In this document: in pieces, positions 1 through 64,000 of the stretch
How the letters are laid out: every line of letters begins with the position of its first letter
Position numbering within the stretch: position 1 is the stretch's first letter
Source of the DNA: a virus
Length of the DNA stretch: 64,000 nt
IMG/VR virus record: IMGVR_UViG_3300047472_000155
Span: 32,001-96,000 of that record
Direction: 5' to 3' (one strand)
Program-made: the position numbers and the translations under genes
Notes under the pieces: generated by a model
What the model was told of the DNA's origin: nothing
What the model saw: the letters and a program-made list of their open reading frames with translations, nothing else
Database searches by the model: none

Positions 1-288
1 GTATATGATATTTGCAAAGTTTTAAGAATAATACAACCTCTCTAACAGAAAAGAATGGATCGCCACCACACAGAGTTATTCCGTCAATTAAAGGATTATT
101 TTTGATATCATCAATAATCTCTAATTGTCTATTGTAAGTAAATTCTTCACCATACTTGAAATCCCAAGCTGCTTCATTGAAACAACCTGGGCAAGCATGT
201 TTACATCCACTTATAAATAATACAGAACGTAATCCGTGTCCTTCATTAATACTCTCTTTATAATATCCTGAAAGGTACACAAATTCAT
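1..288 (-). CDS. nrdG: Anaerobic ribonucleotide reductase activating protein (truncated by window edge)
   Basis: Hand translation MNLCTFQDIIKESINEGHGLRSVLFISGCKHACPGCFNE..GITLCGGDP; radical-SAM CxxxCxxC motif; directly downstream of nrdD. Confidence 0.93.
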
Positions 289-296
289 CTCCTAAT

Positions 297-2159
297 TTAA
301 TTTGTTGAGTGTTTGACTCTATCTCTTTCTTCTGCACGTTTTCCAGAATTGAACCTAGTAAGCAGATTGCCAACCAGATAGCCTGTGATGCGTCTAATTT
401 TGACGATACGACCACCTGACTCTAACTCTCCACACTGTGGACACGACTCCCCTATGACTCCGTCATAGCCGCAGGAATTGCACTTGTCAATTGGATGGTT
501 AATGCTGAAATACCCTACATTATTTTTTAATGCAAATTGAACAATTTTTTTAAATGCATCTGGATTGTTTTTCATATTTCCATCAACTTCTACATAACAT
601 ATATGTCCTGCGTTTGTGAGTTCATGGAAAGGAGCTTCTAATTCTATTTTCTTATGCGCTTGTATTTGATAGTATACAGGAATATGATTAGAATTTGTAA
701 TATATTCTCTATCAGTTACTCCATCAATAATTCCATACTCTTTCTGATTCATTTTAGCAAACTTACCAGCTAACGACTCCGCAGGAGTTGCAAACAACGT
801 AATGTTTGAATCTAAATCTTCTGACCACGTGTCACAAAAATCACGCATAAACTTGATGATATCATATCCAATTTTCCAAGCTTCTTCATCTTCTCCGTGA
901 TGCTTTCCTACAAGCGCCTTAAGGCACTCTGCAAGACCAACAAAGCCAATAGACAAACTACCATGCTTTAATATATCTCCAACTTTCTCTTCTGGATCAA
1001 GCTTTTCTCCATCCATCCATGTCCCATTAGCCATCATAAAATCACTTGCTTTTGCAGGCTGATTTTTTTGAATTCTATATCTATGAACAAGTCCTTCAAG
1101 ACATATCAACATAACTTCTTCAAGCTTATTATAGAAATACTCAATGTCACCCTTAGATTCAATCCCAATCTTTGGTAAATTAATGCTATTAAAACTAAGA
1201 TTTCCCCTACCTGACTGATGGTTGTCACCATGTCTATTTGAAATTACTCTTGTACGACATCCCATTGTGCCAATAATTGTGTCAGGGTCTTCTTCTTTGT
1301 AGTATTGAAGATTGTATGTTGCATCAACATTTACAAAGTTAGGGAACAAACGTTTGCTTGAACATTCTACAGCTTTCTGGAATAAATCGTAATTTACTTC
1401 TCCTTCGTTCTGATTAATTCCTTGCTTGCATTGAAAAATCAATTGAGGGAATATTGCCGTTTCACCATGACCCAATCCATTGATTGAAGCTTGTAGAATT
1501 GACTCACTAACAAGTCTTCCTTCCCATGATGTACACACACCAAAACAAATACTTGAGAATGGAACCTGTCCACCTGCACGTGAAGCCATTGTGTTGAGAT
1601 TGTGAATCATACTTTCCGCAGCTTGAAGTGTTTCATTTTTCGTTTCTTTCATAGCAAATAACTCCGCACTTGCATGAGTACCTTTGAAATATTCAAGACC
1701 TTTTTTGTAATGTTTGTTGTACGATTTCTTAACATATGGAGCCAAATCCCAATCAATCTTACTTGCACCACATCCACCATATTGTGAGTTTTGTTGTGCT
1801 TGAAATATAATTGCCACTTGTGCCATTGCTGTAGAAATACTGTTTGGGGTACGAACACTACCTTTATCCCCTACTGTAAAGCCACTTGCCAATATTTTTT
1901 CGAAAGGTATAAAGATACAATTATGCGTTCCAAGTGCATAAAAATCTAAATCATGAATATGCATATATCCCTGCTTCATATATTCCATAATAAATTCTGG
2001 AATAATATATTTCATTGCATACTCTTTACACGCTTCGCTTCCCATTTTTCCCATTTTACCGCTAAATGATTCGCCATTAACATTCGCATTCTCTCTAATA
2101 ATATCAAGATTTTGAGTGTCAATAACATCTTTGCCAAGTTTCAAAAATGTGTCTGTCAT
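297..2159 (-). CDS. nrdD: Class III (anaerobic) ribonucleoside-triphosphate reductase, no ATP cone
   Basis: HIHDLD, MGCRT, GRGNLSF, ATPAES, C-terminal CxxC..CxxC and RRITGYL glycyl-radical loop; start moved to ATG at 2159 (RBS AGGAGAG) because the upstream extension overlaps tRNA-Gly. Confidence 0.96.
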   Translation of the reverse strand: MTDTFLKLGKDVIDTQNLDIIRENANVNGESFSGKMGKMGSEACKEYAMKYIIPEFIMEYMKQGYMHIHDLDFYALGTHNCIFIPFEKILASGFTVGDKGSVRTPNSISTAMAQVAIIFQAQQNSQYGGCGASKIDWDLAPYVKKSYNKHYKKGLEYFKGTHASAELFAMKETKNETLQAAESMIHNLNTMASRAGGQVPFSSICFGVCTSWEGRLVSESILQASINGLGHGETAIFPQLIFQCKQGINQNEGEVNYDLFQKAVECSSKRLFPNFVNVDATYNLQYYKEEDPDTIIGTMGCRTRVISNRHGDNHQSGRGNLSFNSINLPKIGIESKGDIEYFYNKLEEVMLICLEGLVHRYRIQKNQPAKASDFMMANGTWMDGEKLDPEEKVGDILKHGSLSIGFVGLAECLKALVGKHHGEDEEAWKIGYDIIKFMRDFCDTWSEDLDSNITLFATPAESLAGKFAKMNQKEYGIIDGVTDREYITNSNHIPVYYQIQAHKKIELEAPFHELTNAGHICYVEVDGNMKNNPDAFKKIVQFALKNNVGYFSINHPIDKCNSCGYDGVIGESCPQCGELESGGRIVKIRRITGYLVGNLLTRFNSGKRAEERDRVKHSTN

Positions 2160-2218
2160 GTGAATCTCTCCTTTAAATAAGTATTCCCCCATCCTTATAT
2201 AAGGTGGGGGAATCTCAA

Positions 2219-2290
2219 AGCGGATAACGAGACTCGAACTCGCAACCTTTTGGGTGGAAGCCAAACGCTCTACCATTGAGCTATATCCGC
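2219..2290 (-). tRNA. tRNA-Gly(UCC), CCA not encoded
   Basis: Cloverleaf GCGGATA..TATCCGC; anticodon arm TTTGG-CT TCC AC-CCAAA; GTTCGAGT T-loop. Confidence 0.93.
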
Positions 2291-2326
2291 ATATGAAAGC
2301 CCTAATTAAAGGGCTATTTGTATTTA

Positions 2327-2677
2327 TTATTCATTACCTTTTATTCCATAAGCTTTATGAATTGCAATATTTATTACTCTTTGTGCCTTCATAAGATAAT
2401 GATCTACTCTCGCACCTTCATTATCACCATACATAAGACGCATAAGTAAATACAACTCTGGATAACATGATCTCCAATTCCATTTCTCAATTTCTAGATA
2501 CCTATATTCATATCCAAAATATTCCTTAGCTAATTCAATTTCACTAGTAGTTAAAGTCATATTTTTTTTGATATGATCATAAGAATGATTTAATATTGTT
2601 TCAATTTCATTTTGATACGCCTTAAAACGCTTTTGATCTTCAATCATTAAACGTCCAATATCAAACAGTTCAATCAT
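2327..2677 (-). CDS. Hypothetical protein
   Basis: 116-aa ORF on the locally transcribed strand. Confidence 0.6.
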   Translation of the reverse strand: MIELFDIGRLMIEDQKRFKAYQNEIETILNHSYDHIKKNMTLTTSEIELAKEYFGYEYRYLEIEKWNWRSCYPELYLLMRLMYGDNEGARVDHYLMKAQRVINIAIHKAYGIKGNE

Positions 2678-2833
2678 TATATCTTTTCTAATTTTTCCCA
2701 GCGCTTCCCACTCATTGTCTCCGTAATGCTTAAAATAGCTTACCTCTACACTCTCACTCTTCCTCTTTAATCTGATTAAAGGACGTTTATTTTTTACGTA
2801 GATAACATCCTCATCTCACTAAAAACTACGTAT

Positions 2834-2905
2834 TGCTGCGCCTTAGAATCGAACTAAGTTAACAAGGCTTATGAGACCTCACCGGATATCCAACCCGCCG
2901 CCAGC
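2834..2905 (-). tRNA. tRNA with CAU anticodon (Met or Ile2), irregular acceptor stem
   Basis: Anticodon arm GAGGT-CT CAT AA-GCCTT; T-arm CTTAG-TTCGATT-CTAAG. Confidence 0.75.
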
Positions 2906-2913
2906 TATAAGTA

Positions 2914-2985
2914 TAGGGATAAGGAGAATCGAACTCCTGTCTAGTCCTTATCAGAGACTAATAATAACCACTATAAGATATCCCA
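2914..2985 (-). tRNA. tRNA-Ile(GAU)
   Basis: AGTCT-CT GAT AA-GGACT; T-arm AGGAG-TTCGATT-CTCCT; acceptor GGGATA/TATCCC; weak D stem. Confidence 0.8.
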
Positions 2986-2990
2986 TCATT

Positions 2991-3078
2991 TGGTGGCAAG
3001 GGATGGAATTTAACCACCTAAGATTGTAAATCACTCCCGTTACATGGGAGCGCGACTCATCATCTTCGCCGCCTTGCC
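2991..3078 (-). tRNA. tRNA-Tyr(GUA), long variable arm, CCA encoded
   Basis: GGCAAGG/CCTTGCC-A-CCA; CTCCC-AT GTA AC-GGGAG; atypical T-loop TTAAATT. Confidence 0.85.
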
Positions 3079-3087
3079 ATATTATAA

Positions 3088-3327
3088 TTAACTTTCTATT
3101 ACTTTCCAATCTTCAAGTTTAAGGTCTTCATCAATCAACAGAAACATTGGCATGTCGTTATTAGTAAACTCAACGATTATCAATTTTCCTTTTTCATATT
3201 CTGGACATTTGTTAGGATCATTGTACGTTTCCTCTGCAAGACATACACGATACTTACCACCATAACTTAGCGAATCACCAATATACTCGATTCTCATTCC
3301 TTCTTTTACATTAGAAACGTTCAACAT
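3088..3327 (-). CDS. Hypothetical protein
   Basis: 79-aa ORF with AGGAGAG RBS. Confidence 0.65.
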   Translation of the reverse strand: MLNVSNVKEGMRIEYIGDSLSYGGKYRVCLAEETYNDPNKCPEYEKGKLIIVEFTNNDMPMFLLIDEDLKLEDWKVIES

Positions 3328-3347
3328 GTTATGATCTCTCCTAAAGA

Positions 3348-3623
3348 TTAAATTGAAACTACACCTTCATCGTATCCAAATAAATAATACTCGCTACCGT
3401 TTGAAGTAAAATCAAGACGATAGTCACCTTGGCGATAACTAAATTCAATTTCTCCAAACCCATCAAGAATAAATTCTTCTGTGTTTATTGCTTGTTGATC
3501 TAAATCGTCTACACGTAAAATTGTTGTATTATTTCTTAAATCAGTAATCAAGTAGTATGTCTGTGGATTTGATGCAAAGAATCCTTCTAAAGCTTGCAAC
3601 AATGTAATGTCTTGATCCATCAT
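3348..3623 (-). CDS. Hypothetical protein
   Basis: 91-aa acidic ORF with AGGAGG RBS. Confidence 0.7.
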   Translation of the reverse strand: MMDQDITLLQALEGFFASNPQTYYLITDLRNNTTILRVDDLDQQAINTEEFILDGFGEIEFSYRQGDYRLDFTSNGSEYYLFGYDEGVVSI

Positions 3624-3631
3624 TTTACCTC

Positions 3632-3850
3632 CTAAAGTTTTTGTCTTCGTAAACTCTCAACAGAACAGTATTCTTCGTATTCTTCTTCGCCAATATTTAC
3701 AACAACCATAATGTCAACACTTCCATTTTCATTGTATGTTGCATTTGAAATGTACACATTTTCTGGCTTTAACTTTAAACCATTCTCATTGGCATTGATC
3801 TTTTTCAAGATTGTTTCTTTGTCAATGAAAACTTTAACATGTCTTAACAT
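3632..3850 (-). CDS. Hypothetical protein
   Basis: 72-aa ORF with AGGAGG RBS. Confidence 0.7.
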   Translation of the reverse strand: MLRHVKVFIDKETILKKINANENGLKLKPENVYISNATYNENGSVDIMVVVNIGEEEYEEYCSVESLRRQKL

Positions 3851-3880
3851 GATTTACCTCCTTTTATTATTAAAGAGATT

Positions 3881-3979
3881 AGGTGACGGAAGGAATTGAA
3901 CCTCCAAACTACTCTACCTGAGTTGTTAGCGGATTTGAACCGCCGTGTTCGTGTGCACCGAACTGCAACCAGCATCACC
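3881..3979 (-). ncRNA. tRNA-like RNA with two T-arms
   Basis: Acceptor GGTGATG/CGTCACC; internal arms GTTCG-GTGCACA-CGAAC, GCGG-TTCAAAT-CCGC, ACTC-AGGTA-GAGT and terminal T-arm GGAGG-TTCAATT-CCTTC. Confidence 0.7.
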
Positions 3980-3985
3980 ATGATA

Positions 3986-4059
3986 TGCGTCAGACAGGAC
4001 TCGAACCTGCAAGATTTGCGTTCTTAGCGCAAAATGTTTGCCAATTACATCACTGACGC
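3986..4059 (-). tRNA. tRNA with AAG anticodon (Leu), short variable loop
   Basis: GCGTCAG/CTGACGC; TTGCG-CT AAG AA-CGCAA; GCAGG-TTCGAGT-CCTGT. Confidence 0.85.
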
Positions 4060-4091
4060 AAAATGTAGTCTTTCGACTACTAAAATTCATT

Positions 4092-4744
4092 TTATCTTAC
4101 ATTTGCATAACTTATAAAGTTTCTAATTTTTGAAATTGTAGTAGTACCAACACCATACTCTTTTGCCAAAGATATTCCTGTTTTCATTGAATTTCTGATG
4201 TATCTAATATCTTCTTCTGAGAACATTTTATTATGATCAGCGTCACTTTTTCTTTCTAATGATTGATAATCTATATCAGACAATATATGTTTCCATTTTT
4301 TGCCACTCCAAATATTCTTTATAGTACCTCTATCTACTCCAAATATTTTTGAAAGCTCTGTTGGAGAATTTGTAGTATTCATTCTTATACTTATTACACT
4401 TTCTTCGTCAAGCTTCGATCTTCCATTATTTATACCAATTGCACTTCTTCCTCTAGAAACTCTATCCATAACATTGTCTTGATGTGTACCAGTTTCTAGA
4501 TGATTTGGATTAATGCAGAATGAATTGTCGCACTTGTGACGAATTACAAGACCATCTTCTATCTTGTTGCCACTAAATAATTCATATATATACCTATGCA
4601 TTATTAATTGGACACCATTTCTCTCTACTTTGTAACCATGTCTCTTTTTTGCATGAGACACACAAACCCAACATTCATTTTCAACTTCATATTCAATCTT
4701 TCTTGCTCTTGGAGATAGTCTTTAATAGTAAATATTTCTTTCAC
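4092..4744 (-). CDS. HNH homing endonuclease with C-terminal HTH-like repeats; apparent 1-nt frameshift near 4722
   Basis: HR..IRHKCDNSFCINPNHLETGTHQDN motif; the RBS-linked GTG at 4744 is out of frame with the body. Confidence 0.8.
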
Positions 4745-4822
4745 ATAACTTTTCCTCTCTAAAAATTGATTAATAGAGAATTTTTGTTGGGAGTTTACCC
4801 CAATCATGCGTGAAAAATTCTA

Positions 4823-4904
4823 TACTGGCGAGGAGACTCGAACTCCCAATCCCGAAGGCTGCGCATTTTAAGTGCGCAATGTATGCCAATTCCATCACAC
4901 CAGC
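4823..4904 (-). tRNA. tRNA-Leu(UAA)
   Basis: GCGCA-CT TAA AA-TGCGC; variable arm CC-TTCG-GG; standard T-arm. Confidence 0.93.
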
Positions 4905-4910
4905 AAAATA

Positions 4911-4988
4911 TCTGAACGGCTGGATTTGAACCAGCGTAAGCTCCTCCTTCCAAGGGAGGCGAGATAAGCCAAACTCCTCTACGTCCAG
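4911..4988 (-). tRNA. tRNA-Pro(UGG)
   Basis: CTGGACG/CGTTCAG; CCTCC-CT TGG AA-GGAGG; GCTGG-TTCAAAT-CCAGC. Confidence 0.92.
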
Positions 4989-5044
4989 TTAATAAAAAGT
5001 GTACGTTACTTTTCGATTTGTTGTTTACGTACAAACAGTCCCAA

Positions 5045-5115
5045 TAGCGTGTACGGGGATCGAACCCGTGATACCGTATAGAAAGTACGGAGTCTTACCA
5101 CTTGACCAACACGCC
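5045..5115 (-). tRNA. tRNA-Glu(UUC)
   Basis: GGCGTGT/ACACGCT; CCGTA-CT TTC TA-TACGG; ACGGG-TTCGATC-CCCGT. Confidence 0.92.
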
Positions 5116-5125
5116 ATATTGAATA

Positions 5126-5419
5126 GGTTTTTTCTTCGAAAGGGAAAACCATCTAACCCTTGCACAGCGCTATGCGTTTATGGAAAACTCGAAACCTTTG
5201 CATCTTATGGTAATGCAATAACCCCTCTACACATGTGGAATTGTAGTCAACCTCTGCGATCTTGGGAAGTGCAGTCACACCACTACTCTTATGGCAATAG
5301 TAGCAAACCCTACATATATGGAATGTAGCGAACCTCTAGTCTTGTGGCTGAGAACTAGTAGACCTCTTACTTTCTGGATAGTAAAGTAAACCTTGCATTT
5401 TTATGGATCTGCATAAACC
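5126..5419. repeat. Array of nine mini-hairpins, ~28-nt period, invariant TGG (+)/CCA (-) in each loop and ACC/GGT linkers; candidate ncRNA
   Basis: Loop TGG at 5181, 5208, 5236, 5263, 5292, 5319, 5345, 5375, 5404; stems differ in sequence but pair (TTGCAT/ATGCAA, CTACA/TGTAG, CTACT/AGTAG, CTAGT/ACTAG, TTACT/AGTAA). Confidence 0.85.
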
Positions 5420-5421
5420 AA

Positions 5422-5492
5422 AGCCCTGTGACAGAATTGAACTATCGTTTGCGGGTTACAAAACCGCCGTTCTACCATTAAACTAAAAGGGC
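5422..5492 (-). tRNA. tRNA-Thr(UGU)
   Basis: GCCCT/AGGGC acceptor; GCGG(T)-TT TGT AA-(C)CCGC; T-arm GATAG-TTCAATT-CTGTC. Confidence 0.85.
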
Positions 5493-5500
5493 ATATAAAG

Positions 5501-5586
5501 GGTGCATAACAGGACTTGAACCTGCAAGAAGAGTACTCTTCACGAAGTTCACAGCTTCGCGCGTTTACCATTTCGCCATACACACC
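5501..5586 (-). tRNA. tRNA-His(GUG) with G-1:C73 pair and an unusual long variable arm
   Basis: 8-bp acceptor GGTGTGTA/TATGCACC; CGAAG-CT GTG AA-CTTCG; variable arm GAAGAG-TA-CTCTTC. Confidence 0.88.
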
Positions 5587-5598
5587 ATATTACTTATT

Positions 5599-5808
5599 TT
5601 AAAATCGCTCACATTCAACCAATACATCATGTTCAGCAATATCAAAAATGAATTTATTAATTTCATAGAATACCTTAACAACATAATTCTGAATTCCATA
5701 TGAATCAAGTTCTGGAATTACTGCAACTATTTCACAAACAACATCAACGTCATCCATATACGACTTGAATTTTTCTCCAATTTCAAATACTTCAATCACT
5801 ACATACAC
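5599..5808 (-). CDS. Hypothetical protein
   Basis: ~69-aa ORF with GAGG RBS-like sequence. Confidence 0.55.
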   Translation of the reverse strand: MYVVIEVFEIGEKFKSYMDDVDVVCEIVAVIPELDSYGIQNYVVKVFYEINKFIFDIAEHDVLVECERF

Positions 5809-5837
5809 CTCTTTTAAATTGTAGTTAAATAATATAA

Positions 5838-6193
5838 TATTTCCAACATGTCAGCCACGTACAAACCATCAAGGGCAATTTACAACTCCCTATTAAACTA
5901 AACCGTGGATTTTATCGAATTGGCTAGTTAGGACTTATCTTGCCTAACTTCTTAGCCATGAAAATTGCACCTTCACCTTTGACTCTGCGTCTCTGGCAGA
6001 ATAAGAGTCTTGAGTCGTGACAATTGAATGCTTTGAGCGTTGAGTCTTGAACTTTATATCCAATTTGTATAATTTGATATATCGTATCAAATAATCTTAT
6101 ATTTGCTCCTATAGCAAGGAATTGTATTAACAATGTTAACCCACATTGTAAGAAAGGTGTAAGAGTTCAATGGTTTTCGACATATTGGAAATA
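5838..6193 (-). ncRNA. Candidate structured RNA (~355 nt) with internal 7-nt tandem repeats
   Basis: 15-bp closing helix TATTTCCAATATGTC/GACATGTTGGAAATA, then AAACCATTGA/TTGATGGTTT (G-U pairs on the minus strand); CCACG/CGTGG possible pseudoknot; heptamer run at 6005-6055. Confidence 0.75.
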
Positions 6194-6246
6194 GGTAGTT
6201 TTATTTATTTAAGGTGCATGATCTACCAAACAAACACATCATCATA

Positions 6247-6897
6247 CTATTCCGAAACTTCAATCGTTGTTACAACATTACTTGTAGACAAGATGAAGTC
6301 ACATTCGTTTTCAAATTCTTCAATCTCGGATGTCAATTTTTCAATCAATTCTTTAAGACCTACTGGATCAATAAGTTTTGGCTTATTGTCTTTACTGAAA
6401 TTCTTTGTGATTTCCTGAATTTCAATATCTCTTCCATCTCTCTTACCATCTTTACCAAGATTGAGAATTGTTTCAATACGATGATTTAGTGCTGATTCAT
6501 AGCTGTTATTGCTATTCTCAAGAGAATTTAATACCTTGTTGTGTTGGTACTTAAGTGTGCTAAGATATGTTTTATCGTAAGAGATTGAAGTTTTACGTTC
6601 AATAACTTCTGCAACTGTATATTCTTTTCCGCTAGGGAACGTAACTACAGTAATGGCATTTGATGCAACAATTTTAGATTTAATCTCATTTCTACGTGCA
6701 ATGAGAGAATTGATCTTGTCAACAGATGCTTTCGCACTTGTCTCATATTGTTCTACTGTGATGTGACCACCAATAAGCTTGTCGCCAGTTTGAATCGTAG
6801 TCAACTGTGCCTCATTGATTGCTCTTGTAATTCTAGCATCCAACAATTTAAGTTCATTTAAAGCCCTGGTAATTGAGTAACTAATAGTCATTTGCAC
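6247..6897 (-). CDS. Coiled-coil protein resembling the DIP1984/DUF6847 family
   Basis: Pattern ITRAL.ELK.L..RI..IK..IV.SNA.T.V..TVAEVIERK..LIDP..L..ECDF.LS.SN..T.IEV; AGGAG RBS; own sigma-A promoter. Confidence 0.7.
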   Translation of the reverse strand: MQMTISYSITRALNELKLLDARITRAINEAQLTTIQTGDKLIGGHITVEQYETSAKASVDKINSLIARRNEIKSKIVASNAITVVTFPSGKEYTVAEVIERKTSISYDKTYLSTLKYQHNKVLNSLENSNNSYESALNHRIETILNLGKDGKRDGRDIEIQEITKNFSKDNKPKLIDPVGLKELIEKLTSEIEEFENECDFILSTSNVVTTIEVSE

Positions 6898-7038
6898 ATT
6901 CTCCTTTTTCCCTTTGAATTTGTTTTATCTTTGATTTATATATTGTATCAAAAAACTCAACGATACTAACGAGGCTGGTAGGGGATTAACATCGTCAAGT
7001 TTTTTCATACAACATCTCGTTCTCAACTCTACTTCTAT

Positions 7039-7067
7039 AGTATATCATTTTATCTTTCATTTGTCAA
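7039..7067 (-). promoter_or_regulatory. Sigma-A promoter with conserved spacer
   Basis: TTGACA-AATGAAAGATAAAATGA-TATACT. Confidence 0.85.
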
Positions 7068-7089
7068 GTACTTTTTAAAATTATTTAAT

Positions 7090-7173
7090 TGGCAAAGGAG
7101 GGGAGAATCGAACTCCTTGGGAACGGTTTTGGAGACCGCCTTATTACCTCTCCAATTTAACCCTCTCTCCCTC
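7090..7173 (-). tRNA. tRNA-Trp(CCA), enlarged D region, CCA end encoded
   Basis: GCGGT-CT CCA AA-ACCGT; GGAG-TTCGATT-CTCC; ends G-CCA. Confidence 0.8.
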
Positions 7174-7182
7174 ATGTTCTTT

Positions 7183-7211
7183 ATTATACCATTTTATCTT
7201 GTATTTGTCAA
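7183..7211 (-). promoter_or_regulatory. Sigma-A promoter for tRNA-Trp
   Basis: TTGACA-AATACAAGATAAAATGG-TATAAT (consensus, with TG extension). Confidence 0.9.
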
Positions 7212-7234
7212 GCACTATTTTTTTACTCTTTAAT

Positions 7235-7583
7235 AATGTAGTCATAGTAACCGTCCATCCTCACCTATGACACAATAGGTCGATCAATCCTATTGATCCT
7301 CACGTTAATCATTTATCTAACAACCTAATGTTGGTCTCAATGATTAACATTACCAATATAGTACCCTCCTACTACCTACTATATTGAGTAGCGGTTCACT
7401 CATGACAATATCACCACCACTTGCCCTCATAGTCCGTTGTAACGTCTCTATTCATGAGTTTCAACGTTACGCTCTTTCGGAGCTACTACGCAACATGATA
7501 AACACTAATATTATATCACTTGCATTGTGATCTCATCGGCTTATTTTATTGCCGACATTCGATATTGTGTTCATCACCTTACA
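7235..7583 (-). ncRNA. Candidate multi-hairpin ncRNA (~345 nt)
   Basis: No ORF; at least 8 hairpins in two closed domains; promoter at 7590-7618. Confidence 0.65.
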
Positions 7584-7589
7584 TAAAGA

Positions 7590-7618
7590 ATTATATCACA
7601 CTTACAATAGAAAGTCAA
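7590..7618 (-). promoter_or_regulatory. Sigma-A promoter
   Basis: TTGACT-N17-TATAAT with TG extension. Confidence 0.8.
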
Positions 7619-7649
7619 GCACAATATAAAATGAAAGTAAAATTATTTT

Positions 7650-8843
7650 TTACAAGTCGGCAAATACCTTAGAGGACTCAGAACGAATATCTTCTTGAAG
7701 ACACATAATACCAACTAATGGATTACCTTTAAGTCCTTCAATAGCTGCTATAAGACCGTTATTATGTGTATATTTGTCTTCTGCTTGATTAATATCTCCA
7801 CTAAATACTACACACGCATTCTTGCCCAAACGTGTACCGATAAGCTTGATAGTTTTCTTGTCAAGGTCTTCCGCTTCATCTACAAGAATAAATGTGTCAG
7901 AGATAGATAATCCTTTCATAAACCAAGGAATCTCTTTCTTAATCTTATTATTTTGTTGCATTGCTGCCAATTCAAACTCTCCACCATTAAGATGCTGAAT
8001 GATTGGTCTAAAAAAGTCTGCTGTTTTTTCGTCTTTACTACCAGGTAAGAACCCAATTTCTTCTCCACCAGCTCCAGACGGATTACGTACCATCATCAAC
8101 GAACTATACTTCTTCTTACTATTAGAGCCATTTACAAATTCAAGAGCAGTCTTAACAGCAAGATACGTTTTACCGCTTCCATAAGTTCCTGTAATGATCT
8201 TAATAGGGATATCTTTATCCCAAAGCAAGTCTAATGCACATGCTTGATGTGCATTTTGAGCAGTAACAACACGTTCAGGTGGAAGGTCTATATCTACTAG
8301 AAACTCTCCATTCCAACGTGCACAATGGAATTCCCCATTAAAGTCAATGATAAGATATTCATTTATCAACAGCTCAAACATATTGGTATTGTCTTCGTAA
8401 ATTTCAGCAAGTTCTTCATCATTGTCAACTTTGATTTCTTTGAACCCTTGGTATGAAGTGTCTTTTGATTTATCTTCATCAGCTTCAATTAATTCAATTC
8501 CATATCCTTCTGCCTTGAATTGTAATAGAATATCATTTGTAATCAATCCATAATCCTTTTCAAGACAAGCTTTAATAATCATGTTGTCAACGTAAGTGTT
8601 TTCATATGGGTCTTCGGCATTCCATGTGTAATCCGAAAGATCAAAATGAATTAGATCATTTTCTTTTCTTTCTTTAATCCATCTTACAGCCTTTCTTGCT
8701 TTGAATGCCAAATCTCTCTTTTCTCTATTGCCCTTATGTTTCTCCAATTCTCTTAATACATGAGATAAAATTACAATCTCCTTATTCTCAAGTAATCCAA
8801 GATCATCCAGCAGGGTATTGGTATCCACCACAAATTTTGTCAT
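7650..8843 (-). CDS. phoH: PIN-PhoH (PhoH2/YlaK-like) protein
   Basis: N-terminal PIN (VVDTN..VLRELE..DN.II..TND.LL); Walker A GTYGSGKT; IGFLPG; DEAED; GD..Q. Confidence 0.92.
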   Translation of the reverse strand: MTKFVVDTNTLLDDLGLLENKEIVILSHVLRELEKHKGNREKRDLAFKARKAVRWIKERKENDLIHFDLSDYTWNAEDPYENTYVDNMIIKACLEKDYGLITNDILLQFKAEGYGIELIEADEDKSKDTSYQGFKEIKVDNDEELAEIYEDNTNMFELLINEYLIIDFNGEFHCARWNGEFLVDIDLPPERVVTAQNAHQACALDLLWDKDIPIKIITGTYGSGKTYLAVKTALEFVNGSNSKKKYSSLMMVRNPSGAGGEEIGFLPGSKDEKTADFFRPIIQHLNGGEFELAAMQQNNKIKKEIPWFMKGLSISDTFILVDEAEDLDKKTIKLIGTRLGKNACVVFSGDINQAEDKYTHNNGLIAAIEGLKGNPLVGIMCLQEDIRSESSKVFADL

Positions 8844-8880
8844 AGCTCTACATCCTCTCAGTAGCTTCTATTTTTTATAG

Positions 8881-8913
8881 AAAAAAGGGCAGGGATTTTA
8901 CACCCTGCCCTTA
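8881..8913 (-). terminator. Intrinsic terminator after HU
   Basis: AAGGGCAGGG/CCCTGCCCTT stem with U-tract on the minus strand. Confidence 0.75.
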
Positions 8914-8942
8914 GTTTCATTATTTTGTTAAAACCTTATTAA

Positions 8943-9239
8943 TTACTTTACAGAATTTTTCAGACCTGTAACACGAAGACCAACTGTTTTTGTTTCTGGA
9001 ATATCAATTGATTCGCCTGTCTGTGGATTGCGACCAGTGTGTGCTGCACGTGTACGAACTTCATATACACCATGACCTTGTAGTGCTACATCGTCACCAT
9101 TTGCCAATGAGGTATAAAGTGCTGTCAGTACTGCGTCAACTGCGCGAGCTGCATCTTTCTTTGTGAACTTTTCACCTTCACCAAGTTCCACCGAAGCCTG
9201 TACTACATCAATAAATTCTTTCTTTCCAAGTTGTGCCAT
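8943..9239 (-). CDS. HU/IHF-family DNA-binding protein
   Basis: V.L.G.G..EVR.RAAHTGRNPQTGE.I.IP signature. Confidence 0.95.
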   Translation of the reverse strand: MAQLGKKEFIDVVQASVELGEGEKFTKKDAARAVDAVLTALYTSLANGDDVALQGHGVYEVRTRAAHTGRNPQTGESIDIPETKTVGLRVTGLKNSVK

Positions 9240-9322
9240 TTTAACATTTCTCCTTTTTCTCTTTTGAGATAATTTTTATTTAGTCAAGTGATTCATTTTA
9301 TGTTTCACTTGTATACTACAAT

Positions 9323-9649
9323 TTACAAACCTGTCTTGATCTTAATTTTTTCTGAGTCAATTTCAGTCAAATTCTCATCGAAAAACTTAATCTCATTTAC
9401 AACATCAACATAAAGTACTCTTGTCATAAGTGCCTGATTAGTCCAATCATTGTACTTACCATTCTTGAGTTTGGGCTTATTGAATACCATATATTGCTTT
9501 ACTGATTCATCAATTATATATGTCCAATTAGGAACATCATAATTAAATTCATTATCAGTATTTACAATACACCATTTGGAAAATATAGCTTTACTCAATA
9601 TTTCATCCATCACTTCAACTCTAGATTTCTTCTTTGCCAATCTTATCAC
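9323..9649 (-). CDS. Hypothetical protein
   Basis: 108-aa ORF coupled to upstream ORF. Confidence 0.6.
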   Translation of the reverse strand: MIRLAKKKSRVEVMDEILSKAIFSKWCIVNTDNEFNYDVPNWTYIIDESVKQYMVFNKPKLKNGKYNDWTNQALMTRVLYVDVVNEIKFFDENLTEIDSEKIKIKTGL

Positions 9650-9839
9650 CTACTTCTTTGCTTTCATGACAGAGATAACTAGAAAGAACTTCTAAACAAA
9701 TGTGCGTTTTGTTGTTCTTATATCTAGCAAAGTAGTCATTCCACTCATTCAGTATTTCCTCAACAACAATTTTCTTTTGTTCGAAAGGAATCTCATTGTC
9801 AAGATCAATCTTCTTGCCATTCGGTAGTATTAACTTCAT
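9621..9839 (-). CDS. Hypothetical protein
   Basis: 72-aa ORF, AAGGA RBS, promoter directly upstream. Confidence 0.65.
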   Translation of the reverse strand: MKLILPNGKKIDLDNEIPFEQKKIVVEEILNEWNDYFARYKNNKTHICLEVLSSYLCHESKEVGDKIGKEEI

Positions 9840-9864
9840 GTTGCGTTCCTTCCTTACATTAGTA

Positions 9865-10135
9865 ATTATACCATTTTATCTTTCATTTGTCAAGCATTTT
9901 TTATTACTGATCTTTCTGAGCATTGAATGTTTCTCCTTAACATGTTACTATTATACCACTTTATAATGCCTTTGTCAAGCATTATTTTTAATATTCTGTT
10001 TTCAAGGAACAATATACTATAGTTATATAGGAAAGTCTTTGGACCGCTTGGTCTTTTGTAGCTCCTTGTAAATAAGGACTTTTATTTCTTTCCCTTAACT
10101 AACTATAGTATACCATTTTATCTTTCGTTTGTCAA
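9865..10135 (-). promoter_or_regulatory. Three tandem sigma-A promoters (9865-9893, 9950-9978, 10107-10135)
   Basis: TTGACA-N17-TATAAT/TATACT; two share the spacer GAAAGATAAAATGG. Confidence 0.8.
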
Positions 10136-10169
10136 CAGTTATTTTTATAGGACTCTAAAATCATCCCGA

Positions 10170-12488
10170 TCAAGCCATAAAGTCATTACTAATCCCATCG
10201 TTGCTGAAAAGCACACTGTCAACAGAAGCGCGAAAAGAAGCGTCATTTTCATATTCCTCCTCTATTATATATCTTAGATACTTTTCATTTCCAATGGTTC
10301 CATTTAATATGTCACACAGAAACGTATTGCGTCTAAGGTTCTCAAATTTCTTAAGTGCCTCATTTATTGTTCTTGCTTGACCCAAGATAACAAGAAATTC
10401 TTCTGGTCTAGTCCAAGCTACATACAACAAGTTAGCATTTAATTGATGTGTATGAGCCTTATCGCTAATAGAGATTACTCCTCTTGCCGCTGATCCTTGG
10501 CTCTTGTGCATTGTCATACACGCCGATAAAAGTAGTTTCGCAAGTTCAGAACTCTTGAACATCACAACATCATCTTCAAATTGTATTGTCAATACTCTAT
10601 TTTGAGTGTCAATGTCAATAATAGTTCCTGTATCTCCATTCATAATGTCAACCTCTTGCTCATACTGATTTAATACTCTATATGTGTTAACATTATTCAA
10701 CACTTTATCTCCTACACGAAGAAATATTTCATTCTTATCTTTTATCATTTTAACTTCACTTACAAAATCATCTTCTTTCGGATTGATGATCTCTTGAAGT
10801 ACATTATTAATATGATAAGTTCCTAAGTTTCCTTTCTTAGTGGGAGATAATACCATCAATCCATCAACTGTATATGTCTTAACCATTCTATTGAAGTAAT
10901 GCAAATACGCCTCTTCCATTTGACCTTGAGGACAAGATACGAACAAACAGTTGTTGCCAAACTTCTTTACTCCCATAAAGTCATCTTCAATAAATTTTTC
11001 ACCTTTACGTACCATTGTAACTACGTCAAGTATTCCACCTTCTTTTTGACGAAATACAATATCAAGCAATGTAATAGGGAACACTCCGCTTTGCTGACAG
11101 TCATACAAGAAGTTTCCTGCTGACACACTTGGAATTTGGAAGCTGTCTCCTAAAAACAGAATACGTACATTCGGATTTGTAAGCTTATAAAGAAGTATCT
11201 TTGCTAATTTGATATCACACATAGAACTTTCATCTACAATTACAAAGTCTTCATCTACAATCATCATCCCAAATTCATCTTCACTTGAACCTATGCCCAC
11301 TTTTTTATGAATAGTGAAAGCATCTTCCTTAGTATATTTCTTCAACACCTTAGAAGCTTTTCCTGTCGGTGCAAGTAACGCAAATGTCAATCCTAATTCT
11401 TTGGCAAGTTCAATTATCAACTTTTGCATCATACTTTTACCTGTACCCGCATAACCAATCAAGAAGTTTACAGCATTTTTCTTTAAATTCACAAACAAAC
11501 TTCTTTGTTGATGAGTTAATTTTATTTTGTACTTGTCTTCCATTCTCTTAATAAAGTCTTCGATATCGAAATTTAATTCTGCGGAATGTTCTTGTAACTT
11601 ATTCAATTTATATGACACTTGTACTTCTAATTTGAAATTACTTTCAAGAGCGAATTTGCCATCAATATCAACAATGTCTTCAACATTTGGCAATTCCTTG
11701 GTGATTAATTCCTTTTTAAGCTTAAGAAGCTTATAAGAATCCATTATTAACTTCTGTCTTAAGATATACGTGTCACCATTGCTTTCAACTTCTCTAATGG
11801 AATATCTTATCGCAGCATGAATTCTAAAAGGACTTTCCTCATCTACTCCCATTTGAAGTGCAATGTCATCCGCTGTTTTAAATCCTATTCCAGCAAAATC
11901 CGTCATGATGTATGGGTTCTCTCTAAGCTTTTCTGCTAACACTTTTGCCGTTGGGTATCTTCCCATTAACTTGTGAAGCATTGAGTAGTCTAACATAGGG
12001 AACTCATTGTGTAACTCAAGAAGTTCAAGATTTTTTAGAATTTTATCTCTAAATATTGGATAAGTAATTTCTCCAAATCCATATACCTTCTTATATTCAA
12101 AGGTATCATCTTTTAATAACTCAATGATATCATGCCCTTTGTATACGTTCATAATTGACTCAAATTGCAATGGAGTTACAAGCATCTTGATAAATCTTTC
12201 TTGTTGTTCTGGAGTCGATGGAATGTCTTGTTTCATTCTGTTGATTTTATAACTCCATCCCCACTTGGGATCATTTCTATCAAGTGTAGCTTCCATCATC
12301 CATATTGATCCAACATCCAATCTGTGTACAATACCATTTACCGATAAGTTGCCATACTTATTCACATGAACATCTTCTAGCGAATAGTCTTCATAATTTA
12401 CAAGGCTAACGCCATAACTTCCCCACCCAGAATCTTCTCTATATGCAATTTCACGATCAATTCTAACTTCAACCTCAATCTTACTCAT
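10170..12488 (-). CDS. recD2: RecD2-like SF1B helicase
   Basis: NPY..GIGFK.AD HhH; GYAGTGKS; APTGKA; DESSM; GD..QIPSV; MTMHKSQGS; LLYVAWTR; start at 12488 with GGAGG RBS. Confidence 0.93.
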   Translation of the reverse strand: MSKIEVEVRIDREIAYREDSGWGSYGVSLVNYEDYSLEDVHVNKYGNLSVNGIVHRLDVGSIWMMEATLDRNDPKWGWSYKINRMKQDIPSTPEQQERFIKMLVTPLQFESIMNVYKGHDIIELLKDDTFEYKKVYGFGEITYPIFRDKILKNLELLELHNEFPMLDYSMLHKLMGRYPTAKVLAEKLRENPYIMTDFAGIGFKTADDIALQMGVDEESPFRIHAAIRYSIREVESNGDTYILRQKLIMDSYKLLKLKKELITKELPNVEDIVDIDGKFALESNFKLEVQVSYKLNKLQEHSAELNFDIEDFIKRMEDKYKIKLTHQQRSLFVNLKKNAVNFLIGYAGTGKSMMQKLIIELAKELGLTFALLAPTGKASKVLKKYTKEDAFTIHKKVGIGSSEDEFGMMIVDEDFVIVDESSMCDIKLAKILLYKLTNPNVRILFLGDSFQIPSVSAGNFLYDCQQSGVFPITLLDIVFRQKEGGILDVVTMVRKGEKFIEDDFMGVKKFGNNCLFVSCPQGQMEEAYLHYFNRMVKTYTVDGLMVLSPTKKGNLGTYHINNVLQEIINPKEDDFVSEVKMIKDKNEIFLRVGDKVLNNVNTYRVLNQYEQEVDIMNGDTGTIIDIDTQNRVLTIQFEDDVVMFKSSELAKLLLSACMTMHKSQGSAARGVISISDKAHTHQLNANLLYVAWTRPEEFLVILGQARTINEALKKFENLRRNTFLCDILNGTIGNEKYLRYIIEEEYENDASFRASVDSVLFSNDGISNDFMA

Positions 12489-12536
12489 GTTTTCCTCCCT
12501 TCTCCCTTCTTTTATTCCGATAATTAACATACATAT

Positions 12537-12565
12537 ATTGTATCATTTTATCTTTCATTTGTCAA
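12537..12565 (-). promoter_or_regulatory. Sigma-A promoter with conserved spacer
   Basis: TTGACA-AATGAAAGATAAAATGA-TACAAT. Confidence 0.85.
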
Positions 12566-12784
12566 CTGTTTTTGTGAGAGTATCGACAATAATTTTGGGG
12601 GAGTCTTCCGTGGTCGGTCGGCATTAGAGGTCGATACCCTCATTTTCAAGCCTTTCCTCTCTCTCCCTTTTTTATACATATAATGAAGGAAAAATATTTT
12701 TGATGATATAAGAATATATTTGTCCATGCCCTAATATTATTAAGTATCAACAAAAATAAACGATGATTGGAGGCGATTAAAAAC

Positions 12785-13069
12785 GTGGATCAATACTTTA
12801 GGTGTGTTGTGAACGGTCTTACGATTGATGACACAATATTACTAGGCATTCTCCAAGACAAAGATGCCATATCTAAACAGAAGTCAATTAAGGTTAGCGT
12901 AGTACTCAAGGAAAGCGAATATACCGAAGCAAAATTTAGAAAGTCAATCGACAGACTTACCGCTCTCCAATTTATCGTCCTCAACAAAGATTACAAGGAA
13001 CATGGTGTGTTTATCTCTGAGTATGGTGTTGTTGCATTAAAAAATACATTAGAAACTATGGGAGGTTAA
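12785..13069 (+). CDS. Small winged-helix protein, putative TubR-like adaptor
   Basis: GGAGG RBS plus GTG; wHTH pattern TEAKFRKSIDRL.ALQFI..FISEYG; directly upstream of the tubulin-like gene. Confidence 0.6.
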   Translation: MDQYFRCVVNGLTIDDTILLGILQDKDAISKQKSIKVSVVLKESEYTEAKFRKSIDRLTALQFIVLNKDYKEHGVFISEYGVVALKNTLETMGG

Positions 13070-13072
13070 TTA

Positions 13073-14194
13073 ATGTCTATTGCTGTTATTGGTTTAGGTG
13101 GAGCTGGAGGGAATATTGCAAATGAAGCATCCAAGTTAGATATTGTGGCAGGGGCTATCAATTTTTCAAACAAAGACTTGGACTCCATTGATGTTAAGTA
13201 CAAACTAAAGGTCATGGGTTCAGAAGGAGTTGGACATGATAGAAATATGGCTATTAGACTTATGCATGAACATCATCCAATGGTTGTAAAGTTTATTGAA
13301 GACAATTTCTCAGATCCTTCTATTGAAATTATATTCTTACCATTCGCTTCTAGCGGAGGTAGTGGCTCAGGAATTGCTCCAATGTTGGCAGATATATTAT
13401 CTTGCAAAATGCCAGATAAAGTGATTGTTCCATTGCCAATAATTCCGGAAAAATCAGAACCTCTTATATCTCAGATCAATTCCTATAATTCTTTAATTGA
13501 ACTTTCTAGTCTTAACCTTTGCATATTGCCTATTGACAATAATGAAGTCAAATTGCATCATAATGCTTTCAAAAATCAAATCTTCGAAATTGCAAACAAG
13601 ACATCTATCTCATTGTTGGTCAAATTAATGTCATATACTGAAAAGGCATCTAGAAATGGAAACTTTGACAATAGAGACTTGATTTCCGTATTTTCTCAAA
13701 AAGGAATGGCTACAATAGCGGAAGTTGATATTACCTCCCTTCCCAAAGCAAACGTAACGTCTAAAGGTATATCAGAATCAATTTTTGATTCGTGGGAAAA
13801 ATCTATATTTGCTCCCATTGAATACACTCATGTTTCGAAATGTGCATTCATATTCGATGGTCAAGAATCTCTCATTGAACACATTAACTACAAGGAGATA
13901 TTCTCAAAATTTAATCATGGATTACCTATTGATATTTTTGAAGGATACTATGAAGAAAACAATGGAAAAATACTTACCGTTTTAACAGGACTTCCTTGGT
14001 GTGCATCTAGAATGAACTCTATTGACTCACTTATCGAAAACGATACAAGTAAGGCAGAAACTATCATAAAAACAATGGAAAGTGATCAATTTGTTCCAAA
14101 AATCTTCGATTTTGACCAAAAAATACGACAAAATTCTCAAAAAATAGCAAAAAATGTTGCAGTTACGGATATTTTAAGTAAATATGTGCGATAA
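13073..14194 (+). CDS. tubZ: Tubulin/FtsZ-family GTPase (TubZ/PhuZ-like)
   Basis: VIGLGGAGGNIA; EGVG; signature SSGGSGSG; IDNN; T7 loop NFDNRD. Confidence 0.88.
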   Translation: MSIAVIGLGGAGGNIANEASKLDIVAGAINFSNKDLDSIDVKYKLKVMGSEGVGHDRNMAIRLMHEHHPMVVKFIEDNFSDPSIEIIFLPFASSGGSGSGIAPMLADILSCKMPDKVIVPLPIIPEKSEPLISQINSYNSLIELSSLNLCILPIDNNEVKLHHNAFKNQIFEIANKTSISLLVKLMSYTEKASRNGNFDNRDLISVFSQKGMATIAEVDITSLPKANVTSKGISESIFDSWEKSIFAPIEYTHVSKCAFIFDGQESLIEHINYKEIFSKFNHGLPIDIFEGYYEENNGKILTVLTGLPWCASRMNSIDSLIENDTSKAETIIKTMESDQFVPKIFDFDQKIRQNSQKIAKNVAVTDILSKYVR

Positions 14195-14207
14195 AAGGAG
14201 GAAAAAG

Positions 14208-14353
14208 TGATGAAAACACCTATTATTGTTCCAAATATCGAAGAAAACACCTTGAAAGCCTTGGCTGAAGCCACGACAAGAAATAACCTTTTGCTTACGG
14301 AAGAAGGAGTAGGAGTATTGTTATCAATAAGTATCAATGAAGATATTCAATGA
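14208..14353 (+). CDS. Small hypothetical protein
   Basis: AAGGAGG RBS; (M)MKTPIIVPNIEENTLKALAEA.. Confidence 0.55.
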
Positions 14354-14496
14354 TAAATCATTGATACGACTAGGCTTAGACGGGCTATTGCCTCCCTCTA
14401 AGCCTCCTCCTCTCTCTCGAAAAAAGCCTCCCTCAAGTAGATGTCATGATGTCATGACATCGAACATACAATTACTTTAAAGGTGGTGAAAGATAA

Positions 14497-14784
14497 ATGA
14501 GGAAGGCTGGGAACACAAAACAATTACGCATTGATGCCAAACATCGGTTTCCATTAAGAGTAAGTGAAGTTACTCATAGTGAAGTTGAAGCGGTTGCGTT
14601 TCGACAAAATTTGTCATTAAATCTTTTGTATTGTGAAGCAATTGATTTTGCAATAACTAGTCCGTCTTTTTTGAAAAGATTACAGGAAAAATATGCAAGA
14701 GATGAACGAAGAGGTCACTTTGTTTATCATCAAGACACTACCACTCTACGAAAAGGAAGGATTGTTGAAGAATGGGATTCTTAG
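14497..14784 (+). CDS. Putative ribbon-helix-helix DNA-binding protein
   Basis: RFPLRVSE..VEAVA..SLN.L..EAI, Arc-like pattern. Confidence 0.55.
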   Translation: MRKAGNTKQLRIDAKHRFPLRVSEVTHSEVEAVAFRQNLSLNLLYCEAIDFAITSPSFLKRLQEKYARDERRGHFVYHQDTTTLRKGRIVEEWDS

Positions 14785-15086
14785 GTCAATTATTTTTTGG
14801 CAAGAAAGAAAGAGAAGCTATACTTGTTCACATCCCCTATCGCCTTGTTAGTGGAATGGATACTCTTGTCTATGTTCATAATTCAAACACAAACGAAATG
14901 GATCACATTTCATATGATGATATTGTTGAAGCTGGAGTGGAACACATTGTTCGTGAAGCACTTCGGATTAAACCTCAAATAGTTGAGCCTAAAGAAATTC
15001 AAAAACCTAAAAGGCAAAATGCCACTCCCGCCTTTTATGTTGAAGATCATGTTTCTACTTCTCGCGGCAGAAATCAGTCCAGGTAA
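14772..15086 (+). CDS. Hypothetical protein
   Basis: 104-aa ORF overlapping the previous stop. Confidence 0.55.
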   Translation: MGFLGQLFFGKKEREAILVHIPYRLVSGMDTLVYVHNSNTNEMDHISYDDIVEAGVEHIVREALRIKPQIVEPKEIQKPKRQNATPAFYVEDHVSTSRGRNQSR

Positions 15087-15170
15087 ACGTCACCTCTTAA
15101 AATCGTCTGAGAAGAAGTCTGGTATTGGTAGGTTGTATTCTATCCCTACATGTGAAGCATTTATACCCCT

Positions 15171-15222
15171 CACATCATCATACGCTCACGCCCCTCTCTA
15201 GAGCGTGTGATGATGTGTTTTT
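15171..15222 (+). terminator. Long-stem intrinsic terminator
   Basis: CACATCATCATACGCTC..GAGCGTGTGATGATGTG followed by TTTTT. Confidence 0.7.
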
Positions 15223-15275
15223 CATTCTCTATACAAAATAAACGAATAAAAAATAAAATTAATATCTACTTGGTA

Positions 15276-15304
15276 TTGACAATCTTCTCTTGATGTCGTA
15301 TAAT
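15276..15304 (+). promoter_or_regulatory. Sigma-A promoter of the recombinase gene
   Basis: TTGACA-N17-TATAAT. Confidence 0.85.
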
Positions 15305-15341
15305 TAAAAATAATACGACATCGGCTAAAGGAGAGATTTAT

Positions 15342-16436
15342 ATGGGTAAAGCATTGCTTGATAATATAGTGATTTTGAATGAACGTAATAAGGGTAAAAA
15401 AGAATTTAAAAACGTAGGTAAAGATATATATAACTTTCTTTACCGCATCAACATTGGACATGGAACAGAACTTCAAGGCACATCAGAAGCTTACGAAAGA
15501 GATATCAAACGTTTCTTTCAATTGATGTGGGGCATTAAAGATTTGAATAAACTTGAAATTGAAGATTTGTATATCCTTCCATCAGATATAGAAAAATTTC
15601 AGACATATCTTGTTAATATGGGATTTAAAAGCAATACCGTAGATCGCAATATTAATGCAGTAAGATCGTTGTATAATTATTTTGAAGAAAATGAGTATCG
15701 TTATAGATATGAAGATGAATGGGTATATATTTCTTCGAGAGTATTTAAAGGTATTAAAAGAGTTGATATTGACGATAAGTCAAGTTATGGATCATTTACT
15801 TTCGAGGAAATGTCCGAAATGATTGAACTTGCAAAAACTCTTGACAATGGAGAAACTAAGTCATTGGCTATTGAATTGGCAAGTATCACTTCCTTTCGCC
15901 TTGAAGCTATTGCAAATATGGAAAGAGGTGATTTTTTCTTCAAAAACAACACATGGGTTGCACGTACTTATGACAAAGGAAAAGAGAATATAAAAGCTAT
16001 TCGTACAGATTTATATGAAAGACTTATTGCTAATGCCGATGAAGGTGACAGAGAAAAACTATTTGATTGCACATCAAGAACATTGCAGCGTACAGTTGAT
16101 ACTTTAATCAATATGATGAAACTTGATAAAGCTGAAAGAAATCTTACCTTCCACTCCATCAAGAAATACGGTATCAATGAAGTTGCTATGATGACAAAAG
16201 GTGATATGAAAGCTATTTCACTTCAAGGTAATCATGCATCATTTGAAACTACTATGAAGTATTACCTTGCATACACGGAAGACTATTCTAAAATGCCTTG
16301 CTTAATGATTGGTCAACCAATTGATACATCTCCCATTCAAGAGCTAGATAGAGAGCAGTTGTTAAATCTATTCATGGAGGCTAGTCGGTCCACTCAATAC
16401 GAATTGCTCCACTTGTTGAATACGCAATCCGAATAA
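15342..16436 (+). CDS. Tyrosine recombinase/integrase-family protein
   Basis: Core-binding region (NTVDR.I.AVRSLYNY); catalytic pattern SFR, DKGK, FHSIKK, GNH, KYY (HxxK instead of HxxR). Confidence 0.88.
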   Translation: MGKALLDNIVILNERNKGKKEFKNVGKDIYNFLYRINIGHGTELQGTSEAYERDIKRFFQLMWGIKDLNKLEIEDLYILPSDIEKFQTYLVNMGFKSNTVDRNINAVRSLYNYFEENEYRYRYEDEWVYISSRVFKGIKRVDIDDKSSYGSFTFEEMSEMIELAKTLDNGETKSLAIELASITSFRLEAIANMERGDFFFKNNTWVARTYDKGKENIKAIRTDLYERLIANADEGDREKLFDCTSRTLQRTVDTLINMMKLDKAERNLTFHSIKKYGINEVAMMTKGDMKAISLQGNHASFETTMKYYLAYTEDYSKMPCLMIGQPIDTSPIQELDREQLLNLFMEASRSTQYELLHLLNTQSE

Positions 16437-16477
16437 AAACAAAGACCCCTCCGAATGGAGGGATTATTTTCATTTTC

Positions 16478-16615
16478 CGTCAGGTTACATTTTTTTCGCT
16501 GAACTAATATATAATTACTTACTCTGTTAATCTGTTATATCTTAGTTACAGTATTATATATTTACAGGATGACTGTAATACTATATTAGTTCAGCGAAAC
16601 TTTTGTAACCTGTCG
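16478..16615. repeat. Long inverted-repeat element, copy 1 (putative origin or recombination site)
   Basis: ~34-bp arms CG(T/A)CAGGTTACA-N6-TCGCTGAACTAATATA around an AT-rich core; second copy at 55881-55996. Confidence 0.85.
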
Positions 16616-16628
16616 GGAAAAAAATTTC

Positions 16629-17384
16629 TTATTTTGCAATCGAATATCCATTTGCTATGCCGTTTTCTCCGGCAAATTTCTGTCTATCTATGTTTACTAA
16701 TCCACTACGTTGTAGTTCATCAACATACTTTCTAAAGGTCGGTTCTGACATCAATACCTCATCCTTAATGCTTCTCGATGGTATTTTACATACCTTTAAT
16801 CCTCCTTGTTTGTATTTGATGTATCCGTAAATATAAAATGCATTGACTCCCAAGTCTTTGTTGTTCATGCATTGTTCAAATATTTCATAATTTATTTTGT
16901 GCGTGTTTTCTACTTCATAAAAGGTTCCATCTAGGATTTTGTCCTTTTCTGAGTCGGGATTTCTAAAAAAACTTTTCACAGGGTACTTGACTTTATAGTT
17001 CAAATCCTGTATAATAGTCTTATAGCCAGTTAATGTCCTGTGATCATCTATTAACATAAATTCAACAAACCCATTCTCCATTGTCCATGATATCGGATAA
17101 CTTGACGTTGTACGTGTATAACCCATTGTATCAAGTATCCCATTGTTCTTTATAATATAATCTATCTTCTTTTCGACTGGAGATTTTTGAAGTTTCTGCT
17201 TGATTGTTGCTTGAGTAATCTTCTCGTCTTTGTACCATTCACAATATCTATATAGGTACGTTACATAATAGTAATATGAGTACGTAAATGCATTGTGCTT
17301 CGCTGATGATATGTTTTCACGTATATCTTTGAATATCTCATTTGGAACGTAAATGTGATCTTTTATTTTTTGTTTAGTCTTCAC
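16629..17384 (-). CDS. Putative replication initiator / wHTH DNA-binding protein
   Basis: YVPNEIF N-terminus; C-terminal wHTH (AFYIYGYIK..IKDEVLMSEPTFRKYVDELQRSGLV); abuts the inverted-repeat element. Confidence 0.55.
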   Translation of the reverse strand: MKTKQKIKDHIYVPNEIFKDIRENISSAKHNAFTYSYYYYVTYLYRYCEWYKDEKITQATIKQKLQKSPVEKKIDYIIKNNGILDTMGYTRTTSSYPISWTMENGFVEFMLIDDHRTLTGYKTIIQDLNYKVKYPVKSFFRNPDSEKDKILDGTFYEVENTHKINYEIFEQCMNNKDLGVNAFYIYGYIKYKQGGLKVCKIPSRSIKDEVLMSEPTFRKYVDELQRSGLVNIDRQKFAGENGIANGYSIAK

Positions 17385-17487
17385 TAACTACCCTTCTTCC
17401 CTGTGGTTATGTTTTTTGCATACCATTAGTATAATATAAATTGAAATGTTTGTCAAGTGAAATATAAAATGAATCGGGAGTGTTGTA

Positions 17488-17818
17488 TATGTCAAATGAA
17501 ATCAACGTAGAAAAAATTATTAAATTTATTCACAAGAATATCGAAAGCTTTTACAATATTGAACTTACTGACCGCGAAAAACAATTGATGCACGTTTATT
17601 ATGGAATGCTTGAAATAGCTCTTGAAGATGAAAAAGATGAAGCTTACACCGAATCAATTGAAGAAATGGATGTGCTAGAACAGGAATGGGAATATATTGT
17701 TAATAGCGAGTATGACAACGAAGAAATAGCTAGTTGGGCTGTCTTGAATGTTGATACCCTATTCGAAACGATTAGACAAGAAAGAGAAGTCGCTGATATG
17801 TATAGAGGATTAGAATAA
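17488..17818 (+). CDS. Hypothetical acidic protein
   Basis: ORF with GGGAG RBS. Confidence 0.6.
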
Positions 17819-17888
17819 TTACTAGCAAGACAGTGAATTGATTTTAAAGGGTGAGATGCCTTCACATATGAAGAGGATGTTTTTAATA

Positions 17889-18782
17889 ATGAATAATAAA
17901 GTAAGTGTAGATGTTAAAAATAATTATAATGTTCAAACACCGTTGTCAAATGTATTGGCAAGTGTATTCTCTTACAATGACAATCATACCGTCAGAACTT
18001 TAATGATTGACAATGAACCGTGGTTTGTTGCAAAAGATGTGTGTGATATCTTAGAAATATCGAAATATCGTGACGCATTAAGTAGATTGGATGATGATGA
18101 AAGGGGGTCGGTATTAGTGGATACCCCTGGAGGAAAGCAAGAAATGGGCGCTGTTAATGAATCTGGATTATATTCGATTATCATGAAGAGTCGAAAACCA
18201 GAAGCTAAGGTATTTAAAAAATGGATTACACATGAGGTTATACCTTCTATTCGAAAAAGTGGAAAATATGATGTAGTAAATACCATTCAGGATTCATACA
18301 TGATTCAAAATCCAGTTGAACGGGCTAAGGCGTGGATTGTAGAACAGGAAAAACTTCAATTAGCAGAATTACAAGTTAAAGAATTGGAGATTGTAGTAGT
18401 AAAAAAAGATGAAGTAATTTTAGAGAAAGATGAAATGATTCAAGAATTAGAACCAGATGCCATATATGCAAGAGACATGTTGATTGGGAATGGTCTTTCA
18501 TTAGCAACTGACATAGCAAAGATTTATGGAATGAGTTCTCATAAATTTAATAAATTACTTAATACACTCAACGTGCAATACAAACTAAAAGGTTCTAATC
18601 ATTGGTTGTTATATAGTAAATACGATGGGCTTGGCTACACTCATTTAAAAAGTACTAGGATAGAAACAAAATATGACTCCAAGACTAGTTACACTATGAT
18701 GTGGACTGAAAAAGGGAAAAGGTTCCTTTATGATTTATTATCTGAATTAAATATTTATCCAGATATTGTAAGTGTAAAATAA
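17889..18782 (+). CDS. BRO-N / KilA-C phage antirepressor
   Basis: EPWFVAKDVCDIL..VNESGLYSII..SRKPEAK.FKKWITHEVIPSIRKSG; C-terminal WTEKGKRFLY. Confidence 0.92.
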   Translation: MNNKVSVDVKNNYNVQTPLSNVLASVFSYNDNHTVRTLMIDNEPWFVAKDVCDILEISKYRDALSRLDDDERGSVLVDTPGGKQEMGAVNESGLYSIIMKSRKPEAKVFKKWITHEVIPSIRKSGKYDVVNTIQDSYMIQNPVERAKAWIVEQEKLQLAELQVKELEIVVVKKDEVILEKDEMIQELEPDAIYARDMLIGNGLSLATDIAKIYGMSSHKFNKLLNTLNVQYKLKGSNHWLLYSKYDGLGYTHLKSTRIETKYDSKTSYTMMWTEKGKRFLYDLLSELNIYPDIVSVK

Positions 18783-18788
18783 AATTAA

Positions 18789-19355
<567 letters not shown>

Positions 19356-19385
19356 TTTCATGAACATAAAGGGAGTGAATTGTAA

Positions 19386-19730
19386 ATGTCAGAATTGAAC
19401 AAAGAAGAAATGAAAGAAATGGCACGTGTATTTTTCATGTTTAAAAAACAAGGTTTACACGTTTCGTTTAAAGAAGTTGCAGAAGTTACTTTCTTTGACT
19501 TTAAGACAGATGAAAGATCAGATAGTAAAAAAAATCTTGAATCACTCATAGAACAAATGTTTGATAAAACAAAGGATAGGATTTTAAATGAAGGATATTT
19601 GACTTCTCCAGCTCCATATATTATCCATGAAGGAAAGTATCTTGATTTCCGTGAAGATTATTCAGATGAGTATATTGTAAATAAACTTATGCTTGGTAAA
19701 ATGAAAAGGGTGATATATTATGAACGATAA
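19386..19730 (+). CDS. Hypothetical protein
   Basis: 114-aa ORF with GGGAG RBS. Confidence 0.6.
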   Translation: MSELNKEEMKEMARVFFMFKKQGLHVSFKEVAEVTFFDFKTDERSDSKKNLESLIEQMFDKTKDRILNEGYLTSPAPYIIHEGKYLDFREDYSDEYIVNKLMLGKMKRVIYYER

Positions 19731-20028
19731 AGAATGGGAAACAAGAGAATGGAAAACAAGAGAAGTGAGCGATATTAAGCTTATAAACAAAGAAACAGGA
19801 GAGGTAGTTCTTTATATGAATTCATTAAAAGAAACAAAATTTCCTATTACAAATTTGCCATCGTTAGCAAATGTTCAAGTTAGCGCTATTCGTACTATGT
19901 GGGAGATTGCACAAAATAGAATAGATGATATTTATTCTGTCGAAGGTGCTAAAATTGAGAAACAAGCTTTTGAACGTTGGATGGAAATTGTTTTTCCATT
20001 TAATTATATGGATATTATAAGAGCATGA
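19720..20028 (+). CDS. Hypothetical protein
   Basis: 102-aa ORF, coupled to the previous one. Confidence 0.6.
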   Translation: MNDKEWETREWKTREVSDIKLINKETGEVVLYMNSLKETKFPITNLPSLANVQVSAIRTMWEIAQNRIDDIYSVEGAKIEKQAFERWMEIVFPFNYMDIIRA

Positions 20029-20236
20029 AACAAAAACACTATAAACCAACTAAGAAGATTAAATCTGAGTTACTTTTGCAAGGAAATAAATGTGAGTGCT
20101 GATATCCTCTTCCATTGCAACCAAGATCAATACATGAAGGATTTTGGTATTATGGTCAAGTATACGTAGAGTATACAGAGAATTGTACGTGGTGTGGCAA
20201 ATCAAATACATGGAAAGCATAAGGAGTGATGATGTA

Positions 20237-20461
20237 ATGTTCTATGTTCACGTTAAAAGTGGTACTAATGGTTATAGCGATTACGGTAATTGCGATTTAA
20301 TGATTAAAGATATTGATAGTTCTAATGTTCCACATGTTGGTGATTTCCTCACAATTGACAATGTCAAATACTTAGTAAGAGAAGTAAATAGGAAGTATTC
20401 CAATGCGTATCAAAGTGATGGTATGCTAGAATATATTTATGTATATGTTATAAATGCTTAA
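20237..20461 (+). CDS. Hypothetical protein
   Basis: AAGGAG RBS before MFYVHVK. Confidence 0.55.
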   Translation: MFYVHVKSGTNGYSDYGNCDLMIKDIDSSNVPHVGDFLTIDNVKYLVREVNRKYSNAYQSDGMLEYIYVYVINA

Positions 20462-20489
20462 CTAAATACAAATATTAAAAGCGCTGGAA

Positions 20490-21041
20490 TTATCCAGCGC
20501 TTCTTTTTATATCTACCTCTACATTTCCAGTTGAAGATACAGTATGAGTTACTTCCTTTACTTCATCCTCTGCAAACATCTTTCGCGCTTTCTCCATTAC
20601 CTTTAAAATGTACGTGTAACTCTCTTCTAACTCTTTACGCTCATTTGCCATGTCACGCATGATTCGTGATTGTTCTGTCAATCTCTTGTCTTGATCAATT
20701 ACTTTTTGATGTAACGTTTTATTTTGCTTTTGTAAATTTTTTAGAAGATCAACAAATCCATCCATTGTTTCTCTTACTTTATTGGCAAGTGTGAAAGATG
20801 TGTTAGATGTATATGCTTCTAATGTAGACTCATCTAGTCCGGTTTCACTTTCCGACATTAAATGTTTGTACCATCGGTTACGACACATATAGAATGTGAT
20901 GCCTAATTCGTTTGCCGCTTCTTTAAATGCTCTTGTTGCACTATTAGGATACTTGGTAACAAGCCTTCTCAGAACCGAATCTTCCTCATCTGTCCAATCG
21001 TGATTAGCACTTTTTTTCTTTATTTCCACAGAAGAGATCAC
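20490..21041 (-). CDS. RsfA-like (SANT/Myb) transcriptional regulator with coiled coil
   Basis: WTDEEDSVL..AFKEAANELG.T..C..RW followed by a heptad region. Confidence 0.75.
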   Translation of the reverse strand: MISSVEIKKKSANHDWTDEEDSVLRRLVTKYPNSATRAFKEAANELGITFYMCRNRWYKHLMSESETGLDESTLEAYTSNTSFTLANKVRETMDGFVDLLKNLQKQNKTLHQKVIDQDKRLTEQSRIMRDMANERKELEESYTYILKVMEKARKMFAEDEVKEVTHTVSSTGNVEVDIKRSAG

Positions 21042-21608
21042 CCATCCCTATATAGTATTTGTTAGCCATGTTTACTAATTATAGGATACACAACTTGAAC
21101 ATATTAGTCAAGCTATTGGTAAACGGCTAAATGTGTCTAGGTATAATATGGGAAATGGTAGGTAAATATTTGGAACAGGTTTCAGAACACAGGGTACTCT
21201 ATATATCGAAAAGCTATAAAAATGTTATAACTAAGCCCCCCTACCTAGTGTGCATATAATAGATGACATTACATGGTTTTATTTTTTAACGTAGAGTAGG
21301 GTGAAAAGTAGATGTCTGAACATCTTGACGATTTTTTATGTGAAAATAATAGCATGGATATCTAATTGAAATGTGAGTACATATAAGTGGTTTACCGTTA
21401 AAGAGCAAAGTCGTCTGCGTTAAAAATAAAACGTGCGAAAATAGGGTATGTTGAGATGTGAGTATGTTTGTAGTTGTTCAGTAGTGTAATGTGATGGGAT
21501 TATAGTGTGATACAAATTGAATGGAAATAAAGTAATCGAGCGCAATTGCAGTGCCCAGGGGTATATGGAAATTGAATCCAGATCTGCATGTTATAACCTA
21601 CCCCCGGC

Positions 21609-21636
21609 ATGTCGTGGAATTAACGTTCCGCGACAT
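21609..21636. repeat. GC-rich palindrome next to a C-tract, near a strand-composition switch
   Basis: ATGTCGTGGAA-TTAACG-TTCCGCGACAT directly after TGTTATAACCTACCCCCGG. Confidence 0.6.
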
Positions 21637-21820
21637 TAATCGAGAATATACATTATATTGTGTAAAATACCATATTTTGGCTAATATTTGATAATTGCTA
21701 AATAATGGATATTTTTCATTTTTTTAAAAAATTTTAAAATTTTAAAAATTGCATATATTCAAGCTCACACAACGGAGTGATATAACACCAATCGCATGAT
21801 GCAAGACACCCTCACCACTA

Positions 21821-22298
21821 TGCACAACTATATTGCACACAATCTAATTTTATATTATTCAATTTATTACTATATTATCATCAACAATTCACATTGCAAC
21901 AATTCACATTCCCACAATATACCCAACATGCACATATATCTCACTCAATCAAATAATGCACAATATCCATGCAATACACACAATCTAATCGTCAATATGT
22001 ATACAATCCATACGATAGAGCTAGACATCAATCATAGAAATCAATCATAGACATCAATACGAGATAATCATACATAATTCAATCTAACACCATTTAATTG
22101 TATAAAATAGATGATGCACACATACATATCATGCACAATTCAATCACTCAATATTTAATTGTGCACAATTGAATCAATACCAATATAATTAATAGCCATA
22201 TAATGATATTCAATGTAATCAACTCCGATTATATTTCTAAAAACCGTAAATGCGTATATATGCAATACTATGTCAATATACCTAATATATTATGCACA
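21821..22298. repeat. Eight TGCACA hexamers, including the palindrome AATTGTGCACAATT
   Basis: TGCACA at 21821, 21834, 21929, 21957, 22115, 22132, 22162, 22293. Confidence 0.65.
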
Positions 22299-22325
22299 CA
22301 TAGGCATATATTGTATGATCTAGGA

Positions 22326-23983
22326 TGTAAGCGTTTAATTTTAAGGTATAAGGCGTATATCATCAATACCTAACAATACCATTACCCTATAGGATAGAGT
22401 GTCTTATACGCAATCCTACCATGACATATATTATGTATATTCTTACAATATAATACATATGATATACTCACTATGATATTATGTATATGTATATATCTAT
22501 ATGTATATATCTATGTGTTAATATCATATTGATAGTAATGATATGATACATACAACATGTATCTATCTATGTGATACTATCTATATGATAATATGTATGT
22601 GTATGTATCTATATGTTACTATCTACATATACATATCATATTGTTATTATCATAATGTTAGTATCTATGTGGATATATGACGATACTTGCAACATGCGAG
22701 CAATATGATATCGACCTAGCATATAGCAACGTGATATATATAGTACATACATATGAGCACTCACACATATAAGATAAAGTCAATAGGGAACATATATACC
22801 CATCTATATGCGTTACAATGCATTGTAATGGGCAAGTTGTTTACTCATTGTTTATACATTGATTTAAAACGATAGAAAGCGCTTACTTGGGAAATAGTGC
22901 ACACCTACGCCATTTGCAAACGCTTACATATTAGAAATGGACAATTATTTCCCAAAACGCATGTATAAGTATTCATTATTAGTGTATATGAAAGCGGTTA
23001 AATGCATGATTATGCATAGAAGCATACGAATGTATGATAAAATGAGGATAAAGTGCTAATATATCAATTGATCTAAATAATGGATAAGTTTTTAATTTTC
23101 AATCTAATATTGATATATGTTTGACTTATTGCTGACTGAAAGTGCTTACATACATAAAATGTAAAATATGTATGTAATTAATATGAAAACGCTTACATTT
23201 TCGGATCGCAAGATATGTAAATAAATATATAAATTACTATAAAATGTATATTTTTATTATTTAAAAAAGTCAAGTAGTAAATTGATAATTATGTGAACAT
23301 TATGTGAACATGCAATTAATCAATTGGTATAATCATTGAGATATTCCGTATAGAGTAAATACACACAATTGATCCATAGAGGGTATTAGGGTTCCGTATT
23401 TTCAATTCCACGGCACAAGTAGTGTACTTGTTAGGGGTAGAATATAAAGCCTCTTAGAAGGGCAAATAAAGCGCTTACATTTGACATACATTTATGTGTG
23501 TTAAAGTGTAGTCAAATAGCAAAATGTATAAATATACATGATATACGTTGCGTTATTGATCCGCAATAATTACCGAACATTCAAAAAAGCCTTATGTATC
23601 AACGATCTGATTCGCTAACTTTCTGATAGCTTACATAATAAATCTGATTTATCGCACATATAAAAATTTTCTATTCCCTTATAGAATAAGGGTTTTAGGA
23701 CTTATGTAAAAATATGTTTATGCATACCCGAATATAATTGTGTCTAAAATATGTACGTTTATTCATTTAAATTTTAAAAACCTATTGACATTTAAAAATC
23801 ATTTGATCTAGCATTTGCAAAACACGAACATTCTGACCAACAGTGGCATAGTTTATGAGCTAAATCCGAACATTCGAGTATATAAAGCGCTTACAATAAA
23901 ATATCCTAAAAATATACGAACATAAATTCGTATATTGACATCTGAAATAATATGTGATTTTAATTAAAATGAAAGCGTTTTAT
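22326..23983. promoter_or_regulatory. Array of nine CcpA cre-like sites
   Basis: TGTAAGCGTTTAAT 22326, AGAAAGCGCTTACT 22874, TGCAAACGCTTACA 22915, TGAAAGCGGTTAAA 22989, TGAAAGTGCTTACA 23137, TGAAAACGCTTACA 23184, ATAAAGCGCTTACA 23466 and 23882, TGAAAGCGTTTTAT 23970; consensus TGWAANCGNTNWCA. Confidence 0.75.
22962..23538. promoter_or_regulatory. Three ARG-box-like palindromes (ArgR/AhrC)
   Basis: TGTATAAGTATTCA 22962, TGCATGATTATGCA 23003, TGTATAAATATACA 23525. Confidence 0.5.
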
Positions 23984-24015
23984 TGACAATATATGTAAAA
24001 AACATACGAACAAAT
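23568..24015 (+). promoter_or_regulatory. Five PurBox-like CGAACAWW motifs (PurR)
   Basis: CGAAC at 23574, 23825, 23867, 23917, 24007; AAAACACGAACATT at 23819-23832. Confidence 0.55.
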
Positions 24016-24056
24016 GGGAACAAATTGTGAATATTGTGTGTCATATCTTTATGCAC

Positions 24057-24086
24057 TTGACATGCAATCCTACTATGAAATAGTAT
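24057..24086 (+). promoter_or_regulatory. Sigma-A promoter for the large RNA / early region
   Basis: TTGACA-N18-TAGTAT; further TTGACA at 23481, 23785, 23935, 23983. Confidence 0.65.
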
Positions 24087-24094
24087 GGAGAAGC

Positions 24095-24802
24095 AAACAA
24101 GACAAAACACACCTAGAGCACGAATGAGTGACCGACATTAATAGGTCGCACACGAACGGACACAATGACGGATAAGCTACCGACACACGAATAAGCCTAG
24201 CTACTAGAATTTTAGTAACTAACTTATGGTAAGTGTTAGATAAAATGAGGGTGAATAGGTTGAACACGTTATGCAATGCTAACACGCCTATGAACTATGG
24301 CGAATGACCATAGAAGAAAGGGAATGGTGAGAAGCCCAAAGCGGCATGTATGCACGAAAGGTCATTCGATATGATAACCTAGACGCTCATACATTGATTG
24401 CATTTAATATCATTGGTTCCTTGACAATCTAACGGTTTATCGCATACCTAGACTACGCCGAAAGGCAATGTCAAAAGCGATACATTGTGTGAGGTCTATG
24501 TGCCTAGTAGTGTATAGGGTTAAGGGCAACAAAATGACGAAAGGTTAGTCAATGGTACGTGCATTATGAGCGTACATGATACACATGTAAGGCATTGCGT
24601 ACATGTGTATGGCATAAACTAATTTAGTAACGTTTTGGATACCATGAGAGTAATACATGAAGGACAATGCCATGGATAGCGTACTATCGTTAACTCACAA
24701 TGTAAAAGGAATAATCGTTGTTCAAGATAGTGCGAAATTCGTAGTATCTTGAACAACGTTGTAAGCAACTAATATAATGTAAGTTAGTTGTTTACAACGT
24801 TG
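24095..24802 (+). ncRNA. Candidate large structured RNA (~600-700 nt)
   Basis: No ORF; higher GC; nested long-range helices CGAATGACC/GGTCATTCG, ACGCTCATA/TATGAGCGT, CATTGATTG/TAGTCAATG, CCTTGAC/GTTAAGG, TATCGC/GCGATA; GCC-GAAA-GGC tetraloop. Confidence 0.78.
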
Positions 24803-24828
24803 TACATACAACGAATAAAAACATTGGA

Positions 24829-25494
24829 GTGATTGAAATGCATTTGCCACAACTTAAAGTGTTAGACCGTAAAACGATTATCAATGTACCAATTCTATGC
24901 GGCACAAAAGAATTTGACCAATATTCGGAAATTAACTCTCTTACGGCATCGGGTGAAACGTTTAAAAGTACTAGTTCAACATCAAGCAAATATAATCTTG
25001 CTTCGGTACACGCTTGGGTCAATATTGACCAATTACAAGCCGATGGAATTATTACTAAATTAGGTTTCGGAAGATGGGAAACCGAATTGTCGGAAAAGAA
25101 CGGTATACATTACACAATGAAAATTGATGAAACCGGAGAGGGAAAATATGTAAAAGGTAAGATCACTTACAATATTGTAGCGGTTGAAGTTAATGGTAAA
25201 AAATACACCGTCAAAAACGATCACAAATTGCCAAATGGCACGGAAATGCAAACAAGTTTCGAAATGACTTATAATGGTAAAAGTGCTAAAAATTCCACAT
25301 TGTTCGGATTCTTGCGCCGCATTATCTACAATGGATTACTTCAATTTGACAAGGTTGATCATCTTGAATTGATGGTAGCTAAACCTAAAACACCATCAAA
25401 ACCTAAAGCCAAACCTAAAGCGGCAAGCGTAGATATTCCAAAAGGCAAGGGTGCGGACAAACAAGAGAGTGCACAAAAAGCCGCAAATGAATGA
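24829..25494 (+). CDS. Hypothetical early protein with Lys/Pro/Ala-rich tail
   Basis: 221-aa ORF, GGAG RBS, first ORF after the large RNA. Confidence 0.75.
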   Translation: MIEMHLPQLKVLDRKTIINVPILCGTKEFDQYSEINSLTASGETFKSTSSTSSKYNLASVHAWVNIDQLQADGIITKLGFGRWETELSEKNGIHYTMKIDETGEGKYVKGKITYNIVAVEVNGKKYTVKNDHKLPNGTEMQTSFEMTYNGKSAKNSTLFGFLRRIIYNGLLQFDKVDHLELMVAKPKTPSKPKAKPKAASVDIPKGKGADKQESAQKAANE

Positions 25495-25607
25495 TGCGGC
25501 TTTTTGATTTTGAAACTAAATTTAAAAATGATAGTAGCTAACATTTAGTAAGCACTTAAAATGTTAGCTATTTTTGATTTTTAAATTAAAGAAAGGAATG
25601 GTAAAAT

Positions 25608-25784
25608 ATGGCAACTATGACAATGGAACAAAAGTATTACAACATAAAGCAAGAATTGAAAAATGCCAATAACAACCTTGATTTCAAGGCAATTAAACGA
25701 TTACAAAATAAACTTACCAAATGGCAACAAGCGTATGGAGCGTATGCACCTATAACACAAACAAACTTTCATAAATACGATTAA
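25608..25784 (+). CDS. Small hypothetical protein (58 aa, not in ORF track)
   Basis: AAGGA RBS; MATMTMEQKYYNIKQELK.. Confidence 0.6.
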   Translation: MATMTMEQKYYNIKQELKNANNNLDFKAIKRLQNKLTKWQQAYGAYAPITQTNFHKYD

Positions 25785-25789
25785 AAGGA

Positions 25790-26065
25790 ATGATTATAAT
25801 GATGATGGAAATTTTAGAAAAAGATAAGACAGAAGTAAGATCAGTAATTGGTAAGCGGCTACGTACAATGATTAAGACATTGCCACAACATGTAAAAGCA
25901 GATATTTTTAATATGATACATAACCAATCAACAAAGGATTATGCATGTTATGGTAAGTCATATGTTGAATTACAATTTGTCAATCATGAGTTATCAGCAA
26001 TCACATTAGATGCAATCAACATCAAGGATAACACATCCAAACGCTTCATGCTTTTAATATCATAA
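25790..26065 (+). CDS. Hypothetical protein
   Basis: ORF with AAGGA RBS. Confidence 0.6.
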   Translation: MIIMMMEILEKDKTEVRSVIGKRLRTMIKTLPQHVKADIFNMIHNQSTKDYACYGKSYVELQFVNHELSAITLDAINIKDNTSKRFMLLIS

Positions 26066-26173
26066 ATATCAGATAAAATTCAATTCAGTGAATGATAGTT
26101 CCCTATAACACACATAAGTATAGGGAACAATTGATTTATTGAATTACAAATAATACAAAAAGGATGATAAAAT

Positions 26174-26353
26174 ATGGAAAAATTGAATCATTATAGTTTT
26201 GAAGTTATTTTTATGGATGGAGAAGAAAAATGGATATCAAATAATAATGTAAGCATGAATGAGGCAATGATACAAATAATTAGAACAGAAGAAAAAGATA
26301 TCAGAAAAATAACAATAATGGAAATGAGTACTAATACTAATAAAGTAATTTGA
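26174..26353 (+). CDS. Small hypothetical protein (59 aa, not in ORF track)
   Basis: AAGGA RBS; MEKLNHYSFEVIFMDGEE.. Confidence 0.6.
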   Translation: MEKLNHYSFEVIFMDGEEKWISNNNVSMNEAMIQIIRTEEKDIRKITIMEMSTNTNKVI

Positions 26354-26430
26354 AAAGATAGGGAGATACAATATTTTGAATTGTATCTCTTAATTGTTTT
26401 CAAATTTAACACTTAAAGGGTGATAACACA

Positions 26431-26697
26431 ATGTCAAGTGTAAAACAAGAGAAATTCAAGGAAGTCAAGGCGCAACATGAGCTATTGAAAAAAATTAGCT
26501 TCACATCAACTCTGATAAAAGAAATTAATGATTCCTTGTTTGCTTCTAATCAAGCTTTTGTGGAATTTTCTGGTGACGATGTAAACTATCAGACAATGAT
26601 CAGCATTAAGTTAGTGGAACGTTTGTTCTTTGAACAAGGTGCAAACGTAGTGAGCATGTATGGATCAAAGAAATTCATTTTGTCAATAACAATATAA
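26431..26697 (+). CDS. Hypothetical protein
   Basis: 88-aa ORF with RBS. Confidence 0.65.
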   Translation: MSSVKQEKFKEVKAQHELLKKISFTSTLIKEINDSLFASNQAFVEFSGDDVNYQTMISIKLVERLFFEQGANVVSMYGSKKFILSITI

Positions 26698-26719
26698 CAC
26701 TGAGAAGGAGATGTAACAC

Positions 26720-27037
26720 ATGAGTCTATACGCTGTTACTTTAAGATTAAAACCTGTTCAAATTATTGAAGCATCAAACAGATCAGAAGCAATTGAAATT
26801 GTTCGCAGAAAATTTTTAAATGCCTTTATTACAAAAGTAGAAAAGACGCAAAAACAGAAACTTTGGTGTGACCGTATTGTTATTGTAACGCCAAATAACA
26901 CAAGGTATTTGCCTTTTGAAGTTACATATCATGAATATTGTGACGGAAATGCTCTTATCGAAGCTCAAATAAAATACGGTAAAATTGCTACATGTTCAAT
27001 CAAAAAACCAGTTGAAGCTCTGGCAAATGCAATATAA
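26720..27037 (+). CDS. Hypothetical protein
   Basis: 105-aa ORF, AAGGAG RBS. Confidence 0.65.
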   Translation: MSLYAVTLRLKPVQIIEASNRSEAIEIVRRKFLNAFITKVEKTQKQKLWCDRIVIVTPNNTRYLPFEVTYHEYCDGNALIEAQIKYGKIATCSIKKPVEALANAI

Positions 27038-27136
27038 AATGTTTTAGCAACCATATCAGTGATTTAAGTCACATCAGATTTAAATCACTTAATGGTTTTT
27101 AAAACCAGCAATAACACCATGACAGGAGGAACCCAC

Positions 27137-27349
27137 ATGAAAAAGAATCAAATCAGAAACTTATTTGATGTTGCTGTAGAAATGAGACTATCAGCCCAAT
27201 ATTTTGCGGTAATCCTATTCCAGTTAAACAAAGAATTAGCAGTATGGATCAGAAAACAATGGATTGTAGGACGTATAACACAATCGGAATACACGGACAG
27301 ATTGATGGATTATATAACATTGGAAGTTGAATTTATCGGCGTCAGTTAG
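27137..27349 (+). CDS. Hypothetical protein
   Basis: AGGAGG RBS before MKKNQ. Confidence 0.65.
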   Translation: MKKNQIRNLFDVAVEMRLSAQYFAVILFQLNKELAVWIRKQWIVGRITQSEYTDRLMDYITLEVEFIGVS

Positions 27350-27442
27350 TAAATGACAATGACATTAAGCATAACACGCCTATATATAAGAGGCTTAATG
27401 TTATTAGTGAGTTACTAACAAAACTAAAAAGGATGATTAAAT

Positions 27443-27733
27443 ATGGAAATCAAAAAGAATCATGATGTAATTAAAGCGTTTTTGATGGGTTATAGGGAAG
27501 GTCAGGCTAATCATCTTAAAATTGAAGAAAGAAAAGACCGAACAGCTTTATTGAACTTTGATACAGTAATTGCAGAAATATTTAGTCATGGAAATGAGAT
27601 TCACATCAATAAAAGCAATTATGGAAGAAGTACTACTCGGATTCAGAATATATTGATTAGAGAAGCCACGGAAGGTAAATGCAACGTTGTTTATCATTTC
27701 GATATTGACAAGCATAGCAAGATATTAGTTTGA
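27443..27733 (+). CDS. Hypothetical phage protein
   Basis: 96-aa ORF with RBS. Confidence 0.65.
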   Translation: MEIKKNHDVIKAFLMGYREGQANHLKIEERKDRTALLNFDTVIAEIFSHGNEIHINKSNYGRSTTRIQNILIREATEGKCNVVYHFDIDKHSKILV

Positions 27734-27960
27734 TGATCGACTCAGTAAATGATAGTCTTCTATATAACACCATATTATATAGAAGACAATTGATTCACTG
27801 AATCAATAAAAAATATACATAAAGGAGAGAATACCTATGACTCCAAGTAAACTTGCTGTATTAAAAAGTCAATGGGACAGAAAGCAACAAATGAAAGATA
27901 AAACTATTGTAGGCGCTCTGATTTTGAAATAGTTTTATAAACGAAAGGATGAATATAACA

Positions 27961-28293
27961 ATGAGCAATTACGTGGACAACAGACGGAAATACTTGGATA
28001 AAGTTGTAGAATTTCAGAATGAAGTTGAAAAGATCATGTTTGAAATTGATCTTATCAACTTGGAAAAAGTAAAATATATGAACATGAGAGATCAGACAAT
28101 TCACTTCCGTCTGACAATTTGCAAAGCATTTATTCATGAAGTATTAAGGTTGAATCAAATTCTTGAGCCTAAGATGAAAGAGCTTCAGGAAATGTGGTAC
28201 AAATACGATACAATGCGGTATCAACCGAATAAACAAGAGCGCCTCAGTGCAATGATTGAGGGGATGTATTCGCCAGAAAGAAATATTGGATAA
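27961..28293 (+). CDS. Hypothetical protein
   Basis: AAGGA RBS before MSNYVD. Confidence 0.65.
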   Translation: MSNYVDNRRKYLDKVVEFQNEVEKIMFEIDLINLEKVKYMNMRDQTIHFRLTICKAFIHEVLRLNQILEPKMKELQEMWYKYDTMRYQPNKQERLSAMIEGMYSPERNIG

Positions 28294-28388
28294 CTCAGTG
28301 ATTCATTAAGCCCTTTATATATTATAGAGGGCTTAAATGTTTTACTGAATAATACACTTTTTAAAGGAAAGAGAGAGGATGATTAAAT

Positions 28389-28790
28389 ATGTTATCGTTC
28401 ACTAGTAAAGTCGTAGGAAAAGCAATGATTGAGAAAGAGGTCACAGAAAAAGACATTGAAACAATTATCGTCAATGGTTTTGAAGGTGGCATTAAATATT
28501 GGGCAGGATTGGATGTATATTATTCTGAGGATGTATTCAATTGTCCCAAAGATGAACCGTGGTCAACATGGTGCACAAAGCTGTTGATTGAAGGTAAGTC
28601 AGTTAAATTGTATGATGTTGAAGGTACAGAAGATGACAACAATTGGATTTTAACACTAGACAAAATTATCAATGGATATAAATTAAATTGCATTAAGCGT
28701 CCACACGATTCAGATTTAGAAAATGGAGACGCTACGACAAGTGATTCAATCATTCAGTATGCATTGTTTAATGAAATTGTATTTGGATAA
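28389..28790 (+). CDS. Conserved phage hypothetical protein
   Basis: EGGIKYW..DA..DSIIQYALFNEIVFG motif. Confidence 0.7.
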   Translation: MLSFTSKVVGKAMIEKEVTEKDIETIIVNGFEGGIKYWAGLDVYYSEDVFNCPKDEPWSTWCTKLLIEGKSVKLYDVEGTEDDNNWILTLDKIINGYKLNCIKRPHDSDLENGDATTSDSIIQYALFNEIVFG

Positions 28791-28806
28791 GAGAGGATGA
28801 ATAACA

Positions 28807-29004
28807 GTGAATAAAAAAGCGGCAATCGCTATTTTTAAAGGTGAATATGCACAATTTTTAATTGACAAGAAGAACGATATTCCTGCTAAACAGCAAGCAT
28901 GGACAGAATTTGTTGATATGTTGTGCAAGAATGGAGACATAAAACAGAAACAATTTGATACATGGGACAATCCAAGCTTTGCAAAAGCCAAGAAGAGAGG
29001 GTGA
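28807..29004 (+). CDS. Small phage hypothetical protein
   Basis: AW..FVD.LCKNGDI..QF.TW.NP motif. Confidence 0.65.
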   Translation: MNKKAAIAIFKGEYAQFLIDKKNDIPAKQQAWTEFVDMLCKNGDIKQKQFDTWDNPSFAKAKKRG

Positions 29005-29010
29005 TAACAA

Positions 29011-29217
29011 ATGGGAATGATTCAGTCACATCATGAAATAAATGTTTCTTTAAATGGCAGGCATTTGTTTGCAACAGCAGAAAGAAGTTGTGTATCTACA
29101 AGTGAGTTGAATGAAATCTTAGAAGTGTTCATCAAGAAATTTCCAAAATCAGAAGGTTATAGCATATCTTATACAAAGGTAAAATGTGAAGGATCATCAA
29201 AAGAAGTAAGAAATTAA
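29011..29217 (+). CDS. Small phage hypothetical protein
   Basis: INVSLNGRHLFAT..KFP..EGY motif. Confidence 0.65.
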   Translation: MGMIQSHHEINVSLNGRHLFATAERSCVSTSELNEILEVFIKKFPKSEGYSISYTKVKCEGSSKEVRN

Positions 29218-29309
29218 TTCAGTAAATGATAGTTCTCTATATGACAATAGATTATATAGGGAACAATTGATTTATTGAAGTACATACTAATGAAAATGAG
29301 GCGGTTAAT

Positions 29310-29594
29310 ATGGCACACCTTGTAAGCAAGAATCAGTATGAAGACATCAAGAATCAGAAATATGTATTGGTAAATTTTGATTTTATTGGAAGAAGAACAA
29401 TGCATTACAGCGGATTGTCAATAATAGGGATAATGGAGGCAATGCAGAAACAGGTTAGTTTGAGTGTGGTATCTACAGTGTTTACAGAAGAAGAGATTAA
29501 AATGTTTAATATTGACTTGACAAAAAGAGATATTGAGTATTTCAGAAAGTTTAAACAAGATATAGAAAAACTGAAAAGAGTTTCGAATCAGTAA
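29310..29594 (+). CDS. Hypothetical protein
   Basis: 94-aa ORF, GAGG RBS. Confidence 0.6.
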   Translation: MAHLVSKNQYEDIKNQKYVLVNFDFIGRRTMHYSGLSIIGIMEAMQKQVSLSVVSTVFTEEEIKMFNIDLTKRDIEYFRKFKQDIEKLKRVSNQ

Positions 29595-29666
29595 ATGATA
29601 TCACCTTATATAATACATATTATGTAAGGTGCAATTGATTAACTGATTTAGAATAAAACAAAAGGG

Positions 29667-30713
29667 ATGATAAATATGTTATTTCAAACAATTACAAGAC
29701 CAGTTGTATACAAGAAATTCGGTGATGTCAATCCAATCGAACATGATGGAGGCTTTTACACAGAAACATCTAAAGGCGAATTTGAAATTATTCATATCAC
29801 ACCTGATGAAGAACATGAAAATTTCGGATGGTGGAATGTGGTATCTGTGGATACCACAGACGATTCTTGGATTGATGTGAAAAGCATTTGTTCATTTGCC
29901 GACATTGGTCCAGATAATGTTGATACTATTGATTTTGCACTTGCCTGCATTAATTATTATGGAATAGAAAATTTTGGTGGCAATCAAGCACAAGAATCAG
30001 CGATTAGTCATCGTGAAATTGAAAAATTATATAACACAATCGTATCAGAAAATTTCATTGAAGATGATGAAAATTTAAAACATCGTATTATCAATTATTT
30101 TGATGTATGGGGCAATTCTAAAGACGGTTATGAAGTTAATAACATGTGTGAAGAAGGAGTAATAACATTGCACATGAACGCAACGAATGAAGATGTTCTG
30201 AAAGCGCTTAAGAAATTCGGATTCTTCAAAAAACATGTGCGAATGAACATGGTTCAGTTTGATGACTCATTAATAGATATGTGGGAAATTAACGATTCAA
30301 AAGGCAAACCTATCTGTCGTGTGGAACCAATTATTGAAGAACCAGATTACAAACACACTATAACATATGATAGTGAGCATGGTGAACGTGTTCAGAAACA
30401 CTTTGAAACAAAGTCAGAAGTATATAAGTTTCTTGACACGTTGTCTAATGATTTAAATGATGTATGGACAGACTATAAAGAAGACGAATCCACAAAAGAG
30501 GTGTTACAAATGGAAAAGGATAATATCAAAATCGAAGGTCACAGAGGAACATGGTATATAATTGATGAAGCTAAATACAATGGTGAAGCGGTATATTTGC
30601 TTGAACATGAAGCATATGGAGATACCGCTGCTTGTTTAATTGTTCGTGGAGACCTATCCATTGTTTTAGATGATGTATGGAATGGGTTTGATGATTTAAA
30701 TGATTTAGAGTAG
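29667..30713 (+). CDS. Multi-domain polyvalent-type protein, C-terminal LPD18-like domain
   Basis: IKIEGHRGTWYIIDE..LLEHEAYGD.AACLIV..DDVWNGFDDL; central DVWGN.KDGYEVN motif. Confidence 0.65.
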   Translation: MINMLFQTITRPVVYKKFGDVNPIEHDGGFYTETSKGEFEIIHITPDEEHENFGWWNVVSVDTTDDSWIDVKSICSFADIGPDNVDTIDFALACINYYGIENFGGNQAQESAISHREIEKLYNTIVSENFIEDDENLKHRIINYFDVWGNSKDGYEVNNMCEEGVITLHMNATNEDVLKALKKFGFFKKHVRMNMVQFDDSLIDMWEINDSKGKPICRVEPIIEEPDYKHTITYDSEHGERVQKHFETKSEVYKFLDTLSNDLNDVWTDYKEDESTKEVLQMEKDNIKIEGHRGTWYIIDEAKYNGEAVYLLEHEAYGDTAACLIVRGDLSIVLDDVWNGFDDLNDLE

Positions 30714-30797
30714 TTTCAGAATTGATTATGCCTTATATAACAACATATTATATAAGGCATTAATGAGTTATTGAAACTCAAGAAAGGATGATACAAT

Positions 30798-31187
30798 ATG
30801 GATAACAAAACTAAACAGTTAATTTTTGAAGGTGCAGGATGGGAAATTGCTGAACATAATGGTGTAGGTAATTGTCGTATCAGAACAAGATTGACAAATA
30901 AAGAAGGTAAATTTATTTACTTAGAAATGTCAGGCAATGATATTTCTAATTCCAGACGCCACCCATACAAAAAGGAATTTCCGTTTATTGGATATGTTCA
31001 GCATTGCTTTGAAAGTGATGATAACGAACATAGTGAATACAGAAAACTAGAAAATGTTCCTTTTCATTATTCCAAAAGTTCCATTTTAAGTATGGTAAAT
31101 GAAAAATTGAATTGCGATTATACTGAATTGGTTGTTATCAATGACAATTCAGTGAGAGTACATGATACAAAAAAACCATTGTGTTAA
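30798..31187 (+). CDS. Hypothetical protein
   Basis: LIFEGAG..VGNCRIRT motif. Confidence 0.65.
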   Translation: MDNKTKQLIFEGAGWEIAEHNGVGNCRIRTRLTNKEGKFIYLEMSGNDISNSRRHPYKKEFPFIGYVQHCFESDDNEHSEYRKLENVPFHYSKSSILSMVNEKLNCDYTELVVINDNSVRVHDTKKPLC

Positions 31188-31222
31188 AATAAATTAAACT
31201 TAATAATAAGGGATGATATCAT

Positions 31223-31888
31223 ATGACAAAACAAAAGTTGGTACATGGAAACAAGAGAACGATGGAATATATAGGTGAAGATAATTTTAGCAATCCTATA
31301 TATAGATGTGTTGAAAATGACTCTTTGTGGAAAGATATAGCACTTGGAGAGAGCGAGATTCCACAATTGTATGATTGTGGAAATGAAATTGATGGCGATC
31401 CAGGATTTCCTATAAGACCTGAATTGGAATTACACTTTATTAGTAAGCCGCCATCAAAAGAAAATAAATTTAATTACATGATGCTCAGTAGAATGCAAAG
31501 CGATTGCGAATACTATCTTAATTATGGAAATCGTAGTAAAAACAGATTGTATTATGAAGATGAACAGAGACACATTGATGAAATGAGGAAATTGCATAAC
31601 GCATTTCCGGAAGACGGAAAGCCAGAATGGTTAACAATGGAGCAAATAGAGCAATATGAAGTGCAAATGGTTTCCGTAAAATGTCCATCCTGTGGTGAGT
31701 TATATAGTATATCAGAATGGAATAATAACACATTTGAGATTGTTTCGAACTTAAATAATTCAGACGATCCCATTACTTCATATCACAAAAGAAAAGAAGG
31801 AACGCTTTATCGCTGTCCCAATCAAAATTGTGAAGATGAAGTTATTACAGATTCAAATCTTTGTTTGAAGGTTCAAGATTCAGAATAA
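31223..31888 (+). CDS. LPD11-domain protein with C-terminal Zn ribbon
   Basis: YMMLSRMQSDCEYYL.YG..KPEWLTMEQI; CPSC..CPNQNC. Confidence 0.75.
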   Translation: MTKQKLVHGNKRTMEYIGEDNFSNPIYRCVENDSLWKDIALGESEIPQLYDCGNEIDGDPGFPIRPELELHFISKPPSKENKFNYMMLSRMQSDCEYYLNYGNRSKNRLYYEDEQRHIDEMRKLHNAFPEDGKPEWLTMEQIEQYEVQMVSVKCPSCGELYSISEWNNNTFEIVSNLNNSDDPITSYHKRKEGTLYRCPNQNCEDEVITDSNLCLKVQDSE

Positions 31889-31975
31889 TATACTATGCTC
31901 TTTACTACATATAGTAGAGGGCATAAATACTTTTCTGAATAAGAAAAGAATTCAATAACAAAAGGATGATATAAC

Positions 31976-32344
31976 ATGACAAACCAAACTAAAAAATCAT
32001 TTGAATTCAATGGAAATTTTCCTGTGGTCGTAGAAATTGGTGAAAATAAAAATTTTATTCAAAAGAAAGAAATGACAGAATTTGAGTTGCGTGGTGTATA
32101 TTCATTTCTTGATGAATATCTAACAGAATTCTATGATGACGGAGAGAAATATGATTCAGCAACGGATCTTGCTTTGGGATATGTTGGAGGTGTTATCGCT
32201 TGCACAACGCAAACAGGACTTCCGGGAGCGCCACAAGAAGTTAAAGATTATCAGCTTCAATATTTTGCACTCACAGAGAACAATGTCTTGCTTGCTGTTG
32301 TTGAAGACGAGAACAACAAAAGTTATTATATTCGTATTAACTAA
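31976..32344 (+). CDS. Hypothetical protein
   Basis: 122-aa ORF with RBS. Confidence 0.65.
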   Translation: MTNQTKKSFEFNGNFPVVVEIGENKNFIQKKEMTEFELRGVYSFLDEYLTEFYDDGEKYDSATDLALGYVGGVIACTTQTGLPGAPQEVKDYQLQYFALTENNVLLAVVEDENNKSYYIRIN

Positions 32345-32359
32345 AGGAGAGAATAAAAA

Positions 32360-32740
32360 ATGGAGACAACTAGTAAAAAATTTATATATCAAATTCAGAA
32401 TCATATTTATGATCGTTTGTCGGAAGACTTGACAACGGAATTAAGTGAACAGTTGAAAAATGCAATGGATGAATTCAATGATTGGTATTCTATACATGAA
32501 CGTCAGGTGATTCCAGATAAATATGATGCATTCAAAAAATGGCTATGGGGTATTCCATCTTGTTTGTCAGTAGAATATGTCTATTACAATATAATTGGCA
32601 CTCTTAAAGATTGGTTTTATGAGTGTGGAGAAAAGTATATTGAAACAGATGATCAAACGATAGATGCTGATCTTTACATGAACCTAATAACACGAGAATT
32701 TTTTAACATGTATAATAATCATTGCACTCAAGCAAAATAA
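32360..32740 (+). CDS. Hypothetical protein
   Basis: 126-aa ORF, AAGGAG RBS. Confidence 0.65.
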   Translation: METTSKKFIYQIQNHIYDRLSEDLTTELSEQLKNAMDEFNDWYSIHERQVIPDKYDAFKKWLWGIPSCLSVEYVYYNIIGTLKDWFYECGEKYIETDDQTIDADLYMNLITREFFNMYNNHCTQAK

Positions 32741-32834
32741 TCAGAACTTTATCATGTCCTTTACGTATAACACATAGAGGACATGAATACTTTTCTGACC
32801 GAAAAGTAAATTCATTCTAAAGGATTGATTTATA

Positions 32835-33197
32835 GTGAATAATACAATGAAAGAAATGAAAGAAATGTTCAGAAATAGAATTGCAAAACAAATGTCGGAC
32901 TCAGTTGAGAAAATAAGTCTTGGTCAATTGTCTCCTCAAGTTCAAGAAAGTTTATATACGCTGAGTAGTGCAATTAGGGCAGAATATGTGGTAAAATCAA
33001 TTGAATTTGAAATAATGATGTTAAATTCTGCTGGTTTTAATGAAAACAATTACAACATGTCTGATATTATGTGGGAAATGATTCAAAGAGAGAGTGATTT
33101 CCATGAACACAGAAAGAAGTTTGAAAGAGTCTCAGGTTTTAAGTATATGGAGTTTAATAATCAAGAGTTGTACAATTTAATGCATAATATTCAATAA
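32835..33197 (+). CDS. Hypothetical protein
   Basis: 120-aa ORF with RBS. Confidence 0.6.
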   Translation: MNNTMKEMKEMFRNRIAKQMSDSVEKISLGQLSPQVQESLYTLSSAIRAEYVVKSIEFEIMMLNSAGFNENNYNMSDIMWEMIQRESDFHEHRKKFERVSGFKYMEFNNQELYNLMHNIQ

Positions 33198-33210
33198 AAG
33201 GAGAGGAAAA

Positions 33211-33600
33211 ATGAAAAAAATAAATGTAATGTTACAAACAAGCTTTGGAAAAATTCAGATTGGAGAAATTAGCTTAAATCCAAGTATAATAGGAAGTGTT
33301 TCAGAAGAATATGTTGTAGAACAATGGCTTGAAAGTTTAAATGTAAATATCGAACAAATTGCCAGAGTGTGGACACAAGCAGAACATCGTGTTTATTTAT
33401 ATGGAATTCATGGCAAAGCAAAAGACAGTGAAATTTATGGTAATTATGAATTCTATTACGTTTCAAGCGGTATGTTATATGATAAGCAAGAGTACTTCTC
33501 AGAAATTGAAGTGGGAGAATATTTGGGAGATTTAACAACGCTTGATCAGATAACCGCATTAGATACTTTCTTTGTTAAGGTAAAAGAAGAATTACAATAA
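33211..33600 (+). CDS. Hypothetical protein
   Basis: 129-aa ORF with RBS. Confidence 0.65.
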   Translation: MKKINVMLQTSFGKIQIGEISLNPSIIGSVSEEYVVEQWLESLNVNIEQIARVWTQAEHRVYLYGIHGKAKDSEIYGNYEFYYVSSGMLYDKQEYFSEIEVGEYLGDLTTLDQITALDTFFVKVKEELQ

Positions 33601-33620
33601 TATAAAGGGGGTAGATAACA

Positions 33621-33965
33621 ATGAATAATAACAATCTTAAAAAAGTAATTTCAGAACTTGACAAAAGAACAGAATTCTTCAAAGATGCATTTGAAGAATA
33701 CAATATACCTCCAAAGATTAAAAATGCCTCTGAGTCCATTTGCATCAAGTTTAATATATATGGTATTTGTGATCCAATGTACATTGTAAATAGCATAGCT
33801 TATGAATTGGGTATAGGTGACGGATGCGGCAACTTCAATGACAATGAACCAGATTTATCAAAGCTTGATTATATTGCTGATAGACTTAAATTTTCGTATG
33901 GATGTAATATTCATGAAAAAGATACATTGCTAAGAATACTTGTAAAAAATATTGTTATGGAATAG
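33621..33965 (+). CDS. Hypothetical protein
   Basis: 114-aa ORF with RBS. Confidence 0.65.
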   Translation: MNNNNLKKVISELDKRTEFFKDAFEEYNIPPKIKNASESICIKFNIYGICDPMYIVNSIAYELGIGDGCGNFNDNEPDLSKLDYIADRLKFSYGCNIHEKDTLLRILVKNIVME

Positions 33966-34422
33966 TTCAGAATAATATACCATACCTTTTATATAACACT
34001 ATATAGAAGGTATAAATGCTCTTCTGAGCAAGAAAGGAGTGTATTACAATGACATCTAAGAAGTCAAAACAAAGAACACGTAATCAATTTACTATCTTAG
34101 CCAAATCAAAGGAGACTGACGAGGTTTATAAGAAAGTATTTTACAAATATATGGAAGTTGAAAAATGGGCAGAAAAACATAACATGGAAGTATTTAAGGT
34201 TGATATCAAGAAAGTAAAGGTGGAGGACTGACAAATGAATTATAAACAATACATTTACCATAACACATTGACTGATGAGGTTGTTGGCTTTAATGCAAAC
34301 AGCTTAAGACAATCTAGGATCAGAATGACAAGATTGAGCAGAGTTCATTTTGTTGGCACTAAGGCAATTGATTGGAAGTTTGTTAAAACAGATAGAAAAA
34401 TAAAGAAATGGGAGATGTCAAA

Positions 34423-34923
34423 ATGAGCAATCTTGAAGAAGCATTTTTAAAATTGATAAATTTGATCTTAAAAAAGGGAACGCATAACAAGAGTTCAGAA
34501 GTAGCATTAAAATGTATATATCTATTCTACAACAATACATCAGATTTAACATTGAAAAACGCTTTTGACTTTTATATTAAAAAAAGTAAAACAAATGAAA
34601 TGGACACACAAAAACTTGATGCTGCCATATCTTATGTAGAAGAAATGATAGACAATACTAAAAACATTAAAATGCTTAATGACAGAAATTTGCCAATAAT
34701 ATTGTTTGTGGCGAATCTTGCAATAGAAAAAGGAATGCCAAAACAAATATTTACATTGTATACGGAAGGATTTTTTGACTTGCTGAAATCAAATCAAATA
34801 TTTGATCAATTAGCGATATCATACATTCAGCTTTTAAATTTTGGTTCTATGAGGTGCGAAAATGTACAAAAAAGAATTCAAATATTAGCTGAAAATCATG
34901 GAATCGAATATATTTACAAATAA
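34423..34923 (+). CDS. Hypothetical protein resembling the C-terminal domain of the DUF262 protein at 44946
   Basis: ML..NLPII..A..AI.KG..F..GS..ENVQKRI aligns with MLKKVHVPII..AI.KDG..F..GSAKKDQVNTRL. Confidence 0.6.
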   Translation: MSNLEEAFLKLINLILKKGTHNKSSEVALKCIYLFYNNTSDLTLKNAFDFYIKKSKTNEMDTQKLDAAISYVEEMIDNTKNIKMLNDRNLPIILFVANLAIEKGMPKQIFTLYTEGFFDLLKSNQIFDQLAISYIQLLNFGSMRCENVQKRIQILAENHGIEYIYK

Positions 34924-35074
34924 TTCGGATTCACATACTATAACACTGACACGTACATATAACAAGTCGGTGTTATACATGTGACACTGAAATTATGCTT
35001 GCATAGTCGGTAAAATGTGGTATAATAGTAGATGGCACAAATAAAAGATAAAATATCAGAATGGAGGAATTAAC

Positions 35075-35407
35075 ATGGTCAACGTTGACAAAAACGGTTT
35101 ACCAGAATATTGTTACAGTATTCTTCTCTCTACAGGAGAGGTGATTATGATCCATCGTTATCAAGACGGATATTCACCTACTAGAGAAGACAACTTGCCA
35201 TGGTACGGGCAGGAAAATGCCGATGTTGCCAATGAAAAAATTGGTGTTTCAAAGGATCAAGAGTTGGCTATGAGTCATGGTTCAATGTTTGGATGGAATA
35301 CTATTGGAGCAAAACCAGAAACTTGGAAATTGAAGCTAACTAAAGAAGAAGTTGAAAATATTTTGGACAAAATTGATAAAGAAGAAGCGAATACAGACAT
35401 CGAATAA
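35075..35407 (+). CDS. Conserved mobile-element hypothetical protein
   Basis: LPEYCYS..STGE.I.I.R..N..IGVS..Q..AM..GSMFGW..GA.P; promoter TTGCAT..TATAAT upstream. Confidence 0.7.
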   Translation: MVNVDKNGLPEYCYSILLSTGEVIMIHRYQDGYSPTREDNLPWYGQENADVANEKIGVSKDQELAMSHGSMFGWNTIGAKPETWKLKLTKEEVENILDKIDKEEANTDIE

Positions 35408-35497
35408 TCATAGCATGATTATATCTTTCACACTATATATTAGTGAAAGGTATAAATGATTTTATGATTGGAAATCATGACATGAAAGGATGATACG

Positions 35498-35821
35498 ATG
35501 GAAATTTTAGTTATGTCTAATGGTCAAACTGAAATTATATCTGATGAAAAAGATTTGATTGAATTTATTGGAAGATTAATGGGATATGAAGTTAAGACAA
35601 TGATTGAAGCAATTGTTAAAAAGCCTGAAAAAGTTAGAGCTTACACAGATAGTGATTATGAATCATATGAAAGACAAGTAGAGGAAAATGTCAATGCTTT
35701 TGAAGAATTGGCTAATTTACTTGACACAGCATCATCGGAATTGAAAAAAGAAAGATTCAATAGGAAAGAATTAAAAAGGTTAATCGAAAGAATGGATAGT
35801 GTAGTTAGTAATCAGATATAA
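35498..35821 (+). CDS. Hypothetical protein
   Basis: 107-aa ORF with RBS. Confidence 0.65.
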   Translation: MEILVMSNGQTEIISDEKDLIEFIGRLMGYEVKTMIEAIVKKPEKVRAYTDSDYESYERQVEENVNAFEELANLLDTASSELKKERFNRKELKRLIERMDSVVSNQI

Positions 35822-35834
35822 AGGGGGAAGGAAA

Positions 35835-38150
35835 ATGACAATTACAGTATCAAAGGATTTCCATAAGCCACTGTGGGATAAGTTCAATGTACAACAACGT
35901 AAGGCGGTTAAGCAAGTAGATGGTGCAGTTCAAATATGTGCGATAGCAGGTAGTGGCAAGACAACGGTTATCGTTCATAGGGTAGAGCATATGATTAATG
36001 ACTTGGAAATTAACCCATCGTCAATTGCTCTAATGACATTTACATCTAAAGCATCAACAGAAATGGGTGAACGTCTGCAAAAGCTCATTGATAAGAAAGA
36101 TTATACATCCATGTTCTGCGGAACATCACACAGTTTTGGATTTAGAATTCTTGCGAAAGAGTACAAAGAAATGAATCACCCACTTGCTACATGTACACGT
36201 AGAGACTTTAAAGACCCAGGAGTCTTGCAGGGAAGTACATTGAAATATTTTAGTACAGCGGTGAAAGACAAATTACTAACCTTACCATTGGATTCTAAAA
36301 TAATCAGAGAAATTGAAGAAATTGCAGAAAATCAATTTTTGAAAGTTGTTAGCTTATGCAAGAATGCAGACATTGATCCTATGCAATACGAAGACTTATC
36401 TATCATGGAAGACCCAACGCCTAACAGATGGGCATACATCCATTACTATAAGATGTATGAGAAGATGAAGAACGAACGCAAATGCATTGATTTTGACGAC
36501 ATGCTATTTAAGGCAGTTCGCTTGTTGAGAGAACATCCTGAAATCTTGCGCAAATATCAAAAGCAATACAAATACATTACAGTTGACGAAACACAAGACA
36601 ACAACAAAACACAATATGCTCTTGCAGAAATGATTGCGTATCCAGAAAATAATATTTATGTTGTTGGTGATGATGATCAAAGCTTATACACATTCCGTGG
36701 GGCAGAACCGGATTTGTTTATCAACTTTACCAACAAGTACGACAATGCAATTCAAATTCCGCTTCAAGACAATTATCGTAGTAGAGCTGACATTATTAGG
36801 GTTGCTGGATTGTTGATCGCCCATAACACCAAACGCATTAAGAAACAACTTATAGCCAACAATAAATCGGATATAACATCGGTGTTTTATTCTAACTATG
36901 TTGATGAAATTCAGGAAGCAGAAAGTGTTGCAAAAGAAATTGATAATATTTGCAATGATCCAAATGCTGATTTCATGGATAGTGTCCCTTACAATAAGGT
37001 ATTCATCATCTATCGAACAAATGCTCAGAACAAAGAAATGGAAGATGCCTTAATTACGAAGGGAATTCCATATGTAATTCATGGAGGCATGAGCTTCTAT
37101 GAACGCAGAGAAGTTAAAGATGTATTGGCATATCTTAGACTTGCCAATGACACAAGCGACAATGAAGCCTTTAAACGTGTATACAATGTTCCTAGCCGTT
37201 TCTTAGGCAAAGCTTTTCTCAATAAGATTGATGATAACGGAAGAAGCTCTTTATGGGACAGATGTTCTAAGGTAGAGATGACAAAGAGAGAAGAACCAGG
37301 AATTGAAGGATTTAAATCTCTTGTTAATGCAATGTCAGAGTTAAATGAAAAGGGTGCAAAAATTGAGGAATTAATTGATTTCTTGATGAAGAACGGTTAT
37401 GAAGATCATCTCAAAAAAGACAACAAAGAAGACACAGAAGATGAAGAAAATGAAATTGTTGAAAAGTTAAAATTCTTTGTAAGAAGATTTGACAGTATCG
37501 ACAATCTTATTAAATACGTTGAAATGATGTCCGGTAAGCGCAAAGAGGATGTCAATGGTGTACAACTTATGACCGTACATGGAAGTAAGGGACTTGAGGC
37601 ACATGCTGTGTTCGGTATAGGTATCAACGAAGGACTTATGCCTCATGCACGAAGCCTTGAAGCATATGACACTGGCGAGAATTTGTTTGCCATTGAAGAA
37701 GAAAGAAGATTGGCTTATGTACTTGTGACAAGAGCGCAGGAATTAGCTTATTTATCTTCTACAAGTTCATTTAATGGCAAAAATTCTGGAAATTCAAGAT
37801 TCATTGAGGAAATGGGTTTATTAAAACCCCTTGGAACCGAAAAGAACAATAAGGAAATTGAGGTTTTGAATGAGATCAAAGAAGAAGTAAAGAAACCGTC
37901 CACGAAAGAAGCAGAATCTGAGTTTATTGAAGGAATTGGTAAACTTCAAGAGGTTATGGACATCAAAGATTACAATGCACTTCAGAAACTTCAAGATTTA
38001 GAAAAGAATGTGGTTACAGAAATCGAAGAATCAGAAGTAGAAGATGATGACATTCCTCCAGATGGATACGAATTTGTATATGATGAATTTCTTGGGAGAA
38101 TCGTAAAACCGTTGAAACTAGATTCTGTTACAAAAAAATACTTTAAGTAA
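35835..38150 (+). CDS. PcrA/UvrD-like SF1A helicase
   Basis: AIAGSGKT; TFT.KA; VDETQD; VGDDDQSLY.FRGA; NYRS; YRTNAQ; MTVHGSKGLE; EERRLAYV.VTRA. Confidence 0.95.
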   Translation: MTITVSKDFHKPLWDKFNVQQRKAVKQVDGAVQICAIAGSGKTTVIVHRVEHMINDLEINPSSIALMTFTSKASTEMGERLQKLIDKKDYTSMFCGTSHSFGFRILAKEYKEMNHPLATCTRRDFKDPGVLQGSTLKYFSTAVKDKLLTLPLDSKIIREIEEIAENQFLKVVSLCKNADIDPMQYEDLSIMEDPTPNRWAYIHYYKMYEKMKNERKCIDFDDMLFKAVRLLREHPEILRKYQKQYKYITVDETQDNNKTQYALAEMIAYPENNIYVVGDDDQSLYTFRGAEPDLFINFTNKYDNAIQIPLQDNYRSRADIIRVAGLLIAHNTKRIKKQLIANNKSDITSVFYSNYVDEIQEAESVAKEIDNICNDPNADFMDSVPYNKVFIIYRTNAQNKEMEDALITKGIPYVIHGGMSFYERREVKDVLAYLRLANDTSDNEAFKRVYNVPSRFLGKAFLNKIDDNGRSSLWDRCSKVEMTKREEPGIEGFKSLVNAMSELNEKGAKIEELIDFLMKNGYEDHLKKDNKEDTEDEENEIVEKLKFFVRRFDSIDNLIKYVEMMSGKRKEDVNGVQLMTVHGSKGLEAHAVFGIGINEGLMPHARSLEAYDTGENLFAIEEERRLAYVLVTRAQELAYLSSTSSFNGKNSGNSRFIEEMGLLKPLGTEKNNKEIEVLNEIKEEVKKPSTKEAESEFIEGIGKLQEVMDIKDYNALQKLQDLEKNVVTEIEESEVEDDDIPPDGYEFVYDEFLGRIVKPLKLDSVTKKYFK

Positions 38151-38223
38151 TTTAATCTTTTTAAAAGGCTTGAAATGTCAAGCCTTTTATAAAGGAATTA
38201 AATCCTTATAACTTGAGAGGAGA

Positions 38224-38631
38224 ATGAAAATGTCAGATAAATATATGAGCTATAACCGCAAAGAATTTGAGTCAGGTTTATTAAAAATAGCTAAAAATCT
38301 TAACTTACAAGTTGGCGATTACACAGAAAAACAGGGGAAGCAGAATATTGAGGAACGCGTTTATGAAATGACAACACCCAATCCTGTCATACGTATTTTA
38401 ATATATTCTTCTATTGACCCAAGAACAAATATCTCCAGAGAAGTTGGAGGTGATGCAATAAGAATTAATTTCTATTGCAAATTCAATGGAAAAACTTATT
38501 ATAAAAAGTTCAAGACACATCAGCGTATTAAGACTATGTTCGACAATATAGAAAAATCAATTCAAGAAATAAACAAAGAAAAAATGAAAAAAGAATTATC
38601 CAACTGGATTTACAAGGTGTCACAAAACTAG
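38224..38631 (+). CDS. Hypothetical phage protein
   Basis: IYSSID..SREVGGDAIR motif. Confidence 0.65.
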   Translation: MKMSDKYMSYNRKEFESGLLKIAKNLNLQVGDYTEKQGKQNIEERVYEMTTPNPVIRILIYSSIDPRTNISREVGGDAIRINFYCKFNGKTYYKKFKTHQRIKTMFDNIEKSIQEINKEKMKKELSNWIYKVSQN

Positions 38632-38635
38632 TGAG

Positions 38636-39064
38636 GTGAAAGTAATGATTAGAAAGTCTATTCACACTATTGAAGAAGTTTTGAGCCAAGCATTAATTCC
38701 AACATCACGAAAAAGAACTCCAGAAGGTAGAAAAATTATTGATGGTGATTGTATGCGCATGGATTCGCATAGATACTGGGTGTTCAAGCTTAAAGGCACA
38801 GAATGTGTAGAATGTCATATACAAGGAAAGTATTTTGCAAAAGAAAAGAGCAGCGAAAAAGACAATAGTTATCACTTCAATTTGTATGCAATTAACAACG
38901 AAGGCAAGGAAGTACTGATGACAAAAGATCATATTATGCCAAAGTCAAAAGGTGGCAAGGATCATATTGACAACTATCAGCCAATGTGCATTGTGTGCAA
39001 TATGGCAAAGGCAGACAAATTACCAGATGAATATAACGGAGGTCAGAAAGTAAATTGCAGCTAA
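38636..39064 (+). CDS. HNH endonuclease
   Basis: CVEC..TKDHIMPKSKGGKD.IDNYQPMC..CN..K. Confidence 0.88.
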   Translation: MKVMIRKSIHTIEEVLSQALIPTSRKRTPEGRKIIDGDCMRMDSHRYWVFKLKGTECVECHIQGKYFAKEKSSEKDNSYHFNLYAINNEGKEVLMTKDHIMPKSKGGKDHIDNYQPMCIVCNMAKADKLPDEYNGGQKVNCS

Positions 39065-39778
39065 GTGTAACATATCAATGGAAAGATACATTCAAAGTAG
39101 TAGAAAGAGAATTTACATCTGATTATTGGCTTAAGTTTTATATAAAACATTGGCATGAGATTAACATCTTGAAGGTAAATAACATATAACATAAGGAGAC
39201 AGGTTTCAAATATCATTGACAAGAAATAACAGAAATGATAGAATTGGGTTGCAAACAAATAATGAACGGAGGACTATTATGGAAAGTGAAGAAGAAAGAC
39301 TTGAAAGAATTAAAAAGGCTCCAATTGGAGATTTAACGGTCATAGAAATAGTTGATTCTAATCGTGAAGAAGAGGCTAAAGCATTTGTTTCAAAAGCAAA
39401 AAAGACGATTGTATTAGGTCAATTTGATGACAAAGAATTGCATAGCATATTTCACAAACTTAACAATGGAGTCAAGTTAACAAAATCTCAAAAGAAACAT
39501 ATTAAAAAACTCTTCTGATCATAGGAGGTAATTTATATGATGCTAGAATTCGCATTCGCATTAGTTGAACTTGGATATACAACAGGGTCATTAGGTGATG
39601 TGAAATACAATAGCGAAACTCAGACCGCAACAGCAACCATCGTGTATGAAGATGCAAGTACTATTGATGTAGAACTCAAAAGGAGTCCAGAAGGGTCATG
39701 GAAAAAGGTAAAGTCTACATCTGGCAATATATTGTGAACAATTTTAAAATATAAAACATATTATTAGGAGGAATTATT

Positions 39779-40273
39779 ATGACAACAATTAAATCTTTTC
39801 AGCACAATTTGGGGCTTGTGGCAGTTGATCCAATCAGTGAGTTTGAAGGAGTCATTGTAAGTCGTGTTCATTATTTGTTTGGATGTTCACAATATGGTTT
39901 GGCATCCAAGAAAAATAATGATGGTTCAATACCTAACACAGAATACTTCGATGAAGCAAGAATTTCCATTGTTGAAGAAAAAATCAAAACTGATAGAACT
40001 AATGAGTTTTCTGAAATATTTGCTATTTCATTGGGCAAGAAAGCACGTGATAAAGTAACTGGATTCACAGGAATTATATCTTACGCAATAGAATATCTTT
40101 ATGGCTCCACTCAATACGGATTGTTGCCGCAGATTGATAAAGATGGAAAGGTAGGAGAAGGACAGCAATTTGACGAAGGTCGTATTGAAATTATTGACGA
40201 TGGGATCAAACCGGAAGATGTTCAGACTCCAATACGTGGCGGTGTAAACCGTGATGCTCCAAGAGGTAAATAA
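39779..40273 (+). CDS. Hypothetical protein built from two tandem copies of one domain
   Basis: LG..A.D..S/TGF.G.I..YL.G..QYGL..FDE.RI occurs twice. Confidence 0.75.
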   Translation: MTTIKSFQHNLGLVAVDPISEFEGVIVSRVHYLFGCSQYGLASKKNNDGSIPNTEYFDEARISIVEEKIKTDRTNEFSEIFAISLGKKARDKVTGFTGIISYAIEYLYGSTQYGLLPQIDKDGKVGEGQQFDEGRIEIIDDGIKPEDVQTPIRGGVNRDAPRGK

Positions 40274-40482
40274 TATGAAAAACGATGAATACAGAGTAAT
40301 TTACGACAAAAAGAATGGATTGACTGGCATAGATACTCCTTGGATGCCAAAAAGCCTTGTTGTAAAGGAAGTTGAAAGAATAAATAGCAATAAAAATCTA
40401 TCTATTAAAAAAATTCAACGCAAGATAATTACTGATGTCACCAGTGAATTTAGTGATATCAGTAATAAGGAGGAGTGACAAA

Positions 40483-40884
40483 ATGTTAAAAGATACATGG
40501 AAAGTAATGTCGAAAGTAACGACAGATGAAACGCTAGATTGGATATTTGAATCTTCTGAAAATGATGATGTTGTAATTTTGGTTACTGCACCAAATGAAT
40601 TCGATGCATGGAAAAAGTTGGATAAACTACTAGGTGCAAATGCGCCGAAACTTGAAGAAGATGAAGTTCAAAATATTGCTGACCTTCTCTTTAGAGAGAT
40701 TTCATTATCAATGAATGATCTTAAAAAATACACACAAATTGTAACTGAATACTTGTTAACTCCAAATTACATCAATGAAAGTACGTCATATGAACAAGCA
40801 TTGAATTGTGTAAAAATGTTCAATATTAGAACGGATGATTATAATCGTTTATTTGAAAAAATGAAGTCATTGGGTGCCAAATAA
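40483..40884 (+). CDS. Hypothetical protein, modular family (domain A)
   Basis: MLKDTW..ILV.APNE.DAWKKL..LL. Confidence 0.65.
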   Translation: MLKDTWKVMSKVTTDETLDWIFESSENDDVVILVTAPNEFDAWKKLDKLLGANAPKLEEDEVQNIADLLFREISLSMNDLKKYTQIVTEYLLTPNYINESTSYEQALNCVKMFNIRTDDYNRLFEKMKSLGAK

Positions 40885-41036
40885 AGATATATAGGGGTTG
40901 ATAATCATATGAGTGCGTTCATGTATTACATTTTTTTTGGCGGTATGCTTACTATCGGTTCTTATTTTCTTGGAAGGTACGATGCTAATCGCATTAACGC
41001 CAAGAGATTAAAGAGAAAGAAAATTAAAGATGCCGA

Positions 41037-41435
41037 GTGGTTAAAAAAATGTCAAGATATAAAAATAGAGTCATAGATAAAACACATCTTTTATCTACAG
41101 GGAGGATTAATAAAATGTTAAAAACTGATTGGCTTATTAAGCCAGTAATATCTCTTGGATCAATGACTCATTGCATTTTTGCACCAAAAGACGATGAAGA
41201 CTTGACAATTTTAGTTAAAACAGATACAGAATCGGAAGCATGGGAAAAGCTAGGTGCATTATTGGGTAAGGAAGATAAGGGGAATGTTGAGACAGAAATT
41301 TTTGAAGGTGTCATAAATGTATATAGTTGCTACGGAGTTGAAAAAGCAGACGTTAGTTTCGGAGTAGCCAGTAGACTCACTGAATCCCTTGTAAAATATA
41401 AGGGAAAGCGTGTTAAGGTTACAGTAGAAATTTAA
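41037..41435 (+). CDS. Hypothetical protein, modular family (A+B); likely start at MLKTDW
   Basis: TESEAWEKLGALL..VETEIFEGVI; GGAGG RBS near 41101. Confidence 0.65.
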   Translation: MVKKMSRYKNRVIDKTHLLSTGRINKMLKTDWLIKPVISLGSMTHCIFAPKDDEDLTILVKTDTESEAWEKLGALLGKEDKGNVETEIFEGVINVYSCYGVEKADVSFGVASRLTESLVKYKGKRVKVTVEI

Positions 41436-41478
41436 GGATAGATAAAATCCGAGTTTTATCTATTGAGGGGAGGTAAAA

Positions 41479-41913
41479 ATGATGGTAAAAGCAAGAGTTA
41501 TAAAATTAACTGATCCAAATGGTTACAACTATAGAAATGATTGTGTAGACAAATTATTCGATTTAATTAGTATTGATTATGATGATACTTTGGGAAGATT
41601 ATTTACATTAGATACAACAGAATTATTGGGTTGTATTACGGTTTGGACAGAAGATTTTTTAAGCAACGACAGGAAAGAATTAGTTTTACCTGACACTATT
41701 ATAGAACGTCTTTCCAAGTCAGTGAGAGAATTTGAATATTTTGCTGATAAAGCAGAAAAAAAAGGTAATTACATTGAAGCACAAAAACTTAGGAGTTCAT
41801 CAGAAAGAGCGCGTTTAAGAATAGAAAAGAAAAGGAATGAGAGGGAAAATCCTATTGACCATTCCGAATTAACACCGTTAGAGATTGTAAGGATTAATTT
41901 AAAAAGGGAGTGA
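41479..41913 (+). CDS. Hypothetical protein, modular family (domain C)
   Basis: KLTD..YN.RN.CV..TLDTTELLGC.T.W. Confidence 0.65.
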   Translation: MMVKARVIKLTDPNGYNYRNDCVDKLFDLISIDYDDTLGRLFTLDTTELLGCITVWTEDFLSNDRKELVLPDTIIERLSKSVREFEYFADKAEKKGNYIEAQKLRSSSERARLRIEKKRNERENPIDHSELTPLEIVRINLKRE

Positions 41914-42106
41914 AAAACACATGTACATTACGCGCGAACAACGAGAAGAAGCTAGGCAGTACGTGCAACAGAAGTATGGTCACTATTGCAATAAAGCACG
42001 ACAAATGAATGTTAATCCCAGTATCTTATACTACGTTCAAGCAAGAATTTAATAAGGATATGAACGCTTCTATACGTTCTATTGTAGAGAAACTAAATAA
42101 ATAGGA

Positions 42107-42487
42107 GTGGATAATACTATGAAAGCAATAGTCAAAAAGCTTACAGATGAAACAAAATACAACTTTAGGAATGAATGCGTTGGATTACCATTCAAAGTAC
42201 TGAAATTTGAAGACAAACTTTTTGGTGGCTTGTATACGTTGGACACAACTGAACTATTGGGTTGTGTCACAGCTTGGAAAAGTGAATTCTTGAATCTATT
42301 CCAAGATATCAAATTGGAAGGGGAATTCAAAGATGCTGATTCTTTCCAAGGCATCGTTAAGTTGGATCATGATGCAAACTTTGCATCATGCTACATTGAA
42401 GGGTTTGACGGACAAGACTCATCTATATATTTGAATAAATTTCAAGGGAAAAACGTAGTTATGATCATTAAGGAAATTACTATATAA
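42107..42487 (+). CDS. Hypothetical protein, modular family (C+B)
   Basis: TLDTTELLGCVTAW..FQGIV..GKNVVMII. Confidence 0.65.
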   Translation: MDNTMKAIVKKLTDETKYNFRNECVGLPFKVLKFEDKLFGGLYTLDTTELLGCVTAWKSEFLNLFQDIKLEGEFKDADSFQGIVKLDHDANFASCYIEGFDGQDSSIYLNKFQGKNVVMIIKEITI

Positions 42488-42508
42488 ATAATAAGGGTGG
42501 TGTAAAAG

Positions 42509-42790
42509 ATGCCAATTAAAACAGGAAAAAGAATGAGCGCAGCAGAAGCTGTTGCCAATCATTTAGGTTGGGATATTGCTGATGTTAAAGATGCACGTTA
42601 TAAATATGGTCATACATCTACACCAGTGTTTACCTCAGAAGATTACTACTATTGTGCATCTAAAAGTGATGGCAAGCCAGCTACCCGCTATCTTGCAAAT
42701 GATAGTTGGGATTGGGTTCAATGTGTACCCAATAACCCATTGAATGACAAGGTTAAGTGGATTGTCTGGAAGGCACATATGAACAAGTAG
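42509..42790 (+). CDS. Hypothetical protein
   Basis: 93-aa ORF with RBS. Confidence 0.6.
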   Translation: MPIKTGKRMSAAEAVANHLGWDIADVKDARYKYGHTSTPVFTSEDYYYCASKSDGKPATRYLANDSWDWVQCVPNNPLNDKVKWIVWKAHMNK

Positions 42791-43813
42791 GAGATGATAC
42801 CATGATTGACAGCGGACTAACTACAATTGAAAATGCAAGAAATTTATTTGAATCATTTTACAAAGAAGAGTCAAATATTCTTATAAAGATCAAATTAAAA
42901 TGTTGGATCAATCATTCGGAAAGCAGACATAAAAACAACAACTATCCTTTTTCATATGGAAATTATTCTATGTTCTTAAAGGAAATTGATATGTTGCTAC
43001 AAGTTAATTATGACATGATTGATTGTAGCGATATTGGCGGTAAAGAGTATGTCATTGAGTTTTTGAAAAATAAAATAAAATAAGGAGGTTAATTTTATGA
43101 AAATTAAGTTTCGTGAAATAAGTGTTAGAAGTGGTGATTATCACGTTTTGTTAGAAGCCTATAATGAAAATGGTGATCATGAATACGAGATATTCAACAG
43201 AACTTTGCCATTCCAAAACTTTCGAAGAGGTAGACTTATCAAGAAGTTAAAAAGAAAAATGGAACAGCTTTATTCATAAGGAGTGTAAGAATATGAATAT
43301 GTTGGCGATTATTATAATTTCAATGATAGCGTTGCTTATTGAACGCATCTCAATGAAAAATGACAATTTGCACTAATAAAATATAAAATAAAAATTATTT
43401 TACCAGTTTTTTGACATCCCCGACAACTTGATATATACTTAAATAAGTTAGATTAATCAAGGGGGATTTCACATGCCAAAAAAATTCTTTAAAATCGGAG
43501 TAAGTGAACTAATTGATGGTAAAAAGTATTATGGTCTGTTTATATCAAATAATGAAGAATTTGCATGTGATTACGAATCGTTTGTAAGAGGCTGGGAGCT
43601 TAGTAAATTTGAAAACTTGAGTAATGAAGCGAAAGAGGAATGGATAAACGAATTGAAGAAAGATAGTCAGGAAGCCACAGAAGTAAAGTGATTTGTGAAT
43701 ATATAGGGATAGATTTCTCTGTGGGAGAAGTTATTCCTATTATCTTCATAAGTATTTGATATAAAGGGACGTATGATAATGTACGTCCCTTTATATTTGA
43801 GGAGGACTGTTAA

Positions 43814-44278
43814 ATGAATGCATATGAAGAATTAGAGCATTCCAGAGTAGTCAATGAATTAATGGAAGTTAAGGAAAAGATTAAACAAATGTTTCATATT
43901 GATCATGAAATAATCAAATGGAACTACACTAAGGCAAAGCAATGTGATGATCAAGCATCTGTTACAGTGTGGAGAAGCCTTATGATTGCATCGTGCAATG
44001 ACCACAGTTTTGAAGACATGTTTGAAGAAGATGGAACATATCTAGGTTTCATTTGCAAACATTGTACCGCGAACAGTGATGATGACGATGCCGAAAATGT
44101 AAAGCTTATAGTTCAAAGAAATTGTGAAACATGTACATTCAGGGGAGGAGGATCAGATTCGATATCTTGTAAACATCCGACCATAGATACATTAGAAGAT
44201 GTTCAGATTGATGAATGGATGAATAAGTATTTCAATGACAGTAAAAATTGTGTTCATTGGAAAGGAAAAATTGATTAA
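43814..44278 (+). CDS. Cys-rich hypothetical protein
   Basis: CxxC motifs; AGGAGG RBS. Confidence 0.65.
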   Translation: MNAYEELEHSRVVNELMEVKEKIKQMFHIDHEIIKWNYTKAKQCDDQASVTVWRSLMIASCNDHSFEDMFEEDGTYLGFICKHCTANSDDDDAENVKLIVQRNCETCTFRGGGSDSISCKHPTIDTLEDVQIDEWMNKYFNDSKNCVHWKGKID

Positions 44279-44357
44279 AATAAGTGTTGCAACATCGTAA
44301 ATTGTATGATAAGATAAGGTCAATGAAAGATAAAACTAAATCAAGGAGTGATTTAAA

Positions 44358-44744
44358 ATGCCATTGAATATTCCTGTGGTGAAAAGTTTGGTTACTTATA
44401 GGTTGGAAGATGAAAGATTCGCTGGTACGTATGGAGAAGGGAAGAGGGTTATCTTAGACCTTTTGGATTTATCCGATTATCAAGGTAGTCTTGAACGTAT
44501 CGAAATGTACAATCCATTCGGTAGCATTGTAAATGAAAATTATGAAAATGGACATAAAGAAGCGTTCGAAACCAGAACTTCTGGTGTAATTACTTACTAT
44601 AGGGAATTGAAATCAAATATAGGTTTGTTGCCTATCCCTATTAAAGTAATTTTTGAAATTGAGTATGTCTTAACCATTGAAACAGGTGATGACGAAATTG
44701 CATTTATGATTGGCGAAAAGGTTGAAGGATTCACAACAGAGTAA
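44358..44744 (+). CDS. Hypothetical protein
   Basis: 128-aa ORF, AAGGAG RBS, upstream promoter. Confidence 0.65.
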   Translation: MPLNIPVVKSLVTYRLEDERFAGTYGEGKRVILDLLDLSDYQGSLERIEMYNPFGSIVNENYENGHKEAFETRTSGVITYYRELKSNIGLLPIPIKVIFEIEYVLTIETGDDEIAFMIGEKVEGFTTE

Positions 44745-44945
44745 AACTTTCAAATATATTTTTTGCAAAATGTTTAAAGGCTTTGAATTCGGTTTATAAT
44801 GATATCATCAATGAAAAACGCCATAAAGTAACGGATTAAAAAAGTTTATTTTTTCCAAGAAAAACGTTGACTTCACTATTCATAAGTGATATGATGAAAT
44901 CAACCAATAAACAAGTAAAATAAAAACAAAAAACGAAGGGTAAAG

Positions 44946-46529
44946 GTGATTATCATGGCAAAGGGCGGCGCGGCAACAGTAAATGGATCAAGAAGAGGAC
45001 AGGGTGGCAAGACAACAACTCCACCAAGCGATTCTCAATTGACACTGGTTGACCAAGAAAAGGAATTGGAGCTTGATATTTTCCACAAAACAATGGGCAT
45101 TCGTTCTATTGTAGAACAAAGACGACTTATCAAGTTTGACATGGCGATTCAACGTAATGAAGTTTGGAAGGAAACAAAGGATGTGCATCAACAGTCACTC
45201 CTTATTGACTCCATTCTTCGGAAGTATCCAATTGGTCAAGTGTTCGTTATTCAAATGGGTGACGAATTCATGTGGATGGCTGATGGTAAACAACGTTGGA
45301 CAACAGTGTTCAAATTCATTGACAACAAATTCGCACTTGCCAAGGGTATTCGTCCCGTAAAGGCAAAGGATAACGAAACAGGCGAAGTCAAGGTGTACGA
45401 TATTGAAGGGAAATTCTTCAAAGACTTGGATAAAGTACTCCAATCAAAAATTATGGGGTACGAAATGGATGTCAAATTCCTCCAAAATGCTACACCAGCA
45501 GAGATTGAGGAAATCTTCCTTCGACTCAACAATGGTACACCATTGACCAAGATCGAATTAACACGTGTCGAACTTGGAGAGGTAAACATGATCAAAATTT
45601 CGGATATTGCCGAAAAACGTTTCTTCAAAACCATGTCATTCATTTCCGAAACGTCACGCAATCGCTTTATTGACCATGAAATGATCCTTCAAACGCTTAT
45701 GATCATTATGGACAGAGAATCCGGAATTTCAGGAAATGAAATCCGTGAATTTGCCAAGGCGATTAAGGTAAATGGCATTTCCGATGAAGTTATCAATGTT
45801 ATGAAAGGAACATCAGACTACCTTGCAGACGCATTCGAACAATTTGTTACGATTAAGGATGGCAAGGAAGAAATGCCATTCCTGAATAAAATGCTCAAAA
45901 AGGTTCATGTACCTATCATCTTTGCAACGGCTTATGAAGCCATCTATAAAGATGGAAGAGAGCTTGAGCCAGAAGTATTTGGATTGTGGGTGAAGTCATT
46001 CCTTGTCGACCGTAAAACTCCTATTGATTACAAGGACGCTACGGCAGGCGGTTCTGCTAAAAAGGATCAAGTCAATACTCGACTTCGTGAAATGAAAAAA
46101 GATTTCAAAAAGCACATTGAAAATGTGCAAAAAACATGGGAAGAAAATGAACCTATTCGTTTGAAGCTCAAACAAGATGCCGAAGAAGAGGCGGCACGAT
46201 TGGCGAAACTTGCAAACCCTGATGGTGATGGTGGAACTCATGAAAATGGTGGCAATGGTGAAGGTGATGGTGAAACGCCTCCTTCTGACTTGAATACACC
46301 TCCAAATGATACACCTCCAAGTGACGAAGAGGATAATACACCTCCTTCGGAAACTCCTCCAGTTGACGATGGAGAGAATGTTTCTTCCAATGATTCCAAT
46401 GATTCGAATGAAAATGGTGAAAATGGTAAAAACGGTGAAAGTGGAGAGCCTAATTCGGATAACGATGAAGGCACTGACAAGGACAAAGAACCGGAAAGCA
46501 ATGGTTCCGAAGATGGTTCCGAAGAATAA
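44946..46529 (+). CDS. DUF262 (ParB/Srx-like, GmrS-type) protein with acidic low-complexity tail
   Basis: IQR..VW..LLIDSIL..YPI..DGKQR.T..IF.RLNNG.PL. Confidence 0.85.
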   Translation: MIIMAKGGAATVNGSRRGQGGKTTTPPSDSQLTLVDQEKELELDIFHKTMGIRSIVEQRRLIKFDMAIQRNEVWKETKDVHQQSLLIDSILRKYPIGQVFVIQMGDEFMWMADGKQRWTTVFKFIDNKFALAKGIRPVKAKDNETGEVKVYDIEGKFFKDLDKVLQSKIMGYEMDVKFLQNATPAEIEEIFLRLNNGTPLTKIELTRVELGEVNMIKISDIAEKRFFKTMSFISETSRNRFIDHEMILQTLMIIMDRESGISGNEIREFAKAIKVNGISDEVINVMKGTSDYLADAFEQFVTIKDGKEEMPFLNKMLKKVHVPIIFATAYEAIYKDGRELEPEVFGLWVKSFLVDRKTPIDYKDATAGGSAKKDQVNTRLREMKKDFKKHIENVQKTWEENEPIRLKLKQDAEEEAARLAKLANPDGDGGTHENGGNGEGDGETPPSDLNTPPNDTPPSDEEDNTPPSETPPVDDGENVSSNDSNDSNENGENGKNGESGEPNSDNDEGTDKDKEPESNGSEDGSEE

Positions 46530-46645
46530 TTAATCAAATTAGCGCCACATGATATATGTGGCGCTTTCTATTATTTAGTATAGATTCTCTTGACAAATAA
46601 TTTCAGGGATTTTATACTAAGTAATAGATAAAATGAATTGAAGGG

Positions 46646-47365
46646 ATGATAAAAATGAGTAAAAAAAGTTCTGAGAAGTTGAAAGAAACTATTCAAAAAT
46701 TGCTTGTAAAAGCAGGAGATAGTGGTGCTACTTTAGCAGAAAAAGACGAAGCTTACTTGTTAGCGCAACGACTAATGCTTAAACATAATATAGAAGAAGA
46801 TGAATTATATGAAAAGACACATGAACAAAAACGATTAGAGGAGATATATCATAAGCCAGCGACAGATTATATAAAGCCTAATTTTTGGCATAGAGGGTTG
46901 GCTAGAATTATTTCAACAAACTTTAAATGTATCCATTATTTAGATGGATGGCATGGAGACTACATGTCTAAAGATGCTAATAAATCAAGGCTTATGATGT
47001 TCGGAGTAAGAGAAGATGTTGAAATCGCTGTGCAAGTATATGAAGATGCATTCAAAGCAATTGAAGTATTTTCCAAAGAGTATATAGAAGGGAGAAAAGA
47101 TATTCCTAAAAATAGAAAAACACCAATTAAGAATGACTTTATTTCAGGTTATCTTGAAGGATTAAAATCCAAATTTGAAGATCAAGTTGCGAAATATCAG
47201 CTTGTTCTTGCAGTAAGTGCTCTTGTAACAAAGGAATATGATGATATGGGATTCTCCACAGCAAGAGCAGCAACTAGACTTACCGCACATGATCAACATG
47301 CCAAGGCTCAAGGATACGTCAAAGGTAGAAACTTTACTGGGGCGAATAAAGAACTTTTGAAATAA
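46646..47365 (+). CDS. DUF2786-domain protein
   Basis: IQKLL.KA..AT..E..A..AQRLM.KHNI N-terminus. Confidence 0.75.
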   Translation: MIKMSKKSSEKLKETIQKLLVKAGDSGATLAEKDEAYLLAQRLMLKHNIEEDELYEKTHEQKRLEEIYHKPATDYIKPNFWHRGLARIISTNFKCIHYLDGWHGDYMSKDANKSRLMMFGVREDVEIAVQVYEDAFKAIEVFSKEYIEGRKDIPKNRKTPIKNDFISGYLEGLKSKFEDQVAKYQLVLAVSALVTKEYDDMGFSTARAATRLTAHDQHAKAQGYVKGRNFTGANKELLK

Positions 47366-47482
47366 AATTACACCAATGTCAAATGAACTAGGAGGAGTAA
47401 AATGAAATTTGTATGGACTTTAATCATTTTGTTTGCAATGGTTGTAATGTCAATATTAACTAAATAAAGGAGAGAGAATATC

Positions 47483-47833
47483 ATGACAAAAGAAGCTACA
47501 AAAAGAGAAGGTCTTGAAATTACACTCAGAAAGTTTGATAAATCATGTAAGGGTCCAAATGATTACATTGAGTTGCTTGTTGTATTCCTTCGTGCAATAA
47601 AACCTGACAATGGATTGGCATGGTCAGAAGTAGAAGAGATTATTGAAACTATCACAACAGAGCGCGAAGCATTAAATATGAAAGATTCTCCACTTGACAT
47701 GTATTCGGTATTACAGGGAAAGAAACAGTTGATTGGAGAAATTGATCAATGGATGAACGTTGGTCATAGTATGCAAGAAAGTGTCTATCAACTAAAAAAG
47801 ATGTATTTTAATACTGTGGAGGAATTCAAATGA
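47483..47833 (+). CDS. Hypothetical protein
   Basis: 116-aa ORF, AAGGAG RBS. Confidence 0.65.
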   Translation: MTKEATKREGLEITLRKFDKSCKGPNDYIELLVVFLRAIKPDNGLAWSEVEEIIETITTEREALNMKDSPLDMYSVLQGKKQLIGEIDQWMNVGHSMQESVYQLKKMYFNTVEEFK

Positions 47834-48080
47834 ATAAAGTCGAACAAGCTACAGAGTTAATGAAAACGTACAATGAAATTTCAGTTCAATATGAGGAAAT
47901 TTGCAAAAAAATGGGAGAAGAAGAAAGACGCATAACTCCCAATCTGAGAAATATTGTTCAACAGATGAATAAATCTGAATTGCTTGAGTTTTATAGTGGA
48001 ATAAATATTGCAACCGCTTTGAAGTTTGAGCTGTTTAAGTATATGAGGGAATTAAATCTACTATAAAAAAGGGGAGTGAA

Positions 48081-48467
48081 ATGGGAATGCTAAAAACAAA
48101 GTGGACTATTGAACGTTGTGGAACATATGCTGACAAAAATACATTGTGGCATTTCACATCAAGTGAAGATGATTCAACTTCACTTTATTTGAGAGCTGTT
48201 GACGAAGACAAAGCTTGGAACAAGTTAGGTAATCTATTGCACAAAGATGGGAAAGAAGCGTGGGAAGAGTTGGGCAAGTTATTGGACAAGGAAGAAGATA
48301 CATCAACTAAAACCTTTGAAGGTAAAATAATTTTAAGAGATATGTACGATTTAATTTTCTTTGACAATTATAGACCATCAATACCCACTCTTCACGAAAT
48401 GCTTATCCATGGTGGAATTGGAGAGGTAGAGGTAGAAGTCAGAGTTAAATCATTGAAAGGAGAGTGA
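48081..48467 (+). CDS. Hypothetical protein, modular family (A+B)
   Basis: MLKTKW..EDKAWNKLGNLL..EAWEELGKLL..FEGKI. Confidence 0.65.
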   Translation: MGMLKTKWTIERCGTYADKNTLWHFTSSEDDSTSLYLRAVDEDKAWNKLGNLLHKDGKEAWEELGKLLDKEEDTSTKTFEGKIILRDMYDLIFFDNYRPSIPTLHEMLIHGGIGEVEVEVRVKSLKGE

Positions 48468-48790
48468 ATGAAATGCTAAAAGATAGTTGGTATATTAAGC
48501 AAAAAAGTTGCGGGAATGATGGAACAGATTGGCACTTTCAATGTTCTAAGGACGAAGATTACATGATTCTAGTTCTTGCACCTACAGAATCGGAAGCATG
48601 GAAAAAGCTAGGTGTGTTATTAAATGAAAATGTTGAGACAGAAGTTTTTGAAGGTGTTATAAGTTCATGTAGTTTTTCCAGTCTTGAAAGTGCATTTGTG
48701 ACATTTAAAGTAAGTCAAGATTGTGCAACATCCCTTCTTAAACTTATGAATAAGAAAGTCGATGTTCAGTTAAAATTAAGGGATAGATAA
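48464..48790 (+). CDS. Hypothetical protein, modular family (A+B)
   Basis: MLKDSW..APTESEAWKKLGVLL..VETEVFEGVI. Confidence 0.65.
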   Translation: MNEMLKDSWYIKQKSCGNDGTDWHFQCSKDEDYMILVLAPTESEAWKKLGVLLNENVETEVFEGVISSCSFSSLESAFVTFKVSQDCATSLLKLMNKKVDVQLKLRDR

Positions 48791-48824
48791 AAACTTACTT
48801 TTATCTACAGGAAGGGGATGGAAA

Positions 48825-49283
48825 ATGGGCAGAGTTTGGAGAGCAAGAGGAGGCAGAAAGGTAAGAAAATACTCAAAACCAGAAGAAAGGATAATTAGAG
48901 AAATCAAAAATAATAGACATCATGTATGTTATTTTTGCCTTAAACACATCGAAGAAGATGATGATTTGACCGTAGATCATCTTTATCCTTATGATGGCAA
49001 TAATACGAATGAGGAAAATTGTGTAATTTCTTGTAAATCATGCAATAATGAAAAAGGTGCAATGAATGAAGGTGAATATAGTTTATTTAAGTCTTACAAG
49101 TTAAATATGTCAGAAAAGACAACTGAGCTTATTCTATTAGAACAAGAAAGAGTGGTAGAAGAGTTAAAGAAACACAATAGAAAAGACAATTTTGCCTTTG
49201 ACGACGATAATATGTTATTAATGTACAAGGCGAAAGCAGTTCACATACTCTTAAAGGAGCGTGATTCAATTGGAAAAGTTTAA
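48825..49283 (+). CDS. HNH endonuclease
   Basis: CYFC..TVDHLYP..N..NCVISCKSCNNEKG. Confidence 0.85.
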   Translation: MGRVWRARGGRKVRKYSKPEERIIREIKNNRHHVCYFCLKHIEEDDDLTVDHLYPYDGNNTNEENCVISCKSCNNEKGAMNEGEYSLFKSYKLNMSEKTTELILLEQERVVEELKKHNRKDNFAFDDDNMLLMYKAKAVHILLKERDSIGKV

Positions 49284-50513
49284 CTCAGTTCATGAAGCTT
49301 ATACACATTTGCTAATTGCAAGTAAAGAGATTGAGAAAAAAATTAAAGATATGGACCGTCACATGTCTTTCTTTCTGATGAACATTGAAAAAGATAATTT
49401 CAATATTAAAGGCAATCCACACCAGCGTAAACATGCAATTCAAGAGTTTGAATATCTTGTTAATTCATCTGACAACTTTGCAAAAGATGTTGAATACATT
49501 AAAAATCTTGGTGTTACATTATTTTATCAATTGAAGGAGAATGAATTATAATGCATTCATTCCATGGTAAAACCGCTAACTTTCATTTCAACGGAGATAT
49601 GAGCGGTGGCGATCTGATTATTATGCCAAAGGACAAGGATGGCGAAGCATTGTTGGACAAGGATGGCGAATATGTGGAAGTTAGAATTGATGCAGATGAC
49701 ATTCTTAAGCTTGTTGCTTATCACTATGTATTATCCGAATCCATTGGTAAGCTTGAAGATATGGATTATCTGGAGCTACTGAGTATACTTAAATCAAAAG
49801 GTTGACAAGTGATGTTTCCCCGATGTAATATAAAATAAAAGCACAAGGCGGTGTATTGTATGGATAGAACGGTAATCGTATTAACTCCTACGGAGTGGGA
49901 AGATAGAAAGCCACTAGCTAAATGCCTTTCAGATGCATATCAGGAATTGCACTATACGAAATCAAGTGACTCATTGTTAGATGCCTTAATGCTATCGTTG
50001 TCTTTTAATCAAAAACAAGAGAATATGACCAAAGAAGAATTAATAGATGCAATAAATGAATTGCAAAGAATTAGAAAAGATATAATCTCTCATGTAAATA
50101 AAGCACAAACAATTATTGGAGCCATATCTACCGTAATTGACTATAAGGAAAGAACGGAAACAGTCTCCTAGACTGTTTCTTTTTTTTGTTTATAGTCAAT
50201 GACACTTACAAGATAAAATCAAAAGATGTTACCAAATTGTGAAGTAAATAAATTCATGACTGATAACGGTTATCGGTCCAATGTAAGTATCTCTACATTA
50301 ATAAAAGCAGATTTTTAAAAGATATTCCACAATTTAGGTAAAAAAATGTTGACTTGTCCATAAGTGCAATATATAATGAAAACATGAACACGAAAGAATT
50401 GTGCACAATATAAATGGTAAATCGGGTAATAATAATGTGATTAAAAAAGGAATGTTTTGGGTATAATTATCATAAGATAAGTACAAGATAAACGAAAGGA
50501 GATTGGACAAGTT

Positions 50514-51317
50514 ATGAAAAGTCAAATTGAATTGAAGAAAGTACTTAATGAAACGTTGGAAACTTACAAACATAATAAGAATGTTTTGGAAAATGTCAAA
50601 ACACTGATGCAGAATTTTGGAATATTTAGAGGTGAAACACAAAAGATATTTACAGGAAAGACACTTTTTGAGGACATGAACAAGAGAATACTCATATTGA
50701 TTACTGATTCATTGCATCGAAGTACAAATGTTCACAACCTCAATCCTTACGGATACTTTTCTGATAAGGAGATCAAGGAAGCAAAAGCTCAAGAAATTGT
50801 AATTGAAACTGAAACAAGTGAATTTCCCATCACAATACATAATGCTATCAAAAAAGCCGAAGACACTTTTATCGCATTTGTCAAGGCGAAAGACATTGTT
50901 GCTCTTTACAATTCCAATCTCTTAGGCTATAATTATAGAATAAGTAATCAATACAAGATGGTACAAAAAAACGGCAAGTTGATTCAGACAATTGATATCA
51001 ATACCAAAGATGTAAAAGACATTGCACAAAAGATACTAAATAACGTTTACAACATGAATACAATCATTTTAAATGTTTTAGTAAATTCAAGCTTCTCTAC
51101 CGGAAAAAATGAAATTGAATATTCAAATGACACATTGACAATCAATGAAAGTACTGTAGAAATTATTAGTGGACTTCATGATTTGAGCGCTCTTGCTTAC
51201 ATTCTTGAAGACAACAAGAATATTGAATTGAAGGTTGAACTAATGGTCAAACACTATAACTCAGAACAAATGATAAACTTTTACAATGAACTAAATATAA
51301 AGGGTGGTGTAAACTAA
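50514..51317 (+). CDS. SPbeta YopQ-like protein (shorter)
   Basis: NP..YFS.KEIKEAK motif; translationally coupled to the YopR-like gene, as in SPbeta. Confidence 0.5.
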   Translation: MKSQIELKKVLNETLETYKHNKNVLENVKTLMQNFGIFRGETQKIFTGKTLFEDMNKRILILITDSLHRSTNVHNLNPYGYFSDKEIKEAKAQEIVIETETSEFPITIHNAIKKAEDTFIAFVKAKDIVALYNSNLLGYNYRISNQYKMVQKNGKLIQTIDINTKDVKDIAQKILNNVYNMNTIILNVLVNSSFSTGKNEIEYSNDTLTINESTVEIISGLHDLSALAYILEDNKNIELKVELMVKHYNSEQMINFYNELNIKGGVN

Positions 51318-52294
51318 TGGAAAAGCATGAACTCTACAATGAAGAAGTAAAAGAGGATTTCTTGTCACAGAAGCATTTTTCAGAAGGGACAAGAGTTGTC
51401 TATCGTAGAATCTTTGAAAAAAGCAGAGCCAATGAAGAAGTCCTGAACAAGGATTTGTATGACTTCACAAGACAAGAGATTGAAGAGGTTCTGCATGATC
51501 TTAATCCATTGACACCTCCAATATCTCAGTCCAATGGAAGAGTTATCAGCTCATACATTATTTGGTGGATAGACAAGAATAAGCTTAATAAAATCAATCC
51601 ATTGGAGGCAGTTGGTGCCGAATGGTTTGATAGATTCGTAGATAAAACCAAGAAACTTTATTTTTCATATAAGGAAATCAAAAGAATTGTCGATCTATGC
51701 GAGAATGCTCAAGATGCTGTAATACTTCTATCATACTTTGAGGACATTGGTGGCAAAGATGGAAGTGAAATCAGAAATTTAAAAATCACTGATTTAGATG
51801 AAGACCTTAACACAGTAATTTTACGTGAAAAAGGTAAGACTCCAAGAGTACATGTTATCAGTGATGAATTGAAAAAGCTTATCATCTCAGCATCCAAACA
51901 AAAGACTTACATCAAAAAGGATGGTAAGATGATTGAAATTGATAACATTCGTCCAGACATTGACTTGGTTGAAAACGAATATGTTGTCAGAAATTCTTTG
52001 ACACGCACAGATTCATTGAATTCACCAGTTCATTCGTCAGTAATTTATCGTAGAATGAAGACGTTGAGTGAGTCGTTTGGCTTTCCTTACTTGACAGGTA
52101 AAAATGTGTTGAGATCAGGAATAATCTACTTTGCCTGGAAACTTCTGCAACAAGAAGGAGCACTTGGTAAAGAACAATATGAAAAAATTGCAGAAAAATT
52201 TAGATTGAAAAACTGGTATACACTAAAGGATTTTTGCAACTATGAAACCATTGAGAAGTTATACGGTGAAGTTGCTGCTACAATAAGTGCATAA
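51317..52294 (+). CDS. YopR/MrpR-like tyrosine-recombinase-fold repressor
   Basis: YN.E.KE.FL..EE.LNKDLYDFT..KKLY.SY.E..N.QDAV..SEI.NL..LVENEYVV..LT..RSG; canonical catalytic R and HxxR not evident. Confidence 0.78.
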   Translation: MEKHELYNEEVKEDFLSQKHFSEGTRVVYRRIFEKSRANEEVLNKDLYDFTRQEIEEVLHDLNPLTPPISQSNGRVISSYIIWWIDKNKLNKINPLEAVGAEWFDRFVDKTKKLYFSYKEIKRIVDLCENAQDAVILLSYFEDIGGKDGSEIRNLKITDLDEDLNTVILREKGKTPRVHVISDELKKLIISASKQKTYIKKDGKMIEIDNIRPDIDLVENEYVVRNSLTRTDSLNSPVHSSVIYRRMKTLSESFGFPYLTGKNVLRSGIIYFAWKLLQQEGALGKEQYEKIAEKFRLKNWYTLKDFCNYETIEKLYGEVAATISA

Positions 52295-52670
52295 AAAACA
52301 CGTAAATTAAAAAGGGGTTGTTGCCTCTTTTTAATTTACGTTCATTAATTTAAGGGGGTGGTATTATAGATAAGTGAAATATAAAATAAAAAACTATGCT
52401 AACTATGTATCTTTTGCGCAAATAACAAAAAGAACTGATTAAATGGTCCTATTTTTTATGGCAAAAATATACATAATCATGCACAAAATATTTCCTTTTT
52501 AGGTTATTATGTCGGGATTAGGCATTGACAAAGACAACCATTACCTCTATACTAATGGAAGAAAGTAATTATCCTTTATTACCCACATAGAGAGAAACCA
52601 AAACACAATTCAAACAAATTTTTATTAAAATTTTCATCATCATCATGTATTATAAAATGGGAGGAATAGT

Positions 52671-53084
52671 ATGCAAAACAGAAAAAAAATTAAATCTATT
52701 TTTGACGGAATGGATTTGTGCTTGGAATTGGGGATTAATAAATCCAATATTCCTCTGTTACATTCCCTTATATCCTCTTTAGAGGAGTTCGATGACTTTA
52801 TCACGAATTTTTGGGGGCAAAGCGAATGTCAAGGATTTGACATTGCTAATTTTCGTGCATACAAGTTAAATAAAATGAAAGTTAGCTTTACCCGACTAGA
52901 ACAAGTGTTCGGTCAAAATCCACAGCTTGCACTCGAAGAATTGACACAAAGACCTGTACACAAAAACACCACAAATGAAATAGTAAATGGTATTGCTAAT
53001 GGTAAATTTACCCTTATGACAATATTCGACAAATTTATGAGCAATAAAGATTTAAGCTTGTCAAGAATACTACTTGACATCTAA
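52671..53084 (+). CDS. Hypothetical protein
   Basis: GGAGG RBS; upstream TTGACA..TATACT. Confidence 0.65.
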   Translation: MQNRKKIKSIFDGMDLCLELGINKSNIPLLHSLISSLEEFDDFITNFWGQSECQGFDIANFRAYKLNKMKVSFTRLEQVFGQNPQLALEELTQRPVHKNTTNEIVNGIANGKFTLMTIFDKFMSNKDLSLSRILLDI

Positions 53085-53478
53085 AGTCTTTATCTAATGG
53101 GGGGTTCGGGTTTACTTATATAGTAGAGTAAGCCCGTTATGAATTTTTTCTAAAATACTTGTTGACAACACAATATCGGATGTGATATTGTTTTAGTTGT
53201 AAACAAATGGAATATAAAATGAACATAAAAGGAATGATCATATGTCAAGCTTCGAAGAGGTACATGTTGAATGTAAAAAAGATTTGAAAGGCAGAAATGA
53301 TGTCATTCTGTTTCAAACGGGAAAAAAGTACTTGGCTAGAGTATGGGCTACTTCCGCAGTTGTAAAAGATGAAAGTGGATGTTTCCGGTCCTTATATGAA
53401 ACTAAAAGCGATAAGTTTTACAAGGAATATTTTAAAGAAATACAAATAGAAGATAAAATCACAGAGGAGGAATAAAAA

Positions 53479-54327
53479 ATGAATGAAGATTTTGTTAAAG
53501 ATTTTATTGCTTGCAATCAAGAAGTGACTTTACAAAAAGACGATACGGTTGATGATAAATTTGTTGACAAAATGTTAAATGTAAAAGCATATGTAGTGAA
53601 TGAAATGGCTACAGGAGATTTTGAAAAATTGGTGGACATCTTATTTAAAGAAGATATAAGTCCATTGTCATTAAATGATTCATATTTTGCTTCTTATAAG
53701 ATGTCAAAATTGGGGTACGGAAATTTCGGAAATGTTTATGAATTTGTTGGAAGTGATGGATACAGTTATGCAGTAAAAATTGCACGATTTGAAAAAGATA
53801 ATTACAGTGAACATGATGCAACTATTTTGTCAAAATTGCAGTCCATTAAAGGATACAATAAATTATTCTGTTACTTTGAAGGAACCTGCACATATGACTC
53901 ATGGGGAAATGTAAGAAAAAGAGATTTCCTTATAATGGTATCGAAAAAAGTGTATGGGTTTAGAATATCTGATGCCTTGAGAAATGAATTTTGCAAAAGA
54001 AACTTCTTTGACAACATTGGACCAGAAGTGATACAAGAGTTTCAAAAAACAATAAAAGAAACTTATTTAAATGGATATTTTCCAGATGATATTCATAGCG
54101 AAAATGTAATGGTGGATATGGATGAAAAGCAGGTTGTGATTGTTGATGTGGGATGCTATACACAGACAGAAGTAAAAGACGATATTTCAGAAGAAATGGT
54201 AAAAGATAAGGTATATGCATCAAGATTAATTGATCTGTGCGGACAATCAAATATTTTTTGTCGAGATGGTCAAAAATATCATGTGGAGGTGAAAACTAAA
54301 AATGACAGAGAAACTTATAAGTTTTAA
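53479..54327 (+). CDS. Ser/Thr protein kinase-fold protein 1
   Basis: LGYGNFGNVY; YAVK; DDIHSENVM; VDVG. Confidence 0.85.
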   Translation: MNEDFVKDFIACNQEVTLQKDDTVDDKFVDKMLNVKAYVVNEMATGDFEKLVDILFKEDISPLSLNDSYFASYKMSKLGYGNFGNVYEFVGSDGYSYAVKIARFEKDNYSEHDATILSKLQSIKGYNKLFCYFEGTCTYDSWGNVRKRDFLIMVSKKVYGFRISDALRNEFCKRNFFDNIGPEVIQEFQKTIKETYLNGYFPDDIHSENVMVDMDEKQVVIVDVGCYTQTEVKDDISEEMVKDKVYASRLIDLCGQSNIFCRDGQKYHVEVKTKNDRETYKF

Positions 54328-55003
54328 AGTTACTACTCTCAATGGAATGGCGGATGGCGATTTTCAAAGATTACTTGCAATATTAATTGATGAAAAAGAA
54401 GGCATAACTTTCCACTCTCAGCATTGGGACATGGAACAAAGAGGATTAAAGCGTCTTGGTTTTGGTTGCTATGGTGATGTATATGAATTTATCGGAAGTA
54501 ATGGATATGAATATGCTGTTAAAATTTGTTCTTTTAAAAATAGTGCTCTTCAACACGATGGTGAAATTCTATCAAAACTTCAAGGAATTGTTGGATTTCC
54601 AAAACTATTCCTATATATTGATGGTGAATCCGAGACATCAGATTTCATGATAATGGTGTCACAGAAAATAAATGGTTTCACTATAGCAAAAATAGTTAAT
54701 CCTTGGAACGCTGATAAAATTTTGGTTCAACAATTCAAGGATACATTTGAGCCAGAAATTTTGAAGATATTTAATCAAACAATTCGTTCCTCATTCGCAA
54801 GAGGTTTACGTCCTGACGATGTTCATATTGAGAATGTAATGTATGATATCAACGAAAAAATCTTCTATGTTGTTGATGTAGGGAAATTTACAAATACAAA
54901 ATTCACAGAAGTTAGAGACAATGATATTTCAAGTTATAGAAATAACGCTAGAATCAGTGATCTTTTGCATATGGTAAATTATAAAAAAGAGGTGCTTGCA
55001 TAA
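54302..55003 (+). CDS. Ser/Thr protein kinase-fold protein 2 (paralog)
   Basis: LGFGCYGDVY; YAVK; DDVHIENVM; VDVG. Confidence 0.85.
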   Translation: MTEKLISFKVTTLNGMADGDFQRLLAILIDEKEGITFHSQHWDMEQRGLKRLGFGCYGDVYEFIGSNGYEYAVKICSFKNSALQHDGEILSKLQGIVGFPKLFLYIDGESETSDFMIMVSQKINGFTIAKIVNPWNADKILVQQFKDTFEPEILKIFNQTIRSSFARGLRPDDVHIENVMYDINEKIFYVVDVGKFTNTKFTEVRDNDISSYRNNARISDLLHMVNYKKEVLA

Positions 55004-55409
55004 TGGAAAATATAGTTAAAGTATCTATTAGTATTGAGGCTTCGGTTCACGTAACAGATCAAATGAAAGATAAAATAAAATCCTTAAATCCTTTTGCCTA
55101 CGAACAATATAAAAATGATGAAGAGGCATTGGCTATGATAGCTTTTTATGATGCTATGGACTTACTTATTTCAAAAAAATCTAATCTAAACGAACATGTG
55201 AAAGGGTTGAAAGTTGTAACCATATAACAATCGACATCAGATATTCCAACTTGACTGAACTACTATCATAACATAAATTCAGAAAAAAGTCAATCACTAA
55301 AATTCGATGGAACTCTGAGTTACAAAAAATACATCATATATATGTTGCATAAATCGTTGACTTTTTTACAAATGTAATATAAAATGAATATATAACAAAC
55401 GAGAGGAAA

Positions 55410-55868
55410 GTGAACCGATCAATGAATATCAAACAACAAGTCAAGGAAAATATTGTAAAGGCAATGAAGGAGAAGAATACTAAGCAACGCGACTTTCAAC
55501 GTATGTTGATGGATCGAATTCAGAAAAAAGAAAAGGAATTTCAGCGTGACATTACGGATGATGAAATTGTTGTATTGTTCCGCACATTCAAAAAGCAAAT
55601 TGAAGAAGAAGCATTTGCATATTTCCAATCTGGAAATGTAGTTAGACATGATGAATTGGTTCAAGATATCTCAGTGTTGTTTGCATATCTTCCACGTGAA
55701 ATGAGTGGAGAAGAGATTAAACATCTTGCGTCCACGGTTGTTAGCCAACTTGAAGGTCAAGGCGTATCTCCAAACAAGGGAAATGTCATGAAGTTGATCA
55801 TGCCTATGGTCAAGGGTAAGGCTGACAATAAACTCGTCATGGATATTGTGAATAGCATTTTTGCCTAA
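55410..55868 (+). CDS. GatB/YqeY-domain protein
   Basis: AMKEK..YLP.EMS.EEI..KGNVMK.IMPMVKGKAD.KLV. Confidence 0.88.
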   Translation: MNRSMNIKQQVKENIVKAMKEKNTKQRDFQRMLMDRIQKKEKEFQRDITDDEIVVLFRTFKKQIEEEAFAYFQSGNVVRHDELVQDISVLFAYLPREMSGEEIKHLASTVVSQLEGQGVSPNKGNVMKLIMPMVKGKADNKLVMDIVNSIFA

Positions 55869-55880
55869 ATAATTTCAACA

Positions 55881-55996
55881 CGACAGGTTACAAAAGTTTT
55901 GCTGAACTAATATATAATTATAACTCTGTTAAATTATTAAGTAAATTAACAGAATCAGTTAATATATTAGTTCAGCGAAAAAAGCGTAACCTGTCG
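55881..55996. repeat. Long inverted-repeat element, copy 2
   Basis: CGACAGGTTACAAAAGTTTTGCTGAACTAATATAT..ATATTAGTTCAGCGAAAAAAGCGTAACCTGTCG. Confidence 0.85.
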
Positions 55997-56030
55997 TAAA
56001 AACAAAACAATAATATTGGAGGAATTAACC

Positions 56031-56825
56031 ATGAAACTTAACAAAATACATGTGATTATTGCAAGTATTTTATTCTTCATCATTGGATATTTTACATCAT
56101 CTTCGGTGATTGAAATTGTTTCTGCCGTTTCCGGTTTGCTTTGTGTGTGGCTTGCCGCCAAAGAACACATATGGAATTATCCAATTGGATTCGTCAACAT
56201 AGCGGCGTTCATGTATGTGTTTTGGGGAGCTGGACTATATGCCGACTTTACACTACAAATTATCTTTGCGGCATTGAGCGCTTACGGATGGATATATTGG
56301 CTTAAAGGCAAAGGTGAAAAATCGGTTAAGCCAACAAAACGTGTAACGACTTCAGAAATTATTTTATACATTGTGATTGCAATTGTAGGAACATTCTTGT
56401 GGGCAAATGTCAATCTCAGAATTTTTAATGGTGTTGCATTGCCATACTTTGATGCATTCGTTGCTGTGTTAAGTGTAATTGCTCAAGTAATGTTGTCAAG
56501 AAAGCGGCTTGAGAATTGGTATGTATGGATTCTAGTAGATGTGTTATCCGTAGGAATGTATTGGTACAAAGACTTACACCTTGTATCTATCTTATATATC
56601 TTCTTCCTTGTCAATGCGGTATATGGATTGATTGCATGGAAAAAAGAATACAAAAAGTTTCAAGTTGAACAAACGGTAAATAAAATAATCAAAGAGACTC
56701 AAGCAAGTTCAGAAAATATCGGAAATGCTATGAAAACTCCGTGGCTTAAGTTTGTAGAAGAACATCAAAGAGCTTACTATACTACAGATGATCCAGAAAA
56801 TCCATTCAATAAAGGGGATAAGTGA
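56031..56825 (+). CDS. pnuC: Nicotinamide riboside transporter
   Basis: Multi-TM; WNYPIG..LYAD..LQ..YGW..W..D..Q..RKRLENWYVWILVD. Confidence 0.93.
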   Translation: MKLNKIHVIIASILFFIIGYFTSSSVIEIVSAVSGLLCVWLAAKEHIWNYPIGFVNIAAFMYVFWGAGLYADFTLQIIFAALSAYGWIYWLKGKGEKSVKPTKRVTTSEIILYIVIAIVGTFLWANVNLRIFNGVALPYFDAFVAVLSVIAQVMLSRKRLENWYVWILVDVLSVGMYWYKDLHLVSILYIFFLVNAVYGLIAWKKEYKKFQVEQTVNKIIKETQASSENIGNAMKTPWLKFVEEHQRAYYTTDDPENPFNKGDK

Positions 56826-57063
56826 TAATGGGAGAAATTATATTCAAAACTTATTCCCTTGGAGAAATCGTTGACAACTTAGGTGAAAATGAAATTGCTA
56901 TAAAAATTGACGGAACTAGTGTGGGGGATAGAATTTATAAGAACAATGAGACATGTCAGCTTAGACGAGTGAATATAGATTCTTGTATGGATATTCCATT
57001 GATGATTAATACTATTGAAGTTTTGGAAAAAAGTGTTTGGATCATTTTGAAGGAGGAATCCTA

Positions 57064-58104
57064 ATGAAGACAGGTTTAATTCTAGGCAAATTCATGCCTT
57101 TACATCTAGGGCATGAATACCTTATCAATACAGGACTAACAGCATGTGATGTGCTTCATGTTGTTGTATGTAGCCTATCAAGTGAACCGATTGATGGAAA
57201 TTTGCGTTACGAGTGGGTTAAACATAGATTTTGTCAAGAAATTTTGAAGGGACGCATTGTTGTTCATCACCTCAAAGAAGATTGGATGCCACAAGAACCA
57301 AGTGATTGCATCTCTGAGGAAGCTTTCTTTGGATGTTGGGCGGGTGTAATGGAGTCTTTGTGTAATACTAAGTTTGACGTTATGTTCGCATCAGAAATGT
57401 ATATACATCGTATGTCAAATCAACTTAATTGCACTCCTATTCTTGTTGACCTTGAGCGTAAGAATGTTCCTATTAGTGGAACAATGGTTCGTGACAATCC
57501 AATTGGAAATTGGAAGTTTATTAACAGGAATGTAAAAAAGTATTTTGCAAAGCGTGTACTCATTATTGGCGGTGAAAGCACCGGAAAGTCAATTATGACT
57601 CAAATGCTTGACGAATATTACGAAGACAAAGGTTATCTTACTTATGGTTCTCAAGAATATGCTAGAGATTATATTGACCAAGTTTATAATGGTAATATGG
57701 AAAAGTTAACATTTGACGACATCACACATTTTGGTCAATCACAAATGAGAGATGTTGATAGCGCTATACAAAGTGGATTCCAAATTGTATTTTCTGACAC
57801 GGACGCTATTGTGTCTAAGGTATTTCAACAAACATACTACGGAAAGACATCTCCTGAACTTGATGAAGTCATTGACAAAGAACAATGGGATTTGGTTCTA
57901 TTCCTTGAAAACGATGTACCATGGGTTGATGATGGTCAACGTAATCTTGGAGAGAAGAAGCAAAGAGAATTATTCCAACATAAACTCTACGTTGAAGTAT
58001 ATAACAAAAAGAAAATGCGTAATATCGTGTTTATTAACGGAGATTGGGAACAACGATTTGAAAAGGCAAAAAAATCTGTTGACAAGTTGCTTCAACTAAT
58101 GTAA
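57064..58104 (+). CDS. nadR: NadR-like bifunctional NMN adenylyltransferase / ribosylnicotinamide kinase (no HTH)
   Basis: GKFMPLHLGH; ISGT.VR; GGESTGKS; EYAR; DTD; WVDDGQR. Confidence 0.92.
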   Translation: MKTGLILGKFMPLHLGHEYLINTGLTACDVLHVVVCSLSSEPIDGNLRYEWVKHRFCQEILKGRIVVHHLKEDWMPQEPSDCISEEAFFGCWAGVMESLCNTKFDVMFASEMYIHRMSNQLNCTPILVDLERKNVPISGTMVRDNPIGNWKFINRNVKKYFAKRVLIIGGESTGKSIMTQMLDEYYEDKGYLTYGSQEYARDYIDQVYNGNMEKLTFDDITHFGQSQMRDVDSAIQSGFQIVFSDTDAIVSKVFQQTYYGKTSPELDEVIDKEQWDLVLFLENDVPWVDDGQRNLGEKKQRELFQHKLYVEVYNKKKMRNIVFINGDWEQRFEKAKKSVDKLLQLM

Positions 58105-58139
58105 GATAAAATGAAAGAGCGAAAGGAATTGATGACTAT

Positions 58140-58484
58140 ATGAGTAAGAATGGCGATATTAAAATTGCTGGAGATGAAAGACACAAAGTTCCAAACTCAG
58201 AAGTAAGAGGATATATTAATCAATTAAAAAAAGATGAAAAGAAAAATTATTCTAGAAGCTTAGAATTGTTGAATGCGCAAATTTCTACATCTTCTGACGT
58301 ATTTGTCAGCATGTTGTTTTCATCTGTAGTCGGACTTATTGCAACACACTTCTACCCTCAATTTAACAGTGGAGGCTATTGGATTGCATTGTTTCTAAGC
58401 ACAGGTTTTTTAAATTCATTGAAACTTAACTATAAAAAAGTAATTAGAGATGACTATACCCCTAGTTGGAAAAAGGAGAAATAA
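58140..58484 (+). CDS. Membrane protein (2 TM)
   Basis: Two hydrophobic segments. Confidence 0.6.
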   Translation: MSKNGDIKIAGDERHKVPNSEVRGYINQLKKDEKKNYSRSLELLNAQISTSSDVFVSMLFSSVVGLIATHFYPQFNSGGYWIALFLSTGFLNSLKLNYKKVIRDDYTPSWKKEK

Positions 58485-58485
58485 T

Positions 58486-58731
58486 ATGACAACATTGACA
58501 GTACAACAAAAGGTAAAAAGCGTAATTGGAAAAATTAAAGGGATTCCATCAAAAGAGATTAGTATCAAAGATTCATTTGAAGACCTTGAATTTGATGGAT
58601 TTGATATGGATGAAATGATTGAAGTTCTTTCGGATTATTATGACATTGATCTTGAAGTTGAATTTAATTATGTAAAACATACACATGTAGGGCATGTCGT
58701 TAAGTTGGTAGAGAAGCTTTTTAATTGGTAG
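58486..58731 (+). CDS. Acyl-carrier-protein-like protein lacking the attachment serine
   Basis: VQQKVKSVI..I..SF.DL.FDGFD..E.I..L..YDIDL..VG.VV..VE; DSL motif is DGF. Confidence 0.7.
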   Translation: MTTLTVQQKVKSVIGKIKGIPSKEISIKDSFEDLEFDGFDMDEMIEVLSDYYDIDLEVEFNYVKHTHVGHVVKLVEKLFNW

Positions 58732-58766
58732 AAACAAATATAAAATAAAACGAAAGTGGTGGTAAT

Positions 58767-59021
58767 ATGCTTTGGTTAATAACAATCTGGGTTGTTTCAA
58801 TAATTTTATGTTTTTTCATTGGAAAAAAATCTTTATCTATTAATGACGATATGTTTGACGAAGAATTAGAAAATTTAATAATTTTTATTGTAGTTGGATT
58901 GATTCCATGCCTAAATTTGATCATATATTTAATAGTTCTTACATGTGTTTATTGCGAAGAAAGAGATTCAGGGATAAGTGATCTTGCAAAAGTGATCTTT
59001 CATGCAAAGAATGATAAGTGA
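58767..59021 (+). CDS. Membrane protein
   Basis: Two hydrophobic segments. Confidence 0.6.
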   Translation: MLWLITIWVVSIILCFFIGKKSLSINDDMFDEELENLIIFIVVGLIPCLNLIIYLIVLTCVYCEERDSGISDLAKVIFHAKNDK

Positions 59022-59071
59022 TGGCATTGGTAATATGTGGTTTGGAAATGAGAAATGGTCAATAAGGAGGA

Positions 59072-60205
59072 ATGAAAGTGTTAAATTTTACAAAAGAAGA
59101 TTACATGGAATATGTTGATCAAGGATATATCTCGCGTAAAGAACATCCAGAAGACTCAAATGTAGTTATTTTAAATTATACAGAAAAAACCGTATTTGAA
59201 CGCAAATGGAATGACATAACACTTCAATGCAGAGGTTTGATCTTGAATGAAGCGACATGTGAAGTGTTGGCAAGACCTTTCCCTAAGTTTTTTAATTATG
59301 GTGAAGCGAATGGTCTTAACATTTCTATTCCACAAACACAGCCAGAGATTACCATTAAGCATGACGGATCATTGGGAATCATGTATCGTCTACATGGTAA
59401 AATTCGATGGGCGACAAGGGGTAGTTTTGTGTCAGAACAGGCTAATATTGCACAAAGAATTTGGGATAAAGAATACGCCCAATATGAGCATTTAATTCCG
59501 AATTCCTTAACATTGTTGGCAGAAATAATTCACCCATTGACAAGAGTGGTTGTTAATTACAATGGACTTGAAGATTTGATTTTGATTGGCATTATTAATA
59601 GATTTGATGGATCAGATTACAATCATCTTACTATTACCAATTTTAGAAATCAATATGTTCCAATGCCAGTAACAGAAAAGATAGTGGGTAACGTTGATAA
59701 TATTATAGAAATCGCAAAAACCCTTGATCACAATGAAGAGGGGTTTGTATTGTGTTGGGACAATCCCAATTTTACATTTGACGAACAACAACCGTATCGC
59801 CTTAAGGTCAAGGGACAACAATACCTTGAAGTTCACCGTATCATTCATGGTATGAGCTTGAAGCAAAAAGTTGAGTCGTGGGCTAATGGCAACTTGAATG
59901 AATATATTGCATCATTACCAGAAGAGTTTCGTCCAGAGATCGAAGAAACTGCTTCCGAATGTGAGAATATTTATAGTTATATTATGATAAATGTAGCAAA
60001 AAAGTATCAAATAGCAGAAAAACGTGGACGCAAGAATTATGCTCTATGGATGCAAAAGAATGCTCCTAGCTATCTTCATGGTTTTTTATGGCTCAAATAT
60101 GATAATGAAATTGAACAAATGCAAGATAAAATTAAACAATATATTGTCAAAAATTATAGAGAATTGATTGGAGGAAATAACAGTGCAAGTGAGCAAATTG
60201 AATAA
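59072..60205 (+). CDS. T4 Rnl1-like RNA ligase
   Basis: CRGLI..ARPFPKFFN; motif I KHDGS; ATRGSF; EEGFV; RLKVK. Confidence 0.92.
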   Translation: MKVLNFTKEDYMEYVDQGYISRKEHPEDSNVVILNYTEKTVFERKWNDITLQCRGLILNEATCEVLARPFPKFFNYGEANGLNISIPQTQPEITIKHDGSLGIMYRLHGKIRWATRGSFVSEQANIAQRIWDKEYAQYEHLIPNSLTLLAEIIHPLTRVVVNYNGLEDLILIGIINRFDGSDYNHLTITNFRNQYVPMPVTEKIVGNVDNIIEIAKTLDHNEEGFVLCWDNPNFTFDEQQPYRLKVKGQQYLEVHRIIHGMSLKQKVESWANGNLNEYIASLPEEFRPEIEETASECENIYSYIMINVAKKYQIAEKRGRKNYALWMQKNAPSYLHGFLWLKYDNEIEQMQDKIKQYIVKNYRELIGGNNSASEQIE

Positions 60206-61229
60206 ACTTATAATCTTGGTTGGTATTCCTGGAAGTGGCAAAAGTACTAAGGCAAAAGAGATTTTGGATGAAAATCAAAATACAGTTTTAATTTCCTCAG
60301 ATGCAATTAGAGAAGAGTTGGGTGATGTAAATGATCAATCCAAGAACGATAAAGTTTTTGAGTTGTATTATAAACGTGCCGAAGAATCTCTTAAAGAAGG
60401 TAAAGATGTCATTCTTGATGCAACTAACACAACCGTAAAGTCAAGACGTATTGCAGTTGAACGATTGAAGAAACATGTAACAACCATTGAAGCTCATTAC
60501 TTCAATGTAGATTATTGGACTTCTTGGGGAAGAAATTGTAAAAGAGATAGATTCGTCCCAGAACATGTTATCGAAAGAATGTATAAATCTCTTCAAATTC
60601 CCACTTATGCAGAGGGATTTGATCAAATTGTATTTCACAATGAAAAAGAAAAAATGGATGAAAACAAGATAGTAACCTATAGTCGTAGTGGAATGATTTT
60701 CATATCTAGTTTGAAGGAACTTGAGGATTTCATTTCTTTGAATCAAAAATATGAGCGCATTATGGGAGAGCAGAAATATTTTGCACATGACTTACATGAT
60801 ATTTGGGAACTTCCACAAGATAATTCATTTCATTCTTTCAGCGTAAGTAGACATACTTATCATGTATGGAAATATATTCTTGAAAATTACAATGGGGAAG
60901 ATAAGATTGCCATGCTGTGGTCAGGATTGTTTCATGATGTTGGTAAAGCATTTTGCAAAAACTTCAAAAAATATGAAGATGGAACCGTATCACGATACGC
61001 TAACTTCATTGGACATGAGAATGTTTCTGCGCAACTTGCAGCAACACGTTTAAGTCAATACTATGATACAGAATTTGTGTTGAAGGTAGTTGAGATTATT
61101 CAATATCATATGCGTTTGATGCAAGTAGGGGATAGTGAAAAATCCATTAACAAATTGCAAAAATTTGTTGGCGTTGAGTTGATGAATAAACTTGAATTTT
61201 TCTATGAAGCAGATACGAGTGCAAAATAA
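60183..61229 (+). CDS. Polynucleotide kinase (P-loop) fused to an HD phosphohydrolase
   Basis: GIPGSGKST; SSD.IR; DATN; R.R.VP..VI; H..LFHDVGK..GHENVSA..HM. Confidence 0.88.
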   Translation: MQVSKLNKLIILVGIPGSGKSTKAKEILDENQNTVLISSDAIREELGDVNDQSKNDKVFELYYKRAEESLKEGKDVILDATNTTVKSRRIAVERLKKHVTTIEAHYFNVDYWTSWGRNCKRDRFVPEHVIERMYKSLQIPTYAEGFDQIVFHNEKEKMDENKIVTYSRSGMIFISSLKELEDFISLNQKYERIMGEQKYFAHDLHDIWELPQDNSFHSFSVSRHTYHVWKYILENYNGEDKIAMLWSGLFHDVGKAFCKNFKKYEDGTVSRYANFIGHENVSAQLAATRLSQYYDTEFVLKVVEIIQYHMRLMQVGDSEKSINKLQKFVGVELMNKLEFFYEADTSAK

Positions 61230-61247
61230 AAGGGAGATGAATATATA

Positions 61248-62135
61248 ATGTTCAAAAATATTAAGAGATATGATAGTTCAGAAGGCGTAGTTTGGAAGTA
61301 TGTCTTTGAAAAAGAAGATGCCGTAACAGAAGCAGTTCTTTATAAGTACAATACTTTTGAAGATAGAACAGTGGTATGTTGTTCTGTCCAGTCAGGATGT
61401 CCTATCGGATGTACATTTTGTGGTACTGGAAATAAGTTTATTAGAAATTTAACTCCAGATGAAATTGTAGCTCAAGTAACACATGTATTTAGTGATATGG
61501 ATATCAAGGACATAAATAGTAGATGTAAAAAATTGCAAATTATGTTCATGAGCATGGGTGAACCTATGACAAATTGGAAGAATGTCGAAGAAGCAATTTC
61601 ACAATTAAATAACCTTTATCCTAACGCTCAATTACTTATCTCTACTATCGGAGTAGATAATGATGCAATTTTCTCTAAAATAATTCAAACGTCAAAAAGA
61701 ATATCAAAAGTTGGACTTCAATTCTCTATTCATCAAGCTTTTGATACTGATAGAGATAATCTCATTCCATTTAAAAATAAAATGTCACTTAGAAAAATAA
61801 GAGACGCAGGAACAATTTGGAGCCAAGAAACAGGACGAAAAGTGTATTTAAATTATTGTGTTGATGGAAAGAATGTTTCCAAAGAACACTTAGACAGATT
61901 AAAAGACTTGTTCAGTCCTACAACTTTTAATTTTACATTTAGCGTTGTGTGTAGCGCAGATGAAACAATGAAAGATTCTGGATATAGAAATCATGAAAAG
62001 ATTAAAGAAGTAATGAGTTCATTTTTAGAGGATGGATACAATGTAAGAATGTTTGATCCTGCGGGACAAGATGATATTGGTGGTGGATGTGGTCAGTTGT
62101 GGTATGTTCAACAATGGATGAATGAATATAAATAA
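61248..62135 (+). CDS. RlmN/Cfr-like radical SAM RNA methyltransferase (short N-terminus)
   Basis: CCSVQSGCPIGCTFC; MSMGEP; SIH; DIGGGCGQL. Confidence 0.85.
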   Translation: MFKNIKRYDSSEGVVWKYVFEKEDAVTEAVLYKYNTFEDRTVVCCSVQSGCPIGCTFCGTGNKFIRNLTPDEIVAQVTHVFSDMDIKDINSRCKKLQIMFMSMGEPMTNWKNVEEAISQLNNLYPNAQLLISTIGVDNDAIFSKIIQTSKRISKVGLQFSIHQAFDTDRDNLIPFKNKMSLRKIRDAGTIWSQETGRKVYLNYCVDGKNVSKEHLDRLKDLFSPTTFNFTFSVVCSADETMKDSGYRNHEKIKEVMSSFLEDGYNVRMFDPAGQDDIGGGCGQLWYVQQWMNEYK

Positions 62136-62154
62136 AAAAGGAGATGAAATAAAT

Positions 62155-63063
62155 ATGACACAGAAAAAGTTTACAGATGTGGTACGCATGGGTCATAAGA
62201 CAACACAAGGAGTATTTCATATTGATGATCCAATTACGATAACAGAGAAGATTGATGGTGCAAACGCAAGCTTTAAACGTGAAGGCGACAAGGTTCTTGC
62301 ATTCTCTCGTAACAATCATCTTGATGAATCAAGTGATCTTGGCGGATTCTATCAATGGGTTCAAGCTAATATTGACCCTACAAAGCTTTTGGAAGGAGTC
62401 ATTATGTTTGGAGAGTGGCTTAATCCTCACAAGGTTAAATATGCACCTGAACACACTAAAACATTCATCTTGTTTGCTATCTTCAATGAGTTTACACAAG
62501 AATATGTTAGTTTTTCTATGGTTAAAGATGAGGCAAGACGATTGAATCTCAAGCTTGTCCCTGTGTTTTATGAAGGTGTATATCAATCTTATGAACATCT
62601 TCAATCATTTGTAGGAAAAACTGAACTTGGTGGGACTCTTGGCGGCGAAACCACAGGTGAAGGAATTGTAGTAGTTAACTATGACTATAAAGATAGATAT
62701 GGTGATCAAGTTTTCACAAAGATGGTTGTTGATAAATTTGCTGAGGTTCAACATCAAAAATCTCCACGCGATCCCAATACCCCTGAAACTATTGAGGCTC
62801 TTTGGGTAAAAGATAATATGACAAAAGCCCGTATAGAAAAACTCTTGCTTAAATTAGTAGATGAAGGTATAATTGAAGAAGAGTTTGGCATTGAAGACAT
62901 GGGAACTATTCTTAAGAATATCAATCGGCGCTTGATTGATGATATGATTAAGGAAGAGGTTGACTATTTACCAGAAGGATATGAACTCAAAGAAATTGGT
63001 CGCGCTGTTGCTGGCAAATCTCCTAATATTATTAAGGAGATTATTAAAGAAAGACAAATGTAA
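62155..63063 (+). CDS. Rnl2-family RNA ligase
   Basis: Motif I EKIDGAN; SRN; FGEW; EGIVV; K motif. Confidence 0.85.
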   Translation: MTQKKFTDVVRMGHKTTQGVFHIDDPITITEKIDGANASFKREGDKVLAFSRNNHLDESSDLGGFYQWVQANIDPTKLLEGVIMFGEWLNPHKVKYAPEHTKTFILFAIFNEFTQEYVSFSMVKDEARRLNLKLVPVFYEGVYQSYEHLQSFVGKTELGGTLGGETTGEGIVVVNYDYKDRYGDQVFTKMVVDKFAEVQHQKSPRDPNTPETIEALWVKDNMTKARIEKLLLKLVDEGIIEEEFGIEDMGTILKNINRRLIDDMIKEEVDYLPEGYELKEIGRAVAGKSPNIIKEIIKERQM

Positions 63064-63326
63064 TATAAAATGATTGGAGGAATTTATAATGGCAAAAGAA
63101 GTCGGAATTGGATTGACAACAAAGACAGTTTTGCATTTCTTAAACATACAAGACGATAGAGATGTGACTTTGATTACAAATGAGGTTAGTGTCAAAGATG
63201 TTTTGAAGATCATGATAGAAAATGACTTGCCTGTAAATTGTCTTATTAATAAGAAAATTAGACAGGTTAGAGATGGAATTTTTACAATAACAGCAATAAC
63301 CTTTGAATAAAATAGGAGGAATGAAT

Positions 63327-64000
63327 ATGATTCATATTAATATCCCCAAAAAAGTCAATCACATTATGGATGTAATTGGCGACTATAGTCATTCAGTGTA
63401 TGTCGTAGGAGGATGCATAAGAGATTCAATCTTAGGCATCACTCCTAAAGATTGGGACATTGCCACAAGTATGCGTCCAGAAATCGTAATAGCGGCTTTC
63501 AATAACCTTGGATATACCGTTGTCCCTACCGGATTGAAGCATGGAACAGTGACAATCGTAATTGATGGAGAACATTTTGAGGTTACAACATATCGCAAAG
63601 ATGGAGTATACTCAGATGGTCGAAGACCAGATGATGTTGTGTTTACACATGACATTAACGAGGACTTGTCACGAAGAGACTTTACTATTAATGCTATGGC
63701 ATACAATGAAGATGGATTAATTGATCCATTCAATGGCTACCATGATCTTCAAGCTAAATTCATTAGAGCGGTTGGTAATCCATCAGAAAGATTCAAGGAA
63801 GATGGGTTACGTATGTTACGTGCAATTCGTTTTTCGTCAACACTTGGATTTCATATTGCTCCTAGCACATATCGTGCTATTTGCGAAAAATATCGTTTAC
63901 TAAAGGATATTTCTGTTGAGCGTAAACGCGAAGAATTATATAAAATCTTGCTTTCCGACAATGCTCATTATGGAATTAGACATCTCATTAACACAGGATT
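63327..64000 (+). CDS. cca: CCA-adding tRNA nucleotidyltransferase (class II), truncated by window edge
   Basis: YVVGGCIRD; DWDIAT; EVTTYR; DLSRRDFTINAMA; EDGLRMLRAIRF. Confidence 0.93.
   Translation, partial: MIHINIPKKVNHIMDVIGDYSHSVYVVGGCIRDSILGITPKDWDIATSMRPEIVIAAFNNLGYTVVPTGLKHGTVTIVIDGEHFEVTTYRKDGVYSDGRRPDDVVFTHDINEDLSRRDFTINAMAYNEDGLIDPFNGYHDLQAKFIRAVGNPSERFKEDGLRMLRAIRFSSTLGFHIAPSTYRAICEKYRLLKDISVERKREELYKILLSDNAHYGIRHLINTG

What the first reader, a model, noticed from the sequence alone, without database searches (positions are those of the whole stretch)
5126..5419. Nine tandem mini-hairpins with an invariant CCA (UGG) loop triplet inside the tRNA cluster
Seen: nine units with 26-30 nt spacing. 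Stems differ in sequence but all pair, each loop has TGG on the plus strand, and each linker has ACC. On the tRNA-coding minus strand the loops show UCCA, UCCA, GCCA, UCCA, GCCA, CCCA, UCCA, ACCA, UCCA, with GGU linkers. That resembles a tRNA discriminator plus CCA end. Inference: a multivalent decoy for proteins that recognise tRNA CCA ends (such as CCA-targeting toxins), a repeat-RNA antitoxin mimic like pseudo-ToxI, or CCA donors for the phage ligases. The strand is uncertain, since several G-U pairs favour plus. On plus, UGGN loops could pair with tRNA NCCA as the T-box bulge does, and 6 of 9 loops carry a CsrA-type GGA.
Basis: partly seen in the sequence, partly recalled or inferred. Interest (0 to 1): 0.82.

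Follow-up and report, generated by a model that had tools for sequence, protein, structure and literature searches.

The report
Covarying mini-hairpin array in phage tRNA operon
Between two tRNA genes of an uncultured 167-kb Paenibacillus-type phage lies a real, evolutionarily maintained string of nine to ten tiny RNA hairpins that all keep a CCA in the loop and a GGU in the linker; it matches no described RNA family and its job is unknown, most plausibly a multi-site docking or decoy RNA.

Summary
On the + strand, ACC (10 times) and TGG (9 times) alternate without exception over 5156-5419. That gives a chain of 19, against at most 7 in 5000 shuffles and at most 5 elsewhere in the window. Each TGG sits in the loop of a 4-7 bp hairpin. 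The arms of a unit pair with each other and not with those of other units (0 of 20,000 permutations).

The array lies at the same place, between tRNA-Thr and tRNA-Glu, in three other related phage genomes. Orthologous stems there are rebuilt by compensatory changes, while TGG and ACC stay fixed. I found it in no other relative, nowhere else in this phage, in no phage-collection record, in none of 151 Paenibacillaceae genomes and not in Rfam.

Wobble pairs do not favour the + strand (they are balanced). Consensus promoters lie only on the tRNA (-) strand, so the RNA most likely shows NCCA loops and GGU linkers.

Membership of ToxI-type antitoxins, CsrB-type sponges and TIGR guide arrays fails on defining features. 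No partner was found and function is unproven. My best guess is a multivalent protein-binding or decoy RNA released during tRNA processing. The main rival is a cis-acting, self-folding spacer.

The parts
5422..5492 (-). tRNA-Thr(UGU), with no encoded CCA. Its 3' end abuts the array, which starts 5'-UUGGU... on the minus strand.
   Evidence: ARAGORN; Rfam tRNA 56.7 bits; sequence
5390..5419 (-). Unit 10. + strand stem TGCA 5394-5397 / TGCA 5410-5413; loop TGG at 5404 (minus strand UCCA); flanked by ACC at 5390 and 5417.
   Evidence: covariance-model hit 24.2 bits
5362..5392 (-). Unit 9. Stem TTACTTT 5367-5373 / AAAGTAA 5383-5389 (or TTACT/AGTAA); TGG at 5375. The orthologue in L034 has a different, perfect 8-bp stem, CTTATCTT/AAGATAAG.
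   Evidence: 28.9 bits
5332..5364 (-). Unit 8. Stem CTAGT 5336-5340 / ACTAG 5354-5358; TGG at 5345 (minus strand GCCA).
   Evidence: 29.4 bits
5307..5334 (-). Unit 7. Stem CTACAT 5310-5315 / ATGTAG 5323-5328; 7-nt loop with TGG at 5319. Orthologues carry wholly different paired stems: TGTTCT/AGAACA in L036 and CTGT(T)CT/AGACAG in L034.
5279..5309 (-). Unit 6. Stem CTACT 5283-5287 / AGTAG 5299-5303; TGG at 5292 (minus strand GCCA).
   Evidence: 35.4 bits
5250..5281 (-). Unit 5. Stem CTGC 5254-5257 / GCAG 5271-5274; TGG at 5263 (minus strand CCCA).
5221..5252 (-). Unit 4. Stem CTACA 5227-5231 / TGTAG 5242-5246; TGG at 5236.
   Evidence: 35.2 bits
5194..5223 (-). Unit 3. Stem TTGCAT 5198-5203 / ATGCAA 5213-5218; TGG at 5208 (minus strand ACCA). 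The L036 orthologue has CTGAAT/ATTCAG, in which two pairs changed on both sides.
5156..5196 (-). Unit 2, the best-conserved part of the array (19 nt invariant in all four genomes). It has a small stem GTTT 5176-5179 / AAAC 5185-5188 around TGG 5181. It also has a second hairpin at 5162-5175, which on the minus strand reads GCAUA-GCGC-UGUGC with a U-G pair.
5126..5150 (-). Terminal hairpin (unit 1), GGTTTT...AAAACC, with no TGG in the loop. In L034 it reads CGATTT...AAATCG, with two pairs changed on both sides. It lies 9 nt before the 5' end of tRNA-Glu.
5044..5116 (-). tRNA-Glu(UUC), immediately downstream of the array on the minus strand.
7039..7067 (-). Nearest upstream consensus promoter on the tRNA strand (TTGACA-17-TATACT with TG). 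Two more lie at 7211-7183 and 7618-7590. The scan found no terminator on this strand before 4080-4065.
   Evidence: same arrangement in L036

Best explanation
The stretch is a selected, non-coding array of nine to ten small RNA hairpins inside the phage's tRNA operon.

Shown: the units exist. Their stems are kept by compensatory change, both between units and between orthologous units of related phages. The loop triplet and the linker triplet are far more conserved than the rest. The array keeps its position between tRNA-Thr and tRNA-Glu.

Inferred from context: it is transcribed on the minus strand with the tRNAs, from sigma-A-type promoters upstream. Ordinary tRNA processing (RNase Z after tRNA-Thr, RNase P before tRNA-Glu) would then free a roughly 300-nt RNA. 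On that RNA each hairpin shows an unpaired N-CCA-Y-A-A-G loop, and each roughly 7-nt linker shows GGU.

Inferred, weakest step: the RNA works in trans as a multivalent docking or decoy RNA. Its partner would read the exposed CCA and GGU on a hairpin scaffold of any sequence, with copy number giving avidity. The partner is unknown. Candidates are host or phage proteins that handle tRNA ends.
For: 1. Perfect ACC/TGG alternation, far beyond chance.
2. Arms pair within a unit and not between units. Mean Watson-Crick stem is 5.1 bp for self against 3.3 bp for cross pairing, and 0 of 20,000 permutations reach the observed total.
3. On a model-fitted alignment of 14 distinct units, 90% of cells pair against 62% in shuffles. 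All 5 pairs show changes on both sides. The covariation score is 0.70 against 0.22 (0 of 500 shuffles). Slid registers pair at only 16-53%.
4. The array lies at the same Thr-Glu junction in L034/L035, L036 and, degraded, in L040. Orthologous stems are rebuilt in units 1, 3, 7 and 9.
5. In units 3-8 of three genomes, 1 of 39 ACC/TGG columns varies, and that one is an alignment shift. By comparison 15 of 62 stem columns and 14 of 67 other columns vary.
6. Single-base indels between orthologues rule out a coding reading.
7. Consensus promoters lie only on the tRNA strand in the window and in L036, and the scan found no terminator before the array.
8. Unit number differs between relatives, as expected where valency rather than exact architecture matters.
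Against: 1. There are no expression data, so the strand is inferred from context only.
2. The hairpins are weak. The region folds no better than shuffled sequence on either strand.
3. No candidate partner gene co-occurs with the array. The 216-aa neighbour occurs in many array-less phages. ORF69 is missing from array-bearing L034. The CCA-adding enzyme is also present in an array-less relative.
4. No host counterpart of the unit was found in 151 Paenibacillaceae genomes.
5. The CCA sits at a variable distance from the stem and in loops of 5-13 nt, which is loose for a specific protein site.
6. Only four genomes carry the array, three of them fairly close, so orthologue covariation rests on few events.
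7. The array is already decaying in the most distant carrier, L040.
Confidence: 0.35

Rival explanations
1. It is a cis-acting, self-folding spacer of the tRNA precursor. The hairpins keep 300 nt of untranslated RNA locally folded, so that it does not mispair with neighbouring tRNAs or load Rho or RNases. The short single-stranded triplets are processing or decay sites for a host RNase. The RNA has no function in trans.
For: The array sits exactly between two CCA-less tRNA genes within one operon. The hairpins are short and strictly local. Unit number and stem sequences drift freely. No partner gene was found. Close relatives do without the array, with Thr and Glu genes 10-60 nt apart.
Against: An insulator needs no invariant loop and linker triplets, yet these are the most conserved positions. 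Relatives that lack the array show that the tRNAs mature without it, so 300 nt kept under purifying selection needs another benefit.
Confidence: 0.25
2. The functional strand is the + strand, antisense to the tRNAs. The RNA would carry UGG(N) loops and ACC(UCU) linkers, and would act as a CsrA-type sponge, as a T-box-like binder of tRNA NCCA ends, or as an anti-Shine-Dalgarno mimic.
For: On the + strand 6 of 9 loops carry GGA, and 3 linkers read exactly ACCUCU (a fourth reads ACCCCUCU), like the 16S 3' end. Unit 1 folds better on the + strand (-8.8 against -5.1 kcal/mol).
Against: No promoter above 9 of 12 matches lies on the + strand within about 700 nt, and none is conserved in L036 or L034. 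Wobble pairs are balanced, and the conserved unit-2 hairpin has its U-G pair on the minus strand. The base after UGG changes between orthologues (A, U, C, G), so GGA is not selected. A 4-bp contact without a T-box Stem I would be weak (established knowledge of T-box riboswitches).
Confidence: 0.07
3. It is a DNA-level element. Hairpins extruded from single-stranded or supercoiled DNA would serve replication priming, recombination or packaging, with ACC/TGG as a protein recognition triplet.
For: Perfect Watson-Crick stems fold equally on both strands, and no strand asymmetry is seen.
Against: The period of 25-30 bp is variable and out of helical phase. GC skew shows no turning point at the array. 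The site is the middle of a tRNA operon. The stems are only 4-7 bp and AT-rich, which is poor for cruciform extrusion.
Confidence: 0.07
4. It is an RNA antitoxin mimic of a type III toxin-antitoxin system (pseudo-ToxI-like) that neutralises a host ToxN, AbiQ or CptN-type endoribonuclease.
For: It is a tandem RNA repeat in a phage with a unit size of tens of nucleotides. There is precedent in phage PhiTE pseudo-ToxI (recalled knowledge, not tested here).
Against: The units differ in stem sequence, whereas type III antitoxin repeats are near-identical because each must fold into the same toxin-binding pseudoknot. Units are 25-30 nt against 34-45 nt. There is no A-rich cleavage motif in register. 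The phage has no ToxN-family gene. No similar repeat was found in 151 Paenibacillaceae genomes.
Confidence: 0.04
5. It is a degenerate or miniature TIGR-type guide array (edge / spacer A / loop / spacer B) serving a Nop-domain Tas protein.
For: TIGR arrays occur in phages, have alternating conserved and variable segments, use a conserved CCA ('box C'), and include a stem-loop variant (PMC12045711).
Against: Here the two variable segments of a unit are complementary to each other, so they form a hairpin and are not two guides. They are 4-7 nt long, not 8-12 nt. Loops of 5-13 nt cannot hold two spacers. The loop and linker motifs differ (CCA against GGU), whereas in TIGR the motifs covary between edge and loop. 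There is no Nop-domain match in the phage. The neighbouring 216-aa protein folds like DIP1984 (3kdq), not like Nop or Tas.
Confidence: 0.03

Closest known systems
CsrB/RsmY/RsmZ-type protein-sponge sRNAs
   Same: A non-coding RNA built of many small hairpins with variable stems. Each shows the same short unpaired motif in loops and linkers, and copy number varies between relatives.
   Different: The motif is not GGA. On the transcribed strand it is CCA plus GGU. On the other strand the A after GG is not conserved. The array is embedded in a tRNA operon instead of having its own promoter and terminator. No CsrA is encoded. No RNA sponge for CsrA is known in Bacillota (recalled knowledge).
TIGR arrays, dual-repeat and stem-loop types (Faure et al. 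2025, PMC12045711)
   Same: Phage-borne tandem arrays of about 30-nt units in which short conserved motifs, including CCA, alternate with variable segments. One subtype consists of tandem stem-loops.
   Different: The variable segments are self-complementary and too short to guide. The unit is 25-30 nt, not 36 nt. The motifs are not duplicated symmetrically. No Tas/Nop protein was found.
ToxI / AntiQ / CptI type III antitoxin RNA repeats and phage pseudo-ToxI
   Same: A tandem direct RNA repeat that could be cut into units and act stoichiometrically on a protein.
   Different: The units are diverged and not identical. They are simple hairpins, not pseudoknots. There is no adjacent or phage-encoded toxin gene.
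Stable non-tRNA RNAs of phage tRNA clusters (T4 species 1 and 2, RNA C and D)
   Same: Small structured RNAs of unknown function, co-transcribed with phage tRNAs and released by tRNA-processing enzymes.
   Different: Those are single tRNA-sized molecules, not a tandem array of mini-hairpins with invariant triplets.
Guanidine-II (mini-ykkC) riboswitch
   Same: Function resides in tiny hairpins with free-varying stems and an invariant loop motif (ACGR), used in tandem.
   Different: It has two hairpins with self-complementary loops that kiss, placed upstream of a regulated gene. Here there are nine units and CCA loops that cannot pair with each other. There is no Rfam hit.

Membership tests
Type III TA antitoxin RNA (ToxI-like) | Near-identical direct repeats of about 34-45 nt | tested here: not met
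   Units are 25-38 nt with different stems. Tandem Repeats Finder finds no array. The unit alignment has mean column identity 61%.
Type III TA antitoxin RNA (ToxI-like) | A cognate ToxN/AbiQ/CptN-family toxin gene next to the array or in the genome | tested here: not met
   No PF13958 match in the 166.8-kb phage. The neighbours are tRNA genes.
Type III TA antitoxin RNA (ToxI-like) | Inhibits a host toxin (the pseudo-ToxI case) | not testable with these tools
   The host is unknown. No unit-like repeat was found in 151 Paenibacillaceae genomes.
CsrB/Rsm-type CsrA sponge | Conserved (A)GGA in hairpin loops and linkers of the transcribed strand | tested here: not met
   GGA occurs only on the strand antisense to the operon, in 6 of 9 loops. 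The A is replaced by U, C or G in orthologues.
CsrB/Rsm-type CsrA sponge | Own promoter and Rho-independent terminator | tested here: not met
   No promoter or terminator flanks the array on either strand.
TIGR array (dual-repeat or stem-loop) | Two non-complementary 8-12 nt spacers per unit, each flanked by box D (UG) and box C (CCA) | tested here: not met
   The variable segments are 4-7 nt and mutually complementary. Loops are 5-13 nt. Definition taken from PMC12045711.
TIGR array (dual-repeat or stem-loop) | Associated Tas protein with a Nop domain | tested here: inconclusive
   There is no PF01798 match in the phage. The neighbouring 216-aa protein's best fold match is 3kdq, with no Nop or Tas chain among the listed matches. 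Tas proteins are very diverged, and not every phage protein was folded.
T-box-like tRNA 3'-end binder | UGGN presented in a bulge of a leader RNA, with a Stem I/specifier that anchors the tRNA, upstream of a regulated gene | tested here: not met
   UGGN is on the untranscribed strand. There is no T-box hit in Rfam at E<=1 and no downstream regulated ORF.
Any Rfam 15 family | Covariance-model match | tested here: not met
   Only the flanking tRNAs match in 1-12000 at E<=1.
CRISPR array / solitary repeat units (RNA anti-CRISPR) | Identical repeats separated by spacers, or a repeat copy matching a host CRISPR repeat | tested here: not met
   There are no spacers and the units are not identical. 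A match to host repeats could not be tested because the host is unknown.

The most novel reading that the evidence does not exclude
The minus-strand RNA is a phage counter-defence decoy. Nine constrained NCCA loops, with GGU linkers, would imitate the single-stranded 3' end of tRNAs. They would soak up a host factor that binds or damages tRNA CCA ends, for example a CCA-trimming HEPN RNase or a nucleotidyltransferase or pyrophosphokinase toxin. The decoy would work alongside the phage's own tRNA set, CCA-adding enzyme and RNA ligase. This would be a new class of RNA-based anti-defence.
Probability: 0.1. Interest if true: 0.85.

Novelty: new variant of a known kind. Interest (0 to 1): 0.55.

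Why it matters
Phage tRNA clusters are increasingly seen as counter-defence loci, but their non-tRNA RNAs are almost unexplored. This array is a compact, clearly selected RNA module. Its architecture is any stem, an invariant CCA loop and an invariant GGU linker, repeated about nine times, which points to multivalent recognition by an unknown partner. Finding that partner would either reveal a new RNA decoy or sponge in Bacillota phages or define a new kind of processing signal in polycistronic tRNA precursors. The element is small enough to be synthesised and tested directly. Its narrow distribution (four metagenomic genomes) and unknown host limit its immediate reach.

Tried and rejected
1. 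Tandem Repeats Finder finds nothing at the array.
2. Whole-region folding gives z-scores of +0.6 and +0.8, so thermodynamics gives no support.
3. Rfam at E<=1 gives only tRNAs.
4. blastn of 4800-5800 against 50,697 phage records gives only tRNA hits.
5. First relatives found through the 216-aa neighbour in IMG/VR (30-38% identity) have no array. My generic hairpin-array detector was too noisy with 4-bp stems. Its strong hits in L015, L026, L027 and L030 were unrelated perfect 59-nt repeats.
6. A search with the PhoH-like protein found no relatives.
7. An exact 18-mer of the conserved unit 2 hit only the known relative in IMG/VR and six chance coding matches in metagenomes.
8. A genome-contig scan with the 216-aa alignment found nothing.
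9. The covariance model R1 found no unit outside the array in the whole phage, in 39 related loci, in three Paenibacillus genomes or in 151 Paenibacillaceae genomes. Only the top candidates per genome were scored there, so this means 'not found', not 'absent'.
10. Strand call from wobble pairs: balanced, so rejected.
11. Complementarity of the loops to the neighbouring heptamer-repeat RNA: none. Its repeat is GACUCAA.
12. Derivation from the tRNA-Trp anticodon arm: no likeness.
13. Anticodon-arm or T-loop mimicry: rejected by inspection. Loop sizes are 5-13 nt, there is no U33-type frame, and UUCCA occurs in only 4 of 9 loops.
14. DnaA-box likeness of the minus-strand loops: only 7 of 9 positions match in one or two units, and this does not explain stem covariation.
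15. Partner-gene hunts. ORF69 (5599-5808) is shared with L036 and L040 but missing in L034. The CCA-adding enzyme is present in both complete carrier genomes and absent in four array-less IMG/VR relatives. It is, however, present on the array-less Paenibacillus contig, so it is not specific. There is no CsrA, ToxN, RtcB or Nop.
16. Two literature searches found no description of such an array. They did surface TIGR-Tas, which was then tested and rejected.

Full report
WHAT IS THERE. The window is part of a 166,838-bp IMG/VR virus record. Its nearest cultured relatives are large Bacillota siphoviruses: Geobacillus virus E3 and the Tsamsa group, at about 38-44% identity over the RecD-like helicase. 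The nearest bacterial NrdD homologues are almost all from Paenibacillus (55-58%). The nearest isolate-borne relative of the neighbouring gene is on a Paenibacillus contig. The host is therefore probably Paenibacillus or a close kin; this is an inference.

The finding lies on the minus strand between tRNA-Thr (5422-5492) and tRNA-Glu (5044-5116), inside a run of minus-strand tRNA genes.

THE OBSERVATION. On the + strand, ACC occurs at ten positions and TGG at nine between 5156 and 5419. They alternate strictly and no other copy of either triplet intervenes. This chain of 19 events compares with a mean of 2.1 and a maximum of 7 in 5000 dinucleotide-preserving shuffles. The next best chain in either strand of the 64-kb window has 5.

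Each TGG lies in the loop of a small hairpin:
- TTGCAT/ATGCAA
- CTACA/TGTAG
- CTGC/GCAG
- CTACT/AGTAG
- CTACAT/ATGTAG
- CTAGT/ACTAG
- TTACTTT/AAAGTAA
- TGCA/TGCA
- GTTT/AAAC, in the longer unit at 5156-5196

A further hairpin at 5126-5150 has no TGG.

Two points need correcting. First, the hairpins are weak: the region as a whole is no more stable than shuffled sequence. Second, the supposed excess of G-U pairs on the + strand disappears when all units of four genomes are scored. Positions that would be G-U on one strand or on the other are 5 v 5 at the inner stem end and 2 v 3 at the outer end.

IS THE STRUCTURE SELECTED? Three tests say yes.
- Within the array family, the 5' arm of a unit pairs with its own 3' arm (mean contiguous Watson-Crick stem 5.1 bp). 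It does not pair with the 3' arms of other units (3.3 bp). None of 20,000 permutations of the arms among 20 distinct units reaches the observed total.
- On an alignment of 14 distinct units fitted to a five-pair model, 90% of cells form standard pairs, against 62% after shuffling (0 of 500). All five pairs show changes on both sides. Sliding the partner by 1-3 columns drops pairing to 16-53%. The alignment was fitted to the structure, which inflates such counts somewhat.
- Orthologues exist. The 216-aa gene upstream (6247-6897) has close homologues in public assemblies, and their contigs were fetched.

The array is present at the same Thr-Glu junction in L034/L035 (neighbour protein 92% identical) and in L036 (80%). 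It is present in a partly decayed form in L040, the same contig as L043 and L057 (62%).

In the four-way alignment, units 1-8 are recognisably orthologous, and several stems have been rebuilt:
- Unit 3: TTGCAT/ATGCAA becomes CTGAAT/ATTCAG.
- Unit 7: CTACAT/ATGTAG becomes TGTTCT/AGAACA.
- Unit 9: a 5-7 bp stem becomes the perfect 8-bp CTTATCTT/AAGATAAG.
- Unit 1: GGTTTT/AAAACC becomes CGATTT/AAATCG.

Over units 3-8 in three genomes, 15 of 62 stem columns and 14 of 67 loop or linker columns vary. Only 1 of 39 ACC/TGG columns varies, and that one is a one-base alignment shift. Single-base indels between orthologues exclude a protein-coding reading.

The invariant parts are CCA and GGU on the minus strand, together with the two closing pairs of the stem (C-G, U-A) and a looser loop consensus N-CCA-Y-A-A-G.

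DISTRIBUTION. A covariance model of the unit (R1) finds the units only in the array. I searched:
- the whole phage;
- 39 loci from related phages, including relatives at 48-63% identity that carry the same gene order (RecD2, HU, PhoH, 216-aa gene, tRNAs, NrdD) but have tRNA-Thr and tRNA-Glu 10-60 nt apart;
- three Paenibacillus genomes and 151 Paenibacillaceae genomes (only the best candidates were scored, so this means 'not found in those searched').

The phage collection gives only tRNA matches, Rfam gives nothing, and the exact core of unit 2 gives only chance hits in metagenomes. The element is therefore confined, as far as can be seen, to one small clade of uncultured phages. Unit number changes within that clade: L034 has extra units at both ends, and L040 has insertions and units that have lost TGG.

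WHICH STRAND? There is no direct evidence. Three consensus sigma-A-type promoters (11-12 of 12 matches, with the extended -10 TG) lie on the minus strand at 7618, 7211 and 7067. The scan found no terminator on that strand until 4080-4065. On the + strand nothing better than 9 of 12 lies within about 700 nt. L036 shows the same picture, and L034 has no good antisense promoter.

The best-conserved small hairpin, in unit 2, has a U-G pair on the minus strand that would be a C-A mismatch on the + strand. Unit 1 is better on the + strand, so these two cancel out. I conclude from context that the array is transcribed with the tRNAs. Neither flanking tRNA gene encodes CCA, so RNase Z and RNase P (established Bacillota tRNA processing) should release an RNA of about 305 nt with NCCA loops and GGU linkers.

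WHAT DOES IT DO? Nothing here shows function.

The anatomy is a scaffold of arbitrary stems holding two short invariant single-stranded triplets, repeated about nine times, with variable copy number. This is the anatomy of multivalent recognition, as in CsrB/Rsm sponges. I therefore rank a trans-acting docking or decoy RNA first (0.35).

A purely cis role as a self-folding spacer or processing punctuation comes second (0.25). It explains the location and the lack of a partner gene, but not the invariant triplets or why 300 nt are maintained when relatives manage without.

- CsrA-type: rejected. It lies on the wrong strand, the A of GGA is not conserved, and the phage has no CsrA.
- T-box-like: rejected. 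It lies on the wrong strand and there is no Stem I.
- Pseudo-ToxI: rejected on repeat identity, unit size and the absence of a toxin gene.
- CCA-end decoy: open but weak. The phage encodes a genuine CCA-adding enzyme (PF01743, PF12627 and PF13735) next to an RNA ligase, which shows investment in tRNA-end maintenance. The enzyme is present in both complete carrier genomes and absent in four array-less IMG/VR relatives. It also occurs on the array-less Paenibacillus contig, so no specific association can be claimed. An internal CCA in a loop also lacks the free 3' end that most CCA-directed enzymes need.

COMPARISON WITH TIGR ARRAYS. A literature search brought up TIGR-Tas (PMC12045711). These are phage arrays in which conserved 'edge' and 'loop' repeats, each ending in CCA, alternate with two spacers. 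There is also a stem-loop subtype.

The resemblance is superficial:
- Here the two variable segments are complementary to each other and only 4-7 nt long.
- The loops are too short to hold two 8-12-nt spacers.
- The two conserved motifs differ from each other.
- No Nop domain is detectable.
- The adjacent 216-aa helical protein, modelled at pLDDT 90, resembles the DIP1984 protein (3kdq) and BAR-like bundles, not Nop or Tas.

VERDICT. The array is a real and undescribed structured element under selection. It most likely acts as RNA on the tRNA strand, and its function is unknown. It resembles multi-hairpin sponge RNAs in design, but it is not a member of any named family that I could test.

Noticed in passing
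window 62122-63063 and 63408-64000 (runs on; L097:1408-2664): The phage encodes an RNA ligase (PF09414, 313 aa). Directly after it comes a full CCA tRNA nucleotidyltransferase (PF01743, PF12627, PF13735; 418 aa). Most of its tRNA genes lack an encoded CCA, so this looks like a tRNA-end repair and maturation module.
   Followed up: partly
window 5117-5196 (minus strand): The conserved 3' part of the array may form a pseudoknot. UCGA and AAGGG upstream can pair with CCCUU and UCGA inside the loop of the terminal GGUUUU/AAAACC hairpin. A few compensatory changes in L034 and L036 support this (RNAalifold).
   Followed up: no
L015:2150-2510, L026:1280-1640 (also L027, L030): In GC-rich phage contigs that carry a distant homologue of the 216-aa gene, about six perfect tandem copies of a 59-nt GC-rich repeat lie 3.5-4.7 kb upstream of that gene. 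They are unrelated to the hairpin array.
   Followed up: no
L039:6194-6269, L041:6120-6193, L042:6127-6199: Array-less relatives carry predicted suppressor-type tRNAs right after tRNA-His. The anticodon is CUA (called tRNA-Pyl by ARAGORN) in two of them and UUA in one. This hints at stop-codon reading in this phage group.
   Followed up: no
window 5599-5808 (minus strand): A 69-aa acidic ORF lies between the heptamer-repeat RNA and tRNA-His. It is conserved in array-bearing L036 (69% identity) and L040 (61%), but is absent from array-bearing L034 and from all array-less relatives examined.
   Followed up: partly
window 7039-7618 (minus strand): Three near-perfect extended -10 sigma-A promoters lie within 600 nt. 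One sits directly before an 82-nt tRNA-Trp and one before the 216-aa gene. The same pair of 12-of-12 promoters is kept in L036.
   Followed up: partly
L007:3939-4348: A distant relative's tRNA cluster contains a phage-borne tmRNA gene (tag ANNNTEIVMVHPALIAALEGAAA).
   Followed up: no
window 6247-6897: The 216-aa neighbour, labelled 'tail fiber' by PHROG 1491, models confidently (pLDDT 90) as a long helical bundle with small beta elements. Its best PDB match is the uncharacterised DIP1984 protein 3kdq, so the PHROG label looks wrong.
   Followed up: partly

Follow-up and report, generated by a model that had tools for sequence, protein, structure and literature searches.

Phages that read host physiology through host transcription factors are, to our knowledge, represented by few cases with one regulator each, and no phage that we are aware of has been reported to contain PurR sites. 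In phi29 and Nf several Spo0A boxes are found near the early promoters (PMC2731898), and development follows host physiology through these sites for a global host regulator. In the staphylococcal prophage PhiSa3XN, CcpA binds directly to the cI promoter in a response to glucose (PMC12607152). Phages of Alphaproteobacteria contain CtrA sites (PMC9437464) and GIL01 contains LexA boxes (PMC4551915), so that sites for a host regulator are reused to time or defer lytic growth. The best comparison for a purine operator is the Bacillus subtilis pur operon, where PurR binds an inverted pair of boxes with a 16–17 nt spacer and covers DNA far past the boxes themselves (PMC8789054).

The window analysed here is a stretch of 64,000 nucleotides (positions 32,001 to 96,000 of IMG/VR record IMGVR_UViG_3300047472_000155) from the 166.8 kb genome of a large uncultured Bacillus-type phage. 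Two rigid modules in it contain about nine palindromes of the cre type and five PurBoxes in a common orientation, and the position, spacing and helical phase of these sites relative to the promoter P1 are kept in four phages. As in phi29 and Nf, sites resembling those of host global regulators lie near early promoters, but the regulator in those phages is the master regulator of sporulation and here the regulators are those of carbon and purine metabolism. Phi29 and Nf are also small podoviruses that lack a gene-free module of several kilobases, and for them no helical phasing between related phages has been reported. The resemblance to PhiSa3XN is that a cre-like site overlaps a candidate promoter facing a regulator gene, whereas the PhiSa3XN case concerns one experimentally proven promoter and ours about nine predicted sites plus PurBoxes. 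The CtrA and LexA examples come from other phyla and involve other regulators, with one regulator per phage and not a combined array. The pur operon shares with this locus a box identical at 13 of 13 positions and the placement of boxes upstream of the −35 element, and PurR there occupies long stretches and wraps the DNA (PMC8789054); its two boxes are inverted and 16–17 nt apart, whereas the five phage boxes are direct repeats 42, 50, 90–101 and about 250 nt apart.

If the reading given below is true, two host nutritional regulators, possibly three, are combined in one enhancer-like module that is kept gene-free over 3.8 kb in an otherwise packed genome. PurR senses PRPP and (p)ppGpp, so PurR sites would give the phage direct access to the stringent response and to nucleotide supply, the resources that it needs most.

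A conserved gene-free control region

The gene-free stretch in the ORF lists extends from 21042 to 24843 (3.8 kb), between a divergent gene for an RsfA-like regulator and the first gene of a rightward operon, and the genome is tightly packed elsewhere. The original prediction had described about 1.7 kb without a credible ORF at 22326–24020; this is borne out, no ORF of at least 25 amino acids in that interval being kept in all three phages compared, and the gap is longer than first reported. No genes are called in the homologous 3.7 kb of the relative L029. The G+C content of the control region is low (27–28%).

The region is conserved in three related uncultured phages, and the comparison set therefore comprises four related sequences (the window, L003, L029 and L031), two of which are close to each other. 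The control region is collinear with those of L029 (73–78% nucleotide identity) and L003 (67–74%), and the operator-like sites stand out as footprints within this 67–78% identical DNA. In an unbiased word count the top over-represented words of the region in each of three phages are cre-like and PurBox-like. Fourteen Bacillota regulator consensus patterns were tried, and cre and PurBox alone were enriched in all three phages; patterns for Rex, Spo0A, CodY, Fur, TnrA, DnaA, SinR and Crp/Fnr gave no consistent enrichment across the three.

The divergent neighbour (20490–21041, minus strand) encodes an RsfA-family regulator with a Myb-like DNA-binding domain and a coiled coil, and is kept in L029 and L003. 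Its product matches Pfam families PF13921 and PF00249 above the cut-off, and TIGR02894 with an E-value of 3.5e-9, which is below that model's own cut-off. The rightward operon consists of small unknown genes; its first gene (24844–25494, plus strand) has no family match and its protein is unmatched in phages or plasmids, and many of the neighbouring small proteins are likewise without a family. Other phage genes include a tubulin-type partition gene, a recombinase, an antirepressor and a RepA-like regulator (16629–17384). Tsamsa-like phages have a partition/recombinase module with which the partition and RepA-like genes are syntenic. The host is placed in the Bacillota, probably in the Bacillales.

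Megablast and blastn searches of GenBank phages left the 4 kb region unmatched, and scans of IMG/VR with proteins, alignments and a 21-mer found a single relative. A conserved 19-mer of the region recurs in 23 metagenome loci; we regard these as chance matches because none has further similarity to the region. A scan of species genomes found one distant homologue, with 40% identity, in Chengkuizengella axinellae; the array is absent there, and the contig with this homologue is not a whole copy of the phage.

Operator-like sites

Sites of all three motif classes named in the original prediction, cre-like, PurBox-like and ARG-box-like, are present at the positions given there. Nine cre-like 14-mers had been proposed, and nine are found, starting at 22326 (minus strand), 22874, 22915, 22989, 23137, 23184, 23466, 23882 and 23970, with a weak additional site at 23622 (minus strand). 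Allowing up to two mismatches, 22326–24020 contains 10 sites, compared with 1.73 ± 1.28 in 500 dinucleotide shuffles, none of which reaches 10, and with the 2.3 that the site density elsewhere in the genome would predict; the enrichment of cre thus holds against both backgrounds. One site is perfect, three have one mismatch and five to six have two. Against the published Weickert-Chambliss and Miwa consensus strings (PMC10864463, PMC9598941), the two sites predicted to match in full fare differently: 23184 is a full match to the Weickert-Chambliss 14-mer, whereas 22915 is a full match to the Miwa 15-mer and has one mismatch to the 14-mer.

The relatives contain similar sites. L003 has three perfect cre matches, and three of the four perfect matches in a 170.5 kb relative, an independent genome, fall in the homologous region. 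The position-by-position profile of 36–41 cre-like sites varies where the consensus tolerates variation. Four sites are positionally conserved, and the number per phage is steady at 9–11 although some sites have been gained or lost. Such turnover is seen at 23137..23197, where a site with one mismatch (23137) and the perfect site (23184) both lie in the variable spacer and are not positionally conserved. The site at 23466–23479 lies within a 32-nt block identical in four phages, and the site at 22915–22928 is identical in three.

Five PurBox-like cores had also been predicted in one orientation, and all five are indeed on the plus strand, with starts at 23574, 23825, 23867, 23917 and 24007. 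The published 13-mer consensus has two perfect matches in the interval, and these are the only two on either strand of the 166.8 kb genome. They are PurBox 1 (23569–23581) and PurBox 3 (23862–23874), the latter invariant in four phages. PurBox 2 (23820–23832), also invariant in four phages, agrees at all 13 positions with PurBox1 of purE in the B. subtilis pur operon, as printed in Fig. S12 of PMC8789054; the match had been proposed in the original prediction, at 23819. PurBox 4 (23912–23924) has two mismatches, and in every phage its distance to box 3 is 50 nt; PurBox 5 (24002–24014) has three mismatches and is followed by a related half-site.

In the window the successive boxes are 251, 42, 50 and 90 nt apart, the last distance ranging from 90 to 101 nt across the phages, and all are direct repeats. 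A reading of the sequence showed no inverted partner for any of them, such as a pair with a 16–17 nt spacer would require. Because the boxes are direct repeats and not such a pair, PurR binding is something that we infer. PurR operators of the Lactococcus type consist of one box in a given orientation, set at a constant distance before the transcription start.

Two other identities for the box core were rejected. One was a LexA site: the full SOS box is absent, and a near-match at 23917 lacks conservation. The other was a −35 element for an ECF-type sigma factor of the phage: the alignment shows no downstream element in common, the phage encodes no sigma domain, and where Tsamsavirus has its sigma gene this phage has an unrelated ORF.

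The third class comprises short palindromes starting at 22962, 23003 and 23525. ARG boxes are 18-nt palindromes that usually come in pairs. Only the loose palindrome is enriched (3 observed against 0.21); the 18-mer ARG-box consensus forms (PMC5291005) show no enrichment in the window, where every site differs from both the E. coli and the B. subtilis form by more than two mismatches. One site in the window is a single mismatch away from the Streptomyces form. In the relatives one or two sites come this close to the E. coli form, among them the counterpart of the palindrome at 23525–23538. Three aligned positions are conserved, and the enrichment is marginal. The regulators originally named were CcpA, PurR and AhrC/ArgR: the cre and PurBox assignments hold, both motifs fitting the published consensus and being conserved in three relatives and enriched, whereas that to AhrC/ArgR is weak.

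Promoters and the arrangement of the sites

A conserved sigma-A-type promoter, P1, lies at 24057–24086 on the plus strand, with a perfect −35 element, an 18-nt spacer and a −10 hexamer at 24081–24086. From it we predict transcription of a structured leader or non-coding RNA (24093–24750) and of the rightward early operon. A second promoter on the same strand, P2 (24749–24778, within a feature extending to 24803), is flanked by perfect 10-nt palindromes at 24753 and 24794, the only two copies of this palindrome in the genome. On the minus strand, the candidate promoter PL1 (22928–22955) has an invariant −35 element (22955–22950), a 16-nt spacer and a −10 element (22933–22928) that in the minus-strand alignment is good in the window and L003 and poor in L029. 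The candidate promoter PL2 (23717–23746, minus strand), with −35 at 23746–23741 and −10 at 23722–23717, is conserved in the alignment of four phages and is followed by a hairpin (23676–23692) and a T-rich run. Promoter-like matches are not enriched in a generic scan (38 against 31.6), and the array contains few canonical promoters that are conserved.

Two cre-like sites can be placed relative to these promoters and the rest have no assignable promoter. The site at 22915–22928 overlaps the last −10 base and the start region of PL1. The site at 23970–23983 starts exactly 111 nt upstream of the P1 −10 hexamer in four of four phages; its copy is the weakest in the window and is perfect in L003 and L031.

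The left module (22776–23060) contains the cre-like sites 22874, 22915 and 22989 and the ARG-like palindromes 22962 and 23003. Six anchors stand at identical distances in three phages, with no indels over 259 nt; the spacings between cre starts are 41 and 74 nt in all three, and a 10-nt inverted repeat flanks the middle cre site. In the right module there are five indels of at least 5 nt, every one of 9–11 nt, or about one helical turn, a statistic drawn from n=5 indels in four related sequences, two of them close to each other. Distances from the PurBoxes to the P1 −10 hexamer differ between phages in steps of 10–11 nt, and the core of PurBox 5 starts either 74 or 85 nt before the hexamer, a difference of one helical turn.

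A proposed control module read by host regulators

The conserved, phased sites match CcpA and PurR operators, and the early promoters of the phage are thus probably tied to the metabolism of the host. We put at about even the chances that host metabolic regulators read the right 1.3 kb of the 3.8 kb region as a cis-regulatory module. The original proposal of a link from host status to the early promoter is in keeping with the fixed or phased distances to P1 and the cre-like site over the −10/+1 region of PL1.

In the carbon arm of the proposed mechanism, the cre sites would be bound by host CcpA with HPr-Ser-P at high glycolytic flux. As one site covers −10/+1 of PL1, binding there would be expected to repress this leftward promoter, which faces the RsfA-like regulator gene, and further cre sites lie upstream of P1. 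In the purine arm, host PurR would nucleate upstream of P1 at the phased PurBoxes and then spread or wrap, as at the pur operon; P1 would be shut at low PRPP or high (p)ppGpp and released at high PRPP. The carbon and nucleotide status of the host would in sum govern the leader RNA, the early operon and the divergent regulator gene. Given the partition, recombinase and antirepressor genes of this phage, this control may be its choice between active growth and quiescence.

Several observations speak against host regulators as the readers of this module. The PurBoxes are direct repeats, unlike the inverted pairs of B. subtilis; the cre-like sites share a single orientation of their slightly asymmetric form, which a symmetric dimer would not require; and most sites lie away from recognisable promoters, with promoter-like matches not enriched. 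Several nearby phage proteins, including the Myb-like regulator, might be the ones that recognise these sequences. The sites might be operators for phage proteins (the RsfA-like Myb protein, the RepA-like regulator or small early proteins) and their likeness to cre and PurBox a matter of convergence or chance, an explanation that we think unlikely but deserving of real weight. The Myb-like gene directly adjoins the region, many small neighbouring proteins belong to no family, the co-oriented cre-like sites and directly repeated PurBoxes recall iterons, and P2 has a second, clearly phage-specific operator pair. It is harder to explain by this route why two unrelated motif classes fit host consensus sequences, one of them at 13 of 13 positions of a footprinted B. 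subtilis box. No such enrichment is seen for other regulator patterns. A palindrome with a central CG is the signature of the LacI family, and six-frame searches of the phage found no LacI, Peripla_BP_3, PuR_N, Arg_repressor or sigma-70 r2/r4 domains; the phage LacI-family protein that had been named as a possible alternative binder is thus absent from the six-frame translations.

Host regulators could also be engaged to the benefit of the phage without any phage protein. We consider it improbable that phased arrays draw CcpA and PurR off the chromosome, feed phage DNA synthesis and at the same time report host status to phage promoters, with host purine synthesis and alternative carbon use switched on as part of the same joint claim. 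Slightly less credit still is due to a plain DNA decoy, the first inference of the original prediction, in which replicating genomes titrate CcpA, PurR and perhaps AhrC and so derepress host purine synthesis and catabolite-repressed genes. Each genome offers about nine cre-like and five PurBox-like sites, several far from promoters, and some of the cre sites turn over between phages while their number stays at 9–11. With about 1000–3000 copies of PurR per cell for 15 chromosomal sites (PMC8789054), by our own arithmetic a few hundred phage genomes could compete for it. A sink, on the other hand, needs affinity and copy number, not modules with zero indels, indels of one turn or a fixed 111-nt distance to a promoter, and PurR is expected to have a lower affinity for single, co-oriented PurBoxes than for the inverted pairs of the chromosome.

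Immediately left of the site array, about 17 tandem units repeat with a period of 14 nt in an iteron-like array (22459–22682, plus strand), which has repeat-to-repeat matches to L003 and L029. More repeats of 13–15 nt occur at 21880–22200. No initiator gene adjoins the tandem array, and the tubulin-type gene is 8 kb away. With an array of this kind conserved beside them, the motifs could belong to the initiator or centromere complex of a replication origin or partition site, which we rate as poorly as the decoy. The further repeats, the low G+C content and the divergent gene arrangement would suit an origin, as would the tubulin-type partition gene and RepA-like regulator in their Tsamsa-like synteny, and phased sites would suit a wrapped complex. 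The cre-like and PurBox-like sites nevertheless lie outside the iteron array in modules that abut promoters, DnaA boxes are not enriched, and the turning point of the GC skew is about 9 kb to the left of the region.

A role of the array as RNA, in which repeated words of a long non-coding transcript bind a protein or fold, can hardly be credited: the PurBox-like words are all on one strand and the adjoining 650 nt are a structured RNA, but the array itself lacks covariation (6 of 69 pairs, covariation term +1.6), indels of a helical turn reflect a property of DNA, and Rfam has no family for the leader or the region. In the RNAalifold prediction for the leader of the four phages, 28 of 120 pairs show compensatory changes, with a covariation term of −6.

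Phage, host and gene-free region

The viral contig, of which the window covers bases 32001–96000, is 166.8 kb long, is rated complete and carries nine tRNA genes. Its helicases share approximately 40–44% identity with their counterparts in SPO1-like phages, Geobacillus virus E3 and the Tsamsa-like giant Bacillus siphoviruses. Left of the array come, in order, a Dda-like helicase (minus strand), a tubulin-type partition gene (12767–14194, Tubulin/FtsZ family, PF00091), a tyrosine recombinase (15342–16436), a RepA-like regulator (16629–17384, minus strand) and an antirepressor (17838–18782). A 100-codon ORF precedes the partition gene, an arrangement like that of tubR and tubZ. The gene order is that of the partition/recombinase/regulator module of Tsamsavirus Skywalker, and the partition, recombinase, regulator and antirepressor genes are syntenic with the Tsamsavirus partition module. 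Because of the helicase likeness and this module order we place the host in the Bacillota, probably in the Bacillales. The Atlas taxa and a phage-encoded RsfA-family regulator (20490–21041, minus strand), which contains a Myb-like domain and a coiled coil, are consistent with this placement. The RsfA family is otherwise associated with the control of sporulation in endospore-forming bacteria. A temperate or episomal lifestyle would be compatible with the gene content, and the synteny with the Tsamsavirus module suggests an episomal prophage.

The original prediction described an ORF-free stretch of about 1.7 kb. The stretch is indeed without genes, but its extent was put too small: the gene-free region spans 21042–24843. 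It is bounded by the divergent RsfA-like gene and by the leading gene of a rightward operon, a long series of small uncharacterised genes. One 46-codon ORF within it (21551–21691, plus strand) is the only small ORF of the region conserved in all three phages, its counterparts being 73% identical in L029 and 44% identical over 32 amino acids in L003; it may be a small gene or merely conserved DNA.

No match to the region or to the first downstream protein was found in cultured phages and plasmids. Three related uncultured sequences were retrieved via the flanking proteins, giving a set of only four: L003, a 170.5 kb IMG/VR contig (flank proteins 57–61% identical), L029, a Logan contig (79–82%), and L031, a partial Logan contig close to L003. 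All relatives have a collinear gene-free stretch of 3.6–3.7 kb with 67–78% nucleotide identity. The sole cellular homologue of the first early protein is found on a contig of Chengkuizengella axinellae (40% identity, with a longer open frame of 328 amino acids); it sits in a bacterial assembly and has no site array upstream.

Enrichment and conservation of candidate regulator sites

Each motif originally listed is present at its position in 22326–24020. The consensus sequences were checked against the literature for cre (PMC10864463, PMC9598941), the PurBox (PMC3547956) and the ARG box (PMC5291005). Ten sites match the cre 14-mer with two mismatches or fewer, compared with 1.73 ± 1.28 in 500 dinucleotide-preserving shuffles of 22326–24020, none of which reaches ten. 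The cre-like sites share a single orientation of their slightly asymmetric form, a weak point of the CcpA reading. The published PurBox 13-mer has two perfect matches in the array, the only ones in the whole genome on either strand. The match to the pur operon given in the original prediction is exact: 23820–23832 is identical in 13 of 13 positions to PurBox1 of the B. subtilis pur operon (PMC8789054, Fig. S12). Aligned across the four phages, the cre-like and PurBox-like sites form invariant blocks. An unbiased count of 7- and 8-mers places cre-like and PurBox-like words at the top of over-representation relative to the rest of the genome in all three phages, and in L003 three of the four perfect cre matches of the whole genome lie inside the homologous region. 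Among 14 Bacillota regulator patterns, cre and PurBox alone show enrichment in every one of the three phages. The ARG box is the weak claim: three aligned palindromes are conserved, and relatives carry copies one mismatch from the E. coli 18-mer form, but no 18-mer form shows enrichment in the window.

Architecture and helical phasing

The most telling result, and a new one, is that the sites are arranged in phase. In the left module (22776–23060) three cre-like sites follow one another with 41 and 74 nt from start to start, about four and seven helical turns. Six anchors spread over 259 nt keep exactly the same distances in three phages, with zero indels although about a quarter of positions differ between them. 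The spacer between the modules is variable (425, 360 and 320 nt anchor to anchor), and cre-like sites are gained and lost there. Within the right module (23450–24095) are five co-oriented PurBoxes, an ARG-like palindrome, a cre-like site embedded in 32 nt of invariant sequence, and one to three more sites of the cre type; the module ends at the conserved sigma-A-type promoter P1 (24057–24086, plus strand).

All five indels of at least 5 nt in the right module measure 9–11 nt, and therefore the spacing between each PurBox and the −10 hexamer changes in steps of 10–11 nt among the phages. For the second box (23820) this distance is 256, 267, 277 and 287 nt in the four phages, for the fifth (24002) it is 74, 74, 85 and 85 nt. 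The chance of five such indels is about 0.0015 if lengths of 5–15 nt are equally frequent, a rough figure from few events. No such phasing is seen among indels of the spacer or the transcribed leader. In all four phages a cre-like site starts exactly 111 nt 5' of the −10 hexamer; in L003 and L031 the site found there is not the aligned counterpart of the window's copy.

Sites for host regulators are of a known kind in phage genomes. The combination of candidate carbon- and purine-regulator sites is new, and so is their enhancer-like, phased arrangement within several kilobases of gene-free DNA. We know of no earlier PurBox array in a phage.

Probable protein-binding DNA and a structured leader

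With RNAalifold, compensatory changes were found in six of 69 pairs in the right module, where the covariation term is positive (penalising), and in 28 of 120 pairs among the four phages in the 650 nt 3' of P1, where the term is −6. By this measure the array behaves as protein-binding DNA rather than RNA. From the covariation downstream we conclude that P1 drives a structured leader or non-coding RNA (24093–24750, plus strand), for which Rfam gave no family.

A second promoter, P2 (24749–24778, plus strand), lies directly before the first early gene. It is bracketed by two copies of a perfect 10-nt palindrome (24753 and 24794), the only two in the genome, within a 23-nt inverted repeat. These are probably a separate phage-specific operator pair, and the neighbouring Myb-like RsfA-family protein is a candidate binder.

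Candidate binders and proposed mechanism

Six-frame family searches of the whole phage found no LacI DNA-binding domain, periplasmic-binding-type LacI core, PurR N-terminal domain, arginine repressor domain or sigma-70 region 2 or 4 domain. Any LacI-type or PurR-type binder would therefore be host-derived. It is possible that the adjacent RsfA-family protein, or unassigned small phage proteins, bind the array instead. That phage genomes act as a decoy, sequestering host CcpA and PurR, we regard as improbable: rough numbers permit it, with approximately 1000–3000 PurR copies serving 15 sites on the chromosome (PMC8789054) against five boxes and about nine cre-like sites in every phage genome, and the turnover of some cre sites with a constant total would fit, but zero-indel modules, one-turn indels and a fixed promoter distance are needed by a regulatory nucleoprotein complex and not by a sink.

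We propose that such a complex is formed by the host regulators. In its carbon arm, CcpA with HPr-Ser-P would occupy the cre sites at high glycolytic flux. The middle cre-like site of the left module covers the last −10 base of a candidate leftward promoter and the region where its transcript would start. This promoter has an invariant −35 hexamer and faces the RsfA-like regulator gene across a 14-nt repeat array. The overlap predicts repression by CcpA, which has been reported to repress the cI promoter of PhiSa3XN (PMC12607152). Most of the sites have no assignable promoter, which weakens the proposal. In the purine arm, PurR would nucleate at the phased boxes that precede P1 and spread across the promoter. 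PurR protects DNA far past its boxes and wraps it, PRPP releases PurR, and (p)ppGpp holds it on DNA (PMC8789054). The phage PurBoxes are direct repeats, whereas the B. subtilis PurR operator is an inverted pair 16–17 nt apart, and on architecture the array therefore falls outside that operator class. The net effect would be that well-fed cells make the rightward early transcript and starved cells withhold it, a function comparable to that of the Spo0A boxes of phi29 (PMC2731898) and of the CtrA deferment pathway (PMC9437464).

Other elements nearby

A tandem array of approximately 17 units with a 14-nt period is found at 22459–22682; three units make 42 nt, or four helical turns. It lies inside the interval of the original prediction, where it was not mentioned, and its repeat character is conserved in L029 and L003. 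It may serve as an origin iteron array or as a centromere array. Further short tandem repeats with periods of 13–15 nt, A+C-rich and strongly strand-asymmetric, are present at 21880–22200.

On the minus strand at 23650–23746, four phages share a candidate leftward promoter. About 25 nt beyond it come a hairpin (23676–23692) and a T-rich run; this element could specify a small RNA of about 50–60 nt. Another perfect cre match lies in non-coding DNA 3.8 kb before the window, at 28217–28230 of the phage's own contig (G000:C1), where it occupies the spacer of a good sigma-A promoter and extends into the −10 hexamer.

What the first reader, a model, noticed from the sequence alone, without database searches (positions are those of the whole stretch)
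24095..24802. Large, highly paired RNA at the head of the early region
Seen: directly after TTGACA-N18-TAGTAT the composition changes and nested long-range helices appear: ACGCTCATA(24382)/TATGAGCGT(24566), CATTGATTG/TAGTCAATG, CCTTGAC/GTTAAGG, TATCGC/GCGATA around GCC-GAAA-GGC, CGAATGACC/GGTCATTCG, ATACACATGTA/TACATGTGTAT. The loop GGCATTG of the last hairpin is complementary to CAATGCC at 24665, a possible pseudoknot. G-U pairs favour the plus strand. Known: Bacillota phages carry large ornate RNAs (ROOL, GOLLD) of similar size. I could not assign this one, and saw no clear group I or II intron core. Inference: an early-expressed large ncRNA, possibly controlled by the upstream operator array.
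Basis: partly seen in the sequence, partly recalled or inferred. Interest (0 to 1): 0.78.

Follow-up and report, generated by a model that had tools for sequence, protein, structure and literature searches.

The report
Undescribed large leader RNA in phage
Just after a promoter and just before the first gene of a ~98-kb same-strand gene block, this uncultured large phage encodes a roughly 700-base, intricately folded non-coding RNA that matches no known RNA family; its fold is well supported by related phages but its job is unknown.

Summary
Window 24093-24813 (+) encodes a conserved, non-coding, highly structured RNA. Three other versions were found in related uncultured phages, plus two divergent syntenic analogues.

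On an unedited MAFFT alignment, my 128-pair model has 90.8% standard pairs (31-45% when partners are slid). 33 pairs change on both sides (15.2 +/- 2.5 in shuffles, 0/500). G-U pairs fix the plus strand.

The fold has two domains closed by long-range helices. In one analogue both loops differ yet remain complementary.

Its four long-range helices do not covary and have broken columns in the second clade.

No Rfam family matches the window or the homologues. No terminator or conserved second promoter separates the RNA from the first early gene, so it is probably the leader of the rightward early transcript.

Function is inferred only. My first choice is a cis-acting antitermination or stabilising module, like conAn2, put or EAR. 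The rival is a processed, possibly self-associating RNA like ROOL, GOLLD or pRNA. The family is small. The scan noted other, unrelated structured early-operon leaders on other DNA.

The parts
24057..24086 (+). Host-type promoter (-35 at 24057-24062, -10 at 24081-24086); predicted start near 24093
   Evidence: Consensus scan, (10/12 match; such matches are not enriched in this AT-rich region). The same promoter position and near-identical sequence occur in L005, L003, L007 and L128. The start site is inferred, not measured.
24093..24813 (+). Whole structured RNA (leader), from the predicted start to the last conserved pairing segment
   Evidence: It is the most conserved stretch of the locus: 91-97% identity to L005 over 24200-24500, against 73-87% in the adjoining gene.
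24116..24419 (+). 5' domain, closed by 24116-24119/24416-24419 and 24123-24127/24410-24414. It holds the hairpin 24129-24148, the helix pair 24182-24195/24223-24237 around the invariant block 24219-24245, and the hairpin 24295-24313.
   Evidence: The closing helix has one compensatory column (U-A, U-G, C-G). The 5' domain is the less well resolved half.
24268..24283 (+). Hairpin A; its loop 24273-24279 is one side of the loop-loop contact
   Evidence: All four stem pairs change on both sides among 5 sequences while the loop stays fixed in the four core sequences. Ranks among the longest loop-loop complements in a blind scan of hairpin loops.
24438..24482 (+). Hairpin between the domains (stem 24438-24443/24477-24482), with an optional GAAA-capped tip
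   Evidence: Five of 6 pairs change on both sides across 6 sequences, with 36/36 cells standard. Also seen on the unedited alignment. The tip is missing in L003 and L007.
24483..24702 (+). 3' domain. It is closed by 24483-24489/24696-24702. A stacked arm follows: 24494-24500/24671-24677, 24510-24515/24653-24658, 24530-24536/24631-24637 and 24542-24549/24618-24625. The arm ends in a three-way junction with the hairpins 24555-24575 and 24579-24610. A side hairpin lies at 24678-24691.
   Evidence: The helix 24510-24515/24653-24658 differs in all six sequences and is fully paired in each. The sub-block model R1 gives 87.8% paired, against 23-50% when partners are slid, and 14 compensatory pairs against 6.0 +/- 1.7.
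24579..24610 (+). Hairpin B; its loop 24592-24598 is the other side of the loop-loop contact
   Evidence: Seven stem pairs change on both sides. The loop is invariant in the four core sequences and complementary to 24273-24279. In L128 both loops are changed and still complementary.
24716..24813 (+). 3' border: two long near-perfect hairpins (24716-24758 and 24753-24803) that share six bases, plus a segment at 24808-24813 that can pair with either neighbour
   Evidence: z -9.3, -8.3 and -10.2. One compensatory pair each. No T tract follows. A comparable choice of alternative pairings, read by eye and not scored, exists in L128 with a different sequence.
24826..25494 (+). Ribosome-binding site (24826-24829) and first early gene (ATG 24838; 218 aa)
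   Evidence: This gene family follows the RNA or its analogue in all six phage lineages. It has no Pfam or PHROG family and no fold match.

Best explanation
This is an undescribed, roughly 700-nt, two-domain structured RNA. It forms the 5' leader of the phage's rightward early transcript.

Shown. The fold is conserved: about 18 helices, two long-range domain closures, a three-way junction, and a 7-bp contact between the hairpin loops at 24273-24279 and 24592-24598. The RNA is on the plus strand. It does not code for protein. It runs without a terminator into the first gene of a ~98-kb block of same-strand genes.

Inferred. It acts in cis on the transcription complex or transcript that produced it. 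The most likely role is an RNA-based read-through (processive antitermination) or transcript-protecting module for the long, hairpin-punctuated early region, in the manner of conAn2 of pLS20, put of HK022 or EAR of Bacillus. The two long perfect hairpins at 24716-24803 mark its 3' border and may be cut by a double-strand-specific RNase.

I put the structural part at about 0.9 and the functional part at about 0.3-0.35.
For: Structure:
- On the unedited MAFFT alignment A3, 128 pairs are 90.8% standard, against 83.5 +/- 0.9 in shuffles and 31-45% when partners are slid.
- 33 pairs change on both sides, against 15.2 +/- 2.5 (0/500).
- In the curated table, cognate arms are 98.8% standard and arms swapped between phages are 77%.
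- Strand: 6 non-standard cells on + and 44 on -.
- Loop-loop contact: the loops are invariant and complementary in four sequences. In L128 three positions are changed on both sides. The chance of finding that complement in an upstream hairpin loop of L128 is 40/20000.
- Non-coding.

Leader status:
- No terminator-like site lies between 24090 and the gene.
- The promoter is conserved.
- The same gene family lies 25-40 nt downstream in six lineages.

Context:
- The RNA heads genome 56,829-154,835, almost all + strand genes.
- Long intergenic hairpins with weak T tails are enriched downstream: 16 against 6.0 +/- 2.7.

Precedent: conAn2 is a 260-600-nt RNA that confers antitermination at the start of very long operons of Gram-positive mobile elements, with poor sequence conservation (PMC8191782).
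Against:
- The RNA is larger and more elaborate than put, EAR or most conAn2 elements.
- Its sequence is more conserved than the adjoining gene. That suits a trans-acting or catalytic RNA as well as a leader.
- No ConAn1-like protein is present, and the gene order is the reverse of conAn.
- Most downstream hairpins lack proper U tracts, so they may be processing sites rather than terminators.
- Only four alignable sequences exist, in two clades, so some helices in the 5' domain rest on little variation.
- The two divergent analogues L128 and L130 are not detected by the covariance model or by BLAST. Their use as evidence rests on synteny and on arms picked by hand.
Confidence: 0.4

Rival explanations
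1. A free-standing, trans-acting or architectural RNA. The leader is cut out at the two terminal hairpins and accumulates as a stable ~650-nt RNA. It works like the orphan ornate phage RNAs (ROOL, GOLLD) or phi29 pRNA. The two complementary loops may pair between molecules, head to tail, to build dimers or rings.
For: Its size, its domain architecture and its conservation above that of the adjoining gene are typical of large functional RNAs. Complementary loops within one molecule that co-vary between relatives resemble the pattern reported for intermolecular pRNA contacts (PMC4201828, PMC2241910). ROOL and GOLLD assemble through kissing loops (10.1101/2024.12.08.627333). The long perfect duplexes at 24716-24803 are plausible RNase III substrates.
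Against: No terminator, no own 3' end signal and strict linkage to one downstream gene. No Rfam match to ROOL, GOLLD or pRNA. It is not near the tRNA genes, where such RNAs often sit; the tRNA cluster is about 19 kb away. Whether the loops pair within or between molecules cannot be computed here.
Confidence: 0.3
2. An RNA-based immunity or timing switch, of the kind known from P4 (CI RNA), P1/P7 (c4 RNA) and N15. In those, a piece processed from the leader pairs with complementary sites in the same or an incoming transcript and blocks expression of the early or antirepressor operon. The complementary loops would be the specificity determinant.
For: It lies in the leader of the first early operon of a probably temperate, plasmid-like phage: a tubulin-like partition gene and a recombinase are nearby. 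A Myb-type DNA-binding gene ends the leftward arm. The loop pair changes as a matched set between lineages, as heteroimmune P1/P7 sites do (own knowledge, not checked in a paper here). Alternative pairings exist at the 3' border.
Against: No terminator or sequestered ribosome-binding site that such pairing could control. The RNA is almost ten times larger than those immunity RNAs. No match to the Rfam C4 family or any other.
Confidence: 0.1
3. A ribozyme or a divergent member of a known class that Rfam models miss, for example an intron-like or self-cleaving RNA.
For: Large conserved tertiary architecture, with internal loops at 24537-24541/24626-24630 that look like a loop E motif by eye.
Against: No hit to any of 4227 families at E<=10 in the window, and none in the homologues at the looser thresholds run on them. 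No flanking exons, because the RNA begins at a promoter and ends before a start codon. No recognisable intron core.
Confidence: 0.05
4. Not an RNA: a DNA-level element such as an operator array or origin, or chance structure in a gene-free region.
For: It sits at the main strand-switch of the genome, next to repeated boxes. The minus strand also folds well.
Against: Compensatory changes keep pairing. 43 G-U cells would be mismatches on the other strand or in DNA cruciforms. Conservation follows helices, not boxes.
Confidence: 0.03

Closest known systems
conAn2 RNA of the bipartite conAn antitermination system (pLS20 and other Gram-positive conjugative plasmids; PMC8191782)
   Same: A large (260-600 nt) structured RNA at the head of a very long same-strand operon of a Bacillota mobile element. 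It lies next to a small orphan protein gene, is closed by long-range pairing, and shows very poor sequence conservation between systems.
   Different: The order is RNA then protein, not protein then RNA. The 218-aa protein shows no similarity to ConAn1. The host element is a phage, not a plasmid. Antitermination is untested.
HK022 put RNAs and the Bacillus EAR element (RNA-only processive antiterminators; PMC9378689)
   Same: Cis-acting folded RNA transcribed just after an early promoter, ahead of genes separated by hairpins.
   Different: Those are about 70-120 nt. This one is about 700 nt with two domains. There is no Rfam match.
ROOL and GOLLD (large ornate RNAs of phages and prophages of Bacillota; 10.1101/2024.12.08.627333)
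   Same: Size class, phage origin, elaborate multi-helix fold, kissing loops, unknown function.
   Different: No match to their covariance models. It is not next to tRNA genes and is fused to an mRNA as a leader. Oligomerisation is unknown.
phi29-family prohead RNA (pRNA; PMC4201828, PMC5066667)
   Same: A phage RNA with a three-way junction and two mutually complementary loops. Here the matched loops change together in one relative.
   Different: pRNA is about 120-174 nt, lies at a genome end and serves the packaging motor. There is no sequence or model match here.
P4 CI RNA / P1 c4 RNA immunity systems
   Same: Leader-encoded RNA with short complementary sites in the same transcript, in plasmid-type or satellite prophages.
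   Different: Those are 77-80 nt and act on terminators or on translation. No such target is visible here.

Membership tests
ROOL (Rfam) / GOLLD (Rfam) | Match to the family covariance model | tested here: not met
   No hit at gathering score in the window or in five homologous loci. No hit at E<=10 over 23600-25000.
ROOL / GOLLD | Frequent position beside tRNA genes in phages or prophages | tested here: not met
   The eight tRNA genes lie at 2219-5585 on the other strand, about 19 kb away.
Group I / group II introns | Match to intron core models, and insertion within a gene with flanking exons | tested here: not met
   No Rfam hit. The RNA starts at a promoter and ends before a start codon. 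No ORF is interrupted.
conAn (conAn1 protein + conAn2 RNA) | Adjacent ConAn1 homologue | tested here: not met
   BLASTP finds no alignment. The profile comparison gives probability 0.6%.
conAn | Large RNA element at the start of a very long operon of a Gram-positive mobile element | tested here: met
   About 700 nt at the head of a ~98-kb + strand gene block. The phage is akin to Bacillus and Geobacillus phages.
conAn / put / EAR | Read-through of terminators in cis | not testable with these tools
   Needs a reporter assay.
phi29 pRNA | Match to the Rfam pRNA model; role in the packaging motor | tested here: not met
   No Rfam hit. The locus is in the early region, not at a genome end.
C4 / CI-type immunity RNAs | Match to the Rfam C4 family; a terminator or translation target controlled by the pairing | tested here: not met
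   No Rfam hit. No terminator-like site and a free ribosome-binding site.

The most novel reading that the evidence does not exclude
This is a new class of large phage RNA whose two matched loops pair between molecules rather than within one. Either the RNA self-assembles into dimers or closed rings, as pRNA, ROOL and GOLLD do, or a processed piece from a resident phage captures the nascent leader of an incoming one. In the second case the loop pair acts as a lineage-specific recognition code.
Probability: 0.2. Interest if true: 0.85.

Novelty: new variant of a known kind. Interest (0 to 1): 0.62.

Why it matters
RNAs of 600 nt and more with conserved tertiary contacts are rare in bacteria and phages, and most of the known ones still have no function. 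This one has a defined genetic position: straight after a promoter and in front of a ~98-kb gene block. That makes hypotheses testable with simple reporters.

If it proves to be an antitermination module, it would extend RNA-based control of very long operons from Gram-positive plasmids to large phages. If it self-associates, it adds a new natural RNA assembly.

Two things limit its weight. Only four alignable sequences and two analogues are known, all from uncultured phages. No expression data exist.

Tried and rejected
- BLAST of the stretch against 50,697 phage records and against plasmids found no match.
- A short-query hit in Tsamsa-like phages at 541-569 is an AT-rich chance match.
- Exact-pattern scans gave nothing new. 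Viral contigs returned only the one known relative. The first metagenome scan found nothing. The second used too loose a pattern; its 118 hits were screened by BLAST and by eye and are unrelated. The one hit in species genomes lies inside a coding gene of a Balneolaceae MAG.
- Protein-guided searches gave six lineages and no more.
- The covariance model R1 (160 positions) finds the four core sequences at E 1e-23 to 1e-36. It does not detect L128 or L130, even with filters off. There is one copy in the genome.
- The downstream protein gave no lead: no Pfam or PHROG family, a usable model (pLDDT 75), and no fold match (Foldseek E>0.08; VIA Z<=4.5).
- A protein-coding reading was rejected.
- An internal promoter at 24749-24778 was rejected because its -10 is not conserved in L003 and L007.
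- mafft-xinsi and mafft-qinsi were unavailable, so structural alignment was done by anchors and by hand.

Full report
SETTING. The window is bases 32,001-96,000 of a 166,838-bp virus record rated complete. Its RecD-like helicase is only 38-44% identical to those of Geobacillus virus E3 and the Tsamsa-like Bacillus phages, so the phage has no close cultured relative. The finding lies at the right end of the largest gene-free region of the genome (window 21042-24828). Leftward genes end before that region. A block of almost exclusively + strand genes then runs from genome 56,829 to 154,835, about 98 kb.

THE OBSERVATION. G+C jumps to 40-42% from a 25-30% background. The stretch folds far better than shuffled copies on both strands (z -5.45 and -5.81). 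The + strand has 16-23 stops in every frame and no ORF above 31 aa. Indels between homologues are mostly not multiples of three. Rfam gives nothing at gathering score. At E<=10 it gives only miRNA-like noise on the two terminal hairpins.

HOMOLOGUES. Nucleotide searches of phage and plasmid records found nothing. The gene just downstream led to one IMG/VR contig (L003). Exact look-up of its protein relatives led to three Logan contigs (L005 = L006, and L007). That gives four distinct, alignable sequences in two clades.

A HMMER search of 1.8 billion representatives added three remote protein relatives. Two sit in phage contigs with the same layout: promoter, roughly 750-800 nt of G+C-richer gene-free sequence, then the gene (L128 and L130). 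The third is in a Chengkuizengella genome and has no such upstream region.

L128 and L130 fold as strongly as the window (z -5.79 and -5.71). They share no significant nucleotide similarity with the core four, and my covariance model does not detect them. I therefore treat them as syntenic analogues and probable distant homologues, not as proven family members.

Against L005, the RNA is the best conserved part of the locus: 91-97% over 24200-24500, against 73-87% in the gene.

STRUCTURE. I anchored the sequences on invariant blocks and compared independent folds. From these I derived a model and tested it in two ways.

First, I placed it on the unedited MAFFT alignment A3. There, 128 pairs are 90.8% standard (shuffles 83.5 +/- 0.9; partners slid by 1-3 columns 31-45%). 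33 pairs change on both sides (15.2 +/- 2.5; 0 of 500 shuffles reach it).

Second, I built a coordinate table of homologous arms. There, 480 of 486 cells are standard, and 39 of 122 columns change on both sides within the core four. Pairing the 5' arm of one phage with the 3' arm of another drops standard pairs from 98.8% to 77%. Read on the minus strand, the same pairs give 44 mismatches instead of 6, which fixes the polarity.

A 160-position model of the three-way-junction block gives the same picture: 87.8% against 23-50%, and 14 against 6.0 +/- 1.7 compensatory pairs.

ARCHITECTURE. After an A/C-rich single-stranded start comes a 5' domain (24116-24419), closed by a bipartite helix. It contains an optional hairpin, a helix pair around the invariant block 24219-24245, hairpin A (24268-24283) and further hairpins.

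A stem at 24438-24482 follows. It covaries strongly, with a different sequence in all five distinct versions.

The 3' domain (24483-24702) is closed by 24483-24489/24696-24702. A long stacked arm of four helices leads to a three-way junction that carries hairpin B (24579-24610). The helix 24510-24515/24653-24658 is different in all six sequences and perfectly paired in each.

The 5' domain is less certain than the 3' domain, because alignment between the two clades is poor there.

THE LOOP-LOOP CONTACT. Hairpins A and B have covarying stems and invariant 7-nt loops (GCAAUGC and GCAUUGC) that are exact complements in all four core sequences. A blind scan of all hairpin-loop pairs ranks this pair among the longest complements in each sequence.

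In L128 the hairpin at the position of B, just before the conserved junction strand, has a different loop. One upstream hairpin loop carries its exact complement. That amounts to three base pairs changed on both sides. In 20,000 dinucleotide shuffles of the L128 upstream sequence, the complement appeared anywhere in 379 and in a hairpin loop in 40. I found no convincing equivalent in L130.

It also overlaps a covarying helix.

Two are right: the stem 24438-24482 and hairpin B. Four long-range helices are not supported. They pair well only in the window and its close relative L005, show almost no compensatory change, and two of them compete with helices that do covary.

THE 3' BORDER. Two long near-perfect hairpins (24716-24758 and 24753-24803) share six bases. 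A third segment (24808-24813) can pair with either neighbour, so alternative folds exist. Neither hairpin is followed by a T tract, and no terminator-like site lies before the gene. The ribosome-binding site (24826-24829) is not sequestered. By eye, L128 has a comparable set of alternative pairings with an unrelated sequence.

Similar long hairpins follow many early genes. Terminator-like hairpins with weak T tails are enriched downstream: 16 against 6.0 +/- 2.7.

WHAT IT IS. The evidence shows a conserved plus-strand RNA fold that is transcribed, if at all, together with the first early gene. Everything about function is inference.

I rank first a cis-acting role for the long early transcription unit. 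The arguments are the RNA's position and its strict linkage to the downstream gene. There is also a precedent in conAn2, a 260-600-nt, poorly conserved RNA that gives antitermination at the start of very long operons of Gram-positive plasmids (PMC8191782). This RNA is not a conAn member, because the neighbouring protein is unrelated to ConAn1.

The main rival is a processed, trans-acting or self-associating RNA of the ROOL, GOLLD or pRNA kind. Its size, its high sequence conservation and the matched loops fit that reading equally well. An immunity-type switch, a ribozyme and a DNA element are less likely.

The downstream protein gives no help. It has no family, no fold match and a lysine-rich disordered tail.

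EARLIER NOTES OF THE SCAN. The same stretch was noted once more from an overlapping window (e1-5670006). Notes on the upstream box array and on the hairpin family in the early genes supplied context that I partly checked. Follow-up reports on other genomes describe structured leaders at the head of phage early operons (e1-215806, e1-402826). They share no sequence words with this one, so this is a separate family.

LIMITS. There are only four alignable sequences in two clades. There are no expression data. Arms in L128 and L130 were chosen by hand. Whether the loops pair within or between molecules is open.

Noticed in passing
window 21800-22200: A roughly 400-nt tract almost free of G (GC skew down to -0.68), with many repeats of short CACAAT-like words. 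It lies inside the 3.8-kb gene-free region. It could be an origin-like or protein-binding array.
   Followed up: no
window 23785-24060: Four tandem TTGACA promoter-like sites, each followed by a CGAACA-type box. The same boxes are kept in L003, L005, L128 and L130, and also occur near the start of the Tsamsa record (L008 about 145 and 238). Similar ACGAA words recur in the single-stranded 5' part of the RNA.
   Followed up: partly
window 25500-35000: Long near-perfect hairpins (20 bp or more) after many early genes, without proper T tracts. Terminator-like sites are enriched (16 against 6.0 +/- 2.7). They could be RNase III-type processing sites or weak terminators.
   Followed up: partly
L007 782-842 and window 24070-24094 versus 24503-24525: The promoter -10 region and the RNA 5' end weakly resemble the flanks of the 3'-domain sub-block (model R1, 14.8 bits, E 1.1). 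This may be an internal duplication, a shared protein site, or chance.
   Followed up: no
window 24838-25494: The first early protein (218 aa) is beta-rich with a lysine-rich disordered tail. It has no Pfam or PHROG family and no PDB fold match. Only six protein clusters exist among 5.8 billion. One is a bacterial copy (Chengkuizengella axinellae) with a weak, sub-threshold HNH-type match in its C-terminal part.
   Followed up: partly
window 12767-17384 and 20490-21041: A tubulin/PhuZ-like gene, a tyrosine-recombinase-like gene and a Myb-type DNA-binding gene lie left of the gene-free region. This fits a temperate, possibly plasmid-like lifestyle.
   Followed up: no
genome 56,829-154,835 (window 24829 onward): About 150 genes in a row on the + strand, roughly 98 kb or 59% of the genome, start right after this RNA.
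   Followed up: partly

Follow-up and report, generated by a model that had tools for sequence, protein, structure and literature searches.

A hairpin-punctuated array of small genes

The stretch of DNA analysed here (64,000 nucleotides, "the window") comes from a large uncultured Bacillus-type phage, the host of which is likewise uncultured. It carries an array of 26 small ORFs on the + strand (25608..35821), almost all without known function and none encoding a protein with a recognisable RNA-binding or nuclease domain. A family of hairpins divides the array into 14 units of 1-3 tightly packed genes each: a hairpin follows 14 of the 26 array genes, and another follows the first operon gene upstream of the array (24829-25494), an orphan ended by a canonical intrinsic terminator (25474..25514, + strand, 12-bp GC-rich stem and T-tract) that directly precedes the first family hairpin. 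Simple consensus scans of the window found no strong promoter within the array before 35.0 kb. A sigma-A-type promoter candidate, TTGCAT-16-TGGTATAAT with an extended -10, lies at 34999..35026 on the + strand and is 93% conserved in a relative; TGNTATAAT occurs at two sites only on the + strand of the window, 23325 and 35018, both with an extended -10. On these scans, the array is apparently a promoter-free long operon.

Minimum-free-energy folding was applied to every intergenic gap and to the 15 elements separately, and a covariance model, R1, was built on 13 copies. An earlier note on this DNA had proposed about 15 hairpins of conserved fold and variable sequence, and R1 bears this out, with 12 strong matches (45.7-70.6 bits) and three weaker ones in 25518-35470. 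All are intergenic, on the + strand and 60-72 nt long. Searching the rest of the 166,838-bp genome gave a single further match, which is marginal (26 bits, E 0.012, - strand, outside the window); the custom covariance model that the note had suggested as a check recovers the family in the window and next to nothing elsewhere.

The first hairpin (25518..25588; 49.4 bits, z -6.3) is a variant with an A/T-rich outer stem. Subgroup A, in which the helix is nearly unbroken, includes hairpin 2 (26082..26145; 67.7 bits), with a paired GATA/AATTG middle, as well as 27739..27804 (70.6 bits, z -6.1), 29216..29281 (70.1 bits; the left border of an extra unit described below) and 29585..29649 (66.2 bits), the 5' arm of which holds the stop codon. 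The hairpin at 28292..28351 (62.5 bits, z -8.3) is of intermediate type, and a further family hairpin lies at 30712..30777 (65 bits). Subgroup B comprises 31877..31941 (55.6 bits), where a large internal loop (ATAC/AAATAC) is present and the 5' arm reaches back into the final codons of the preceding gene, 32738..32801 (52.2 bits), 33964..34030 (55 bits) and 35405..35470 (62.7 bits), in which the outer stem is compensatorily altered to ATCATA/TATGAT. A diverged hairpin at 34922..34993 (45.7 bits, z -6.7) is the last before the internal promoter candidate. The three weaker matches are a weak member at 26346..26407 (29.3 bits, z -5.8), a diverged member with a long apical region at 27343..27417 (34.3 bits) and, at 27040..27106 (20.7 bits, E 0.1, z -8.6), either a marginal member or an unrelated stable hairpin.

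The elements occupy a fixed place between genes, as the earlier note had stated. Relative to the first base of its element, the stop codon is found at -26 to +9, and at -8 to +9 in 13 of the 15. Downstream, the hairpin ends 5-23 nt before the Shine-Dalgarno sequence in the 11 elements where a scan found one, and 17-37 nt before the start codon in all but two of the 15, namely 34922, where the promoter candidate intervenes, and the weak 27040, the 3' arm of which lies over the called start codon. Most hairpins are followed by a conserved leader consisting of an A-rich spacer, AAAGGATGAT, 5-7 nt and ATG.

Fold, strand preference and covariation

Folded alone, the 15 elements have minimum free energies of -20 to -28 kcal/mol, and 14 of them reach z-scores of -5.5 to -9.2 against dinucleotide shuffles, the remaining one (27343) having a z of -2.4 in the frame used. 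The full two-tier helix comprises 22-28 pairs. Its conserved outer stem, AATTCAG/CTGAATT, has the upstream stop codon inside or abutting it; the middle zone is paired in subgroup A and forms an internal loop in subgroup B; and the inner stem (12-14 bp) is variable in sequence and covarying. All motifs quoted in the earlier note were found, namely the TCAG/CTGA outer stem, the GATA/AATTG and ATAC/AATAC middle zones, inner stems ending in TATA, and loops rich in A and C and poor in G.

Covariation was assessed on 26 copies from two phages. Paired cells amount to 80%, versus 66% in shuffles and about 40% in slid registers, and 23 of 28 pairs have changed on both sides; the observed values were reached by none of 500 shuffles, and the compensatory inner-stem changes noticed earlier are thus upheld. 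The outer stem is near-invariant (T-A in 26/26 copies, C-G in 22/26), with compensation of CAG/CTG to ATA/TAT or CAT/ATG in window 35405 and in 3877 of L006, the relative introduced below. The strand assignment also held: of 30 elements, 27 fold more stably as the + strand than as the - strand (mean difference -4.2 kcal/mol), G-U pairs number 69 on the + strand versus 34 on the - strand and are fixed at particular columns among the 26 copies, and a mirror-strand model scores lower by about 30 bits.

Related phages and gene exchange

We compared the array with those of two relatives. G001 (helicase 73% identical; coordinates given on L006) has about 15 family members at the same location, including orthologs of hairpins 26082 (2403), 26346 (711-772), 27343 (1672), 29585 (4572), 30712 (5826), 31877 (6569), 32738 (7046), 33964 (7825) and 35405 (9275). 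Over nine ortholog pairs, 27 of 37 changed pairs are still paired, 12 via a double change; 32738 and L006 7046 differ by four double compensatory changes. Paired positions change at a rate of 11.8% versus 22.5% for unpaired ones, and fold energies are kept. The more distant G002 (helicase 54%) has a different module at the same place, in which a hairpin of only 6-13 bp is followed by a conserved single-stranded GTGTYGCG box; this box occurs in 21 copies in the G002 array, on the + strand throughout, and nowhere else.

About half of the array genes are common to the window and G001, in partly shuffled order, and many homology blocks have an end 0-8 nt away from a hairpin in at least one of the two genomes. 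Between the two phages, hairpin-plus-leader modules share 85-93% identity, even when flanked by unrelated genes: module 26083-26170 (hairpin 2 and leader) is 90% identical to its G001 counterpart with unrelated flanking genes, and module 30710-30793 (hairpin 30712 and leader) 93% identical with unrelated genes downstream, versus 67-79% identity for orthologous genes. Judged from these alignments, the hairpins therefore lie where related phages swapped genes, and the modules also mark mosaic joints. At 29216-29585 the window contains an additional unit of hairpin and gene, and the corresponding place in G001 holds one hairpin; the indel junction falls within a 12-nt stretch common to both arms, at the 5' arm position. 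In G001, several single-gene units stand in a row, with hairpins on either side of each. The earlier suggestion of shufflable units, with relatives' breakpoints at the hairpins, is thus borne out in part: many breakpoints do lie there, but synteny also breaks at at least 8 tabulated window junctions without a hairpin, and hairpins are therefore not obligatory cassette ends.

These observations raise the question of whether the main role of the modules is at the DNA level, as homologous-recombination joints by which promoter-less units are inserted, deleted and reshuffled, the RNA role being secondary. Such joints would be a promoter-less counterpart of the promoter-early stem-loop (PeSL) cassettes of T4-type phages, which provide a precedent (PMC2839356, PMC4122927). 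We consider this unlikely, for the primary role and for the PeSL parallel alike, since the breaks at hairpin-free junctions make hairpins unnecessary for exchange, and since sequence identity alone would suffice for a pure recombination joint, which has no use for covariation of the helix or for sense-strand G-U pairs. The two phages are, moreover, too diverged for any event to be dated or oriented.

Proposed processing of the message and comparison with known systems

The explanation that we favour, with confidence at about the midpoint, is that the elements are intercistronic mRNA processing and stabilising sites, with host RNase III as the probable cutter. We infer that promoters upstream of about 24.1 kb would drive the 10-kb array as a single long message, with one further promoter inside it at 35.0 kb. 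The message would fold into the two-tier hairpin of 22-28 pairs with the upstream stop codon in its base, and would most likely be cut there by the host double-strand-specific RNase III; if T7 and SP82 are a guide, the cut would fall close to the internal loop, on its 3' side. No phage-encoded RNase III was found, and the host enzyme would therefore be used. The upstream cistron would keep a 3' hairpin cap that blocks 3' exonucleases, while the downstream cistron would retain a short leader, its 5' end guarded by the ribosome site; stability and translation could thereby be set per unit of 1-3 genes, independently of neighbouring units. At the SP82-type sites of Bacillus phages, Hue et al. 1995 reportedly described a purine-rich, ribosome-site-like stabiliser after the cut, a further likeness to the layout seen here. 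Because the modules are repeated stretches of about 100 nt with 75-90% identity, they could double as homologous-recombination footholds at unit borders.

RNase III cleavage was also the leading explanation of the earlier note, and helix size, sense-strand G-U pairs, the placement between stop codon and ribosome site, the apparent lack of promoters along the operon and the layout of T7 R0.5 and R1.3 all speak for it. The G002 hairpins, however, are too short for RNase III cutting, so that, should the two modules serve the same purpose, RNase III cleavage cannot be it. Furthermore, RNase III needs no particular sequence, and the near-invariant outer stem could therefore reflect common descent or a sequence-specific partner instead.

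The latter would be the case if the elements were operators recognised by a sequence-specific protein of the phage, either an RNA-binding protein or an endonuclease, that reads the outer stem and middle zone and times the translation or decay of each unit, each phage lineage having its own protein-motif pair. Both parts of this proposal seem to us improbable. It would account for conservation of the outer stem and middle zone well past what RNase III requires, for the different box in the G002 array, and for the orphan 24829-25494, which is present in G001, where family hairpins occur, and missing from G002, where they do not. This co-occurrence is, however, based on three genomes, the array proteins offer no candidate domain, and duplication and exchange explain the conservation among copies equally well.

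Similarly doubtful is the idea that the elements are leaky intrinsic terminators or pause sites, through which expression would fall off stepwise from one end of the operon to the other, and no less so its extension, in which an antitermination system assembled at the structured leader and the first gene overrides them. PeSL stem-loops are reported to be effective terminators (PMC2839356), and a true terminator and a long leader lie ahead of the array. The earlier note had seen no U-tracts, which holds after the whole hairpin, where no family member has one and the sequence is A-rich; after the inner stem alone, 5-6 copies pass a lax criterion (at least 5 T in 8 nt, at most 2 nt from the stem), and weak termination or pausing may occur at these moderately T-rich sites. 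Against a terminator role, the bases right after the inner stem are AAAT or CAAT without a U-run, whereas the real terminators of this genome have 4-8 consecutive T, and the conserved outer stem, which forms only about 25 nt later, would be pointless for termination. Two looser hairpins listed in the earlier note (38151 and 43693-43751) proved not to be R1 members and are ordinary terminators with T-tracts.

The earlier note's alternative, in which the elements are folded ssDNA sites resembling attC and the tyrosine recombinase encoded at 15342 serves them in the manner of an integron, is judged very improbable: like attC arrays, the window has promoter-less genes in one orientation split by imperfect hairpins of similar length (60-72 nt) that are conserved at the ends, unpaired in the middle and variable at the top, and it encodes a tyrosine recombinase, but the elements contain no RYYYAAC/GTTRRRY core sites, fold better on the coding rather than the bottom strand and come with no attI, the sole interpretable indel joins in the 5' arm whereas attC exchange takes place at the 3' core, and the recombinase, 10 kb away, has a 47%-identical counterpart in G002, where the hairpins are missing. 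This recombinase is a generic phage integrase, touching only one Xer/integron model (35 bits versus a 220-bit cut-off) and matching no other integron-integrase model. A second recombinase, encoded at 51317 and MrpR-like in fold, suggests that the phage is temperate in the manner of SPbeta, and such a lifestyle is enough to account for an integrase.

Returning to mRNA processing, we compared the elements with other repeated phage signals. PeSL cassettes are likewise repeated composites of stem-loop and Shine-Dalgarno sequence between small accessory genes of a hyperplastic region, where indels and replacements in relatives end (PMC2839356, PMC4122927); unlike the present elements, they have a strong sigma-70 promoter and a terminating stem-loop, and here it is the helix itself that covaries on the sense strand. 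The start-associated sequences of Cluster K mycobacteriophages (SAS, and extended SAS or ESAS) resemble the present leader in being a conserved ribosome-site box before many start codons in one orientation, about half of them preceded by an inverted repeat, with function unknown (PMC3203893). In ESAS, however, the two arms are sequence-conserved repeats of 17 bp on either side of a 4-13-bp spacer (PMC3203893); they form no long helix around a variable, covarying core, and they belong to other groups of phages and hosts. In SPO1, every host-takeover gene comes with a promoter, a terminator and a GC-rich leader hairpin of its own, unlike the promoter-free array described here, and an R1 search of SPO1 gave nothing convincing (best 22 bits, E 0.09). 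A further parallel is offered by the B. subtilis RNase III sites in SP82/SPO1 early mRNA (Panganiban and Whiteley 1983; Mitra and Bechhofer 1994; via PMC1935012 and PMC4838370), which share with our elements the setting in a Bacillus-type phage early mRNA and the internal loops in the stems.

A close parallel in layout is with the T7 early RNase III signals (R0.3, R0.5, R1, R1.1 and R1.3), a family of two-tier hairpins that separate the genes along an extended early message, each with a lower stem, internal loop and upper stem over about 55-70 nt and a stop codon in or beside the lower stem. When we folded T7 R0.5 and R1.3, the stop codon lay in a 9-bp lower stem, followed by an internal loop and a 10-12-bp upper stem, and the hairpin ended about 15 nt ahead of the next ribosome site. 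In T7, bubble-containing stems undergo a single downstream-side cut by E. coli RNase III, and the internal-loop stems of SP82 receive a single cut on that side from the B. subtilis enzyme (PMC1935012). The two families differ in that T7 conserves the upper stem and loop flank and varies the lower stem, the opposite of what is seen here, in the almost continuous helix of subgroup A, and in the lack of any sequence similarity; the host here is Gram-positive, and cleavage is putative. On this reading, the hairpins of this array would be a new sequence family within a type of signal that is already known.

The hairpin family and its limits

For the source virus record (166,838 bp in IMG/VR, about 33% G+C, with a tRNA cluster), a search of 50,697 phage records gave no close relative at the DNA level. 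Several proteins place the phage among the large phages of Bacillota: its UvrD-type helicase is about 43% identical to helicases of SPO1-like phages, its RecD-like helicase is 39-44% identical to proteins of Geobacillus virus E3 and of the ~160-kb Bacillus anthracis siphoviruses, and a protein encoded at 51317-52291 has the repressor fold of MrpR, the SPbeta master repressor. This last protein is tyrosine-recombinase-like (PF22822/PF22823) and suggests a temperate, SPbeta-like lifestyle. The array studied here (25.5-35.5 kb) consists of 26 small + strand ORFs, almost none with a recognisable domain, bordered by a gene-poor control region on one side and by the replication helicase at 35835 on the other. 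Hairpins split it into 14 units of one to three closely packed genes. The first gene of the operon (24829-25494, 221 aa) matches nothing in Pfam or PHROG; it is present at 63% identity in G001, a relative phage with the same hairpins, and missing from G002, a more distant relative without them. With only three homologues among 5.8 billion proteins, it was set aside as a candidate specificity factor.

All intergenic gaps were folded. With the exception of 31185-31225 (41 nt), every gap of more than about 55 nt holds a strong hairpin, and the short gaps contain none. The 15 elements have fold energies of -20 to -28 kcal/mol, with z-scores against dinucleotide shuffles of -5.5 to -9.2 in 14 of them. 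A covariance model (R1), which the earlier note had called for, was built from 13 copies (mean column identity 56%) on a hand-drawn structure of 23 pairs. It recovers all 15 elements on the + strand at 25518-35470, of which 12 score 45.7-70.6 bits and the other three only 34, 29 and 21 bits; the rest of the 166,838-bp genome yields a single marginal match outside the window (26 bits, E 0.012, - strand). In the window, only tRNAs exceed the Rfam gathering scores and no Rfam family matches the elements; at E up to 1, the region 25400-35600 gives just two chance-level Rfam matches, both on the - strand. Two “looser” hairpins that had been listed with the others (38151-38202 and 43693-43751) are not members, but ordinary intrinsic terminators with T-tracts (38151-38202 and 43750-43790).

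Exact hairpin patterns have one other source in IMG/VR, namely G001, a 170.6-kb phage with a 73% identical helicase. There, R1 has about 15 matches, all on the + strand within 9 kb upstream of the helicase gene and none elsewhere. When IMG/VR, contigs from metagenomes and 185,579 species genomes were scanned for such patterns, no further true members emerged. R1 found nothing in SPO1, the SPO1 terminal region, G002 (IMGVR_UViG_3300038443_000757, helicase 54% identical) or Psychrobacillus phage Perkons, nor in 19 metagenome and two genome pattern matches, and searching metagenome contigs by protein, guided by an alignment of the helicase, was equally without result. The closest relatives by protein have helicases 87% (a 25-kb Logan contig) and 56% identical. 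The family is real: about 30 copies in two phages of a sharply bounded, strand-specific, covarying RNA element.

In the minimum-free-energy folds of 28 of 30 copies, the elements form 22-29 pairs (17 and 20 in the remaining two). The outer stem, most often AATTCAG(T/A) with (A/T)CTGAATT, has 7-10 pairs. It holds or adjoins the upstream stop codon, in keeping with the earlier note, which had each hairpin start at or just after a stop; the stop lies -26 to +9 from the element's first base (-8 to +9 in 13 of 15), and three elements have a 5' arm that itself forms the end of the reading frame. In subgroup A (mostly 25.5-30.8 kb), the middle zone is paired, with a fixed G-U pair, a bulged G and only 1-2 mismatches, while subgroup B (mostly 31.9-35.5 kb) has an internal loop there, with 7-9 nt on the 5' side and 8-9 nt on the 3' side. 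The subgroups are likewise grouped by position in G001 (coordinate frame L006), and this clustering suggests spread through local duplication. The inner stem has 12-14 pairs of freely variable sequence, usually ends in TATA and is closed by an A- and C-rich apical loop of 3-11 nt. An A-rich spacer follows the hairpin and, in most copies, a conserved leader, AAAGGATGAT, then 5-7 nt and ATG. Hairpin and start codon are only 17-37 nt apart, a distance occupied by the ribosome site. The hairpins end shortly upstream of that site, as had been stated; the Shine-Dalgarno sequence lies 5-23 nt from the hairpin end (11 elements in which our scan found one). Among genes that no hairpin precedes, ribosome sites differ, and each gene begins 3-35 nt after the stop before it.

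In 9 of 29 elements (window 27739, 30712, 31877 and 32738; L006 4572, 6569, 7046, 7825 and 8519), the 3' arm can form an alternative hairpin with itself or with the spacer (4-8 bp, -2 to -9 kcal/mol), which after a cut would head the 5' end of the downstream RNA. Because so few elements have it, it is not a family feature, and a refolding switch was rejected.

Selection acts on the fold. Across 26 copies from the two phages, 80% of the cells of a 28-pair consensus are paired, compared to 66% with shuffled partners and about 40% in slid registers. Double changes occur at 23 of the 28 pairs, and none of 500 shuffles equalled the observed values, which bears out the compensatory changes reported from inspection. 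Even the outer stem covaries, U-A becoming A-U between subgroups, and CAG/CTG becoming ATA/TAT in the window element at 35405 and CAT/ATG in L006 3877. Among nine orthologous hairpin pairs from the window and G001, 180 of 217 pairs are identical; of the 37 changed, 27 remain paired, 12 through double substitution. The rate of change is 11.8% at paired versus 22.5% at unpaired positions, and the energy of the fold is maintained. For 27 of 30 elements, the + strand gives a more stable fold than the complement (4.2 kcal/mol on average), and R1 scores about 30 bits lower on the mirror strand. The sense-strand bias of G-T pairs that had been noticed holds as well, with 69 G-U pairs on the + strand versus 34. 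Since the fold is specific to the sense strand, a double-stranded DNA palindrome is excluded as the selected object; the result speaks for RNA or, in formal terms, for a single strand of DNA.

A proposed role in processing between cistrons

No consensus promoter or terminator is found within 25.6-34.9 kb, and the array is therefore probably transcribed as a single message. The earlier note had favoured cleavage of that message by RNase III, and the elements share two structural features with its substrates: an imperfect RNA helix some two turns long (at least 20 bp) and, clearest in subgroup B, a bubble between lower and upper stem of the single-cut type. Their position is intergenic. Their layout is that of the T7 sites R0.5 and R1.3, which we also folded. 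In R0.5, a 9-bp lower stem that contains the gene 0.4 stop codon is separated by an internal loop from an upper stem of 10-12 bp, and the 3' end is about 15 nt upstream of the next ribosome site. E. coli RNase III cleaves the bubble stems of T7 at one position only, on the downstream side, and the B. subtilis enzyme does likewise with the internal-loop stems of SP82 (PMC1935012). Given the T7-like layout and the single-cut precedent, we read the elements as intercistronic processing and stabilising sites. An RNA-level role of some kind, in processing or stability, is probable. That they are sites of RNase III specifically is plausible and about as likely as not. Two points count against it: the sequence of the outer stem is conserved well past what the enzyme needs, and the hairpins of the module that G002 has at the same place are too short for it.

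After cleavage, the upstream cistron would end in a 3' hairpin that protects it, and the downstream cistron would begin with a short leader in which a strong ribosome site lies close to the new 5' end. SP82 RNA work in B. subtilis reportedly indicates that a ribosome site near the 5' end guards against 5' decay. An RNase III gene is absent from the phage, so the cutting enzyme would have to be that of the host. Ribosomes that end the upstream gene must melt the helix, whose outer stem contains the stop codon; we speculate that cutting might therefore be tied to upstream translation.

Probable gene exchange at the hairpins and other candidate classes

About half of the array genes have G001 orthologs (58-80% amino-acid identity), the others being unique to each phage, and gene order is partly shuffled between the two. 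The hairpin-plus-leader modules are 85-93% identical between the phages, compared to 67-79% for orthologous genes. The modules at 26083-26170 and 30710-30793 are 90% and 93% identical although their downstream genes are unrelated (noise level in Smith-Waterman alignment), and the genes upstream of 26083-26170 are non-orthologous too. Elsewhere, the window has an extra unit (the hairpin 29216 core and gene 29310) where G001 has one hairpin, the inner stem of which matches window 29585 while its first bases run on from the upstream gene; this mixed match puts the junction within 12 nt common to both 5' arms. In the window, 29667-30713 is one ORF (348 aa, with a C-terminal LPD18 domain). Its G001 ortholog (L006 4666-5635) is two ORFs of 219 and 71 aa, with about 200 nt of the middle replaced and a stop codon, a hairpin of the family, a ribosome site and a start codon between them.

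The earlier note had suggested comparing related phages for gain and loss breakpoints at the hairpins. In the comparison with a single, rather distant relative, G001, many nucleotide homology blocks end 0-8 nt from a hairpin, but synteny also breaks at eight or more junctions without one. Early stem-loops of the PeSL type in T4-type phages have a similar role at gene exchange borders. Recombination at the modules is likely a by-product and possibly a selected benefit; we do not treat it as the primary function. A wider reading, which we think unlikely, is that the module is a portable, promoter-less expression adaptor. On the RNA side, each unit inserted into one long early message would be insulated by processing, by protection of its ends and by a strong ribosome site of its own. 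On the DNA side, the conserved arms would permit capture, loss and reordering of units by homologous exchange. Modules would be lineage-specific, each possibly with its own early protein.

The attC-like cassette array that had been offered as the alternative to RNase III is not supported. The elements end in AATTCAG and CTGAATT, not in the attC cores RYYYAAC/GTTRRRY; it is the coding strand, not the bottom strand, that folds better (27 of 30, with twice as many G-T pairs); and no IntI with attI is adjacent. Nor does the tyrosine recombinase at 15342 qualify as the cassette recombinase: it is a generic integrase 10 kb from the hairpins, scores 35 bits against the Xer/integron model (cut-off 220 bits), matches no other integron-integrase model, and is also kept in G002, which is without hairpins.

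The elements do not have the form of intrinsic terminators, a GC-rich stem with a U-tract directly behind it. Behind the inner stem stands AAAT or CAAT, and behind the outer one the sequence is A-rich, so that the earlier remark on missing U-tracts stands; a lax terminator scan passes just 5-6 inner stems. The genome's true terminators at 25474, 38151 and 43750 differ in carrying T runs. Promoter cassettes were rejected because the elements have no consensus promoter or extended -10; a strong sigma-70-type promoter inside the motif, as in PeSLs, is likewise absent. Only two + strand extended -10 sites occur in the whole window, at 23325 and 35018. The second of these belongs to a strong candidate promoter, TTGCAT-16-TGGTATAAT, at 34999-35026, directly 3' of hairpin 34922. 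This block is 93% identical in G001 (L006 9200-9288), where it adjoins the next hairpin with no gene 35075 in between. SPBRE, the operator of the SPbeta repressor MrpR, is a 15-bp promoter-region motif and not a 65-nt covarying hairpin.

Comparison with other phage gene arrays

At the same place, G002 has a different module: a variable 6-13-bp GC-rich hairpin, a conserved GTGTYGCG...ACCACTAAA box, AAAGGATGGATGA and a start codon. The 21 copies of the box are all on the + strand and in the small-gene array that surrounds the helicase gene (1-11300 of the G002 record, L009), and the box is found nowhere else in the 169 kb of that record; the reversed control gave zero matches. SPO1 and Psychrobacillus phage Perkons have promoter/terminator pairs between early genes. 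The different module in G002 suggests that punctuation is a general, evolvable feature of such arrays.

In long phage early operons, one message must supply many unrelated small proteins, and in the T7 early operon RNase III sites are the solution. To our knowledge, documented cases are otherwise few, and SP82 is nearly the only one among phages of Gram-positive bacteria. The family described here is large, sharply bounded and rich in covariation. As its elements are tied to a fixed leader, they form a well-defined set of substrates for studying recognition by a Bacillus-type RNase III or another nuclease, and they could be natural insulator parts for multi-gene constructs in Bacillota. Modules that stay 90-93% identical amid replaced genes also bear on how accessory gene arrays are rebuilt; were the adaptor reading true, the array would run an integron-like cassette economy by homologous exchange. 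On the reading that we prefer, processing of the message between cistrons, the family is new in sequence and, by analogy, would belong to the known functional class of phage intercistronic processing hairpins, its cleavage being a prediction from that likeness.
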